Shown here one piece after another: positions 1 through 64,000 of a DNA stretch of 64,000 nucleotides. Both the position numbers and the translations under genes were made by a program. The stretch comes from Lingula anatina (taxonomy: Eukaryota > Animalia > Brachiopoda), in NCBI GenBank assembly GCA_051362555.1, contig CM120649.1, positions 124,001 to 188,000 on the forward strand, in the 5' to 3' direction. Each line of letters opens with the position of its first letter. Position 1 is the stretch's first letter. The notes below the pieces were generated by a model. That model was not told the origin of the DNA, ran no database searches, and was given only the letters and a program-made list of their open reading frames with translations.

Positions 1-8
1 TGGAGTGC

Positions 9-52
<44 letters not shown>

Positions 53-2504
53 CTGTATATCTGCAAGAGTTTTACACTGTGCAGAAAATGGAATAATTCT
101 TTTAAATCGTTAAAATGGATCCGTACACAGTTATATTGCAAATATGCATGGAAATTAGATGTGTATATTTATAAAATCCTTTTCTTGAAAAAGATTTAAA
201 AAGTTTGGGTTTTATTTCTATGTTTCAAAATACAACTAAGTAAGTTATTATATTTATTCAATCATGTTCTAGATCTCAAATCTCAGTAAGGAAATAAACA
301 AAATGAAAAAATAAACGACACAGTTTTGAAGCTGTCTTGACCACCGTCTTTTTCATCCCATGACCGTCGAAAATACTACTTGTTTCTTTTTACTGCTTTT
401 ATATCTTATATATGCACCTAGGCCTATCTTCGTTTTCTTGTTTGTTTTAAACTATATGCAAAATAAAATTTGCAAAGAGTTTCATTGAGTTCCTTTGCTA
501 AAAATTGAGGGAAAAGCAAAATTTTCTCCATTTCAATCATGGTTTAAAGTAAGAATCATGAGTATAAAAAAAATCTACATGTTATACAAAATTAGTTTGA
601 ACAAATAAAAAGTCTGTCTACATTTTTCAAAGAAACTGTTTTCTAAGAAAAAACAGCCAATGTGTTTCTAAATGAAATTTCCCCAGTAATTAGTTCTAAT
701 CATCTCATTACGTCAAGCTGCTCCCCGGGACACAGCCAGTTTGGTCGAGTCCTGGAAGTGAGCTCCTCTTGACGTCATTGGGGAGCTCGTTGGCATTTGG
801 AGGAACAGTCTGCCCCTGGACTTGCGTCGTAGGGGTCAAAAGTGATGGACCAGGGCTGATCTTACCATACAATATACTGAAGCATCTCGGAGCATTTTTA
901 GACACCTCAGGTCATTCAAATGTTGGAAAAATTATCACCACCGACATTATTTGATTAAAACACTTGCACTTTTCCTAGAAAACAGTATCTGTACATGTTG
1001 AACCAGAATGCGTATCTGATAGGGGTCTAAAGGCCCTACTGTTCTGTTTTTTGGTCTCCGTAGACAATTAGGGTTATCCGTCAGTGAAGGTAGTCATAGT
1101 TATTTATACCAGACATGAAAAGTAAGCATTTCTCGAGCATCTTAATAATTGGTCATGAGTCGTAGTTTATTCTTAGTTTACTATAGGGTAAATTGCTGCT
1201 TGACCTTTACGCGAACGGATTGTGAAACATCCACTTACTGGGTACACTTACTCTGCCCTGGGCACGAAACTTGACGTTTTCTGTGAAAACATCAGGAATT
1301 AAATAATGTGTTTTTGATAATTCAGAAGTTTCGCGCGAATAGATCATTTCTGACAAATACCGCAGTTGAAATGCTGCAAGCCCAAATGAAGAACATTGCT
1401 TTTTCAGTTTTGCTAATTGGCTTTAAATGCCGCTTCAAACCGTGGCGTTCTTTCGAATATTTTAGTATTATTCAAAGCATTCAATTTTCCTCAAATAATA
1501 TGAACTTATAGGGCAACACTCATAGCGTAATCGTTTATACAAATAATTTGATATCATATAAATACAAGTGTTCCGTCTACTTTAGAAAATACCAGTAGGC
1601 CTAATGGCTTACCTTTCTGCTGAATTTCCGACATAAAACTTAATATCCCCAAATACCACAATCTAAGGCTATGGTCTAGTTTACAAGATACATTTATCAA
1701 ATAAAAAGAGTTTACTACTGGTGCAAATGTATATTTTGTGGTTTATGAGCCAAAGGTTAAGCAGGTTTATCTATATTTCTTATAGAAAACTCTCTGTTAA
1801 ATACATAGACTACACACACACTTTACCCAAAAGAGAGAGTAGTCTCAATTAGCTGACCAAGAATGATACATTTTGAGAAAATTGCATTAACAAGCAGCAA
1901 ATGAAAAAATAAATTTGTAAATCTACGGTAACTCGTTTCCGTCATGGAGACCAGCGTATAATGCCGCGTTTTTACGGTTTTCAATTTGGTTTAATTCCAG
2001 GTTAATTCGGTCTTATTACAGAATCAAAAAAGAATAAAATGTATAATTTGTAATTCAACTTCTTAGATTCTATTAACTTTGCAGTCTAAGTGGTGAAACT
2101 CACATAAGTAATTCTGGGGGAAAAATACACCGGTCGGTTCAGGACAAGTAAAAATTTTCCAAAACCGAAATCCCCCCCTCCAAAAAAAAAAAAAAACATA
2201 TTGATACCCAGCGCACTTTCTCAGTGCACCCATTCTAAGTACCGCTCAGCTCTCAGTAACAGATGAGGTTCAAAATTAGCGTTCTGTCTCGCGATTACTC
2301 ACGCTTGTGATTTATACGGACACTTTGCGCAGGAGTATAACCAGGAAGAAAATATCATCAGTAAAACACAGAAACCCGTGTATCTTGCAATGCTCCCGTG
2401 AACTTTGCAGGAACTGATGGTCAACTTCCCAGAGCGCTTCATCACTAACTCATCGGCCTACCCACCGTCGGCTGGCACGTTAAAGATTAGTTGAAGCAGA
2501 CTTA

Positions 2505-2721
2505 GGGACCGCTCACAACGAATTTTAGCTTATGCACAATAATTCTAACTCCACGGGGACTCTCGCTGTTTGCAATCAGATGGACAGGTTAACATTCCTC
2601 CTCTTGCTTCCAAGTTACTGGTATCATCATCAGCTTCTCTGTAATCTACTCAACGCCAGGAGGCGTAACGTACAGTTAATGCCCATTAGCTAGGTCGGCA
2701 AAAGTGATTGTGAACGGTCCC
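2505..2721. mobile_element. PIF/Harbinger-type MITE, 217 bp
   Basis: TIRs GGGACCGCTCACAA / TTGTGAACGGTCCC (1 mismatch) with TTA on both sides. Confidence 0.6.
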
Positions 2722-3681
2722 TTAAGCCTCCCCTCCATAAAGGTAGCTAACAAACACACGTGTGATTAAGGACGTCTGTGTACATTTTCTTTCCCACCTG
2801 ATGGAGACTGATAACTAAGCTTAAGTAAATGTTGTCGTGGATACAAAGTCCCGTTAAAAGTATTTTACAAGTTAGTCAACACAGTTAAAAAAGTTAAAGA
2901 AATGCAAAAAGTGGATTGTATTTTTACGATGAATGTTACCATAACAGGACATATATGAGGGATTGCATATAGTAATTAAGTTGCATTTGCTCTTAGCAAT
3001 TGATAACGTTGCTCTATTATACGGCTTTGTTGTTTTATGAATAAAATACGTTAGGTTTATTCCAGGTATGGAAGGAGATTTTTTGTGTCAAAATTGAGCA
3101 GTCTTAATCTATAATAACAACTCGCCAATTATAATGAGTCTTAGTAGGGATTGCCGAAATAAACAGAAAATATTTGGAAACGCATTTGAATAGCGCTCCG
3201 CTCTTTAGATGAAGTGACAGGGTTAATTTGATATTGGGCATTATGAAAAAATATCAAAAGAAAATCAAAATAATTTACATTAATAATTTTGCAATAAGCA
3301 TTCATCAGCTGTGTGTTAAAATTAATAGACCGCACTGCCAAGCATGTCCCGTTTTGTTACGTCCCTGAAACACCGACCATGTGAGAACGAATTTGTTGTC
3401 TTTTTACATCCCTTTTTAAAGTTTGGACTATTTGATAATAAAGATCAGATCCGTAAATCGGCGTCAATGAACCAACAATACCACTTTCTTACATACAATG
3501 TGCTTGTGATAGTTTGCGAATATTCATTCATTAAACTACTCCCAGCCTGCACTGTGTGATGGGGGGGGGGGGTTATCCTCTACCCTTTGAAAGAGCGTCG
3601 TTGTGGGACTTGTGTAACTAACTGTTCAACATCAGCTGCATGAATATAAGCATAACAAAAAACATCCACAAAGAGACTTAC

Positions 3682-3860
3682 CTGAATGCAAATTTATACT
3701 GTATGGCATCACGGGAAATCCATATTGCGCAAGAAGGTTCCAAAGAGGCAGCAGACGATACAGTTTTGGTGCAGTTTCGCAGACGACTGTTGTAAAGCGC
3801 GTGCACACCTGGCTGTATCCGCTCTATCTGCTGGCACGGAGATAATATAGACCTCTTCAA
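3682..3860 (-). other. Candidate internal exon of an unidentified minus-strand transcript
   Basis: Strong acceptor TTTTTCTTTCTGCTCTTCTTTCAG and consensus donor CAG|GTAAGT; GC-richer than its flanks; no protein recognised. Confidence 0.4.
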
Positions 3861-4470
3861 CTGAAAGAAGAGCAGAAAGAAAAATGTGTTATGGACCAAG
3901 TAAAGATCGAGAAGGCATGCTGGTTACCATGGAAACGGGACGCTGGGGCCTCTGAAGCACAGAATTGCTCTTTGTAAATCACCCGACAGGCATGTGTGCG
4001 CTATTTTTTGACTAAAACTTTTGGCCTGTACAGATAGGCGGAGTGTACAGCGGATGGAATGCCGGTTACCCTTCGTCAGTTTTCCGGAACAACTAACCCA
4101 TGGCCCATATTTCGCCACGTTTTCTTTCCCTAGCTTGACAGTTACAATCGTTTGTGTTTGAATGATAGTTCTTTCCAAAGGTGCCGCTATTGCCACCCCT
4201 CCAGAAACTAGAAATATCACTTCATTTGGAGAGAAATGTTATCTCAGTAATATTTATAGAATTTTATTTATTTCGTGTTGTAAATATGTAATATGAATTT
4301 TTTCCATAACCATAAGACAACAGGTTTTGGTGGAATAAAGAGATTAGGTTGACTACAGTGCCGTGTTAGAAATGACTGCTGTGACATCATTGTGGTCTTT
4401 TGAAATATCCACATTCAGATTGGTGTTCACGTCCACTTTTTATAAGAACAGACGTCCTTTATCTCTGGTC

Positions 4471-4471
<1 letters not shown>

Positions 4472-4521
<50 letters not shown>
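4472..4521. repeat. (AAT)n microsatellite; other simple repeats at 16-49 (TG), 9217-9251 (CA), 14716-14747 (TG), 21402-21460 (ATT), 21946-21990 (A), 25806-25844 (G), 37326-37390 (TA), 61146-61214 (TA)
   Basis: direct reading. Confidence 0.9.
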
Positions 4522-4523
<2 letters not shown>

Positions 4524-4946
4524 ATTTTACCACGCACCTAAATCCTCTGAATGCGTACCATAGACCATAACAGCTTTCAATAGAAAAAGAAGTAGTAAAC
4601 GGTTTATCGACTTCTGGCTGAACGATAATAAACTATCCATCTGCAGACACTGTACACATGCTAATGTAAAACAAATTGCAATTAACACATGTTCACGTGT
4701 AGGGTCCTTTGAAAGGGGCCACAGCAACAGAGCGTCTATCCGAGGTGTTTTTAGTTTTAGATCATCTAATTCCAAGCTCTACAGGACAGAATATATGGGT
4801 AGAGCAGAATACAGTCTTCGGTCTGAAACTCACTGTTGCTGTTCAATTTTGGTTTATTTATTTCCTGGGGTCGAAGGAGGGAAAACATAAAAATATTCAT
4901 AGTGAAATAAGTCAGATGATATTTGCACATACATCATGCTTAAATT

Positions 4947-5080
4947 TGTGGTGGTGGTGGTGGTGGTGGTGGTGGTGGTGGTGAGGCTAGTGGGTGGTGG
5001 TGGTGGTGGTGGCGGTAGTTGTGGTGGGGATGGTGGGTGGTGGTGGTGGTGGTGATGGTGGTGGTGGGGTTAGTGGGGGT
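4947..5080. repeat. (GGT)n microsatellite, degenerate at the 3' end
   Basis: direct reading. Confidence 0.9.
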
Positions 5081-5325
5081 GGTCGTAGAGGGGCTGACTA
5101 TGCAGGTGTTGGTGGGGGATAGGTTTGTGAGGCCCGTGAAGGAAATATTGTAATGACAGGGTCCAGCATTGAGGGGTTTCTTTTATATATATGTGTGTAT
5201 ACTACATGTGTGCAATCCACATGTGTAGGTGCAACCAACCGTGTTGGCACGTGTTTAATTAACACTTTAATCAATCGCACATTTACTGCAAGCATGGGCG
5301 CAACGTTACATGTATCCTATGTAAG

Positions 5326-5396
5326 ATATTACATATAGATATTACATATAGATATCACATATAGATATTACATATAGATATTACATATAGATATTA
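5326..5396. repeat. 13-bp minisatellite, about 5 copies
   Basis: unit ATATTACATATAG. Confidence 0.88.
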
Positions 5397-6640
5397 AATG
5401 TTATTGCAAGCATCGAACTTTATTCGTAGTTGGAAAAAGCCAAAGACAGCTTCATTGATTGAATTCTTTCGGGTCACGTGTAATAATATTTTAATATTTG
5501 ATATTTGATTTTAATATTTGATATTTGACAATATATGATAAATTAAGCAGCCCGCGTTAAGCGTTACCAGGTCCAGAGCAAACTTCTCACAATGGAATTT
5601 CAATTAAAATAAATAAATATATAAATAAATTAATTAATTATTCCTTATTTTTTATAGGATTAAATTCATAAACGGGAACCGATTCTCTGTACAGGTAAAT
5701 TTGACGTTGGGTAGGTAGTTCCGAGTTCAAATACATAACCCTCAGTCACAGGTGTAAATGAAATGGCCTCGTTGTAATACATTAAAGGTAGGCCTAATAC
5801 TTTTGTAAGTTAATTATCCATACAGTAGGCAACCACACGTTTGAAAACAAAATAGAGCACACACACATACCGTTGTACCCGAACAGTAAAAGGTCAATAT
5901 CCTCTCTGTAATTCTTCGCACTTTTACCCAAAATTATAGCAAAACCTGGAACAGGTATCTTGTCAGTGCTCCCTGTCACTTGGGAATCGAAACGCTGCAG
6001 CTCTTCTTTACCTTAGTGTTGATACCATGGCCCAAGCCGGTATTGTAGGTGGAAGTAAATGCCTTTATATACAGTAGTCGTCACATTAAGTAGTATTCTG
6101 ATCGTTTGCCGTGTAGTATCACTTTGACGTTTACTTTCACAGTTGGGTTCCACTTACTCTGCTTTACCTGCCAGGGATCATATAACGGTAGTTTAACTTG
6201 GAGTCGGCAGAGCACTGAATACTCGAATGTGCGTCAGAGCGGGATAAAAATAGCTTGGGTAATTCGGTGGTCGTCGTTAGGGGCCTAGACGCGGACTTGT
6301 TCGAACACAAGTACCCCAAGGTGAGCGAAAGTACACGGAGTTTTAAATTCTAACCTCGTGCCTGGGAATGTCACATGACTGCTGAGCGCGTGCGTGAATC
6401 ATACGTTATTCCACCTGGCCAGGCTGTCGGTTGTAAACCATTTGGAAGAAATTGTCTGTATACTTTATGGGCCAACGTTAACATTTTGTTCTTGGTTAAT
6501 TGAAACCTTAGATATATCTCCAGAGTTGCCTAAAATAAGCACCACTGCAACTATTATTAGACGAACTGCTTCAAAGAAAGTTGGGCAGCCAATTAAATCT
6601 GAGTGTCTGTGACATCGAGCGCGATGATAGGTTACATGGA

Positions 6641-6825
6641 TGACGTCACGTTGACGTCACAGACATGGTCGTCTGCGTGGGTTGTGGAAGGATCTGAGAT
6701 GGCGCCGGAGGGTTTAGAACTTGTTTTACATTCTGTGGAGTGTATCTTTTCTGTTCAAAATGTGTTTCATTTTTGAAGCATTTAAACTTACTCATTCCAA
6801 ATGATTCCTTAAATATGACGTCACG
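6641..6825. promoter_or_regulatory. Cluster of three full CRE palindromes (TGACGTCA)
   Basis: TGACGTCA at 6641, 6652 and 6816. Confidence 0.35.
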
Positions 6826-9215
6826 TCGTCTAAATTTAAACTGATTTTAAACTGAAATATATTATTTTACTTATCTCTCGTCTACTGTATTTTAAGGAGG
6901 GTAATGTTTGTTATATCTTAATGGCGTTTCTTGGAAAAATTGAACCTCATTGAGCGTATGGGCAACAGCTTATTTAAAATCCCTTCAAAACAATATCCTA
7001 GTACAACTGCTTCTTCGTTGCTTTTTCCATCAATACAGTGTACTTGGCATAAGAACCGTTCAGAACAAATTCGGTAATTAAGAGAAACTAATCAAGAAAG
7101 TTCGGTAGATGCTTCCTATATATGCGTGGGAAAGATAGCGGTCAATGCAGCTTGATTGAATCTTGTGAAGTCCGTCAAAAGTTATAAATAGCTTTCATTA
7201 AGCGCTTTGGGCCCAGGCCAATTCATGGCGCCTAATCTGTGATGGTTTTAGATGTTGATTAGATCGATGTGAAAACTGTGATCGCACGCTGAATATGGCT
7301 TAAAATAACACGGTGATAGGCAGATTGTGTAACTGTTTAGAGACTGATGTTTATAGGTCTAGCTTGGTATTGGTGTATTGAACTAAATTAAACGATTGCA
7401 CGATGGAAGGTGGACTGCGCATGCGTTATCTAAGAGAACATTAGCTAATAACCTCGGCCGTGAATCTTTTAGTGTTTACTATGGTTTAAAACAGAGTAAG
7501 CTTTGCTAATAACGACAAAAAAGCGCAACGTATTGGCAAACTACGTGACTAAAAGGAGTCATCACAAGACGATGCCAGCACTTTGGTCTGAATAAAGCTC
7601 TTATGAAGAGACAAAAGTATCAGACTAACTATCTAGTACCATACGTTAAATGTGTTGATAATAAAGGTTCATTGAACTGTTTGCCCAATATACAAAATAT
7701 ACTGAATGCAGATTGTTTTTTGTAAAGATGACCAAGCACCAAGTCCAGCAGTATTACTCATTACCAAGGTTTTGAATACAACATGTCCACCGTTTTGAGA
7801 ACTGTATACCTGCCCCTTTCTCATACAACAATGCTTTATTGCAAAAACCAGGAAATGCATGTAAGTAACAAAAGCCATAATAAGTGCTTGCGGGAACCAG
7901 GCGTCGACCGCCTAGAAAAAAATGTTCTTGGAAGAAAACCTCCAACGGCTTCGAAGTGTGTGTAATATGCTAGGTTTGATCAGATGGGCAATTATTGATA
8001 AACAGCTGTCTAGCTATAATTTAACGTTATTGACCGTCCAGTTATCGTATTGCTATCGATCTCAACTAACACAATGGGTGCAATAACGTGTCTCACCCGG
8101 GCACAATTAGCTCCCGATCAATCCTGACTAAATGGCATTCAATAATAAAACGTCTGGGAAACACTACATTGCGGTCCAAATTGAATCAAACAAGACAGTA
8201 ATAGTTTATAACTGTAATTAATAGCTCCAGTGGGATTGTTAGTACTGTCGAGCAGACGGTGCAATTGGACTCGAGCCTCTGAACGAATAGTAATTAATTG
8301 TTTTGCAGCTGCCGTTTTCTATTAAGTGAAATGATGTTAAACATCCCAATAGAATTGTCGATTGGACGGGTGCAGATGGACTCTTGTACTCTTCACAATA
8401 CTTATGCAAGAGAAAGAAACACTTTCCATGTCGATAAAGCAGTGGTGAAATTTCTGCCAACACGCATTGCCATATTCTACCTTAGTGAACAAATTACTGT
8501 GCATGTTCTTCATTAAGGGTAAAAAGTAGCACAGAGAAATCGAGTAGTCAGTGCTATTATTATTATTTTTGGGGGTGGGGGGTGGGGAGTAATTTTGATG
8601 GATTATGATTATGGTTCTTTTTATGTAGAGATATTGTTTTCTATATTTTATCTTTTTTCTACTTTCAACATATTGATACCATTCACGGTTATAAACAACT
8701 CTTACCATCTACCTGAACTATATGCATCTCGTGTCAGCCGGTAAACTTACTTAATTTCCTGTGAAGGTAAGTTATCATCTGTGATGAAAATGTTCTAAGA
8801 AGAATCTAAAATCCCGATAGACATCTTGGCATTTTATATAAGAAATTTAATCTAATGGCATAAGTTCTGATGTTTATGGTCCCACTTTGGACCTATAATT
8901 AACGTAACATAACTGAGATACTGTAAGTCGCTGTGAACAAGTAGGAAATATAATCTGTCTCCCTGAGTGCATTGCCGCCGTATTTTGGCGGCTATCAGTT
9001 CGCCGATAACGTTACAGACAGTATCGAAATCGAACACATCCAGGACATGCTTTTGACACTTGACCTCCCCATTAGAAATCAATACCCACTACAGTACTGC
9101 AAGGAACAGCAGATACTCTTAAGACATCTTTATGGCGATTGCAGGATTACAATACACTCATTGCAAACGCTTAAACTCTGGAAACATATAGAGGCGCCTG
9201 TTTGTGTTGAAAGCA

Positions 9216-9253
<38 letters not shown>

Positions 9254-12200
9254 TACAATTGAGTCACTAGCAAGAATATTCACATGTCACGTCCCAAACA
9301 TCTCTACTGATAAATATTGTTTACACTTTGCCGACATTCATTGAATACCGCAGTGGTCACTATTAAACTTAAAGACAGTACTTTTAGATTGCATATTATA
9401 GGTGGTGTTAAAAAGTGATCAATAATATCTAGGACTCACAGCTGTCATCTAAGACATTATTGAAAATCGATAATCGAATTGTGTCCTGGATATAGCCTAA
9501 TATACAGAGAGGGTCCAGCAAGGGAACAATACATCGCGTGATGTGTGCAAAACAGATACTTTTCCAACAATACTGTGTTGATTAGCCATCAAAATCTATT
9601 TTAAATACACAGAGTTTTAATATTTTACTGAATTAACAGTTTATTCTAATTGAGGACAGGGTGGTAAATATATTATAAGAAACTAGTTCCACCTGTATCT
9701 TCACTAGATTGACTTCAGGATATTGTAATCCTTTAGTAACATCCAGATACGAAAAATGAATTTTTCCTGCCTCTAATTATTCGATGATGCATCTTTCTGC
9801 TGATTTTAAAAAATGAAAAAATATAAAATATCGGCGTTTTTTTTCGTTGCAAGAGGTTAAATCAAATCGAACATATCCAGCTTTGGTGTTGTTGAAGAGT
9901 TCCCTCTGTGTATAAACATGTATTATTCCAATTGTTGGTCAGAGGAGAGAATATTTGGGTAACAAGAAGAGGCTGTGTAATGGACTTAGCTCCTGGCACC
10001 CTCCCCCTCATCAATATGGAGTGTCCGGACACCCAGTCTTCGCAGCCCTTTGGTAGCTGGGTACGGAATGCCACTCAAAATGTTTTCGAATAAAATGGGG
10101 AAACTTATGAAATAATTAGGTCTACAAAAGCTTTTTAAAAAAGAGAAAACCTTCCACAGTCCTACTAATAAAAGTGCATTTAAATATTCTTAGTTAATTT
10201 TCATACAAAAACGGCGTTATTTCTTACCTGGTGTAGACTTATGACTTATAATTTTCTCCTATACTAAAGGCACAGCTGCAACTTAAAAACGATCCTACTA
10301 ATGGTAAGATTTTTATTGATTTAACACCGCCTGTACCGGGTTGTCAAGAACCTCTCTTAGCAGGGGGTGAACGGAGACAGATTCAGTCAATTTTCAAAAT
10401 ATTACATCAAAACATTCATAAACATCTCTAAAAATCAACCCGTGTTCCTTGCACAGCCCGGCAGTGACCTGGGGCTTGGCGAGGTTAGCTGGTCAACACG
10501 TTGACAATGACACACCGTGCAGTGTTTTGATTTGAGTATAATGCTATGTTTAGAAAGGCATACAGCAGGTTAAATCGAAAGCAGATTTAATAATAATGAG
10601 ATGCGATATATATATTCCGTGATGCGCTTTGATTTGGGCTTAATGATATGTTCAGATAGTCATTTAATCGGGTTTTACATGATGTAGGCATTTTGGTACA
10701 TTGGCACATTTGGTACCTAGGTAATTCATTTCACATTTGGTAATTTATTATTGTATCATAATAAGTAAGCGTTATAAAATCAAACGGCAATGCCCGCCTC
10801 CAGCTCTTGTAAAGAGGCATGACAAACAATCTTACGTCAAAAGATGGCCACTCTTCCACAAAATGTCTAAGTTCATTGTGTATTTTAAATGTACAATGCG
10901 TGTACCTTGAAAAATGTTGGTTTGCTGTCTCACTTTTGACATAAAAATGTGCCAAACTCGCAGAATCAATTGAGCTTGTACAGCATGTTGAAGAGCTTGC
11001 AAGACTTAGTTTGCGCACCTGTCTATAGGTTTATGATAGTACGAACTTTGGCTTAAAATTACTTGAAATATGGACAATCAGCTTGAAAACAAACAAAGTC
11101 CCGATTTTAGGTCTACGTGTAGCTATTGCAGGTTTACCAACTCTGAGCAAATGTTTTCCTTCTACGCATATTTGGCAATTGATCACGTTTGCCTCCAGGT
11201 TTTATGCCTTTATAAATAACACGACAAACAGAAGTTCTCCTCGTTCTGAAGAAAACCGTGACTCTGGCAACATTGACACTGTGAGGAAGTCAGGTGGTCG
11301 CCATTGATTTCCTTTGCTAGAAGGTTTTCTATATGTGACTATGGCCAGCCCTGCTCTTACTCATATATGCTGGAATTGTACCAGGAAATCTGTGTTGAGA
11401 TATTTGCTTAGTTTATAATTCATGACTTCGTGTCAACATCAGATGATAGGCTCAGAATACTTTCCCAGGGGCCGCAGCCTTCTTCAACGGTGTGTTTTCA
11501 TTACACGTTTGGTCTTGTATTTTGTCCGATGTGACAGGAATGGTAGTCCGCTAAAAACCGTAGTCCGTTCCCCATTAGTGACATTCGTCCCATATACTAA
11601 CCCTAATACTTGGTCTAACCTTAACCTGTACTAATCATATGAGTCCCCGACTTCATTCCTAGCACTACCATTGATGCCACACCGGTACGGTGAAACCCAG
11701 AACGGCATAAACTATGTGGTTGTTTGATGTTTAGAGAGGTTAATAACCGAGGAAATCAACCAGTGGAGATTGTCCTAACAAGCTGTGGGAGACTTCATGT
11801 GCAAGTAGACATTCCAGTTATTTTTAAACTCCTTTCAATTCTCAACAAAATGTCACGCATTCTAAATAACGTACCACAATTTCTTTGCATAAGAATAATT
11901 TATATATTTGTCGTAATTTTAGCTGTTGTTGCATACTTTGTTAGAAATATGAAATATGTAAATGACCAGCTTTGTCCGTCCCCGCTTTGTTGTAAAAAAT
12001 GGAGCAGGCACCGTTTTCTTTAAGCTCTGGACACTTCTCCAAAATCTCCAGAGTGAAAAGCCATTCGTGACGTGTACAATGAACACCTACGTCACTCGTT
12101 ACGTAACATGCAGGAGCGTAACGCCAGTTCCTTAATTCATTTATCAAAGTATTTGTTTCTAGCTAACACAAGAATTGTTCAACAAGCAGGATTACTTAAC

Positions 12201-14714
12201 CCGTGTGTCACTTACCGACACCCAAGAGCCGAGAAAATCAATAGTATTGGCAATATTAAAGTTCTTCTTACCACAAACGTCATTTTTCTAACAACGCAGT
12301 GGGCGTCTTGTAACGGGTTTGGGTAATTTTGTAAAACAAGTGCGCTTCGTGGTCTGCAGCCAATTAATCAGGCAGGGTAATGCAATCAATCACGTTAGCA
12401 CAACACATTGGGAACGGTTTACGCTGTAAGGAGAATATGTTAGCTGGGTGAGCGCAATAAATTGTGAGATTGTCATGTGCCGATCACACAGCAAACTGCA
12501 CAGGGGCCTCTTTTGGAAATGATATTTAGCCAGGCAACTGGTCTTAGCTTCCAGCCCAACATTTTTGTTAACTTTGACGCAAGATAGTAAGTAGTGGTCC
12601 TATAAGATGAAATATTGTATCTGTTTCTATAGTAACAACAAAAAAGCCATGACTTATGCATCACTTTAACAGTTATTTTGTTGGAGTGGACTAAAATGTT
12701 CTATATGGAGCTATCTTGCGCTGAAGTAGGCCATATTTATGGGCTCAAATTTAAGGATTTTTTGGCAAATATTTTGTATGTGTGATACAAACTGCAGGTT
12801 GCACACGCTTGCAGCATTAAGAAACTACCTCAATGAGAGACAACAGGCACAGAAAAGTTAAAGATATGACATATTTTAATTTTCATCCAACTCACAGCAA
12901 GTTACAGAAATAGTCTAAATTCCATCACATACTTCTTACAGTGCAAGGTGGCACTTGCTAGAAATCGTTACTAGAATCACCGAAGCGATGGCAAAGAGCT
13001 TCACAACCATACTGAGTCGCCCCAAGAATAACAAATATGTTTCCACCGTTTATCATGTACTAGCTAATGCGTTTAAATACAGAACAATACAAAGTGCAAA
13101 CAACCATAATAGGAACAATAACAACAACATGTTCGTGCGCCGCAAGAACAAGAGACAGAGAATCCAGAAAACAGCCACCAATATCGGGTTCAATTGTCGA
13201 TACAATGTGGACTGAAGCCGAAAATTCCTATTGCCACTTGATATCGCCTGAAGAAACAAATAATTAATTTATAACCGCTGTGTACAGCCAGAATCTTTTG
13301 ACAGGGGACGACCTGGAAGCGTTCAGTGGTTTTCGGCATTGATTTACGTTATCTTAAGAAGCAAGGGTCCAGAAAACAACCTGCACTGTATAGATGTCCA
13401 TACCAGGGGCACGGCGTTAACGTTGGTTATCCATTTGGTAAACTTAGGCAAACACAATGATATAACTCATATACACAACATTAACATCAACGGTTATCCT
13501 TTTAGCAAACTTATGCAAAAACGATGATGTAACCTTCAAGTCGAAGGTGACACTACTGTGACAATTGATACGACGACGACCTGAAATCATTAGGCGACAA
13601 AATGACATCAAATAAACATATAAAACTTTTTGATAACATCCTCCTCTTAACCCAGGCGTTACAAGATCAAACATATACTCTGATACCCTGTGTTACGAAA
13701 TAATTTAGGACGAAATTTTGTGGAAAGTGAGACAAAGATGTCAGTGTACGTACAGTACATGTAGAAGCTATGTACATAAATCAGTAACAGTCAAATCAAA
13801 GTCAATGCTGCTTCGGTTTTATAAAAACACAAACATTTCAGACCAATGGCTACTCTATTAAGTAAGCTACTTCATGTGTATTCTATAAATATTGTCTAAA
13901 TTTTAATTTAGGGAGGTTTTAGAGGTAAAGCTCCTATTCCAAGTGCACTGGGCAAAGTTTTGAATAGGTTTCATTGATAATCCAAACTGAAGAAACAAAA
14001 CCGATTTCAGTGGCCACGAACATGGATACTCTGTTATTTTGTTTATTGGACTGCGGCATATGTTGCGCAATGTGTTTTATAAAGAAAGGACGTTAATTAT
14101 GTTGATTTTGCTAATTGTCACTGACATCTGACCCTTGGCAATGAGGGGTAGAGACTCGGCCGGGTTAAAAAGGACAATTCTAACTGGAAATTGCTGCCTA
14201 GAATTCCTTGTTTCATTGAGTTTTATGTGTCTTACCAAACTATTTATACATTGACTGTACCTGATATATCCTGTACAATTACTGACATGGCAAGTTTTTT
14301 ACAGGTTTTCTTGACGAAATGTCAAAGATTCAATATATTATTCATTAATTTGGATTTTGAGACACACAGAATTTGTAACTAAAATGTCGCACTCCCAGCG
14401 ATACGTTTGACAGGCATGCGGTTCAAATAACAATATTTTGATGGTACCTTGATGCCACTGCATGCTGCCATAAGAATGCCTTTCTCCATTTTGTCTTTAA
14501 TATATAAAAAAGAATATACACATGTGAGTATTGTCTATTTCACATGCAAGTACGGATCGATTCAAAGGTCCTTGTATACTGTAAAATATAATGTAAAATA
14601 AACAGACTGAGGCTCTTGCGTTAGTTCCTTGTGTCTGTGTAAGGGCAGTACATTCTCCGTGCGTGTTCAGGTAAATACATACCATGTACTGCAACGTGAT
14701 GCTGTGCATTTGTA

Positions 14715-14751
<37 letters not shown>

Positions 14752-16540
14752 CACGTGCTTTCATGTGTGTGACTGTAGTAGAACAGTTTGATGTCTGGTT
14801 TGTTTTTTCCTGAAAGCTGACAAAGTTTTTCTCCATAGATTGGTGCCAATTTTCTCATCTTGGAATCCACGTTAGTGCCCGGCCTACATAATACAGAATA
14901 CAACCTATTATACTGCGATATAGAATTAACTATTCCATTTTATATACATGAAAAACATATATTGCTTCGTTTCTTTGGGTAACAAAAATTATGACTAGCA
15001 TCGAGCCGTCAGTACTAAAGCCCAACATTTTGGAATGCACTAGTAATCTAGTGAATGTTCCACATTGTGAACTAATCATTTAAGTCGGGGAAAACGAAAT
15101 TAACCAGAGAAAAACAGACGATCAGCAATCTACATCCCCAAACCATAGATTCTGGAAAAATTCCAATACGGTTTCTGCATTTAATCAGACGGTTCTTCGA
15201 CTTTATCAATTATAACCTTTGAAACCATTTGTTGAGTAGTTAGCATCAGAACCATCGAAATTGGCACTGTAAATACATGGTAAACAATTATTCCCTCCCA
15301 CAATTGATAAAAGTATAGCTTATGGGCTTGTTCGAAGATATTGTGGTGTATGTCTTGGCTTTGTAATGATTTTGTTCTGTTTTCATATTCCACAGCTCAA
15401 ACAAATGCACAAGTCTCATCATCTCCGCGGACACTTCGGGACGAGATGATGTTTTTATTATCAATTCGATGTTTGGAATTAAACAACATCTTAAGCTAAT
15501 ACCTTTTAGCTTATAATACCATATATGATAATAAATAAATGAGTTTTGCCCCCTCCTACACCAAAGTAGCCCATTATATGTAAAGAATCTGTACAACAGC
15601 AATACTTATAACGTGTCTTTTTCTGTATTTTTGATCAAAACAATTCATAAGGATATTTGCTTTCTATTACAATTCTTCAATTTTTTGTTGCGACTGTATG
15701 AGAAACATTGTGAAATTAAAGAATTAGAATAGCATATTATACAAGAACTTACCTTCCAAGATTCAATGAAATGCTAATATAAATCCCAAAACAACCCACA
15801 GATTACTCTCAACATGCAAACCGCGTGTTATGACAATAATTGAGTAATTACTAATTACATATATAGTGCTAGTTATGGGTCCACAATGCCAGTACCACCT
15901 TCCATATAGTGTATATGATCAATAATTATAGCCTCTAGATGTCCCCCGCGGTTCTACACTGAAAGTGTGAAGCGGTTTTACACTGAAAGTGTGATAATTA
16001 TGAATCTGTGCAGTCAATAATGATCTTAATTACCAGTCAATTATAACAGTCCAATATTCTTCCCGCCAGGAAAGCCAGGTAATCACTACCCTTGTTTAAA
16101 ATACGAAGATGATTGATAATTCATCTTAATTGATACAATTTGTCTAAAGATGGTAATTCTTATTCTTTGACCGCTGCCTTACCGATCTTCTGCATTTGGT
16201 ATGTTTGAAATGCAATAGCAGCTACAGGAGTTTGTTGCAGGAGCAAGGATCAAGTAAAGAAATATAATATACATGTAGTAGCGCTCTGCGTTCACTGGAT
16301 AATGCATTCAAATATAAGTAATTTAATACCTAGATTACCAAGATTAAAATCTTGTATTTTTCAATCAATAAATATGTATAATCTAAAGTCTTTCCCGTTC
16401 CATACTGCACAAGATAAAACGTTTGAAACTATGAAAAACATTCACCCATCTTGAAATTTTCTTTTGAGACACTGATATTTCTCTTTCACACTTAATACAT
16501 AACGTGTCCCTGACATAATAATGTATGTATAGCATATACA

Positions 16541-16732
16541 GTATTATGGGGTATAAACATATTTGTTAAGGGGTATTATGGGGTATGACCATATTTGTTA
16601 AGGGGTATTATGGGGTATAAACATATTTGTTAAGGGGTATTAAGGGGTATAAACATATTTGTTAAGGGTTATTATGTGATATAAACATATTTGTTAAGAG
16701 GTATTATGTGATATAAACATATTTGTTAAGGG
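16541..16732. repeat. ~32-bp minisatellite, about 6 copies
   Basis: unit GGGGTATTATGGGGTATAAACATATTTGTTAA. Confidence 0.9.
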
Positions 16733-19700
16733 GAGCCATGCTAAAGTCTGTAGTACACATTTCGCAGTTCTTTCACCTCAAGGCGATGCTTGCTGATATA
16801 ATCACTTTAATGGAAACGTTGAATTAAATGGATACAAAGAAATGTTAGATAACATTGAGGGATACAGCCTCAATTATAATTGTATGCCTGCACTCACCAG
16901 CTGTGAAACACCTTGCCATTCTCAAGTGAAACAATAGAAGTGCCACGAAATACGCTGGATAGTAGAAGTATTGGACAAGTGAAGTGTGCATTACATGCTA
17001 TAGAATAACCCATTGTGGACGACCTACAGCACGACTATACGATGGATGACCTATGAAAGGCTATAGAGCAATGGGACAACCCACGATAAAGTGACAACCC
17101 GGGATAGGACAATCTACAATGGGACAATCTACGAGAAGATCCCTCATAATGTGTTAACCCATCTTAAGATAAACTACAATGGACAAAACGAGATATATCA
17201 ACCCAAAATGGGATATTCCACAACGGGACACCATGCAATGGGACAACCTATCCCAAGGCCCACAGCCGGAATAGTGGCACATGCTGACAATTGACCATCG
17301 CTTGCTCAATTTTTAATTACTGATTGTATAAAAGAAAGGCATGTCAGTATCTTGTGTTTCACATTTATCAAACGCCCATCTCTTTCTTGCACACAGATGT
17401 AAGGGGAGGGAAGGGTATAAGATCTAGCAGACGCAAACATTTGGTCAATCTTGTATTCATAGATAAGAAACAAGGATAAAATCAAACCAGGCATTTCTGT
17501 ATCTCAAGTTGCAGCAGAGCCCTGGAATTTCTTGAATTCCGGGAAATATCCGGGCTTCATTTGCTGTGCATCATGCCTGATGGCTCGCCGCTAAGTTTGT
17601 AGACCGTTACAAGGGGTGGAAACACTCTAGAGAAGACCTGATACAAAAATTGATACTTCTGGCGCCAATCTTGGGGACCCACTTGTCGAAAGCTTATGAC
17701 AAGTTTCGATAACAATCAGTGTTCACCGCCAAAAATATGAGGTACCCATTTTTATAAAAATGCTTGACAATGAAAATGTTCATTTATTTTAATATTTACT
17801 GTTTACACAGTTTTCTCAGAGGCACCGGTGAATGAAAATGTGCACTGCCCTAGACTTGCCATAAAATTGTCTTTAGATAATTCGACATGCTTTTTATGTA
17901 TAATATTCAATATTTGCAAAACCAATTGTATATGGCTTAATAGTCGTAATGCAACGGTTTTGAAACACAGCGTTATCCCAAGACTTAAGAAGAGTTGTCA
18001 GAGTGCATTCATATGATCTTAAAGTTGTTGACTTTAGGGATTTGGATGGAGTCCGCTTTCAGGCAGTTACTATTGGAATATTCTTGCCGCATGGCTTCCC
18101 CTTCGATTAACAGAAACAGTAAAAATATAATCAGCATACTTTACGGGCAAGGGAAGAGTTTGCAAGATGTATAGCCCTATTTGTATATTAGGTCTTATAT
18201 GCTCGAGACACAATGTTATTAAAGAAAGAACCATTTTGCAAGAGTAAAATAAATAGTATTGGCTCCCGAGCACCTGTTTTATTTAAGTGTTTTATTTATG
18301 GGGAACGCATGAACGTGGCCAAATGACATGGGGCACCTGTTATTTGACAGATATACCGATACAAAAAAATTAAAAATAAAAATTGGACAATGTACTACAC
18401 ATATATAGCAAGGAAGGGGATAAGTCAATATCTTAGTTTTTTAACATTTAGATTTAGAAGGGCACATTACCTATGGCTTGTGCGTTTGCTTTCGTTTTTG
18501 GAAAGATCTCATGCTGCTTATCTGTACCAGTTGTAAAATGTTTTTGTCGATCCTATAGTAGCCTAACGACCGAAATAATATATCTCGAAAGAAAACAAAA
18601 GGTTTCACAATTTTAGTAGTGAGCTTACTCTTCGATGGTACCGAAGGTGATGCCAGCTTACAACAAACTCCAATAAAACACTCCCATTCCAGGCGGTACT
18701 TTCTGGCATGCGACCCACAGCTAACACCGACAAATGGTCTCCGGTTTCAGAGAAGAACTTTACTTCGGATTTGTTCCTTAACTCTTACACCATAATTTGA
18801 CCTTTTTCATCTTCAGATAAACCCGTGATAGTACACTTCAATAAACTAAACATTGTTCTGAAACTTAGCAGTGTGTTGTGTGTTATACCACGGACGGGAT
18901 ATCTCATTTTAAAACTGTTCTGCTGCAAATGAGTCAAAAACATCTCAAATTTAAGCCAATTTTAAGATAAAGATCTTTTATGAAACGGGACACAGTTAAA
19001 GATTACACCAGTGCTTGTCTAGCTTGATGCCAACCTGTGTTCTGTACATAAGTCCTAACACAAGATGAGACACATTATCCTTCTGTACAACAAAGTCATT
19101 CACCTCACAGACACATCCTTATCCATTTATAACATTTTAAAACACAAACCAAAAACCGAGGCCCTGTGTAAAGAATGTTCGTTATTGGTTATCCGCAGTG
19201 AAGGTCCCTAAATCTTAGACTAATGCCCCAGGGAGTGGAAATTCAATAGCAATCTTGGATTACACCAATAATTTTGAACGTTAGTCAGCGCTAGCGTAAT
19301 TTGAGGCCTAGCACGAGTCCCCAATATATCTTCAAGTCGTCCCCCCGGACCTGCGGTTTGACATATTAGTAGAGTGTAGCTGGCAATCTACATTTGAGAA
19401 CTGTCACGGCAGTTTTATATGGGGTTTGATCTGTGAAGGCTGGCATTGATCGGGTCCGGGATGCCGTGAGTTCGTAGAGGTTGGCTCGAACGTGTTGATT
19501 GGTGCGTCCGGGTACCCTGCCAACTGACCATACATTTCTATAAGGTGTGGCTCCTCGCTTGCACCCACCCCACCTCCAAATTTTTATGTTGTGAACATGG
19601 TCAAATATTTAAAACTGGGTTAATTTTGAACCGAATTACTTGAAATGATCTATCAGGACTTTGGCTCTCTAGGTTATAGTGTACGGTTGGGTACAGGCTA

Positions 19701-20204
19701 CAAAGTATTTGGCTAGCGGAGTGTGTAGATATAGGAATAATTAATAAAAGCCCACTCCTATAATTATGATTTGCGTTTATTTTCGATTTTATTTTCTAAA
19801 ACTGTTGTCAGACATAATGAGTTCATTTATTAATACGAAGTATGAAGAGGTGGGAAGGAGAGGGACGCAGTTGATTTGTTATCTATTTTTATTACCCGTA
19901 TGCGTTAAGGTTTGCGCTAGTGTGTATATGTGTGCATGCGTGCCTAATTTAATACCTGTTTTCTGTAATCTTGCTCCCAGATCCGCTTTCGTACGAGCGC
20001 ACGCCCGTGTTTGTTCACGCGTGCTACTTTGTGTGGTGATATTATACCTCATTTAGAAAATATGTTTATATCCCAATAGTAAAGGCATAGCAATACCCGT
20101 GCTATTGGAAGAGGAGGGCAGGACTATAGAAATAACATCTGACAGTTAAACACATCATGTTCACGTAAATGCTTTAAAGAACTTAGAGCCAACCACTGTA
20201 TCAT

Positions 20205-20796
20205 CCACCCCCCACCCCAATGCCCACCTACCCCTACCCACACCCACCTACTACCCCCACCCCCACTCCCACCTACTACCCCCACCCCCACTCCCACCTA
20301 CTACCCCCACCCCCACACCCACCTACTACCCCTACCCCCCACACCCACCTACTACCCCTACCCCCACACCCACCTACTACCCCTACCCACACACCCACCT
20401 ACTACCCCTACCCCCACACCCACCTACTACCCCTACCCACACACCCACCTACTACCCCTACCCCCACACCCACCTACTACCCCTACCCCCACACCCACCT
20501 ACTACCCCTACCCACACCCACCTACTACCCCCACCCCCACTCCCACCTACTACCCCTACCCCCACTCCCACCTACTACCCCTACCCCCACACCCACCTAC
20601 TACCCCTACCCCCACACCCACCTACTACCCCTACCCCCACACCCACCTACTACCCCCACCCCCACACCCACCTACTACCCCTACCCCCACACCCACCTAC
20701 TACCCCTACCCACACACCCACCTACTACCCCTACCCCCACACCCACTTCCTACCCCTATCCCCCCACACCCACCTACTACCCCTACCCCCACTCCC
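20205..20796. repeat. C-rich ~25-bp minisatellite
   Basis: unit CCCACCTACTACCCCTACCCCCACA with variants. Confidence 0.93.
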
Positions 20797-21400
20797 AACA
20801 CACACGCTAGATCTACCCCGTGCTTGGGGTCATATCCGCGCCAAAAGTCGGTGTTGTTTATCAAATTTATTGAATTCTTCGAAGCGTGAAGTTCGTGCGT
20901 TTCACCTGGTGTTCGTATGTCCAGGTGGGGGCCGCACTCCCAGACTGGCAGTCTAGAACATGTTAGAAAGCAGACCCGATTGACCCATACACAATCAATA
21001 AATATTAACACTTTGTAATGACCAGTTAAGAAACGGCGTTATACAAATGACCGCGTTATAGGATACGGCAACGTTAAATATTTAATAGTCAGCGTGAGGT
21101 TGGTCTCACAAAGAAGAACAACTTCAAAAGACGTTTTTGATCAGTTTTCAATTTTTTTTCTCTTGTCCACGCACATGTAACTCGGTCCAATTGACCAAAT
21201 GATTTAATGTTTGTTTAATATAAAGCCGTAAAACTGCACGTTTAACTTTAACTGGGGACAAATAACTTTCCAAATTCTAAGATTTACAACTTATCTTTTT
21301 GTTTTTCAAGTTTTGTATTAACCATTTTCTTTCAATTTCAGAATGAGACACTTTTTTTAAATCATATTTTTAACTCCGCTGTGTAGCATTTCTCTCATCA

Positions 21401-21461
<61 letters not shown>

Positions 21462-21943
21462 AACTATTCATTGTTCGCATTATGTTTTTGTGTCTAAAAC
21501 CTCACGTCACTATTCCTATTGCTTCTTAACTGTCGACTGGCACGCCATTGAGAAAATATGCATGTATACTGTATTTGTGACACGCGTTGTTCTAAAATAG
21601 ATGTGAATTAAAAATGCAGGTTTTGACGTTTAAATTCTCGTCTTATCACACAGATGTTTCAGACCTCTGTCTTGACGGGAATGGCTTCACGAATGGCTTT
21701 TCCCTCACTGAAGTGCTGGCTGGTTTCTTGGCTGGTTTCTAAAGCAGGGACGCCTAACATGTGCACCCGTCAGCATTATGGCACGTGGGTTAGCTAAACT
21801 TTGCAGTTTGTGCTTATTTCATTAGCAGTCGCTTTCTTTATCTGCTGTATTTGTCTCTTTATATTGCTGTTATAACTGGCGAACCTTAAATAATGCAGGT
21901 TTCCAAACGATTCCTGGTGGTTTGAATTTTGGTTCTGTAATTT

Positions 21944-21993
<50 letters not shown>

Positions 21994-24900
21994 CATAGTC
22001 TGGAACCTCCACATACAGCGGTTGATTGATTTCAAATGAACATTGAACTTGCCTTTTCAATAAACGTTTGATAACCAGTGAGATTTTTTTAGGCAAAATC
22101 TTATCTCGTATTGACCGAGAACAACATGAAAGTTCACCAATTCTGTCTTATGCCATCTTAAATTGCAAAGCCAATCCATGGACTTTTCAAAACCCAATAC
22201 TAAATTTAGGATCGTTACAGCAATTGCTTTAAATTAAAAGAAAGATAACAATTTCCAACGAAAGCAATGTATGCAGAAAAGTTATACAGGGCAAGGGCAC
22301 TGAATTCGTGAACCGGTATTCTCACCAAATTACGAACACCACTTTAACCTCGCAACGCAAATTAAAGCATGTGTGCAGAGCCTGTTACCTCGTGTGGGTA
22401 TGCGTGGGAGCGAGCGCACGTGCGAGCAGTAGCTTTGAGTTAAGTAAACTAACTTGGTCTGTATTTGTTAGGAAGGCATACACTAGACCGCGTGTGGAAC
22501 AACCTTACAGTTAAGACCCTAGATACATGTCTGCGCGCGCTGTCTGCCGCCGGCTTGGGATGCTTGCTCAAACACTCAGCAGAACACGGACAGAATTTGG
22601 ATAAGATCCTGCAACTGCACAAGTGTCAGATTGTAATTAATAGATTCTGCTGATGCACTGGCTAAATCACACTTTGCAATCATGATTTCTAAAGAAATGC
22701 ACACGCAATATACACACATACACAGAAAGACATTGTTATATAAAAAGGCAAGGTAATAGTGCAAATATACCCACCTTTTATGGTGCATACCCTTTTGCGT
22801 ATTATTATGCACCTGTGTGTTAAACTCCCAAATCTTGCAGTTGTTGTCCTCTTTTCTTTTACTTCTGTTTGTAGATTGACTTAATGTCTGATATCTGCTG
22901 CTTTAACTGTCTGCGCACCCTTAAGTGTGTTACATGTCACCCTAAGCTATACTGAAGTGATTGACACTTCTCTGTATAGCACACTTAGTAGCTGGTCAGG
23001 AGTCTTCAGCAACCCGTCCACGTGTGTAACGTGCTCCCCTTGACGCTCCCTTGGTGGAATGTCTCTCAACACGACGAGGACTTCCAAGACGCAAAATAAA
23101 AAGGAAACGCTCAGCTCAAGTGCTCTCGGATGTCGCACCGGAATATTTTGTCACCAAAGAAAGTCGGGCTATCGACCCCACTGGTGTCCGCCTTAATCCA
23201 TACCTTAGCTCGGTAATTAACGACTCCTTTACGCGGCGCTGCTAATCTCTGTACAAGCCCAACAAGCGCTGGATTCTGCCGGCGAGGCATAATTGGAACT
23301 GTAATCGATTTGATCGACCCATTTTCCGACATTCGCAGCTTGCCTGGGATATCCTAGTGAATTGACAAGACATAAAACAAGGCAGTCACTGTATGCAACG
23401 AAATTGTACTTAATTTCATAATCCTCACCGCAGTTGTAAATGCACTGTTAGTTAAGACAAATTACATTCACTGCCACATCGTACTAAATAAGCGCAGTGC
23501 TACTAACGGCATTCAAGGAATTTAACAGGAAGATTTAGGTTCTTAATAAGATCAATGGCTGTGCAAGCCAGCGGCCTTTAACTAAATACATTGTATCTCT
23601 TGAGACGTAGAGACTAGATTCAATTTGAGCTTTAATAAATAGCCGTTTACCGACAGAGGCAAGTGCAATTTGGAGAGAACAGAATAGCTGCTGTTAAAAA
23701 CGATAATGTAATTTGAGAGAGATTCAAGTTATAATTTTGACTGCCGGGTATTCCACGTAGACATCCTCGTATGCATGGAACAACACTAATTAGACTGCAA
23801 AATTACATAGTTGCTATTTTCATGTAACACCGTAGTAATTGCAATAAATATCATTCTACAGTTGAACCTGTGGGCAAGTTGTTGAATATATGTGTATATA
23901 TATATATATATTGTAATGTCGTTTATTTTGTGATATATTACAAATTTGTCCATAACTGACTAAATTCTGTGTGTTTGCCAATAAGAGCATGAAAAATAAC
24001 TTGCTTCGTTAAACTGAAAATAAAGTAGAAAAAAAGGAGAAAATGTGGTCTAGAAATAAGGGATTTTCATCGGATGGATCTTACAATTAGGCATGCACGA
24101 AGGATATGTTTTTATTTGTAATTTTATTGAAACAAGATAACAAAAATTTATTTTCAAAATAAAAACAAAAACGAAATATTACAAAATGACAAATATTCCG
24201 GTTGGATAACAACGGGTCTGAGATGAGCTCGCTCGAGATGACGTCGCTTTGTTATAGCTCTTTTCTAAGCAGGAAATCACCAGTGGAAGTCATGCAGAAT
24301 TACCCAGTGAGGTAGATCATTATACGGGTAAAAGGGGCGACAGTTGTCACATTCAGACAGAATATTTTTTACTGCTTTCTCCACCCAAAGTGAGACCTTA
24401 GTTTCTCCCCAAACTAAAGAAAGGCCAATTTCTTCGATCCCTTCTTGAACTGAGATAAAAGCGGTTCGCAATGCCCCCTGGGCAATGACGTCAAGTCCTT
24501 ATTAAAAGCCGCACAATCAATACCCCCTTCCCAGCGCCTGTGTCTATGTGGAATCGATCAACAAACATTTATCTTAAGCCTTACTGCGAGCTACATGTTG
24601 TATATTACCCCCTCGTGTAGTTTGAATTTCAAGAGACGGATCTAGGGCTATCTGTACGCATCGTTTGGTCCCCTTTCCCTTTCTGCTGACCAGTGAGGGG
24701 CGTGTTGTAGAGAATCTCCGGGTCCCCTCGTGTTATGTTGGTGTTTCAAGTTACGGATTGAGGCATCATGTGCGCCATAATACGACCCTCTTTCCTTTTT
24801 GATGACCGATGAAAAATATCTCAGCGTAAGATTTCATATTTAAAAAAAATTCTCAAAAAACAGTGCATTTCTACACGTTAAACCGTGGACAATGCAGGAC

Positions 24901-25803
24901 ACAGTGCACTTGGCTTAAGTAGGAAAAAAAATCAGAAATAATTAAGTGTACATATAGGTTTTGGTTTAGTATGGAGTACGATAGAATGATGTCCCGGATG
25001 GAACCAGAAAAATTCGTTATTTGTACATGTATTATGTCAAGAATGTTTTATGAGGCCTTTATTGAATGAAACATGCCCCTAAGTTTTAAGGTACAAACAT
25101 GTAAGCGTTTTGCACAAGAGAGATATGAAACAAGAGTTTTATCTAAAGACGAACTAATACACATGCAATATCAGGAGAACCATTCTGCCCAAGGCAATAT
25201 CTGTATCGTGTTTGATTACTGTGAATCATCTTTGTACACTGTCAGAATTTGGGAAGAAAAAAAAAGGGCCGGGTTCATTGAGCAGAAGACATAATGTTGC
25301 TGATAAACAAGTAAATATCAATGGACTTGGACTTGAAATCTACCGGTACATATACCAGTATAATAATAGTAATAAGAACTATAATGATTATTATTATTGT
25401 TGTTGTTGTTTTTATTATTATTATTATTATTATTTGCTGAAAACATATATGGCTGTTGACACATGAATCTCACTGGGGTTTGCTACTGTAGGTCTTTATC
25501 TTGTGGATCTCTCTCTCTCTCAAAGTAAAAATGAAACTGTCTACAAGAGTGTCATGTCCCTAATGTGTCATCTTCCTCGTCTCACTGGTACATGTACATG
25601 TCGGAGACTTAATTAGTTCTGGCCAATGAACTCATTCAAACAGGGAATGAACGCTGGATATAAAACAAGGTAAACATGTGGTCTCCTCCTTGATATCGAC
25701 TGTATTGAATGAGACCCGGGAGTGTCATGTAACGTCTGGACTGTCTGGATTAAGATAGATGCTCTGCACTTTATTTCAAATGGGACAGCGTACATGTACA
25801 ACC

Positions 25804-25845
<42 letters not shown>

Positions 25846-26963
25846 GTGCGATGTTAGCATAATCACTGTCTACTGTACTGCGTCATTCTCTTTAAGGATC
25901 TGATAGAAAATAAGTCTGATGTCTTTCATGTGTTATCCCATTCTCTCCCCATGTAAGGTCTCGATATCCTGAATATTAATCCTCACTTCAATGCCATTCA
26001 TCTATTCAACTGGGTCGCTACACGCTGTAGATTCCCCCATCTTCTCACACAAGATTAATGTCACTGCTGATAATGACTCGCATGGAAACGAGGCCTTTTT
26101 GTGGAGAATTTTCTCAGAAAAAAAGGATTTTCTTGCCTATTACGGTCTTTGTAATCGAACACTGTTCCCTCATTGGTTAACAGACAAATGTGTAAAATGA
26201 CAAAGTATTTTATTTTGAAGTCCTTGAAATTACGAGCACAGGTTATTTTCAAACATGTACAGCAACTGGGCAGACTGTCTTTTGGCAAAATGGATTATTT
26301 ATCTTGGCATGCAGCTGACTTCCCCATTCAAAATTTTAACCTACATGTATATTATATAGTCCTATCGAGCATTTGATATTGTGATGAATGCTTCCACCTT
26401 ACAGCTCCTCGATCCTCAACCTTCAGAAATCTTTGCATGGACGTTTTTTATAACCTTAGTCTATAGCTTTGTAATCCGCCTATTCTCTTATTAAGCCCTA
26501 CATCTTGAAAAGCAACAAAACTTTTGGAAAGCGAGATCGAGGTTGGAATCGCAAACACTTTCAACACCACACCAGTCTGTGTGCATTTATATGCTGTCAT
26601 GGTTGAGATGATTCACACCTAGCGCATCCGGCGTAGTCCTGAGGATATTGAAGAGTCTATAGCCTTTTCTTGTCTGAAGCATCGGTCTGTTTCCTATAAA
26701 ATTGTGGCCGATCTTTATTATTATTATTAGAAGGAGAAAAAGCATGGGGTGCCACATAAGTTACGGGGTTGGCGGGAATACGTGCGCGGTGACGCCCTCC
26801 ACCATTTTTAATCCACCATTCCGGTATTCAATACAATGTACTTTAAAAATACCACAATAATTAAGGATCACATTTGATATTAAAAATAAAACTGGTGGTA
26901 TGTACTACATATAACTGTACAGCTGTAGGCCCTACATATTCAATACTTGGTGGGATGTTGAAA

Positions 26964-27579
26964 TATTACTGGTATGTAGGTCTTCAGTCGCTCTCGAGTC
27001 AGCTTTTCCAGTCTCATCTAGCTTAATTAATTTTTTAAAATTATTTAATTAAAATATTATTAACAGCAAAATAAAAAGTACTAAATAAAGTGTTTTGTTC
27101 TCATATTTTAATTGAAAGGTGTATTGGGCGTATCAGGCTCCTTTTCTGTGTCACAGCTGCTGGCCTAGTAGAAGTTTAGCAATAGAAGTAATGTACCTCC
27201 GTGACCTTGTACTCTCCACGAATGCACTCGGGTCACCGGAAATACTCTCTAAGCAGTCAACATAAACTACTGGTATTACTGGTATGTAGGTCTTCAGTCG
27301 CTCTCGAGTCAGCTTTTCCAGTCTCATCTAGCTTAATTAATTTTTTAAAATTATTTAATTAAAATATTATTAACAGCAAAATAAAAAGTACTAAATAAAG
27401 TGTTTTGTTCTCATATTTTAATTGAAAGGTGTATTGGGCGTATCAGGCTCCTTTTCTGTGTCACAGCTGCTGGCCTAGTAGAAGTTTAGCAATAGAAGTA
27501 ATGTACCTCCGTGACCTTGTACTCTCCACGAATGCACTCGGGTCACCGGAAATACTCTCTAAGCAGTCAACATAAACTA
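26964..27579. repeat. Tandem duplication (2 x 306 bp, 4-bp spacer) of the MED12 proximal promoter/5'UTR
   Basis: 26964-27269 and 27274-27579 read identically; the second copy ends 2 nt before the ATG. Confidence 0.93.
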
Positions 27580-27590
27580 AGATGGCGGCC
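27545..27590 (+). promoter_or_regulatory. ETS-like (ACCGGAAAT) and YY1-like (AAGATGGCGGC) motifs at the MED12 start
   Basis: Motif matches only; typical of housekeeping promoters. Confidence 0.4.
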
Positions 27591-27674
27591 TTCCCGAGTC
27601 AAGATAATAGGTCGCTTAAAAAGCCGCGTTTGGGTCCTCCAGATGTCTATCCACAAGAACACAGACAAAAAGAG
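27582..27674 (+). CDS. MED12: MED12 exon 1
   Basis: [31 protein letters not shown], donor GAG|gtaaaa. Confidence 0.95.
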
Positions 27675-30600
27675 GTAAAATAAACTGTTTTTTTATATCT
27701 AGATGTTTACTTTAGTTCTTACCGCTGTTGATTGGTTGAAAACTGGTTAGAAATTGCCCTGGGAAAATGTCGGCTTCTTTTTAAAGAAACGACTCATTGA
27801 TAAAGCCGATTGCCGATTAGGATTCCTTAGATTGTTTATTGTTTTCATTTAATTGTGATATACTGTACTTACATCAAAAGTTCATTTTTGAGTGGAATAC
27901 TTTTTAATATTAGTGATCTCGATTGCTATGGCTATTACCGTTCTATATTACTCAGCACAGCAGGTGCTTCACATCATTGAAGAGACATTAATAATGAAAT
28001 TCTGTAGCGATTTGGGGTGAGTGCAGAAAAATCACCGACCAGACCAGGAATCGAACCCGGGACCCCTCGCTTACAGGGCGAGTGCTCTTACCTACTGAGC
28101 TACCCGGCCGGTTCTACCTGCCCCTGGCACTACACTCCTCCCCCCCCCAAATGCCGAAAGACGCGAGTCCTATCTCGCAACACCGCTGCCACCTTTGTAG
28201 CGATTTGGGGTGAGTGCAGAAAAATCACCGACCAGACCAGGAATCGAACCCGGGACCCCTCGCTTACAGGGCGAGTGTTCTTACCTACTGAGCTACCCGG
28301 CCGGTTCTACCTGCCCCTGGCACTACACTCCTCCCCCCCCAAATGCCGAAAGACGCGAGTCCTATCTCGCAACACCGCTGCCACCTTTGTAGCGATTTGG
28401 GGTGAGTGCAGAAAAATCACCGACCAGACCAGGAATCGAACCCGGGACCCCTCGCTTACAGGGCGAGTGTTCTTACCTACTGAGCTACCCGGTCGGTTCT
28501 ACCTGCCCCTGGCACTACCACTCCTCCCTCCCAAATGCCGAAAGACGCGAGTCCTATCTCGCAACACCGCTGCCACCATTGTAGCGGTTTGGGGCGAGTG
28601 CAGAAAAATCACCGACCAGACCAGGAATCGAACCTGGGACCCCTCGCTTACAGGGCGAGTGCTCTTACCTACTGAGCTACCCGGCCTGTTCTACCTGCCC
28701 CTGGCACTACAATTCAATAGAAACGATTTCTTCCGACTTAAATCGGAAATTTAATTTTTTAACAGTTTTCCGCCTTGAGAGACCCCCAGATATACGATCA
28801 TTGGGACACCAAGCGATTCTTCCTTTTTTCTAACAACCCAAAATCTCGTCTAAAATCACCATGCACAAATCTGAAGTTGGGAGAAAATGAAAATCAAACG
28901 TATGGCATTTAGTGGGAGGGGGGAGGGGTACACTGCTGAACTACCCCTTCCCCCTGTGTCTCTCTCCTTCCCCAATACCCTACACATCAAATCAAGGCAC
29001 TGGGCAGTGGCAGTGAACATGTATGTTCTTGTTGGTTTCAGGATGAATTGACTCATGTCAGTGTGAAGCAAGGGTTCAACAACATCCCTCACTTCAATGA
29101 CGAATATGGATCTGCAAAACATGTCACAGTGATGCAAATGCAAAATGCCGTAAGTAGAAAAAAGGGTAGCTTATGAAATGTATTAGTATGATAAAAATAT
29201 TGTCAATTTACAGTGCTGGGTAGAAGTGTTTGTTTCTTACATCTGATTGGTAAGTGATTAGTAATTAGAGGAAAAACATATTAAGACTTAGATTTATTAA
29301 CCTACTGGTATTGATTTACAAGATAGTAACTTATTCTTTATTTCATTTATTATTTCATTTTTGTAGGTACAACTATGTATGGTAGAGCTGGTGCAGAAAC
29401 AGTGTGTATTTTTTAGTTTGATTTTAAAAAAGAATACCATTTTAGAATACTGAAAATCATTTGTAGATGTCCCACTATTTCAGATTGGCAGCAGTCTAAG
29501 TGCAATCATAGCTAAGAAGACAGATCTTAACACACTACAAGATACTGGGAAAAAGAAACCTATTATCAACACAAAGGACAACTTCTGGCCAGTAAGTGAT
29601 AATATCATCAGCAGTTATCTAGAAATGTTTTTAAATTATGTATAGAGAGACTGAAATAAACAAGTTTTTAAAAATTTATCTGGATATTTTAGTCATGAAT
29701 TTTTCTCCCTTTGGACCCCAATATAGAGTTGCTTGTCTTTGGCATTAGCATTTGATATTTTTAAAAGCCCCATATATATATATATATAAAGACGCGACAC
29801 CAAAGTCAACAAAATAAAAAGCAAATAGAATGATGGCGTATATGATAAAATAAATAATGTTATAATAGCCATCACTATACAACATTGTTTAGATTTAAGA
29901 TTTTAATTAGGCTACCTTTGTGATAAATTATCGGTTTATTTAATGAAGCTTGATTATAGTTTATATTGTGGTTGACTGCAAAGCTGCCAGTTTACTTTCC
30001 TCGAAAGTCTTCAGTACTAGACTAGGAAACAAGGCTCCCTCCACAGCTCAGTCTGAGCCATTTGAACACTGCATAGCACATGTCATTGTATTAATTGTCA
30101 GCATAATTGTGTCATTTAAGGTCACAGCAAGGTCAAAGCAGGCCATAGAGAATTGGTTCAAAGACTTGGCCGGGAGTAAACCTCTGACACAGATTGGGAG
30201 AAAAGTAAAATACCTTAGTGTGGCTCGACATTTTAAAGATTTTAAATTACTGTAGCCTAACATTTAAAAGTATTTGAGCTAATGTAGACTAAACAGTTGT
30301 ATATAATGAACAATCATTTGAACACTACTGTACCATACACGCATATGTACTCATGCACACACACCCACTAAAAAAGAAAAATTAATAAACAAATTAATCA
30401 AAAGAATAGATGGATAATGGTGATGATAATAATGATTATAATTATCATTATTATTATTATAATTATATTTTTAAGGAATATTATATGGAAAAGATTGGGT
30501 GGTCTTCTGAGAGAAAAACAAATTCTGAATAAATTGCTTCTTGTACGTTAATTACAGCAGGATGTTATAATTATTTCATTACTTTTATAACAGGTCCCTG

Positions 30601-33600
30601 TTTTCAACAAGAGGGAAGAAATCTTTACCACGCTGTGTGAATACAATGTTCCTTTAATCCGGGCTGCGTGGTTCCTGAAGATGAACAACGCCTATACTGT
30701 AGCCATGAATGAATCCAAGACCAAGTCCAAGAAACAGAACATAGACCCTTCTAGTGGTAAGAAATAGAACATAGACCCTTCTAGTGGTAAGAAACAGAAC
30801 ATAGACCCTTCTAGTGGTAAGAAATAGAACATAGACCCTTCTAGTGGTAAGAAATAGAACATAGACCCTTCTAGTGGTAAGAAACAGAACATAGACCCTT
30901 CTAGTGGTAAGAAACAGAACATAGACCCTTCTAGTGGTAAGAAATAGAACATAGACCCTTCTAGTGGTAAGAAATAGAACATAGACCCTTCTAGTGGTAA
31001 GAAACAGAACATAGACCCTTCTAGTGGTAAGAAACAGAACATAGACCCTTCTAGTGGTAAGAAACAGAACATAGACCCTTCTAGTGGTAAGAAATAGAAC
31101 ATAGACCCTTCTAGTGGTAAGAAACAGAACATAGACCCTTCTAGTGGTAAGAAACAGAACATAGACCCTTCTAGTGGTAAGAAACAGAACATAGACCCTT
31201 CTAGTGGTAAGAAACAGAACATAGACCCTTCTAGTGGTAAGAAACAGAACATAGACCCTTCTAGTGGTAAGAAACAGAATATGATAAACCACCCCCTCCC
31301 AAAAATAAAAAGTAAAAAAGAAACAAAGAGAAAAAAGCACATAATGTAAATATTTGTGGTTGATAAAGAAAAAACCCTGTTGAAAATAAACTCTATATTA
31401 GGTGAGGTTGGTTTCTCTGTTGTGTAAGATATTATATTTTACTCTTTCTTCTGCAGACTGGACCATCACAATCTACAGCTGTCTCTGTTGTGTGTATTAA
31501 ATATTATATTTTACTACATCTTCTCCAGACTGGACCATCACAATCTACAGCTGTCTCTGTTGTGTGTATAAAATATGATATTTTACTACATCTTCTCCAG
31601 ACTGGACCATCACAATCTACAGCTGTCTCTGTTGTGTGTATTAAATATGATATTTTACTACATCTTCTCCAGACTGGACCATCACAATCTACAGCTGTCT
31701 CTGTTGTGTGTATTAAATATGATATTTTACTACATCTCCAGACTGGACCATCACAATCTACAGGTTTCTTAAAGAACACTTAAGTAAGATCATAGAGCAC
31801 TATCACGGTGGCTCCTCGGGTCCACAGACCAGCTTCCTGACTGCCACCCAGACCTCTCATGTAGACATTGATCTGGCTTTAAAACAATGGCAGTATACCA
31901 CCAGACTGGCCAGACATATGTATGAGGTAACCAAGGCTTTAACACTGTCTTAACATATGTATAAGATGTATAGTTGGGTGGTGCTTCTGTCACTGTTTGG
32001 ATAAATCAAGAATAAATGTACCAAGACTGCCATTGATGAGGAGTGTATGGAAATAATTATGTAAAAATTTATGTGTGGGATATTTATGGAAGGTGGGAAA
32101 GAAACTGCAATTTGTGTCTGCTCCAATAGTCCATCATTGCCCAGCAAGATACCATTGTCAGGTTCAGGCATTTGATTATAGTAACCTCTACGTAAGGATA
32201 CCTTGACACTTACATATTGGGGTTGAGAGAGTAAAACGGTTGCTTGAAACTGTCATTGTGTCCCTGGGTGCATAATATGATGATGAAATTATGTGATTTT
32301 TACTGATTATCATTTATTTATTTACTAATTTATTTAATTATTTTTTTACTAATTATGTATTTATTTACTAATTTATTTATTTCTTTTTTTATTTCCCCAG
32401 GAGGGTTTGCTGGACAGACATGAGTTTCTGATTTGGTTGGTAGACACCGTGGATAAACTAAAGTCTCCGGATGACAATGTCCTGAAATTACTGCTGATGC
32501 AGGTGCTGCAGGTTAGTGCTTGTCATTGAATACCTTGTACACAGCTCATTTCAATATGTGGAGCAGTTATGACTTATTGTTTTTAATGTAAATGGTTTTT
32601 ATTACAAAATTCAAAGATCCTCATTGACTACTAGTAATTTAAATGTCTATTGTTTTTTCTCAATATTTGTCTTAAATATTGGAGTCCCTGTTGTCCTATC
32701 ATTCCAGTATGTAGATGAGATTACGTGTGCCCAGAGTATCTCCAGAAAGCTGGCCCACTTCTGTTGTAAAAAGTTGTTGTTGTCCTATCATTCCAGTATG
32801 TAGATGAGATTACGTGTGCCCAGAGTATCTCCAGAAAGCTGGCCCACTTCTGTTGTAAAAAGTTGGCCCTGATGTGCAATGAGACAGGTTACTCCACGCC
32901 ACGCTCTCAGTCGCCGCTGGTCACAGCTAACGCTAACGGGTAGGTCTCTGCTCTGGTTTGTTTTTGCAAAAAAAAAAAATTAGCCGAACATTTTGTATTA
33001 TACCACTGCTGGGGCTTTGAACAATAGGACAATTGCACTTGTATTAGGTGTACAGGTTTGTCTGTATTTTCATACACTTCGGTGCATTCATCCTATTGTT
33101 AGAAGCGCCAGTTGTGGTATAAGTCAGTTACAACTACTCATCGTCCACTGTATGCAATATAATTACATTCTTGTATGTCATATACAGTGAACAACTCATG
33201 TTATAACTAGTTCTTTATGAATTTTAAAGAATTTTGTTTCATGTCTGTGTATGGTGAAATATGTTAGTATGTGAGTGTATGTGTGCACGTGTGTGGAGGG
33301 GAATGTGTGTGTGTGTGTGTGTGTGTGTGTATGAGTGCACGTGTGTGGAGGGGTATGTGTGTGTGTGCATGCATGTGTGTGGAGGGGTATGTGAATGTAT
33401 GTGTGTGTGTGTGTGCACATGTGTGAAGGGGTTTGTGAGAAAATAAAGAGAATGTAACACAATGGTTCTCTTTTTGTGGACTGGCATAACTCATTTCTTG
33501 ACTTCACTGCCTATGATGCTCTGCTTTGCTCAGCTTTGAGAAATGCATTGTTCATAAAAAATGTTGGTTAATTAGATTGGAATATTTCAACAAATAGTGA

Positions 33601-36600
33601 CTTGCATAAATTTTAACATCAATGTAAAATCTTTCATGGATTAAGGGGAAATGAATAGATATATGGCAATTATTTTGATTTTGATTCCTAAACAAACAAA
33701 TTAATATTAATAATTTGAGAATGCCTGATACTATACTAGACTAGTTTAAGTTTGAAATCAGACTAGAAAAGCAGTTGGGGCACCTTCATAAATCAATGGA
33801 TCACCACAAATTTATGTCAATTCAAACAGTTTCTGAAAGTTTGTCATATCCTTCCACAACGTCATAATGTTGATTACAAAAAAAAAAAGAAAGGTATACA
33901 ATTTTTTCCATGCAAAACATTTATCTTGAGTCTTTGGTTTTTATTACTTACTGGATTTAAAAGTAGGTTATAAAAATAACCGAAATTAACTGGAATCAAC
34001 ACTCCTGTAATGTTCCTTTTCATATGCATTCTTCTTTAAAATGTTAGTTCAAGTGGTCAGAAAAATCAAATTTTTTCAACAGATTGAGACCTGCATAAAT
34101 TCTAACATTAAAGTCAAGTCATTTTTGGATTAAGAAGAAATACATAGATATTAGCCAATTATTTTGATTTGACTAAGTTATAAAAATATTAATTATTTCT
34201 GACATAATATTAGTTTAGATTGAAATAAGACTAGAAAAGTACATGGCGGCAGCTTAATCCCCTCAGTTCATCATCACCATCAAGAACATCATGATATACA
34301 TTGTTATATGTTTAAATGAATAATTGATTTATTTGCTAATTGATTAGCTGATATTTCAGTAGCATTAAATATTCATAAAATATTCATAAAATGACCAATT
34401 AGTTTAGTTTTCATTATCACTTAATTAATTTATAAATTAATCACCAAATGATGTTGAGTGGGCATGGCATTCACCCAGATTTTTTCTGTGGGGGTATCTT
34501 AATGATAAAGTGAACCAGAATAACCCTCAAATGATGGGTGAACTGTGGGAAGCAATCACAGCAAAAATCATGGAATTCCTGAAGGAAGAATGTTTTTGAG
34601 AAATTTACAGTTTTTTGGGGCAACTTTTATGCAAATGGTTTTTTTAAGCAAAATGCTTAAATGTATTTCTTGGATTGGCCCCATTCAAGTCTTTATTTGC
34701 CTGATACCTACAATATTTGCAGGTTACAAAAATAAAATTGTAGAAACTAAATGTAATCTTGATTTATTATTTGAAATATTATTTTTAAAAAAATATGTTA
34801 GTTCAGATGGTTGACAGTCCTGACATTTTTCAACAAATAGACACCTGTATAAATTCTAACGTCATAGTAGAGTCATATTTGAATTACGTGGAAATGGATG
34901 GATATTAGTCAATGATTTTGATTTGATTAAAGTTATAAAAATATCAAGAATTAGCAGATTTTTGACTAAATTTTTTACTTATTATGAAAATCAAGTTATA
35001 AGTTGATCTCTGTATGTCATGCATCCTACATGAAAACAGATAATCATCTTTTCATGCACCATGACTTTTTTTCTTTTTTTTCTTGTAGATAATTTTAAAA
35101 AATTGCTATTATGTTTGCAGGTTTAAAGAATAATTTGAAACATTCACTCCAAAAATTAGCTTTTAGGTATTTTTTTGAATTTTTTTCAAATATTTGCCAC
35201 CTAAGGTGGTCATTTGAACTGAAATTTTCAACACTACGTAAAGATATTTGCATGAATTCTTACATTTAAAAGTAACATAGAGGTTTGAGGACATGGTTTT
35301 GATTAAATTTATTAATAAAAATTATATTTAAAAGTTATTTTTGGCAATTTTGACAAACTATGTTAAGAAGTGAATTTTTCTCTTGCTTCACTTTCATATA
35401 CTCTATATTCTCACATTCACTCTAAATGATTTTTGATTGAATTACCTGTATAATATTATATTGCTATTTTATTGTCCACCTTATTTCCCTAATGAGTGAT
35501 CTTTATAATGTAAAAAATATCTAATTTTTCAAATTTGTAGTTCCTAATTTTTCAAAAAAAAAAAAAAAAAAAAAACGTTCCGCCAAAAATGTACATGACT
35601 ATTACTAAATATAACATTTCCACTTTCACAATTATGATAATATTAGAAGTCATTTTAACAATTATTTCCCCGAAACTATCTTCCAGACAACTTACTACCA
35701 CCAGTGCTCCTCAGCCCAACCCAGTCCTTGGGGCTTTTGGGGAGTACACCAGCTGTTCTCAGCACCGAGGACTTCTTCTGGGGCTGTCCGCAGTGCTGCA
35801 GACTATCGTACTGAAGTGTCCAAGTGCTGTGGTATGGAATAATCTAGGTGAGGGGAAGAGTGCCAGCGTCCTGTGTGGGTCACCCCTGGATCTACTGCCA
35901 TGTGCACCTTCCAGTTTACCTATGCCACCTGGACCTAATAATGCCGAGGTGACTGACCAATTATACTGTAATCATGCCATCTTTTCAATGGGGGAAAACT
36001 GTGAATATTATAGATACTGTATAATACTTGGAACTTTTTAGTCTATTTTTATTTAGACTTTATGCATCAGGTGTTGAAATTTGACAGGTATGTTTTATAA
36101 TTGCGGACATTTTTTCTCCAACTCCAGCTGCGAGCTCTGATCAGGTCAGCTGAGCACCAGATCAAACTGCGCGGTCAAGCTGCTGAAGTACGTTGGTCCT
36201 CAGACAAGTGCCAGCAGTCAACAATAGGTAGGGGGCAGAGCTTAAAGTGCTTACTGTTCATTTCTGTTATTTAAAGACTAACATGGCATTACACTACAAA
36301 ATATGCCAAGCTCCTCTATTTTTCATTTGTTTGCTGAGTAATAGCCACTACCTGCAGCTCCTGTAGTGACATGCCATGCTTCTTTATCTGTACCAAATAT
36401 TGATAACTATATTTGACCATTAAGGACACGTTATGTTTGACAAGATTTTGTTGTAAGCTTAAACAATTTCCACACTTGAGCTGTACCACATTCAAGATTT
36501 CCATCACTACAGTGAGCTTCCTCAGGTTCTGTATGGGTTGAGCACAATTCACTCGTGTCTTAGTCCTAGCACTGTCCCATATGTGAGACAATTAGTGTCT

Positions 36601-37323
36601 CCCCCTGTCTTTGTTAGGTATAGCTCAAGTAAGTGTAGAAATTTAAAAGTTAAAGCTTATAACATAATCAAACGAGTGCACAAATGAATTTCAAAATTGA
36701 CATGATTTTCAACTTTTTCAGGCTTCACTATTAGTCGAATCCTGGGAGCTCTTGAGTCACTGGACAGACAGAATTTTGAGCGCGTGGAGCAGACGGCATC
36801 CCTGGATACATTGTATAATAAGATATTTGCTGCAGGGCAGAGCAAGGATCAGGAGGTGTGTGGACGGGTCAGAGTAACGGTAGTGACTATCTAGTTTTCA
36901 TCAAAATTGAGTTATTCTATTCAACTCTGTAATATTTAAGTAGTGATAAATATTATAATGATTCTTAATTTCTGAGAAGCTAGACAAGTTCTTGTCATAT
37001 TTAATTTTATTAAAAACAATATTTCCAGCCGGTGTCGACAGATGAGGCCACCGTGAACTTGTTGTGTGAGTGGGCTGTCAGCGTGAAACGCTCCGGATGT
37101 CACCGAGCTATTGTTGTTGCTAAGTTGTTGGAGAGACGACAAAATGAACTGACTTCAGAGGTAATAACTGGGTGGAATATAACCTAGTCCAGGCTGGATT
37201 GTACTTTGTCTGAATTTTTTTTTTGCCTTTGTCTCATTTCATTTTTCAGTTTAACCAGTAATCGTGAGTATATAATAAGATAATTCAAGGCTTTTGATAT
37301 TATATAAAATTGAAATGTAAATT

Positions 37324-37407
<84 letters not shown>

Positions 37408-40400
37408 TTACCAGTTAAAAAGTCACTTCAGTAAGGAAATATTCAAGTGTGATGGAATAATAACTATTAACTCTTCAGCTTCAGGAGTCTGAAATCTTGG
37501 ATGAGAAGGACTCCCTGGGCTCAGAAGCAATGGCCCCCAGTGGTCTACCTATCTTCCAGAATCTTCTGATCCAGTATCTAGATCACAGGGCACCTGTTCT
37601 GGGTGTGTACAGCATTCCCAAATATATATTATTATAAACAATGTCTTGATACAGTATTCTTCATACAGCAATTTTATTTGCTTTCAAACACCCATGGCTG
37701 TTAGAAATGTCATATAGTTATCATTTTTGAGAAGAAAAATCATGACTATATGTATGAGTACTACTCGTTGTCAGCATTGGAATAACATATTTCATGTATT
37801 TGTTATTTGAAAATTTAATACCCTTAAATATTAACACCATTTCAATTTAATTGTTTGAAATTCAATTATTATTGTAAATCAAATGTCATATTTTCAAAAC
37901 ATAGATGAGAGTCCATCTGCTGAAAACAGGACTGCTTTCTCCAATCTCATTTCCCTGTTCTGCGAGCTCATCCGCCATGATGTTTTCTCCCATGATGCCT
38001 ACATGTGTACGTTAATCTCAAGAGGAGATTTAGAAGCATCACCTCCCATGCACACTGCCCCTGGTGACAGCCTTGGGGAGCTGGCCAGTGTGAAGAGTGA
38101 AAACCCCAGTGTGAAACCAGAGGTGGAACCTTATACTTTTTTTTAATTATGATTTAGTTGACATATACTTTTGGTATTTTTTTTTTCTTTTACAAGTCTT
38201 AGAGTTAGAAAAATTGAGGTAGATTAAATTTTCCAGTCTGTCAAAATCTTACAATACAGTTATGTGAAAAATACAAGGACCTAATATCCAAGTTTTTGGT
38301 ATAAAAGTGGATTGTTGTTGCTTAGGATTATTTTCTCAGTATTAGAGCACCTGTGCCTTGTTCACGAAGAGATTAACTTGTCTATGAGCTGTATCTCAGG
38401 GACATATAGTTGTGGTCTGTTTTGACATGATCAGGTCAAACATTCTCTTGGCAGGGCTGCTTTTAAGTTCATTCACAATTCTTGTTTTTGTTTTTTTGTT
38501 TTTTTTTTTTCAGTTTTTTTTTCTCGTGACTGTGTTATCCATGTGAGATCAGGCTAAGTTGATTATCATGTTATCAATGTGAGATCAGGCTAAGTTGATT
38601 ATCATGTTATCAATGTGAGATCAGGCTAAGTTGATTATCATGTTATCAATGTGTGACCAGGCTAAGTTGATTATCATGTTATCAATGTGAGATCAGGCTA
38701 AGTTGATTATCATGTTATCAATGTGTGACCAGGCTAAGTTGATTATCATGTTATCCATGTGAGATCAGGCTAAGTTGATTATCATGTTATCAATGTGTGA
38801 CCAGGCTAAGTTGATTATCATGTTATCAATGTGTGACCAGGCTAAGTTGATTATCATGTTATCAATGTGTGACCAGGCTAAGTTGATTATCATGTTATCA
38901 ATGTGTGACCAGGCTAAGTTGATTATCATGTTATCAATGTGTGACCAGGCTAAGTTGATTATCATGTTATCAATGTGTGACCAGGCTAGGTTGATTATCA
39001 TGTTATCAATGTGTGACCAGGCTAAGTTGATTATCATGTCATAGCTGACATATAAAATAATCATAATTCACTCTTACTTTTAAGGCCGCACAAGAAGAAC
39101 AAAAGATGGATGTAGACACAGATACCTTCGACCCAGATTATGACATTTTTGCCTTCAGAGATGATCCTAAGAGTCCAGATATGAATGGTAAATATTCAGA
39201 ACATCACTTTGCAACTTGCATCTTGATTTTACAAATATAATTAACACCTTCTTTCTACCTGAAAAAATAGTATCAATCTTCTCATTCTCTTCTCCATGTA
39301 TTCTAGTGTGAGAGGATTTAACAGAATGTTGTGTCGATTTTCACACATTTTTTAGGTGCATAAAAGTGTTTTAAGAGGTCTTTATAGCACTTTATAATAT
39401 TTAAGTCTGTATTCTTTGTTGATGTAACATTACTGGACAGTGATTTCTTGATATCATTAATCTTGTCTTATATATAATAAGTCCCTTGGTCAATGAGTTG
39501 GACTCATGGTGACATCATTTAGACTATTTCTGACGTAGAAAAAGACACATTTTGAACATGGAGTCCTACATATTTTGTAGTTATTTAGCTTAAGAAATAT
39601 TGTACTTATCTCTGTGTTTGATATTTTACACTGATAAAGCATAAAATATTGCTTTATTTGCTGAATGTCAGATACAATGGATCTGTTTTGCGGTAGCTGC
39701 ATTTGCAGGGGTTTAGAACTAAACTTCTACATTCTAGAATTTTCATGAATTTAAAAATTTGTCTTAAGAGCTAGATTAAAGTTTAACTATTAGTTGTTTT
39801 TTTTTTTATAGAAAATTCACTGTTAAATGTTTTGCTACTGTGTTATTGATACTTTTAAACAGTTCAGTCTAGTTTTAACTTTGAAGTTATTTTAAATCAA
39901 GGTTTAGAAAGTGAATATATAGTGAACACTGATGTTAAATCAGGATTAAAAACCAAATTTTAGAAAAAAAGAACTTTTTTTGTTTATGAACCAACCCTTG
40001 TGTGTGATACGTGCTATTGTACACAACAGTTACTGTAGTATCACTGCTACGTTGTCCACAGTTGGAAGTAGACATTTTACACAACAGTTACTGTAGTATC
40101 ACTGCTATGTTGTCTACAGTTGGAAGTAGACATTTTACACAACAGTTACTGTAGTATCACTGCTACGTTGTCCACAGTTGGAAGTAGACATTTTACACAA
40201 CAGTTACTGTAGTATCACTGCTATGTTGTCTACAGTTGGAAGTAGACATTTTCAGGGATAACCACTTTTTATATAGGATTCATATTTCACAATAAACACA
40301 TCAATAAACAACTCATAGAAATATACTAAATTTCATTTTACCACCAAAATGACACATTCATGCTGGAATCTTTGCTTGGACCATATGGACCTTCATAGAT

Positions 40401-42502
40401 AGCTACCTTCTGTAATAATCTCTTAAGAGAAAAAAAAACATAAAAAACAACAGGGACTAGCTTTGAATGTTGTCCAGAACGGATTCATGAACTATTGCTA
40501 AGTACAGGAAAATTGTTGTTTACCCCCCAAAAATCCATTTTTTTTGCCAGAATGGACAGTTGTTATGCCTTCAATAGATGAAGATTATATAGATAACCCT
40601 TACTGATGTGTTGATATTTCTTATACTTCTCTCAGTGGACCACTCAACCCAGATGCTCTGGGAGTTGCAAGAACATCTTGGAAAGATCAGCCCTGTAGGG
40701 GGCGCCATAGGTATAAGAATTGGTCTCGTCTTGTCAGCAAACTTTGAATTAGTCACATCTTGCTGCCTTGGCTATCTTGAGTGTTTGGGGATAGAATCTA
40801 TCAAAGTCATCAGTTTGGTAACTTTTGTAAAGAACTATGTTTGTGAGTATTTATCTAAGAAAAAAGCACAACAAAAGTTTTTCTATATATAGTTTTAAAA
40901 TTACCATGATATGTTTATTTTATGTTTTTTTCTCTCAAAGATTTTGGGTCTAGTTTTCAAGTTAGAATAATATCAATTTTCAACAGAATCTATAATATTT
41001 TTAATTTTTAAGTTAGAATTAAGAAAATTTAGAATAGTTGACATGATCATTAAATGTTATGGAAGATGTGTGGAATTTTATAGCACTCAAGTTGGCTAAG
41101 ACAGCAGGACGTGATCTGCACTTTTTCCTTCAAGTTAACAACCATGCATGGCTAGGTTAAACCTTGTTCTCATCAGTTTTCATTTAAAAGATAAAACTTA
41201 CAATATGAAAGCTGCTGAAATCAGGAGCCAGATTTTTTTTTTTTTTTTTTACACAAAATGCTCAGCAGTAGGCAGTTTTTAAAATTCCACCTTGTTGATT
41301 AAAGTCAACAAGAGCAAACTTGGGGGGCCTTTACGGACATTTTATGATTCATATGTCAGTTTTTGTATCTAATATATATTTCAAGTACAGTCTTGTTTAA
41401 ACTGGTGTGAACAAGTTTTAAATATACTCCATTTATTTGCTACTAAAATGTCAGTGTCATTATTTGCTCAGGACTGCCTGCATGTCTGCACATTGGACAG
41501 CATTCCTGTCTACCTTAGCTGGCAGATTCATGTGAAAGCCTCGTGTGACGCTAATGTGCTGAAGTTTTTGTCCTGTTGTTCATTTTTTTCAGATATATAA
41601 ATGTCAAACTACGGAAACTGTAATACTGTTGCTCTTTCACCTTTTTGATTCCTTAATGGACTGGCTGTTACTTTCATAGTATGTTTTTCACTGTCTGTCT
41701 GACCAGCCAAATCTTTAAAATGATATTAGGAAATTAATTTAAATCCCCCTCCCCCCCTCCCAAAAAAAAGAAAAAAAACTCCGATACTCAAGATTTAAGG
41801 TCCTCTGTACAAGAGACAACTGTTTAAATGTGCTTTATATTTATCTTTATCAGAATGAATTGTTAGCATATCAGATGAATAGAAATATGCACTGAACATT
41901 ATGTTGCTCCTTCATATTGAATAATAATATAAATTTCCATATATATATATTACTACGTAGTGTTGCATCTGGGACATCATTGCAAAAATCATTTGGATTA
42001 AATTTTTTTATCACCTGGTAAATTATAAATATATTTGGTAACTATACAGCATATAAAAATTACTGTAATGATTGTTATATTATTTATTTACTTGTCTGTC
42101 TGTGTGTCTCCACTTGAAATGTAGGATCTGTTCAGAACCAAGTTGACCCGAGGACTAACTGATCTGGAATCAAATATGGTGCACACTTTGCCATGGATTT
42201 ACTGCCTCCCATGCTTCTGTATCTGCAGGGGCAAAGGAATTCAATCTTGGCATATTTGATCCATGGGTTAGTTAATCTGCAGGTCAGATTGGTTCTGCAC
42301 ATGTCCATATACTGTGGAAGCTTTCATTGTGCTTTACACACTGACTTAGGACCGCATATTTATGAAATTCTTAATTTATTTTAAAATTTACTGTCAAGAC
42401 CTGTTTTACATAGTTTTTTACACTTTATATATATATGCATATTAACACTTGACCTGGCTTTTTACATGTAGTTTAGAAGTCATTTGTATATTCCTTTTTT
42501 TT

Positions 42503-42533
<31 letters not shown>

Positions 42534-45500
42534 AGGTGAGAAAAAGTATATTTGGGTGAATAAAAGCATGTTAATATTAACAATTTTATGTAATAATAAT
42601 GTATATAAATGACTGAAATAATGTGCGGTTAGTAGATATTGTACGCTTCTTTTGATATACATAGGCCATAAATTGAGAAGCTACAGAGTTTGACTCCCAT
42701 GTAGTTGTAAAAGTGTCATTGTCATATATGTGTATAAATAAATGTGAATTTAAAGTCTGCTGTCAGTTTACATGTTGCTTGTAATTATTTCATTGTCACC
42801 TAGTATATACATATGTCACTATGTCAACCCTCTCTGACAAGTTCTGGAGCATGTTGTGACAAACTTGGCACAGTTTTCACTGTATATGGCAGCTACTTTA
42901 TTTTAAAATAAGACCATTTAATTTAACTTTCACTTTCACTTTGTATTTAATTTAATTTAACTTTCACTGGCGATTTTAAATTCTTTAAATTAGCCGACTC
43001 ATCTTATAATGGACATTCAATGCAGATATGCATTTAATTTAAATTTGTAAAAAAGACATTACAATCAATTGGTTTTCAGAAAGTTGTCATTATGCACCTT
43101 GGTTCAGAAAGGGTTAACAATCACTGCTTCGATGTTCATGCTTAGTGTCTGACATTGCTTATAAAGTATCACTAATATTAGTTACAGATGTTTGATATTA
43201 GTTTCACATTATAAGACAGTACTTTATGATGCCATAGGAGTTATTTTAGGGTATGGCAGAAGTATGGGAAGTCAGAGACGTTTTTGGTGACCTTTTTTTT
43301 CTATAATTTTAGATGGATGTGTTATTAATAGTTTATTACTGCTTATTCTAGCATTCCAGTCCTTCCTTTGTTTAAGAGAGCAGTCCAAAGTTGGCTTTTA
43401 GTAGAAAAGTGTTGTCGTAAATTATAATTGCTTTATTTCACTGTGCTTGCTTCTGACTTTTTAAACACTTGCTTCAGATACTAGGTTTTTGCATTTAATG
43501 AATGTTATTTTTCAGATTAAAAGGTGGATACAGTAATGTTGCCAATAAGAAACTTGTTATACATAAAATGTTTGTAATAAAGAGAGTTTTTTTTTTAAGG
43601 AGAAAACAGTTCATATTATAAGGCGTAAAAGTTCACTATCTATCGTAAAATTAGATAAGCACACACATTTTAGAATTTATTGATTATTTCAAAACAGTTA
43701 ATGTTAATCAAGAAACATGTATAACAATTAAGACTCTCATTGTTTTGATAACGGATCCTTTATTCCTTCATGATGATATTAGTTATAGGAGCACATCATT
43801 TCTTTTTGTGATTAAAAACCTTTATTCTCTAATTTACAACAGTTTTGGCTGTAAGACTGAATAAATATAAAACTTTCTGTATTAAACACAATATCTTTTG
43901 TTTATTTTCATTATTCGTAGATATGTTTATTTTTCAGATCATTTTTGTTAGCAAAAATATCAGGATAGAATATAAACAGTAATGATAATTATTTAATAAA
44001 AACAATTTTCTTCAGCATCTGTGAAATCGGATAAAGAGTTCCAGCATACTCCAGCTCCCCCTAGTGTTCAGCAGTCAGAACCACAGCCCCCACGTAAACT
44101 ATCTCGTCACATGCAGTATGCCACACACTTCCCCATCCCGCAGGATGACTCCTGCTATCACGAGTGCAACCAACGCATGATTGTCCTGTATGGCGTAGGC
44201 AAAGCACGTGATGAAGCACGTCACGTGTGCAAAAAAGTCAGCAAGGAAATCATGAAGTTGTTCAGCAAGAAAAACAGCATCGATATCAGCAGTGGAGATA
44301 TTGGTAAAACCAAAAAGAAGAAAGAAAAGGGAGAGAAGGATGTCGGAGATCCAAACTATGAAGGAACATTCACTCGTTTTCAGAAGCTCTCCTATTACGA
44401 TCAGCATGCAGTCACGTCTTCATGTGCAACGCAGGTGCTGGAACAGTTCAGCAGCTTTTCTTCTGGAAATTCTACCTACCTCCCCCTGGTGGAGAATATC
44501 TCCTTTCTTTTTGATCTGATGGAACACTGCCACAACATCAACAGCCTCATAGAGTTTTGTATACAGGTAGGTAGGGTGATTTGTTCATGCTCATTTTCTT
44601 TTGGAAAATTATTTTGGCATGTCCTATATGAAAAACTCTTTTTTAAATCTGCATGATTTTCAACGTAAAGCTCACCACTTCTACTTGTCTACCTTATAAT
44701 CTTAGCCCCTGAAAGAATTCAACAACCAAGAAGTCCAGAACATGCTGAAGTCAGGTTCTCCAGTGCTAGGTAGCTACATCACCTCCATGTGTCTGTGTAT
44801 AGTAGCTGTCCTCAGGAAGTACCATGCTTGTCTTCTAGTAATGCCAGACCTGACGTCACTGGCCTTTGAAGGGTGAGTCTGGTGTTCACAACATTGTTTC
44901 CATAACAGGGATGAGATTTTTCTGACTATCAGCAAATTTCCAACTTTTTGGAGCCAAAAATATCATTGGCTTCAGGAACCTGCTAGACCCCACGCCATCT
45001 TTTCCGAGATATTCACAAAATTGCAGTCTCATCCCTCATCCCAAAGAAGTTGATATATTTTAGTTCATGCATTCAATGCATGATAATTAGCCATCTCATT
45101 AAGGGTTAAGCATGTTTATCACATATACTTTTGGTTAATAGGTCCTCTTATTTGAGCTAGGTCATTTATGGTGTGATTATATAGTCTTCTCATTTACTTG
45201 GTACGTTATTAAGAAATTTATGATTTAAAAAATATGATCTGCATTACAGACTGTGTGGAGTTGTGAAACATGTTAACAATCCTTCTGACTGTTCCTCGGC
45301 AGAGCGATGTATTCTGGCGTATCTGTATGATTTGTATACCTCCTGTAGCTATTTGAAGGTAAGAATCTTAGAAAAATCGGCCTTAAACCTTATACTGATC
45401 ACAGATAATGTTTCACATGTAATTCTATGCTCTGTATTAATTAAAGGGAATATATGAAGTTTTGATTTTGTTTTATCTAATCAGATGTATTTTAAATAAA

Positions 45501-48500
45501 TTTATAATATTTCTTTTCTGTCTAAATATTCAGTATGTTCTGTCCATTAATTAGAAAAAAAATAGTTTTGATTCTGTTTGGTATACTTCAGGTACAAGAT
45601 TATTTATTTGGCTGTTTGTTCCCAGGCCAATTATGCAGTATGCACTGTCCATTGATTTAAGAAAATCTAAAAGTATAGTTTCTGTTCCACATAACTTAAA
45701 TACAATTATATTAATTATCCATATATTCACAGGCCAAGTATTCAGAATTCTTCAGTGGTGCTTGCTCTAAAGTAAAACAAACATTGTACGCCGCCATTGT
45801 GCCGTCTGCCTCCAACTTCCGCTGGGACCCACAGTTCATGACAGATGTCATAGAAAATGCTAAGTAAGTTTTTGAGTCAAGGGGTGGTCACATGTCAGAC
45901 ATGTGATGATCACATGATAACCACATGTTGGATGTTTTTAATATGTGGGGACAACTTGTATGAACCATATGACAGCCATAATAATGGTAGATATTATTCA
46001 TGAAACATAATGTGTTAATACCTTGGACAATATTTACTCAGTTCTGAATATTATATATATATTTTTTTTTTTTGGCAACATTAATTTTTTGTCATTCTTT
46101 TATTATTAATTTTACATTGTGCACGAGACAAATTAGTCAATATAATGATATGATTATTATGGCAATTTTTGGTTCAGAATCTCAGTTTTTAATTTTTCAT
46201 TTTTAGGTCCAGACCAGATATCCAAGCCATAAAGCAGTTAAACGAGTCTTCTCAGAATCGTTACAGTTTTGTGTGCAATGCTCAGATCAACATATGCAAT
46301 GCCCAGGGTGCAGAAAGGTGAGCCTGGGGTCCTCTCAAGGCTGGTTTAGAACTAAGATAATCTGTTGACTAGCCTGGGGTCCTCTCAAGGCTGGTTTAGA
46401 ACTAAGATAATCTGTTGACTAGCCTGGGGTCCTCTCAAGGCTGGTTTAGAACTAAGATAATCTGTTGACTAGCCTGGGGTCCTCTCAAGGCTGGTTTAGA
46501 ACCAAGATAATCTGTTGACTAGCCTGGGGTCCTCTCAAGGCTGGTTTAGAACCAAGATAATCTGTTGACTAGCCTGGGGTCCTCTCAAGGCTGGTTTAGA
46601 ACTAAGATAATCTGTTGACTAGCCTGGGGTCCTCTCAAGGCTGGTTTAGAACCAAGATAATCTGTTGACTAGCCTGGGGTCCTCTCAAGGCTGGTTTAGA
46701 ACCAAGATAATCTGTTGACTAGCCTGGGGTCCTCTCAAGGCTGGTTTAGAACCAAGATAATCTGTTGACTAGCCTGGGGTCTTCTTAAGGCTGGTTTAGA
46801 ACTAAGATAATCTGCTGAGTATCTGATCTGTAAGTCATACCAGAACCCACCAGAAAGCTTGCTGCGTAAATCCAGTGGATCAGCCATATTGGATCTGAGG
46901 ATCAGTTAGTCCCTGGATCATCATGGTTTTAAACAGGCCCTTACACTATTCTACTGAGCAGTTAGTCCCTGGATCATCATGGTTTTAAACAGGCCCTTAC
47001 ACTATTCTACTGATCAGTTAGTCCCTGGATCATCTTGGTTTTAAACAGGCCCTTACACTATTCTACTTAGCAGTTAGTCCCTGGATCATCATGGTTTTAA
47101 ACAGGCCCTTACACTATTCTACTGCCGTTTTAAAGGAAATAAATTATAAAACATGAATCTTAATTTTAGATTATAGTCATTGTTATAGTTATTGTAGCAA
47201 GTTATCATAAGTAATTGTACCACCAGCGTTAGCGCTGGCGGTACACATGGTTTCGGTCCCTTCCGGATCGTTCCGCCGGCTCTGTTGGCTCCGCCGGCTC
47301 CGCCGGACGGCTACCGTTACCGCTTCTCCTCCTAGACGGTAAGGGCCCCCGTACCCATCTCATGGATTTAGGTCACCTATAATCTCAACTCGTTCCACGT
47401 AAAATTTGGGCTTTGTCGGTATTGGGGTCTGGGTGTGGCACTCATTGCAATGCACCCTTGTCTAAAAATGGCAAAATTAAATGCTAATTATCTACCCTAC
47501 GGAAGGAGTTATGGGAAAAATTTCTATAGACGGCTTTCCAAAAGTCATATGTGTAGATTTCAAATATACCCTTGGATTTGACCTTTGACCTCTACTTCAA
47601 GGTCAAATGGGCCAAAATTTTCAAAAAAATGAAATTTTTTACGAAAAAAATTTTTTTTGCCCTGTTATTCAGACACCACACAGACTTAACCAATAATATT
47701 ATTGGAAAGTGTTACCCTCCAGGTCATCTTTCATCTCCATGAATTTGGGGTCAATCGGTGCATTTTCACGGGAGTAGCGGCCATAAGATACCGAAACTGA
47801 AAACTGTCTCTAATTCGGGAACCGTTAATGCTAGAGACCCATTCTTTTTTGCATTTTGTAGAGCATGTAAAGCCCAACACTGGAGGTGGTCTCGTTTTTT
47901 TTGTATTCCATACGGTTTTCGAGTTACGCTGTATCAAAAAGTACATATTGGTGGTAAAAGCAAAATGTGCAGTACGGTAATGGATAATAAATTTTGAACT
48001 CTGGAAAAATAAAACATAAGGCTTGGCAAAGCAGACAACTTGTGTTCAAAAATGACATTATTTCATCAAATTTGAACTTCTGAAACTTCAGAGCACCTCC
48101 TATTTCAAGAATTTTGACCAAAATGACATTTTCTTTATTTTAATTAATTTTTTCTGTACGAAATTTAAGGCACATTATGGTAACTCCAAAATTATAACAT
48201 CTAGTCCCTTATATCTCCAAAACTGGCAGAGATAGGTCCATAGTTACTATTGAAGTTGAATAGGAAGTCATATACTGGCAATCTTACTATGACCTTGAAA
48301 TTGACCTTTGACCTACTTTTCACCATGAACTGAACTTTGCTAACTTTTCTTCCCTTTTATCTCCAAAACTGGCTGAGATAGGTCCATAGTTACTATTGAA
48401 CTTGAATAGGAAGTCATATACTGGCAATCTAAATGTGACCTTAAAATTGACCTTTGACCTACTTTACACCATGAACTGAATTTTGCAAATTTTGCTTTCC

Positions 48501-51500
48501 TTTTATCCCCAAAACTGGCAGAGATAGGTCCGTAGTTACTATTGAACTTGAATAGGAAGTCATATACTGGCAATCTATATGTGACATTAAAATTGACCTT
48601 TGACCTACTTTTCACCATGAACTGAATTTTGCAAATTTTGCTTTCCTTTTATCTCCAAAACTGGCTGAGATACAGGGTTACCACTTAATATGGAATATTA
48701 TTTTTTGGCGAATAAATTTTCTACAATATATTTAATTTCTCTCAAAGTACATTAAATCCAAAGCTGAGGTGTCACTCCATGTGTAGCCAGATGTGTTACC
48801 TAATTACCACACAACTCTCGAAACAATTGATGCATGCAGTTGCATGTTCTGTGGTCAGAAATGTGAGAGGTGGTCTTTTCGGCAATTTCTGCCCTTGTAT
48901 AAAAACGCATGGGTTTGGTCAATCTTTGGAGCGTGTTTAGAGAAGCAACAAAGGGATCGCTCTGAAACTTGACAGGTACCTTAGTGAAGATATGGTACGA
49001 CAGCAAAGCAACGCAGCGTACTATGGGATTCTTGCTCTCAGAGAAAATGGCCAGAAACGGACAGCCATTGCCAGGTAATTCAACATTTATCAGGAACCGT
49101 TTGTGAAGTCCTCCAAAGAAATGCTGCTACAGGGGCACCTACTCCAATACCTCGACCAGGGTGTCCGCGTATCACACCAAGAAGACAGGATCGCCTTCTC
49201 CTTAGTGGACGCCGTGCTGGTCGTACAAAGACAACCAGTGTCCTCAGAAAAGAGAGGCAGAATGTCATCCAAACGCCCGTTTCAAGGTCCCACGTGAACA
49301 AGATATTTCTGCAAGCCGGTTATTTTGCACGAAGGCCAGTAGGGAAACCACTGTTAACATCAGGTCATATACAGCGACGTCTGCAAAGGGTTGGGGACCA
49401 CGTGCGTTTGCAGCCAAAACACTGGAATCACGTTGTTTTCAGTGATAAGGCCAGATATGGATTTTTTAGGGTTGATCGTCGAATCCGTGTCCACCGACGT
49501 GTACGAGAGGCATAAAACAATGATTATGTACTGCCTAGGGTGAAAGGAGGGGATGGTAACGTCTCTGTTTGGGGAGCATTTCATGTCGGTGCCCAGAACC
49601 AGTTGGTTTTTCTAGGAGGCAACCTCATCCAGGATTCCTACAGAGACATTCTACAGCAAACAATGCTTCGATTGGTAAGATTCATCTTCAGGAACAACTT
49701 TGTGTACCAAGACGACTGCCCAACCCCACATCGAGGCCACAGAATCATCGTTTTTCTTCAAAACCAATGGGTTCAGCAACTGCCCTGGCCTGCAAACTCT
49801 CCAGATATGAACCCAATTGAAAATCTGTGGGCGGAAGTAACTCACAGAATTAATAGCTATGGTCCTCGGCCGGTAAATAGTGATGAACTGCGACAGGCAA
49901 ATATCACTGCGTGGAATGATATCCCCACCCAAACTCTAAAAAAACGTGTCACAGGATATGCCATGTAGGATGAGGGCGCTGCAAGCGGCTGCTGGAGGTC
50001 ATACCCGCAATTACTGACTTTTCATGATTTACTGTAGTGAGTTCTTTGACTGTGTAACATATCACTGTCCGGAGGCTATCATTTTCTTTAATATTTTATC
50101 TTAAAGTTTATACTGACATCAAAGTGTTGATATGGTTTTCTGGGGGTGTTCCTTTCTTTTGAATGGCATCTTATGTCAGATTTAATATTATTGACCAAAA
50201 TATCTCACAACAGAAGACTGGATGTTATTATCACTCAGTGACATACTTTTTTAATGACTCAAGCCAAAAGAAAATTATTCAGCACTCAAAAATAACAATG
50301 ATAAAAAATATTCCATATTAAGTGGTAACCCTGTAGGTTCATAGTTACTATTGAACTTGAATAGGAAGTCATATACTGGCAATCTAAATGTGACCTTGAA
50401 ATTGACCTTTGACCTACTTTTCACCATAAACTGAACTTTGCAAAATTTGCTTCCCTTTTATCTCCAAAACTGGCAGAGATAGGTCCATAATTACTATTGA
50501 ACTTGAATAGGAAGTCATATACTGGCAATCTACATGTGACCTTAAAATTGACCTTTGACCTACTTTTCACCATGAACTGAACTTTGCAAACTTTTCTTCC
50601 CTTTTATCTCCAAAACTGGCTGAGATAGGTCCATAGTTACTATTGAACTTGAATAGAAAGTCATATACTGGCAATCTAAATGTGACCTTGAAATTGACCT
50701 TTGACCTACTTTTCACCATGAACTGAATTTTGCAAATTTTGCTTCCCTTTTATCTCCAAAACTGGCTGAGATAGGTCCATAGTTACTATTGAAGTTGAAT
50801 AGGAAGTCCTATACTGGCAATCTAAGTGTGACCTTGAAATTGACCTTTGACCTACTTTTTATCATGAACTGAACTCTGTTTATTTCTTTCTCTTTTAGCT
50901 TCAAACTTGACAGAGATAGGTCCATAGTTACTCTTGAACTTGAATAGGAAGTCATATACTGGCAATTTACTGTGACCTTGAAATTGACCCTTGACCTACC
51001 TTATGAAGAACTTAAATTTGATTGTACCATATATATTTTTTGCAATAGTTTAAAAATTCTTGTTGATTGCATTTTTACAGCTTGTCAAGCACAAAACTGG
51101 TGGCTGTGTCCCTTATTTTGTGTATGTGGGGGTCTATACGAATGCGTTTGCTCCAGCTGGTGGTACAATATTTGGAGGCGGTATCGCCTCTCTGATCCTC
51201 TAGTTTTTTTAGTATTTTGTATGTTATAGTTTGGTTAATCTATATTTGAAACTAATTTGCAACTAATTTCTCCTTTTCTTAAAGGTTGAATGAAGTGTCC
51301 ATTCTTTGCGCAGAGTTGACGGCATGCTGTAACTCTCTCAGCTCTGAATGGCTGGGGATTCTGCGTGCTCTCTGCTGCTCATCCAATCACTGTTGTGGTT
51401 ACATAGATGTCTTGGCTCTCCTTGACGTTAGTGATCTGTCCTTGCATGATTTGTTAGCAGTGTTCACGTCAGTGCTGATAGCCAGGCATTGTTTTTCTAT

Positions 51501-54500
51501 GGAGGATTTTGTGAAACATGTGGCCTTACCGTCTCTGCTGGCAGCTTGCCCCTCAGGTAAGAAATATTTGACATCTTGCCCCTCAGGTAAGAAATATTTG
51601 ACAGCTTGCCCCTCAGGTAAGAAATATTTGACATCTTGCCCCTCAGGTAAGAAATATTTGACAGCTTGCCCCTCAGGTAAGAAATATTTGACAGCTTGCC
51701 CCTCGGGTAAGAAACAAGGTAATCAACACTTTAACTAATTTGTCTCTTTTTAAGTATGGCAAATATATTGTCAGTCTTAGTAAATAATTGTTAAGGATTT
51801 GCAGGGAACACTCTGATATTTTGGATTGTGGAACTTCAACAATTTTGAGACAAATAGTTGATAATCATTAATAGAATTCGAAAGGTTTAGAAATTTAAAC
51901 CAAATATGTAAATATTTAAACCAAATTCTGTGAAAATGTGATGTGAGAAAACTGGACAACAATATGTCTGCATGAATGCAGAGATGTAATGTCTAACAGT
52001 TTAGTAACAATCAAACTATAAAACCTGTCAATGATGGGAGTCTGCCCTAAGTAATAGCGGAATATGCATGAAAGCAAAGTTTGCAACTCTGCTGATAAAA
52101 ACAAAAATGGCTTTTATTTTATTTATTTATTTACTTAATTATTTTTTTGACTAAGATTCTTTGGCTTATTTTGTATCAGTTTATCGAATTTGTGATAATT
52201 ACCCCATCAAAATTCCAGAAATTCAAAACAAAAAGTTTTAATTCCACATTTCAGCTGGAGGAGACCAGGATGCTGAGCCCGGCGCCAGACTGACCTGCCA
52301 CCTATTGTTGAGACTCTTCAAGTCTGACTCGGACAACAATACTCCATTCCCAAGCTCCAAGAGTTCCTCCTATATCAAGGCATCATGTGATAGGCACCTG
52401 CTCTCAGCCGCTCATAATGGAATCACAGTGGGACCAATGCTGGCAGTTCTGAAGGCAATGTTGGTGTTAGGTAACTAGTTATAACCTGTTAGATGAATTG
52501 ATCTCCAGTCCTCTGTATTATCACAGTGTATAATCACAGTGGGACCAATGCTGGCAGTTCTGAAGGCAATGTTGGTGTTAGGTAACTAGTTATAACCTGT
52601 TAGATGAATTGGTCTCCAGTCCTCTGTATTATCACAGTGTATAATCACAGTGGGACCAATGCTGGCAGTTCTGAAGGCAATGTTGGTGTTAGGTAACTAG
52701 TTATAACCTGTTAGATGAATTGATCTCCAGTCCTCTGTATTATCACAGTGTATAATCACAGTGGGACCAATGCTGGCAGTTCTGAAGGCAATGTTGGTGT
52801 TAGGTAACTAGACATAAGAATCTTAGAAAGTTGATAACCTGTTAGATGAAGGAAACTATACTTCACTTTGAAAACAAAATAATTTACATAGATCTCCAGT
52901 CCTCTGTATTGAATAATGGACACAGATATATTTTACAAATTCATAAAACATTCCAGGAGATTCCTGTGGCAGTGACTCTGACAGTAAATCAAAGAATTCC
53001 TCTAATGCCAGTAAATCTGAAGACATAATAGTGAACTTATTTGAAAGTCTTGATGATGACAGTGACAGAAGATACTTGTAAGTAGCTGAGAGATTAACAA
53101 GATAAATGAAGATGATTCATGTAAACTGTGATAATTAAATATCACACACACTGTACTTTCACATACTGCAGATGTTATAAATTCTGAAAGTATAATACAT
53201 TATTTTTCATGAATATTTTGCAATATACATCTTAGAGCGCATTCATATAAACACATAATACTAGTTGGGTGTGTTCAACTCTGCTGGGGCTCTCACTGAG
53301 TACAATCAGTTTAACTGAATGACACACTTGGAGCAGTTATCCCACCAATCAAAAAAATTACCCCCCTCCTCCCACTTGCTTGAGGTGGGGGTGTCATATG
53401 ATAAAGCTGATTGAACTAAGCCAGAATCCCCACAGTGTTGGAATGACACAACTAATACGATGTGTCTATCTGAATGGGGTGTTAATGCTTTCAGTAAAAG
53501 GGGTCCAGAGACGGCAGGTCTTAGTGAGTTTGCCAAACATGCCCTGAAGGAGATCTGTCAACAGGAGTGGGTGCGAGAGAAGTTTCTTAAAGATCCCGAG
53601 GCTTTGCTTACACAAGACATGCTGCTAGATGTGATGTTGTCACCTGCACAGGTAACATTAAGAAATATGATGTTGTCACCTACACAGGTAACATTGAAAA
53701 ATATGATGTTGTCATCTGCACAGGTAACATTAAGAAATATGATGTTGTCATCTGCACAGGTAACATTAAGAAATATGATGTTGTCATCTTCACAGGTAAC
53801 ATTGAAAAATATGATGTTGTCATCTGCACAGGTAACATTAAGAAATATGATGTCGTCATCTGCACAGGTAACATTGAGAAATATGATGTTGTCATCTGCA
53901 CAGGTAACATTAAGAAATATGATGTTGTCATCTGCACAGGTAACATTGAAAAATATGATGTTGTCATCTGCACAGGTAACATTAAGAAATATGATGTTGT
54001 CATCTGCACAGGTAACATTAAGAAATATGATGTTGTCATCTGCACAGGTAACATTAAGAAATATGATGTTGTCACCTGCACAGGTAACATTGAGAAATAG
54101 TTTGTCACAGACTGGGTTCCCACACCTAGATCTATCTAACAGGATCGATCCATCTCCAATGGGTATTATGGTATTGTAACAACAATTTATATAAAAGATT
54201 AAAATGTTTATTACAGAATTAAAAGTCCATGTCTCACATGCCACGTCGCATCCCGACTTCCCGCTTCACACTCATGACCTCTGACCTACATCACGTGGCT
54301 TATTACATCATTACATCACATTACTTCTTTTCTTTTTTTTTTTTTTTTTTTTTAATTTGAATATTATGACGGAACAACACATAACATATATACAATAAAA
54401 GTAATAAACAATAACACAAAATGCATATAATACTAAACGTCAACTGGATTCATAAAATTGTCAACTTTAACTTTAATTCTTAATGAAAACGTTTGAAAAA

Positions 54501-57500
54501 ACTACAGTTTCTCGTTATTTCTCTCCTCGTGGAATCATCTCTCGCAGTAATCATTGTTCCCTTTTTACGACATATTGTAAGTGGTGTGGATTCATATGGT
54601 GTTTGGGATTTATTGCATTTGGTGTTCTTCAAGAGAACTGTATCACCCACTGTTAACGTAGATTTCTTAACATTTGTTTTACGATCGGCATAGTATTTCA
54701 TCTTTTTCTTGCTGTTTTGGTCATTACGCCTGATTTTAGAATCAGTGTTTGGTGTTTGAGGCACATGTGGAAGTTTACAGCCGATATCCCTTCCGAAAAG
54801 AGCGGTTGCGGGAGGAATACCAGTGGAAGTATGTGGCGTTGTTCTGTAATCAAGGAGAAAATCATTCATGGCTTGTTTCCAGTTGCGCTTTGTTGCGATG
54901 GCACCCTTGATAGACTTTTTTAAAGGGCCCATAAAACGCTCTGTTACTCCATTTGCCTGAGGCCACAGTGGTGTTATCTTTCGGTGTTTGAATCCCGTTT
55001 TCTCGGCATAATCTGCAAAGTCATTTCCATTGAATGGAGGCCCATTATCCGTTTTTAATACCGATGGTATGCCGAACTCTGCAAATACTTTATCCAACCG
55101 TGGGATAACACTCTGTGCTGAAGTCGAGGTCAAAATTTCAACAATGACGTATTGTGTGTATTCATCAGTTATCACTAAAAGTTTGTGACCACTCGGTCCT
55201 TCTCCAAAATCAGCACTAACTTCTGTCCAAGGAACGATTGGAAGATCTGTCATGCGAAGCGGCTCTCGCGTGATAATCTTCGTTGAAATTTGACAGTGTT
55301 TACACGATTTCACTGTGTCTTCGACAAGTTTATGCATTCTAGGAAACCACACCTTCTCGCGTAGTAAAGCAACAGTTTTCACAATCCCTTGATGTCCGCT
55401 ATGTGCAATACTCACGGCATGGCTATATAAACTTTCCGGCAAAACTATTTGTCGTCCTTTCAGAATTATTCCGTCAGGGTTTGAGATAGAAAGCTCCGAA
55501 CGACACTGATAAATGTTTTGGAAAATACTGAAATTCCCTTGTGGAGTCCAGTCATTTGTGACCATAGCATTTTTCACCGCTGCAAGTGTCACATCCTTTT
55601 CGGTTTCCTCTTTCACCATTTCAAGGGTCATTGCTTTTGGTTTCGAAGTACAGGCTAGATAATGAAGATACTCCTCTGCTATTATTTCCTCGGTACTTGA
55701 TGATAACTGATCAGTCTGATGTGTGGGGTGTCGGCTCAAGTAATCAGCAGGGTTGTCATGCCCTGGACGATACACAACCGTCATCTGGTAGGATTGTGTT
55801 TTCATGATCCAACGCTCGATACGCGCCGAAAGCTGGGCCTTGGGGTTGTTAAAGAGGCTCACAAGGGGTTTGTGGTCAGTGTGCACAATAAAATGGGCTC
55901 CGAATAAATAAATGTGAAAATGTCCACAGGCCCATGTGATTGCTAAAGCCTCTCGCTCGGTCTGTGAGTATCGCTGTTCTGTAGGAGTAAGCGCTCTGCT
56001 GGCGTACTGTATAACGCGGCCGTCCTGTGTTAATACAGCAGATATGCCTACCGGACTCGCATCTGTGTATACCTCCGAGGTTTTCGACGGGTTGAAGTAC
56101 GCTAAAGTCGTTGCTTGGCTTAACTTTGACTTGAGTTCCTTCACAGCATCATCGTGTTTAGATGTCCAAGACCATGGTGTGTTTTTCTTTGTTAGCTCAC
56201 GTAAATCATGTGTTAATGACGCGTAATTTGGAATGAATTGCGACCCACAGAAATTCGTCATTCCTAAGAAACTCCTGACTTCTGTAGCGTTGGTTGGATT
56301 GGGGAGATTTAATATGTTTTCAATTTTGCTGTGGCTTGGTTTGATACCCTCCGCGCCAAAAACGTGCCCTAAAAATTCTAATGATGTTTGATTGAATTCA
56401 CATTTCTCTGCGTTGAGTGTTAGATTTCTTTCGCGCAAACGTTGAAAAAGAGCACGTAGGTTGTTGTCGTGGTCAGATTGCGATGTCCCGTAACACAAAA
56501 TGTCATCACTGATGTTCACGACTCCTTTCAAACCAGACAAAGCTTGTCTAATGCTTTCCTGGAATATTTCACTTGCTGAATTCACTCCAAAAAATAATCG
56601 ACGGTATCTGTAGAGGCCAAGATGAGTGGCAAATGTAGTGATATAACGAGAATCTTCGTGTAATTCAAGTTGATTGTACCCCTGATTAAGATCAAGTTTC
56701 GAAAAATAGCAGGCGCCAGTCAACATTGTTTTTAATTCATCAAGCGTCGGTGTTGCATGTCTTTCTCTTCTAATCGCCTTGTTTGCTGCGCGCATATCTA
56801 CACAGACACGTACCTTCCCAGGTGATTTCGGTTTGGGAACAACTACGATGGGAGACACCCAGGGCGTAGGACCTGTAGCTTTCTCTATGACACCCTGTTC
56901 CTCATCCTTTTTAATCTGTTCCTCTATGTGTTTCCTAACGTGGAACGGAATGCGTCTATAACGCTGTGCTACGGGTTGTATGTTGTCGTCGATGTGAAGT
57001 TTTATCTCACCTTGCTTCAAACAACCAAGGCCATGGAAAATATCAGAAAATTCATCGTTCAATTTGATATGCTTGGAATGAATGTGATCACAACTCTTTA
57101 TTAATTGCAATTGTTGAGACGTATGCCAACTGAGAATAGGTTTCTCTCTGCCAGCTACCACACAAAACTTTGCGTCACAGCTAATTGCTCCAACCTGTAA
57201 GTGAGACGTGAATTTTCCCAACACATGAACTGAATTGTTTTCACTGCCATAGGCCTTGATTTTAGTACTTGAAATATGTAACGTTGGTCTTGGTTGTAAT
57301 TTATTGTACTCAAATTCAGAAATCAAATTTACAGTAGAGCCTGAATCAGCTAGAAAAATTATTTTCCTACCGTTCATCTCTATTTCAAAATGTGGGAGTT
57401 GGTCCATGTTCTCGGTCACTGCATGCGCTGCGAAGACATATCCATCCTCATCAGATCCTGTGCATTCTTTCTCATTTTCAGTCACATCAGAATTTGCACG

Positions 57501-59329
57501 TAGACAATTCACATTGTTCTGACGGCGATGAGGCACGCGTTTAGGTTTTACGGCGTAGCGCTTGTTAGATGTAGCTGAAGATGATGGTTGCTGACCCGAT
57601 CTGCACATCGATGCGAAATGATGAAGCCGTTTACAAGAGAAACATTCCTTGTTGAAGGCCGGACACTTCGACCGTCCACCCACATGTGGCCATTCTCCTC
57701 CACAATTACGGCATTGTGAAAATGCTTGACTACCTGTCGAACTCCTGACTTGCACCCTGTTAACCGCGGGTTCATCCATGCGCTGTGTATGTGAAGTGAC
57801 AAGTTGTTCTGTACGCGCATACTGCAAAAGTTGTGATAATGTCATGGACGGGTTACTTAAGCCCTTCTGTCGGACTTTCTGAGATTTACATCCCATAATC
57901 AATTGTGATTTTATCTCTGATTCCAAGTCATGAAAACTGCACAGTTTACCAATATCTTGAAGCTCTCTATAAAATTCGTCAATGTCCTCTCCTTTCTGCG
58001 TAGCGTGTCGAAATGAAAATTTATTCAATTCAACATTGATTGAAGGTGAAAAATAGTCAGTGATAGCATCAACACATTTCGTAAACTCGTCTTCTCCTTC
58101 TCCGGGGGTTAGTTGAAATGTGCTGAAAGATTCGACGATGTCATTTAACTCGTCGCCGGCGAAAGATAGCATGAGTGCCTTCTTCTTTTTCGGACTTGTT
58201 ATACCATAACCAACAAATACGTTGTTTTTCAATCTGTTTATCCATTTTCTCCATCTAATGGCAACGCCTTCTGACTTACAGTCAAATTCATGATAAGTAG
58301 GTATCTGTATAGATGGGCTCGCCATTGTGACTGTTCAACGAGTTACACTGCGCTCATTCAATTTCGCTATAGTCAATGTTTATATATATTCTTACTTGTT
58401 ACTTTCCTCCCTTGTGAGATTGTTCCATCCTTGTCGCCAGATATGGTATTGTAACAACAATTTATATAAAAGATTAAAATGTTTATTACAGAATTAAAAG
58501 TCCATGTCTCACATGCCACGTCGCATCCCGACTTCCCGCTTCACACTCATGACCTCTGACCTACATCACGTGGCTTATTACATCATTACATCACAGGTAT
58601 CTTGCAAAATTGCTTTCAGCTTAAGCAGCTTAGATGTCTGGCATGCCTACTGAAGCTGCTAAACGATAGTTAATTACCCACTAGCAGTTGATTGCAATTT
58701 AGCGAGAATCCCCTTAGAGATAGATCAATCCACATTTCTGGTAATGGTCCCAACGACACGTGTAAAAAAAAAAGAAATTTGATGCTGTCATACAAACAGG
58801 TAACACTGAGAAATTTGATGAACATCTTCCAGGATCTAAAGAGAGAGGTAGCTGGCAGTTTGTGTTATGATTTTTACTTTCTGAGACAGACTCAGAAATC
58901 CTCTTCATCCAAAATGACATTTAAGAAATGAAAGAAAGAAACGTAGATCTCTAAAGTGGATTCATGACAGATAAACAGTTTCATGAACAGTCATGATATG
59001 ATTATAATTGGTGATTAAGGAAAAAAATGTGAGATGGAACTTCTTCAGAAAGTTAAGTAGTTACATTATAATGGTATAAAAGTTTACATGGACAAGTCAT
59101 TCTTGTTATCAAGACTTTTCTTTATGAAGACTCTAAAGGACAGGCCTACTATTGCAAAAAAAATGGTTGATCTCTTTAGAAACAGTTTATTGCCATTTAC
59201 CATTATCATTATTTACAGGCTCGTCAGCTAGTTCAGTTAATATGCTACCCAGACGGAAGTGAGGAGAACTTTGAAGAGACTGATTCACCTCAAAACCAGC
59301 AGAGAGCTAGCATTAAAAGACTCTTGCAG
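27582..59329 (+). CDS. MED12: Mediator of RNA polymerase II transcription subunit 12 (MED12/kohtalo), 25 coding exons in window, 3' end beyond window
   Basis: The N-terminus [31 protein letters not shown]|[14 protein letters not shown] matches the conserved MED12 N-terminus. Later exons carry [58 protein letters not shown] and [14 protein letters not shown]. All junctions are GT-AG and phase-compatible, summing to 4014 nt. Confidence 0.96.
28003..28711 (-). mobile_element. Tandem-array TRIM-like non-autonomous LTR element: four 132-bp LTRs separated by three ~60-bp internal segments; each LTR contains a tRNA-like sequence
   Basis: LTRs 28003-28134, 28196-28327, 28388-28519, 28580-28711 with TGTAG...CTACA termini; ATTC target duplication (27999-28002 / 28712-28715); on the minus strand a PBS TGGTGGCAGCGGTG follows an LTR and a purine tract precedes the next. 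Confidence 0.82.
28036..28109 (-). tRNA. tRNA-like sequence (anticodon TGT, Thr-type; probably pseudo-tRNA), copy 1 of 4 (others 28229-28302, 28421-28494, 28613-28686)
   Basis: GGCCGGG-TAGCTCAGTAGGTAAGAGC-A-CTCGC-CCTGTAA-GCGAG-GGGTC-CCGGG-TTCGATT-CCTGG-TCTGGTC-G folds as a cloverleaf with A and B boxes and is followed by TTTTT. C at position 33 and three G-U acceptor pairs argue against a translating tRNA. Confidence 0.6.
29042..29149 (+). CDS. MED12: MED12 exon 2
   Basis: tttcag|[36 protein letters not shown]|gtaagt. Confidence 0.93.
29484..29591 (+). CDS. MED12: MED12 exon 3
   Basis: tttcag|[36 protein letters not shown]|gtaagt. Confidence 0.92.
30121..30204 (+). CDS. MED12: MED12 exon 4
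   Basis: tttaag|[28 protein letters not shown]|gtaaaa. Confidence 0.92.
30594..30756 (+). CDS. MED12: MED12 exon 5
   Basis: aacag|[34 protein letters not shown]...IDPSS-G|gtaaga, phase 1; first donor of an 18-copy array. Confidence 0.9.
30729..31279 (+). repeat. 30-bp tandem repeat (18 donor copies) spanning the exon 5 donor
   Basis: unit AAGAAAYAGAACATAGACCCTTCTAGTG|GT. Confidence 0.97.
31414..31763 (+). repeat. 72-bp tandem repeat (5 acceptor copies) spanning the exon 6 acceptor
   Basis: CAG|ACTGGACCATCACAATCTACAG with AG ending at 31456, 31528, 31600, 31672, 31741. Confidence 0.95.
31742..31926 (+). CDS. MED12: MED12 exon 6
   Basis: ctccag|(D)[20 protein letters not shown]...[15 protein letters not shown]|gtaacc; last of five tandem acceptors. 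Confidence 0.9.
32401..32511 (+). CDS. MED12: MED12 exon 7
   Basis: ccccag|[37 protein letters not shown]|gttagt. Confidence 0.92.
32689..32865 (+). repeat. 89-bp duplication spanning the exon 8 acceptor
   Basis: TGTTGTCCTATCATTCCAG|TATGTAGATGAG...AAAAAGTTG occurs twice; acceptors end at 32707 and 32796. Confidence 0.95.
32797..32939 (+). CDS. MED12: MED12 exon 8
   Basis: ttccag|[29 protein letters not shown]...|gtaggt; second of two duplicated acceptors. Confidence 0.88.
35687..35948 (+). CDS. MED12: MED12 exon 9
   Basis: ttccag|...[28 protein letters not shown]...[24 protein letters not shown]|gtgact. Confidence 0.92.
36128..36227 (+). CDS. MED12: MED12 exon 10
   Basis: ctccag|[33 protein letters not shown]|gtaggg. 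Confidence 0.92.
36722..36855 (+). CDS. MED12: MED12 exon 11
   Basis: tttcag|(G)[35 protein letters not shown]...QE|gtgtgt. Confidence 0.9.
37029..37160 (+). CDS. MED12: MED12 exon 12
   Basis: ttccag|[44 protein letters not shown]|gtaata; contains the LCEWAV motif. Confidence 0.94.
37479..37602 (+). CDS. MED12: MED12 exon 13
   Basis: cttcag|[15 protein letters not shown]...[18 protein letters not shown]|gtgtgt; an in-frame alternative acceptor lies 6 nt downstream. Confidence 0.87.
37905..38122 (+). CDS. MED12: MED12 exon 14
   Basis: acatag|...[32 protein letters not shown]...KPE|gtggaa. Confidence 0.9.
38533..39039. repeat. 36-bp intronic minisatellite, about 14 copies
   Basis: unit CAGGCTAAGTTGATTATCATGTTATCAATGTGTGAC and variants. 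Confidence 0.95.
39085..39187 (+). CDS. MED12: MED12 exon 15 (acidic linker)
   Basis: tttaag|[34 protein letters not shown]|gtaaat; its phase 0 to 1 change bridges exons 14 and 16. Confidence 0.8.
40020..40251. repeat. 59-bp intronic minisatellite, 4 copies in an alternating A/B pattern
   Basis: unit TACACAACAGTTACTGTAGTATCACTGCTAYGTTGTCYACAGTTGGAAGTAGACATTT. Confidence 0.93.
40636..40710 (+). CDS. Candidate 75-nt symmetric cassette exon of MED12
   Basis: cttctctcag|...ATAG|gtataa; phase 1-1, open in the MED12 frame ([25 protein letters not shown]); no homology recognised. Confidence 0.4.
44016..44566 (+). CDS. MED12: MED12 exon 16
   Basis: cttcag|...[40 protein letters not shown]...FLFDLME...FCIQ|gtaggt. 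Confidence 0.94.
44706..44872 (+). CDS. MED12: MED12 exon 17
   Basis: cttag|PLKEF...[24 protein letters not shown]...FE|gtgagt. Confidence 0.9.
45250..45358 (+). CDS. MED12: MED12 exon 18
   Basis: ttacag|[36 protein letters not shown]|gtaaga. Confidence 0.94.
45733..45863 (+). CDS. MED12: MED12 exon 19
   Basis: tcacag|[36 protein letters not shown]...|gtaagt. Confidence 0.92.
46207..46317 (+). CDS. MED12: MED12 exon 20
   Basis: ttttag|...[22 protein letters not shown]...|gtgagc. Confidence 0.91.
46321..46813. repeat. 50-bp minisatellite, about 10 copies, starting at +4 of intron 20
   Basis: unit AGCCTGGGGTCCTCTCAAGGCTGGTTTAGAACYAAGATAATCTGTTGACT. Confidence 0.96.
46900..47125. repeat. ~56-bp minisatellite, 4 copies
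   Basis: unit CAGTTAGTCCCTGGATCATCATGGTTTTAAACAGGCCCTTACACTATTCTACTGA. Confidence 0.93.
48673..50333 (+). mobile_element. Tc1/mariner (DD34E) DNA transposon, 1661 bp, nested in the HINE satellite
   Basis: TIR CAGGGTTACCACTTAATATGGAATATT at both ends; TA duplicated at 48671-48672 and 50334-50335; the flanks rejoin into one satellite unit. Confidence 0.93.
49294..49968 (+). pseudogene. Degenerate Tc1 transposase (catalytic region)
   Basis: [41 protein letters not shown]; in-frame TAA at 49513-49515 and a disrupted N-terminus. Confidence 0.9.
51285..51556 (+). CDS. MED12: MED12 exon 21
   Basis: ttaaag|[33 protein letters not shown]...[10 protein letters not shown]|gtaaga; first of six donors. 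Confidence 0.92.
51542..51714 (+). repeat. 30-bp tandem repeat (6 donor copies) spanning the exon 21 donor
   Basis: unit CAKCTTGCCCCTCAG|GTAAGAAATATTTGA. Confidence 0.96.
52255..52470 (+). CDS. MED12: MED12 exon 22
   Basis: tttcag|[22 protein letters not shown]...[10 protein letters not shown]...AVLKAMLVL|gtaact; first of four donors. Confidence 0.92.
52421..52811 (+). repeat. 111-bp tandem repeat (4 donor copies) spanning the exon 22 donor
   Basis: GT donors at 52471, 52582, 52693, 52804, each preceded by the last 50 nt of the exon. Confidence 0.96.
52957..53077 (+). CDS. MED12: MED12 exon 23
   Basis: ttccag|[13 protein letters not shown]...DDDSDRRY|gtaagt; phase 1 to 2 fits both neighbours. 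Confidence 0.8.
53495..53651 (+). CDS. MED12: MED12 exon 24
   Basis: tttcag|[35 protein letters not shown]...LSPAQ|gtaaca; first of 13 donors. Confidence 0.92.
53632..54099 (+). repeat. 36-bp tandem repeat (13 donor copies) spanning the exon 24 donor
   Basis: unit TGATGTTGTCAYCTGCACAG|GTAACATTRARAAATA. Confidence 0.96.
54167..58595 (-). mobile_element. Full-length Ty3/Gypsy LTR retrotransposon (Mag-like), antisense in MED12 intron 24
   Basis: Identical 154-bp LTRs (54167-54320, 58442-58595); 5-bp TSD GGTAT; PBS TGGCGACAAGGATGG (58425-58439); purine tract before the 3' LTR; intact ORF. Confidence 0.96.
54480..58325 (-). CDS. Gag-Pol polyprotein (1281 aa): gag zinc knuckles, aspartic protease, RT, RNase H, integrase
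   Basis: [32 protein letters not shown]...RVCVDMR, FSKLDL, NISDDIL, TDAS...[10 protein letters not shown]...TDHKPL, AHSGHQG...[12 protein letters not shown]...ANGVTER; RT-RH-INT order indicates Gypsy. Confidence 0.96.
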   Translation of the reverse strand: MASPSIQIPTYHEFDCKSEGVAIRWRKWINRLKNNVFVGYGITSPKKKKALMLSFAGDELNDIVESFSTFQLTPGEGEDEFTKCVDAITDYFSPSINVELNKFSFRHATQKGEDIDEFYRELQDIGKLCSFHDLESEIKSQLIMGCKSQKVRQKGLSNPSMTLSQLLQYARTEQLVTSHTQRMDEPAVNRVQVRSSTGSQAFSQCRNCGGEWPHVGGRSKCPAFNKECFSCKRLHHFASMCRSGQQPSSSATSNKRYAVKPKRVPHRRQNNVNCLRANSDVTENEKECTGSDEDGYVFAAHAVTENMDQLPHFEIEMNGRKIIFLADSGSTVNLISEFEYNKLQPRPTLHISSTKIKAYGSENNSVHVLGKFTSHLQVGAISCDAKFCVVAGREKPILSWHTSQQLQLIKSCDHIHSKHIKLNDEFSDIFHGLGCLKQGEIKLHIDDNIQPVAQRYRRIPFHVRKHIEEQIKKDEEQGVIEKATGPTPWVSPIVVVPKPKSPGKVRVCVDMRAANKAIRRERHATPTLDELKTMLTGACYFSKLDLNQGYNQLELHEDSRYITTFATHLGLYRYRRLFFGVNSASEIFQESIRQALSGLKGVVNISDDILCYGTSQSDHDNNLRALFQRLRERNLTLNAEKCEFNQTSLEFLGHVFGAEGIKPSHSKIENILNLPNPTNATEVRSFLGMTNFCGSQFIPNYASLTHDLRELTKKNTPWSWTSKHDDAVKELKSKLSQATTLAYFNPSKTSEVYTDASPVGISAVLTQDGRVIQYASRALTPTEQRYSQTEREALAITWACGHFHIYLFGAHFIVHTDHKPLVSLFNNPKAQLSARIERWIMKTQSYQMTVVYRPGHDNPADYLSRHPTHQTDQLSSSTEEIIAEEYLHYLACTSKPKAMTLEMVKEETEKDVTLAAVKNAMVTNDWTPQGNFSIFQNIYQCRSELSISNPDGIILKGRQIVLPESLYSHAVSIAHSGHQGIVKTVALLREKVWFPRMHKLVEDTVKSCKHCQISTKIITREPLRMTDLPIVPWTEVSADFGEGPSGHKLLVITDEYTQYVIVEILTSTSAQSVIPRLDKVFAEFGIPSVLKTDNGPPFNGNDFADYAEKTGFKHRKITPLWPQANGVTERFMGPLKKSIKGAIATKRNWKQAMNDFLLDYRTTPHTSTGIPPATALFGRDIGCKLPHVPQTPNTDSKIRRNDQNSKKKMKYYADRKTNVKKSTLTVGDTVLLKNTKCNKSQTPYESTPLTICRKKGTMITARDDSTRREITRNCSFFKRFH
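59219..59329 (+). CDS. MED12: MED12 exon 25
   Basis: ttacag|[13 protein letters not shown]...[10 protein letters not shown]|gtaagg; first of 11 donors. Confidence 0.9.
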
Positions 59330-59614
59330 GTAAGGCCTGGGCTTAGACTCCTGCAGGTAAGACCTGGGCTTAGACTCCTGCAGGTAAGACCTGGGCTTAG
59401 ACTCCTGCAGGTAAGACCTGGGCTTAGACTCCTGCAGGTAAGACCTGGGCTTAGACTCCTACAGGTAAGACCTGGGCTTAGACTCCTGCAGGTAAGACCT
59501 GGGCTTAGACTCCTGCAGGTAAGACTTGGGCTAAGACTCCTGCAGGTAAGACCTGGGCTTAGACTCCTGCAGGTAAGACCTGGGCTTAGACTCCTGCAGG
59601 TAAGACCTGGGCTT
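59318..59614 (+). repeat. 27-bp tandem repeat (11 donor copies) spanning the exon 25 donor
   Basis: unit AGACTCCTGCAG|GTAAGACCTGGGCTT. Confidence 0.96.
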
Positions 59615-60874
59615 CCTTGTTTTACAAATCAGACCCAGCACTGCTATTACTTCTGTTGAAGTTATAGAATTTAGAATTAGTTCATTGGGCTACCCATTAT
59701 ACCGCTCCTGATTTGAAATTATTGTTTATGAAAGAATCACCTTTGGAAAAGTGTTTTCCCCTGATTTTCTCAAAGTCATAACCCAGTAATAAGTGTGGTA
59801 CGTGACTTTGCACAAAGAAGGAAGAAATGCCCTTTTGGAGGGTATTTAATGAATAGATGGAAGTCTCTCTATTTGTTGAACATTAAAGGGAACACAGATC
59901 TTCATTTTAACTGGAAAGTGCCATAAAATCCCATAAAAGTGCCATAAAATAAAATTAAATTATCTTCAATTGTATGAAATTATAGAACATATTACATCTA
60001 TGTCACAGGCCCAGTCCTAATCTAGTCTACTTCCTAAGTTGCCCAGACCACATCCTAATCGTGTCTTTGCATTGTTAACAGTGTAACAGGCAAGTTAATT
60101 GGTGTGTTTGTATTGCATGTGTAATTCTATAGAGGATGTCTTACATCAAGGTACACATTAAGATACTTACAGGTGTGCCAAATGAGATATAGTTGTATTT
60201 CATTACCTGTGATTTGTAAAATACTTCTGAGGATGATACTTTTAAGATATTGTTTAAGGAAAAGGCTTGAATATTGATTTGGTAACATTTACTAAAGAAA
60301 TTCAAATTAAAGGCCAGCTGCCATTTTTAATGTGTTATTTTAATTGTATACTTTTAGGTTTTGCATAGATTAGAGGAAAAGTCTGCCCCTTAATATTTTG
60401 TTTAGCTTTTTTGAAAATATCTCCATTTTCTTAAGGATAAATTACAAAGAAAAGTGGTATAGGGTTTTGGAAAAATAAGTAAAAAATGCTTTGTTTATTT
60501 AATAAAAATTATAAACTAATATAGTTGTATAACTCAGTTATGAAATAATACCCTGTGGAGTGCTATGTGAATATTGCATATTTGTTGATTTTCAAATGTT
60601 CTTCATCACAAAAGGCAACATTTTTAAAAAGCTCATTTTTGAGGCAAGGGAAATGTCCCTTACACAGACCCATTTTGATAACGAGAAAATTTTTTTTTTA
60701 TAACCTAGATATGTATATGTAGGTATAACACTAAAACTTTAGTGTGAGCTGGAAGTGCAGATGTGAATTTTTGTATTCAATATTTTGTTACTTTTATCCC
60801 TTTCTCTTGTTGCCTACAGTATTTGTGGAGCAGAAGGTCATATGTATGCAACATTCTTTGATGAGGTTATAGTT

Positions 60875-60914
<40 letters not shown>

Positions 60915-60920
<6 letters not shown>

Positions 60921-61076
60921 AAGACAAGAAAACGAACAAAGTTAATGTGTTCTCTCCATTTTAATTTTCATAAGTCCCTACAGCTGTTTCGGCCCGGAGG
61001 CCTCGTCAGGGGCATAAACAGATCAAAAATTTTTGAGAGAACAGATTAACTTTGTGCGTTTTCTTGTCTTTCTATA
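60915..61076. mobile_element. Small fold-back element (42-bp inverted repeats) enclosing the hammerhead; Penelope/retrozyme-like remnant
   Basis: 60915-60956 is the reverse complement of 61035-61076 with two mismatches; (CA)n and (TA)n tracts flank it. Confidence 0.55.
60976..61012 (-). ncRNA. Minimal type I hammerhead ribozyme motif
   Basis: Minus strand CCC-CTGACGA-GGCC-TCCG-GGCC-GAA-ACAGCTGT-A-GGG: complete CUGANGA/GAAA/UH core, 4-bp stem II, palindromic stem III, GUA cleavage triplet. Confidence 0.75.
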
Positions 61077-61140
61077 CTAGCTCCCCATGGTCCCTCTCCA
61101 TGGGTAGAGCACTTTTCCATAGTGTATCAACTATATTTTC

Positions 61141-61216
<76 letters not shown>

Positions 61217-63159
61217 TGGAAAAATGCTTTTTTTATATTAAGTATATATTGGTTTTACCCTATTTCTAAAAAAAATGATAAAAGCATCTTTTTTTAAATT
61301 TAATCAAAATTACAGACTAATATAGTTGTTTGACTTAGTTATGAAATAAAACCCTGTGGCATAGCATGTGAATATTTGAGCGTCCTTGTATTGGTTAATG
61401 ATCAAATGTCCATGACCACTAAAGGCAACACCTTTGATAAGCTAATATAAAAGGTGCAAACATCTTACTGTGCTTATTTTGAAAACGAGATAATTTTTGT
61501 CACCTACATGTATATGTAGGTATAAAATGCAATTACAAATATAAGTAGTGGGTGCAGTTGTGAATTGTGCTTTGTTCATTGCAACATTTGTTTATATCAA
61601 ACAGTGGATCTCTCACATGCATAGTAGTGTGCATCCTGTACTTGTATGTGCAGAGATAAGATTTAACGAATCATGTGAGCAGAAATTTCAGTTGTGATTT
61701 ATTTTTATGGAATATTTTGTTACTTTTACTGCCCACAGTGTTTAAGGAGAGAGCGATTATGTAACATTCTTTCTGGTATATATCCAGAGGGAAGGGCCTC
61801 TTTAGGAAGATGAGATTATAGTACATATTAGGTATATATATAGGGTTTTGAATAATAATTAGTGAAAAAAATGCTTTTTATATTTAATCAGAATTATATA
61901 CTAATATAGTTATGTGACTCAATTATAAAATAAAACCCTGTGAAGTGCTTTGTGAATATTTGAAAGTCCGCATATTTGTTGATTGTCAAATGTTCATGGC
62001 CACTGAAACCAGCATCTTTGAAAAATAAATAAAATAGGTGCTGTTTCCTATTCAATAGACTCGAATTTGAAATACAATTTTTAGAACCTACATAAAAGCA
62101 TGTAGGTATAATTTAAAATCATTAATGTGAAAGAACAATTTGTTACTTTTAGCCTTTTCTTCTCTTGCATTAATGTAATAATGTAAAACATCATGTAACT
62201 CTTTGTAGTACAGAGGCAGAGAGGGAGGGGCTTCCTTGTGAGGATGAGGTTCTAGTTCATACTAAATATACATAGGCTTTTGAAAAAAAAAGTGATTTTT
62301 TAGTTAAATAAAACCATATACTAATATGATTGTTTTACCATATTTAAAGGAAAATAGTAGAAAATTGCTTTTTACATCTAATCAAAATTATATACTAATA
62401 CAGTTGTATGACTCAATCATGAAATAAAACCCTGTGAAGTGCTGTTTGAATATTTGAAAGTCCCTATATTTGTTGATTGTCAAATTTCCATGGCCACTGA
62501 AACCAACATCTTTGTTAAGTAAATAAAGTAGGTGCTGTTAACATTGAGGCAGACTCGAATTTGAAATAATATATTTTTGGAACCTATGTAAATATACATA
62601 GGTGAAAGAAAAATCCAGTGTTGAGAGTTATAAGTGTAGGTGTGACTGCTCTATTGTACTCCTGTTACTTGTTTCTCTCTCCCTAGATTGTTCACAGTAT
62701 GTTAATATTTCAATATTTTCAAATGGGAGGAAATGATTATCCTGATAGGAAGTCCATTTTGATGGATTCTGTCAATAAGCCATATTGTCCAGTAGCCCCC
62801 TGCTACAGTGCATCTTTAATGAATTATGACCATAGTAATGGCACTTTCCATCTTTTTCCTTAATAACAAAAAATGTGCAGACTATTGTATAATTTGAGGT
62901 AGCTTAAATGTGCCAAACTGCTTTCATCAGGTCTTGTACAAGAGTATCAGAGTTGAATGTGCCCTGTTGTTAAGTATGCTTGTCCTGTGTGGAACCAGGG
63001 TTAACCAGTAAGCAATGTAATATATAAGAATCTTTTCTGAGGGCACTTAAAACCAAGCAAAAATGTTCATAAGCTTGGTAGTTGGATCATAAATGAAAAT
63101 TATCTTACAGAAGTCAATTTTTTTTGTGCCGTTATACCACCTAGTGGTCAGTGAGTGTC

Positions 63160-63585
63160 AACATCTGCTCACATAGTGTCAACATCTGATCACATAGTGT
63201 CAACATCTGATCACATAGTGTCAACATCTGATCACATAGTGTCAATATCTGCTCACATAGTGTCAACACTTATCACATAGTGTCAACATCTGATCACATA
63301 GTGTCAACATCTGATCACATAGTGTCAATATCTGCTCACATAGTGTCAACACTGATCACATAGTGTCAACATCTGCTCACATAGTGTCAACATCTGCTCA
63401 CATAGTGTCAACACTGATCACATAGTGTCAACATCTGCTCACATAGTGTCAACACTGATCACATAGTGTCAACATCTGCTCACATAGTGTCAACATCTGA
63501 TCACATAGTGTAAACACTGATCACATAGTGTCAACATCTGCTCACATAGTGTCAACATCTGCTCACATAGTGTCAACACTGATCA
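63160..63585. repeat. 20/21-bp minisatellite, about 20 copies
   Basis: unit TGTCAACATCTGMTCACATAG. Confidence 0.95.
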
Positions 63586-64000
63586 GATCGGTCTAATGGA
63601 GGCCCTCACCCAGGTTGGCTGTAAGCTAACGGTATGAAAATATTTCGGCTTGTGTTTGATAATTTTTATTTATGGCAGTGTAATGTAATAGAATCTTTTC
63701 CATTGAGGGCACTTAGAATTATATTGCCCTATTTATCTAATGTTGATTACATGGTAAATTAAAACCTTTAGAAAAGTGGTGCATAGAACTTTGCAAAAAT
63801 TTTTTCAAGAAAATCATGAATGACAAGAACAAACCTTGTAGCCTTCAGAACATACAGAAAGTTAAGGTACCACCAATTTAACTTCAATGTACTAAAATTC
63901 TGTTTCTATTGTAATTGGCAGTCATCTTAGATACTTGGAGCTCTCTAAATTTGCCAAAGTGGCAACCAAGCTTAATTTGCATTAGGGCCCTATGGAAGCC

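What the first reader, a model, noticed from the sequence alone, without database searches (positions are those of the whole stretch)
28003..28711. Miniature LTR retroelement (TRIM) whose LTRs carry a tRNA gene, in a tandem LTR-I-LTR-I-LTR-I-LTR array: a possible animal, tRNA-based analogue of Cassandra
Seen in sequence: the ~192-bp repeat in MED12 intron 1 resolves into four 132-bp units with TGTAG...CTACA ends alternating with three ~60-bp spacers. The array begins and ends on the 132-bp unit and is flanked by ATTC on both sides. On the minus strand one spacer starts, 1 nt after the LTR, with TGGTGGCAGCGGTG (the other two read AGGTGGCAGCGGTG), and each spacer ends in a G/A tract next to the following TG. 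More than half of each LTR is a 74-nt cloverleaf with A/B boxes, anticodon TGT and a trailing T5. Established knowledge: TGGTGGCAGCGGTG is complementary to the 3' end (CACCGCTGCCA-CCA) of metazoan tRNA-Leu(AAG/TAG). TRIMs have an LTR-PBS-PPT-LTR structure and can form tandem arrays. Plant Cassandra TRIMs carry 5S rRNA Pol III promoters in their LTRs. Inference: this is a ~325-bp non-autonomous LTR family that captured a tRNA-type Pol III promoter. The T5 implies that full-length RNA needs read-through or Pol II, or that each LTR releases a small tRNA-like RNA. The Leu PBS and 4-bp TSD differ from the Gypsy in this window, so its autonomous partner is a different element.
Basis: partly seen in the sequence, partly recalled or inferred. 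Interest (0 to 1): 0.92.

Follow-up and report, generated by a model that had tools for sequence, protein, structure and literature searches.

The report
Known Helenus tRNA-LTR mini-retrotransposon array
This is an ordinary copy of an already catalogued jumping gene, Helenus-1_LAn (a tiny retrotransposon with a tRNA-like sequence in each end repeat), sitting as a four-repeat tandem array in the first intron of the MED12 gene, where it likely grew in place from a single insertion.

Summary
The array (28003-28711, minus strand) has four LTRs and three internal segments, a 4-bp target duplication, a tRNA-Leu primer site, a purine tract and a 74-nt tRNA-like sequence in each LTR. Kojima 2024 (PMC10886601) named tRNA-carrying TRIMs 'Helenus'. 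Its Helenus-1_LAn consensus from the brachiopod Lingula anatina (LTR 132, internal 59, TSD 4) matches one LTR here at 132 of 132 bases, compared by eye. Tandem TRIM arrays are also published, including for a fish Helenus. Public DNA runs show the LTR ends joined to mixed flanks, so copies are dispersed. Spliced RNA reads place the array in MED12 intron 1, antisense. All three internal segments share a minority base, so the array likely came from one progenitor. One small question stays open: a T-run follows the tRNA in most Helenus LTRs, so a full-length Pol III RNA would need read-through. That is untested.

The parts
27999..28002 (+). Target-site duplication, left copy (ATTC)
   Evidence: only k=4 of 1-8 matches on both flanks
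28003..28134 (-). LTR4 (3'-most LTR), 132 bp; identical to the published Helenus-1_LAn-LTR
   Evidence: printout compared by eye with Data S1: 132 of 132
28036..28109 (-). tRNA-like sequence in LTR4 (LTR 26-99) with A and B boxes, anticodon TGT, and C in place of the conserved U33
   Evidence: (57.8 bits)
28027..28031 (-). T5 run after the tRNA in LTR4 (LTR 104-108), a candidate Pol III terminator; same run starts at 28224, 28416 and 28608
28135..28195 (-). Internal segment I3 (61 bp): first PBS base changed, G-run 2 longer than in most other copies, purine tract
   Evidence: (table 4)
28196..28327 (-). LTR3, 132 bp, 1 substitution vs LTR4 (position 50, breaks a D-stem pair); tRNA-like part 28229-28302
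28328..28387 (-). Internal segment I2 (60 bp): first PBS base changed, purine tract
28388..28520 (-). LTR2, 133 bp: one extra G at the start and 2 substitutions vs LTR4, one shared with LTR3; tRNA-like part 28421-28494
28521..28579 (-). [quoted passage not shown]
   Evidence: (Fig. S2A tRNA line, honeybee), by eye
28580..28711 (-). LTR1 (5'-most LTR), 132 bp, 4 private substitutions vs LTR4; tRNA-like part 28613-28686
   Evidence: (61 bits)
28712..28715 (+). Target-site duplication, right copy (ATTC)
27582..27674 (+). Context: MED12 exon 1 coding part; splice donor at 27675
27675..29041 (+). Context: MED12 intron 1, which holds the array antisense; exon 2 starts at 29042
   Evidence: loose ends read exon 2 sequence

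Best explanation
The array is four LTRs and three internal segments of the published TRIM family Helenus-1_LAn, lying antisense in MED12 intron 1 between two copies of a 4-bp target site; it likely arose from one copy inserted by a Gypsy-type helper element and then likely grew in place by unequal exchange. Shown here: family identity, ends, TSD, PBS, purine tract, tRNA-like head, dispersed LTR ends, intron position. Inferred mechanism of the family: Pol III would start near the tRNA 5' end in the 5' LTR (LTR ~26), usually stop at the T5 (LTR 104-108), but sometimes read through the PBS, internal segment and 3' LTR and stop at the second T5. That gives a ~270-nt RNA in which the tRNA body is the repeated R region. 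Host tRNA-Leu(AAG/TAG) would prime minus-strand DNA at the PBS, the purine tract would prime the plus strand, and RT, RNase H and integrase from an unidentified Gypsy would insert it with a 4-bp TSD. Inferred history of this locus: a two-LTR copy became three LTRs, then the unit carrying the LTR position-50 change and the PBS first-base change was duplicated to give four. The tRNA-like part most likely acts as a promoter, not as a decoding tRNA. My odds: family identity ~0.97; in-place growth ~0.7; Pol III read-through as the source of the template ~0.55.
For: Identity: LTR4 132 of 132 and I1 57 of 59 vs Data S1 (by eye); Table S1 lists LTR 132, internal 59, full 323, TSD 4. Dispersal: in 4 of 4 DNA runs, contigs leave the LTR at its CA end (28001-28003) and TG start (28134) into mixed flanks (agreement 0.52-0.69 where more than one contig). 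Summed contig depth over the LTR is about 60-400 times the flank in the 3 runs that cover the flank; the tool says this is not a copy number. One progenitor: all 3 of 3 internal segments carry the same base at internal position 28. The other base is in the published consensus, in 89-100% of contig depth in 4 of 4 runs and in 37 of 37 RNA reads covering the site. LTR2 and LTR3 share one change, and I2 and I3 share another. Helper class: the paper finds that only Gypsy families share PBSs with animal Helenus and lists two Gypsy families with this Leu PBS in other animals. Not a decoding tRNA: no match to the conserved U33, three G-U pairs in the acceptor stem (sequence), a broken D-stem pair in 2 of 4 copies, and the family is absent from the paper's Fig. 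S1 list of plausible tRNAs. Read-through is plausible: a T5 leaked in vivo in a human reporter (PMC3141230 passages), and yeast tRNA genes read through (PMC4937561 abstract).
Against: No direct sign of Pol III transcription. In four RNA-seq runs (about 6-25% of each read; 84 reads laid in total, MED12 exon reads included) the element reads come from other copies and show no start or end pile-up. They are mostly antisense in X16, on both strands in X12, sense in X15 and absent in X18. Ten X12 reads run past the LTR's CA end into other flanks, as expected for copies inside host transcripts. Only 2 sense-strand reads (X15) cross from LTR into PBS, against 12 antisense. At least two of these libraries are poly(A)/oligo-dT selected, and by library type none should recover an 80-nt RNA well (my knowledge). 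In vitro, human Pol III stopped fully at T5. LTR1 has 4 private changes while LTR4 has none, which simple in-place expansion explains only if LTR1 was later converted or the crossovers fell past LTR position 125. No helper was found.
Confidence: 0.9

Rival explanations
1. Same family, but the array was inserted ready-made as a concatemer, from a read-through multimeric RNA or by template switching during reverse transcription.
For: PMC7215508 proposes template switching and concatenated transcripts for Cassandra arrays (passages). One TSD around the whole array and one shared progenitor base fit this as well. LTR1's four private changes could reflect a second template.
Against: The outer LTRs differ at 4 of 132 sites, whereas one reverse-transcription event should make them identical (established LTR biology). 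The nested sharing pattern (LTR2=LTR3, I2=I3) and the G-run series 7, 8, 9 look like stepwise duplication.
Confidence: 0.25
2. The template RNA is made by Pol II (host read-through or an LTR promoter) and the T5 really terminates Pol III. The tRNA-like part then yields only a short by-product or serves a non-promoter role such as a structural or packaging signal.
For: A T5 lies upstream of the PBS in every LTR and T5 is a complete stop for human Pol III in vitro. The RNA reads seen look like passengers of host transcripts. The Helenus paper says its Pol III promoter is not experimentally validated.
Against: No TATA-like or AATAAA/ATTAAA motif on the element strand. Only 25 bp of LTR lie upstream of the tRNA. 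A/B boxes are conserved across Helenus families. A T>=4 run after the B box is kept in 22 of 25 LTR consensus sequences shown (counted by eye; one record's header was not in view), which fits a needed 3'-end signal.
Confidence: 0.3
3. It is a host cluster of functional tRNA-Thr(UGU) genes in tandem.
For: ARAGORN and Rfam call four tRNAs above threshold; two copies fold into a near-cloverleaf by minimum free energy.
Against: TG...CA ends, PBS, purine tract, TSD, dispersed LTR-bounded copies and the exact match to a retroelement consensus; C at position 33 and a broken D-stem pair in two copies.
Confidence: 0.02
4. It is a tandem array of a tRNA-derived SINE, or a minisatellite that happens to contain a tRNA.
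For: tRNA-type head; the window has many other minisatellites.
Against: No A-rich or simple-repeat tail. The array starts and ends on the LTR unit (n LTRs, n-1 internals). Other copies break at both LTR ends.
Confidence: 0.01

Closest known systems
Helenus-1_LAn (Helenus group, TRIMp3; Kojima 2024, PMC10886601; whole main text read, supplement parts 1, 7, 9, 10 of 11 plus two searches)
   Same: LTR4 identical to the consensus LTR (132 of 132); I1 57 of 59; same lengths, same 4-bp TSD, same tRNA-in-LTR plan. Consensus built from the brachiopod Lingula anatina, so the window is probably from that species or a close relative (inference).
   Different: This copy is a 4-LTR/3-internal array with a few private changes. 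The paper reports tandem arrays for the zebrafish family LTR-11_DR only, does not list the Lingula families in its PBS figure (S2) or tRNA figure (S1), and gives no copy number for them.
Cassandra (plant TRIM with 5S rRNA in its LTRs; PMC7215508, passages)
   Same: Pol III-type small-RNA gene with promoter and terminator in each LTR; arrays of alternating LTRs and internal domains (up to 12 units).
   Different: 5S rRNA (type 1 promoter) instead of tRNA (type 2); plants; 565-860 bp; Pol III transcription was validated for Cassandra and not for Helenus.
biv-TRIM of bivalves (PMC6934838, passages)
   Same: Animal TRIM that forms LTR(x)-I(x-1) arrays, up to 58 terminal repeats.
   Different: No canonical PBS; no tRNA in the terminal repeats is described in the passages seen.
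Helenus-2_LAn and Helenus-3_LAn (sister families, same supplement)
   Same: Same Leu-type PBS start and similar lengths (314 and 322 bp), 4-bp TSD.
   Different: Different LTR sequences; the window's array matches family 1.

Membership tests
Helenus-1_LAn | LTR sequence matches the family consensus | tested here: met
   132 of 132 for LTR4; 131 of 132 LTR3; 128 of 132 LTR1; LTR2 2 substitutions plus 1 inserted base (by eye)
Helenus-1_LAn | Internal segment matches the 59-bp consensus | tested here: met
   I1 57 of 59; I2 and I3 2 substitutions plus 1 or 2 extra G (vs 37, by eye)
Helenus (TRIM with tRNA-derived LTR) | tRNA-like sequence with A and B boxes inside the LTR | tested here: met
   LTR positions 26-99 in 4 of 4 LTRs
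Helenus (TRIM with tRNA-derived LTR) | Unit under 1000 bp with LTR-PBS-PPT-LTR plan and no room for a protein | tested here: met
   LTR-I-LTR = 323-325 bp; internal segments 59-61 bp
Helenus (animal) | PBS complementary to the 3' end of a tRNA | tested here: met
   14 of 14 bases of I1 vs the tRNA-Leu-AAG line of Fig. S2A (honeybee tRNA); the host's own tRNA-Leu was not available
Helenus (animal) | 4-bp TSD | tested here: met
   ATTC on both sides; TSDs of other copies could not be read from contig ends
TRIM | Dispersed copies with fixed LTR boundaries | tested here: met
   Loose ends into mixed flanks at both LTR ends in 4 of 4 DNA runs
TRIM | Empty allele with a single target site | tested here: inconclusive
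   None among the rows shown; in 3 of 4 runs the flank contig runs 28 bases into the LTR, short of the tool's 31-base bridging rule; 1 of 4 does not cover the flank
TRIMp3 (Pol III-promoter TRIM) | Transcription by RNA polymerase III from the internal promoter | tested here: inconclusive
   Few reads, mixed strands, no start or end pile-up; libraries unsuited to short Pol III RNA
Helenus (animal) | Mobilised by a Gypsy element sharing the PBS | not testable with these tools
   No genome held. The window's Gypsy has a 5-bp TSD and a Ser-type PBS
Cassandra | 5S rRNA-derived sequence in the LTR | tested here: not met
   Rfam scan of 27900-28800 at E<=1 lists only tRNA
Functional tRNA-Thr(UGU) gene | Canonical anticodon loop (U33) and intact stems | tested here: not met
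   C at 33 in 4 of 4; D-stem pair broken in 2 of 4; tRNAscan-SE isotype model not available here

The most novel reading that the evidence does not exclude
The T-run right after the tRNA is a conserved working part of Helenus: the tRNA body is the R region, and the element replicates only when Pol III skips the terminator in the 5' LTR and obeys the same terminator in the 3' LTR. Every LTR, solo or arrayed, would then mostly release an ~80-nt tRNA-like RNA, so terminator leakiness sets the transposition rate, and a tandem array like this one yields a ladder of multimeric templates. At 323 bp with a near-consensus, high-copy family, Helenus-1_LAn would be a minimal test system for the still unvalidated TRIMp3 model.
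Probability: 0.35. Interest if true: 0.4.

Novelty: already known. Interest (0 to 1): 0.1.

Why it matters
As a discovery it matters little: the class and this exact family were described in 2024. The practical point is annotation: ARAGORN and Rfam call four tRNA-Thr genes here that are retroelement LTRs, so tRNA gene counts in this genome are likely inflated, as the paper showed for rust fungi. The remaining scientific value is the untested question of how a Pol III transcript passes the terminator in the 5' LTR; this short, near-consensus family is a convenient place to test it.

Tried and rejected
No whole genome is held for this window, so genome-wide BLAST, copy counts, TSD census and a helper search could not be run; public sequencing runs were used instead. 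Within the window, blastn of the LTR and internal segment finds no other copy (only hits with E>=0.9 outside the array). The look-up of sequencing runs: no RNA holder listed, which is no evidence on expression. The joint 28195 to 28003 in DNA contigs and RNA reads is the normal 5'LTR-internal junction of any two-LTR copy and was not counted as evidence of arrays elsewhere. The reads were laid only on 27400-28200 (left flank, LTR4, I3), so the number of units at this site in other individuals and the right junction were not tested. No RNA reads fell on the intron flank 27697-27993, so RNA gave no genotype. X3 does not cover the flank. The window's Gypsy was rejected as helper (5-bp TSD, Ser-type PBS). 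Minimum-free-energy folds gave a near-cloverleaf for 2 of 4 copies only and were not weighed further. Literature searches: TRIM+tRNA+LTR+Cassandra+non-autonomous (18 papers, 17 listed), Helenus+retrotransposon (6, 5 listed), TRIMp3 (6 listed, 1 relevant); none of those listed is an experimental follow-up on Helenus transcription, but most subscription journals are not in the library. Supplement parts 2-6, 8 and 11 were searched but not read through, and figures are not held. Two look-ups of earlier findings gave two unrelated LINE/histone notes and nothing by sequence.

Full report
Observation. On the minus strand it parses into LTR1 (28711-28580), I1 (59 bp), LTR2 (133 bp, one extra G at its start), I2 (60 bp), LTR3, I3 (61 bp) and LTR4 (28134-28003). 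ATTC flanks both ends; two random 4-mers of this window match with probability 0.0054. Each LTR holds a 74-nt tRNA-like sequence at positions 26-99, called tRNA-Thr(TGT) by ARAGORN and scored 49-61 bits by Rfam RF00005. A T5 follows at positions 104-108, the only T>=4 run on the element strand. [quoted passage not shown] S2A of PMC10886601; I2 and I3 have the first base changed. All three internal segments end in a purine tract.

Surroundings. MED12 runs on the plus strand. Exon 1 coding sequence is 27582-27674 and exon 2 starts at 29042. RNA reads leave exon 1 at the donor and continue in exon 2 sequence (6 reads in X16, 8 in X18), and downstream exons hit Pfam Med12 and Med12-LCEWAV (2 of the 4 MED12 pieces scanned; the two short N-terminal exons gave no hit). 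The array is therefore in intron 1, antisense, 328 bp after the donor.

What it is. A literature search returned Kojima 2024, PMC10886601, as top hit. I read its whole main text and supplement parts 1, 7, 9 and 10 of 11, with two searches over the whole supplement. It defines Helenus as TRIMs with a tRNA-derived sequence in the LTRs, found in fungi, a plant and six animal phyla; animal families make 4-bp TSDs and share PBSs with Gypsy elements. Its Data S1 contains Helenus-1_LAn from the brachiopod Lingula anatina, listed as LTR 132, internal 59, full length 323, TSD 4. Compared by eye with the window, LTR4 is identical (132 of 132), LTR3 differs at 1 site, LTR1 at 4, LTR2 at 2 plus an inserted base, and I1 at 2 of 59. 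This is a member of a named family, not an analogue. Tandem arrays are known too: for the zebrafish Helenus LTR-11_DR, for Cassandra (PMC7215508, passages) and for bivalve TRIMs in the pattern LTR(x)-I(x-1) (PMC6934838, passages). A 2026 meeting report cites Helenus as established (PMC12859917, passages).

Independent evidence from public runs. No genome is held. Contigs of four DNA runs (at most 4 samples, 3 studies; one may be the window's source) were laid on 27400-28200. In 4 of 4 runs, contigs leave the LTR at its CA end and at its TG start into mixed flanks (33 further loose-end rows were not shown). Summed depth over the LTR is about 60-400 times the flank in the three runs that cover the flank; the tool warns this is not a copy number, so I take it only as a sign of a repeated family. 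In 3 of 4 runs the unique flank contig runs 28 bases into the LTR, suggesting the insertion is shared, but this is under the tool's 31-base bridging rule; no empty allele appeared among the rows shown.

History of the array (inferred). All three internal segments carry the same base at internal position 28. The published consensus, 89-100% of contig depth in four runs and 37 of 37 RNA reads over the site have the other base. The three segments therefore descend from one copy. LTR2 and LTR3 share a change at position 50, I2 and I3 share the PBS change, and the G-run goes 7 (one base substituted), 8, 9. The simplest path is two LTRs, then three, then four by unequal exchange or slippage in place (about 0.7). 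Insertion of a ready-made concatemer, proposed for Cassandra, is the rival (about 0.25); the 4 differences between the outer LTRs argue against a single reverse-transcription event, though they also need a later conversion or late crossovers under the in-place model.

How it likely works. From established LTR biology and the anatomy: host tRNA-Leu primes at the PBS, the purine tract primes the plus strand, and a Gypsy-type helper supplies RT, RNase H and integrase in trans; the helper was not identified. The tRNA-like part is more likely a promoter than a tRNA: it lacks the conserved U33, has three G-U pairs in the acceptor stem, has a broken D-stem pair in 2 of 4 copies, and the family is not in the paper's Fig. 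S1 list of plausible tRNAs. A Pol III RNA starting at the tRNA meets the T5 before the PBS. A T>=4 run after the B box is present in 22 of the 25 LTR consensus sequences displayed (counted by eye; one had its header out of view and lacks the run), so it is a family-wide feature. The paper's main text uses 'terminat-' twice, both for Cassandra. I commit to leaky read-through (about 0.55): the tRNA body serves as R, and the template is the ~270-nt RNA that passes the first T5 and stops at the second. Support is indirect: T5 leaked in vivo in a human reporter, though not in vitro (PMC3141230, passages), and yeast tRNA genes read through (PMC4937561, abstract). My RNA test did not support it: in four RNA-seq runs (about 6-25% of each read, 84 reads laid including MED12 exon reads) element reads come from other copies, are mostly antisense in X16, mixed in X12, sense in X15 and absent in X18, show no start or end pile-up, and only 2 sense reads cross LTR to PBS against 12 antisense. 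These libraries are poorly suited to short Pol III RNAs (my knowledge), so the result is inconclusive. Pol II or host read-through remains a rival (about 0.3).

Verdict. Observation confirmed, interpretation correct, novelty none: an array copy of Helenus-1_LAn. Interest 0.1. The boldest reading not excluded is that terminator skipping in the 5' LTR is the rate-setting step of Helenus replication and that every LTR sheds a tRNA-like small RNA (probability 0.35, interest 0.4 if true). The searches listed no experimental test of Helenus transcription, but the library lacks most subscription journals, and unread supplement parts and figures could bear on this.

Noticed in passing
window 54167-58595 (minus strand; ORF 58334-54480): Full-length Gypsy-type element inside MED12: one 1284-aa open frame with RT, RNase H and integrase, two identical 154-bp LTRs, 5-bp TSD, Ser-type PBS; so a very recent insertion.
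   Followed up: partly
window 48988-49968 (+), between 48205-48672 and 50334-50999: Tc1/mariner-like transposase in two frames split by a stop (HTH_Tnp_Tc3_2 below cut-off, DDE_3 above), lying between two arrays of the same 146-bp unit.
   Followed up: partly
window 30729-31279, 51542-51714, 53632-54099, 59318-59614: Four minisatellites (30, 30, 36 and 27 bp units) appear to start at MED12 exon ends, with each unit repeating the last exon codons and, in at least three, a GT donor-like site; these could offer alternative donors.
   Followed up: no
window 26964-27579: A perfect 310-bp two-copy direct repeat ends 2 bp before the MED12 start codon, so the promoter/5' UTR region is duplicated; real duplication or assembly artefact not checked.
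   Followed up: no
PMC10886601 Fig. S1 vs window 28036-28109: The pearl-oyster family Helenus-4_PiIm has the same unusual anticodon loop (C at 33, TGT) as this brachiopod family, hinting at a shared origin of the tRNA head across the two phyla.
   Followed up: no
window 28003-28195, run X16: In one stranded RNA run nearly all Helenus reads are antisense and many share a set of variants, suggesting one or a few diverged copies embedded in a host transcript.
   Followed up: no
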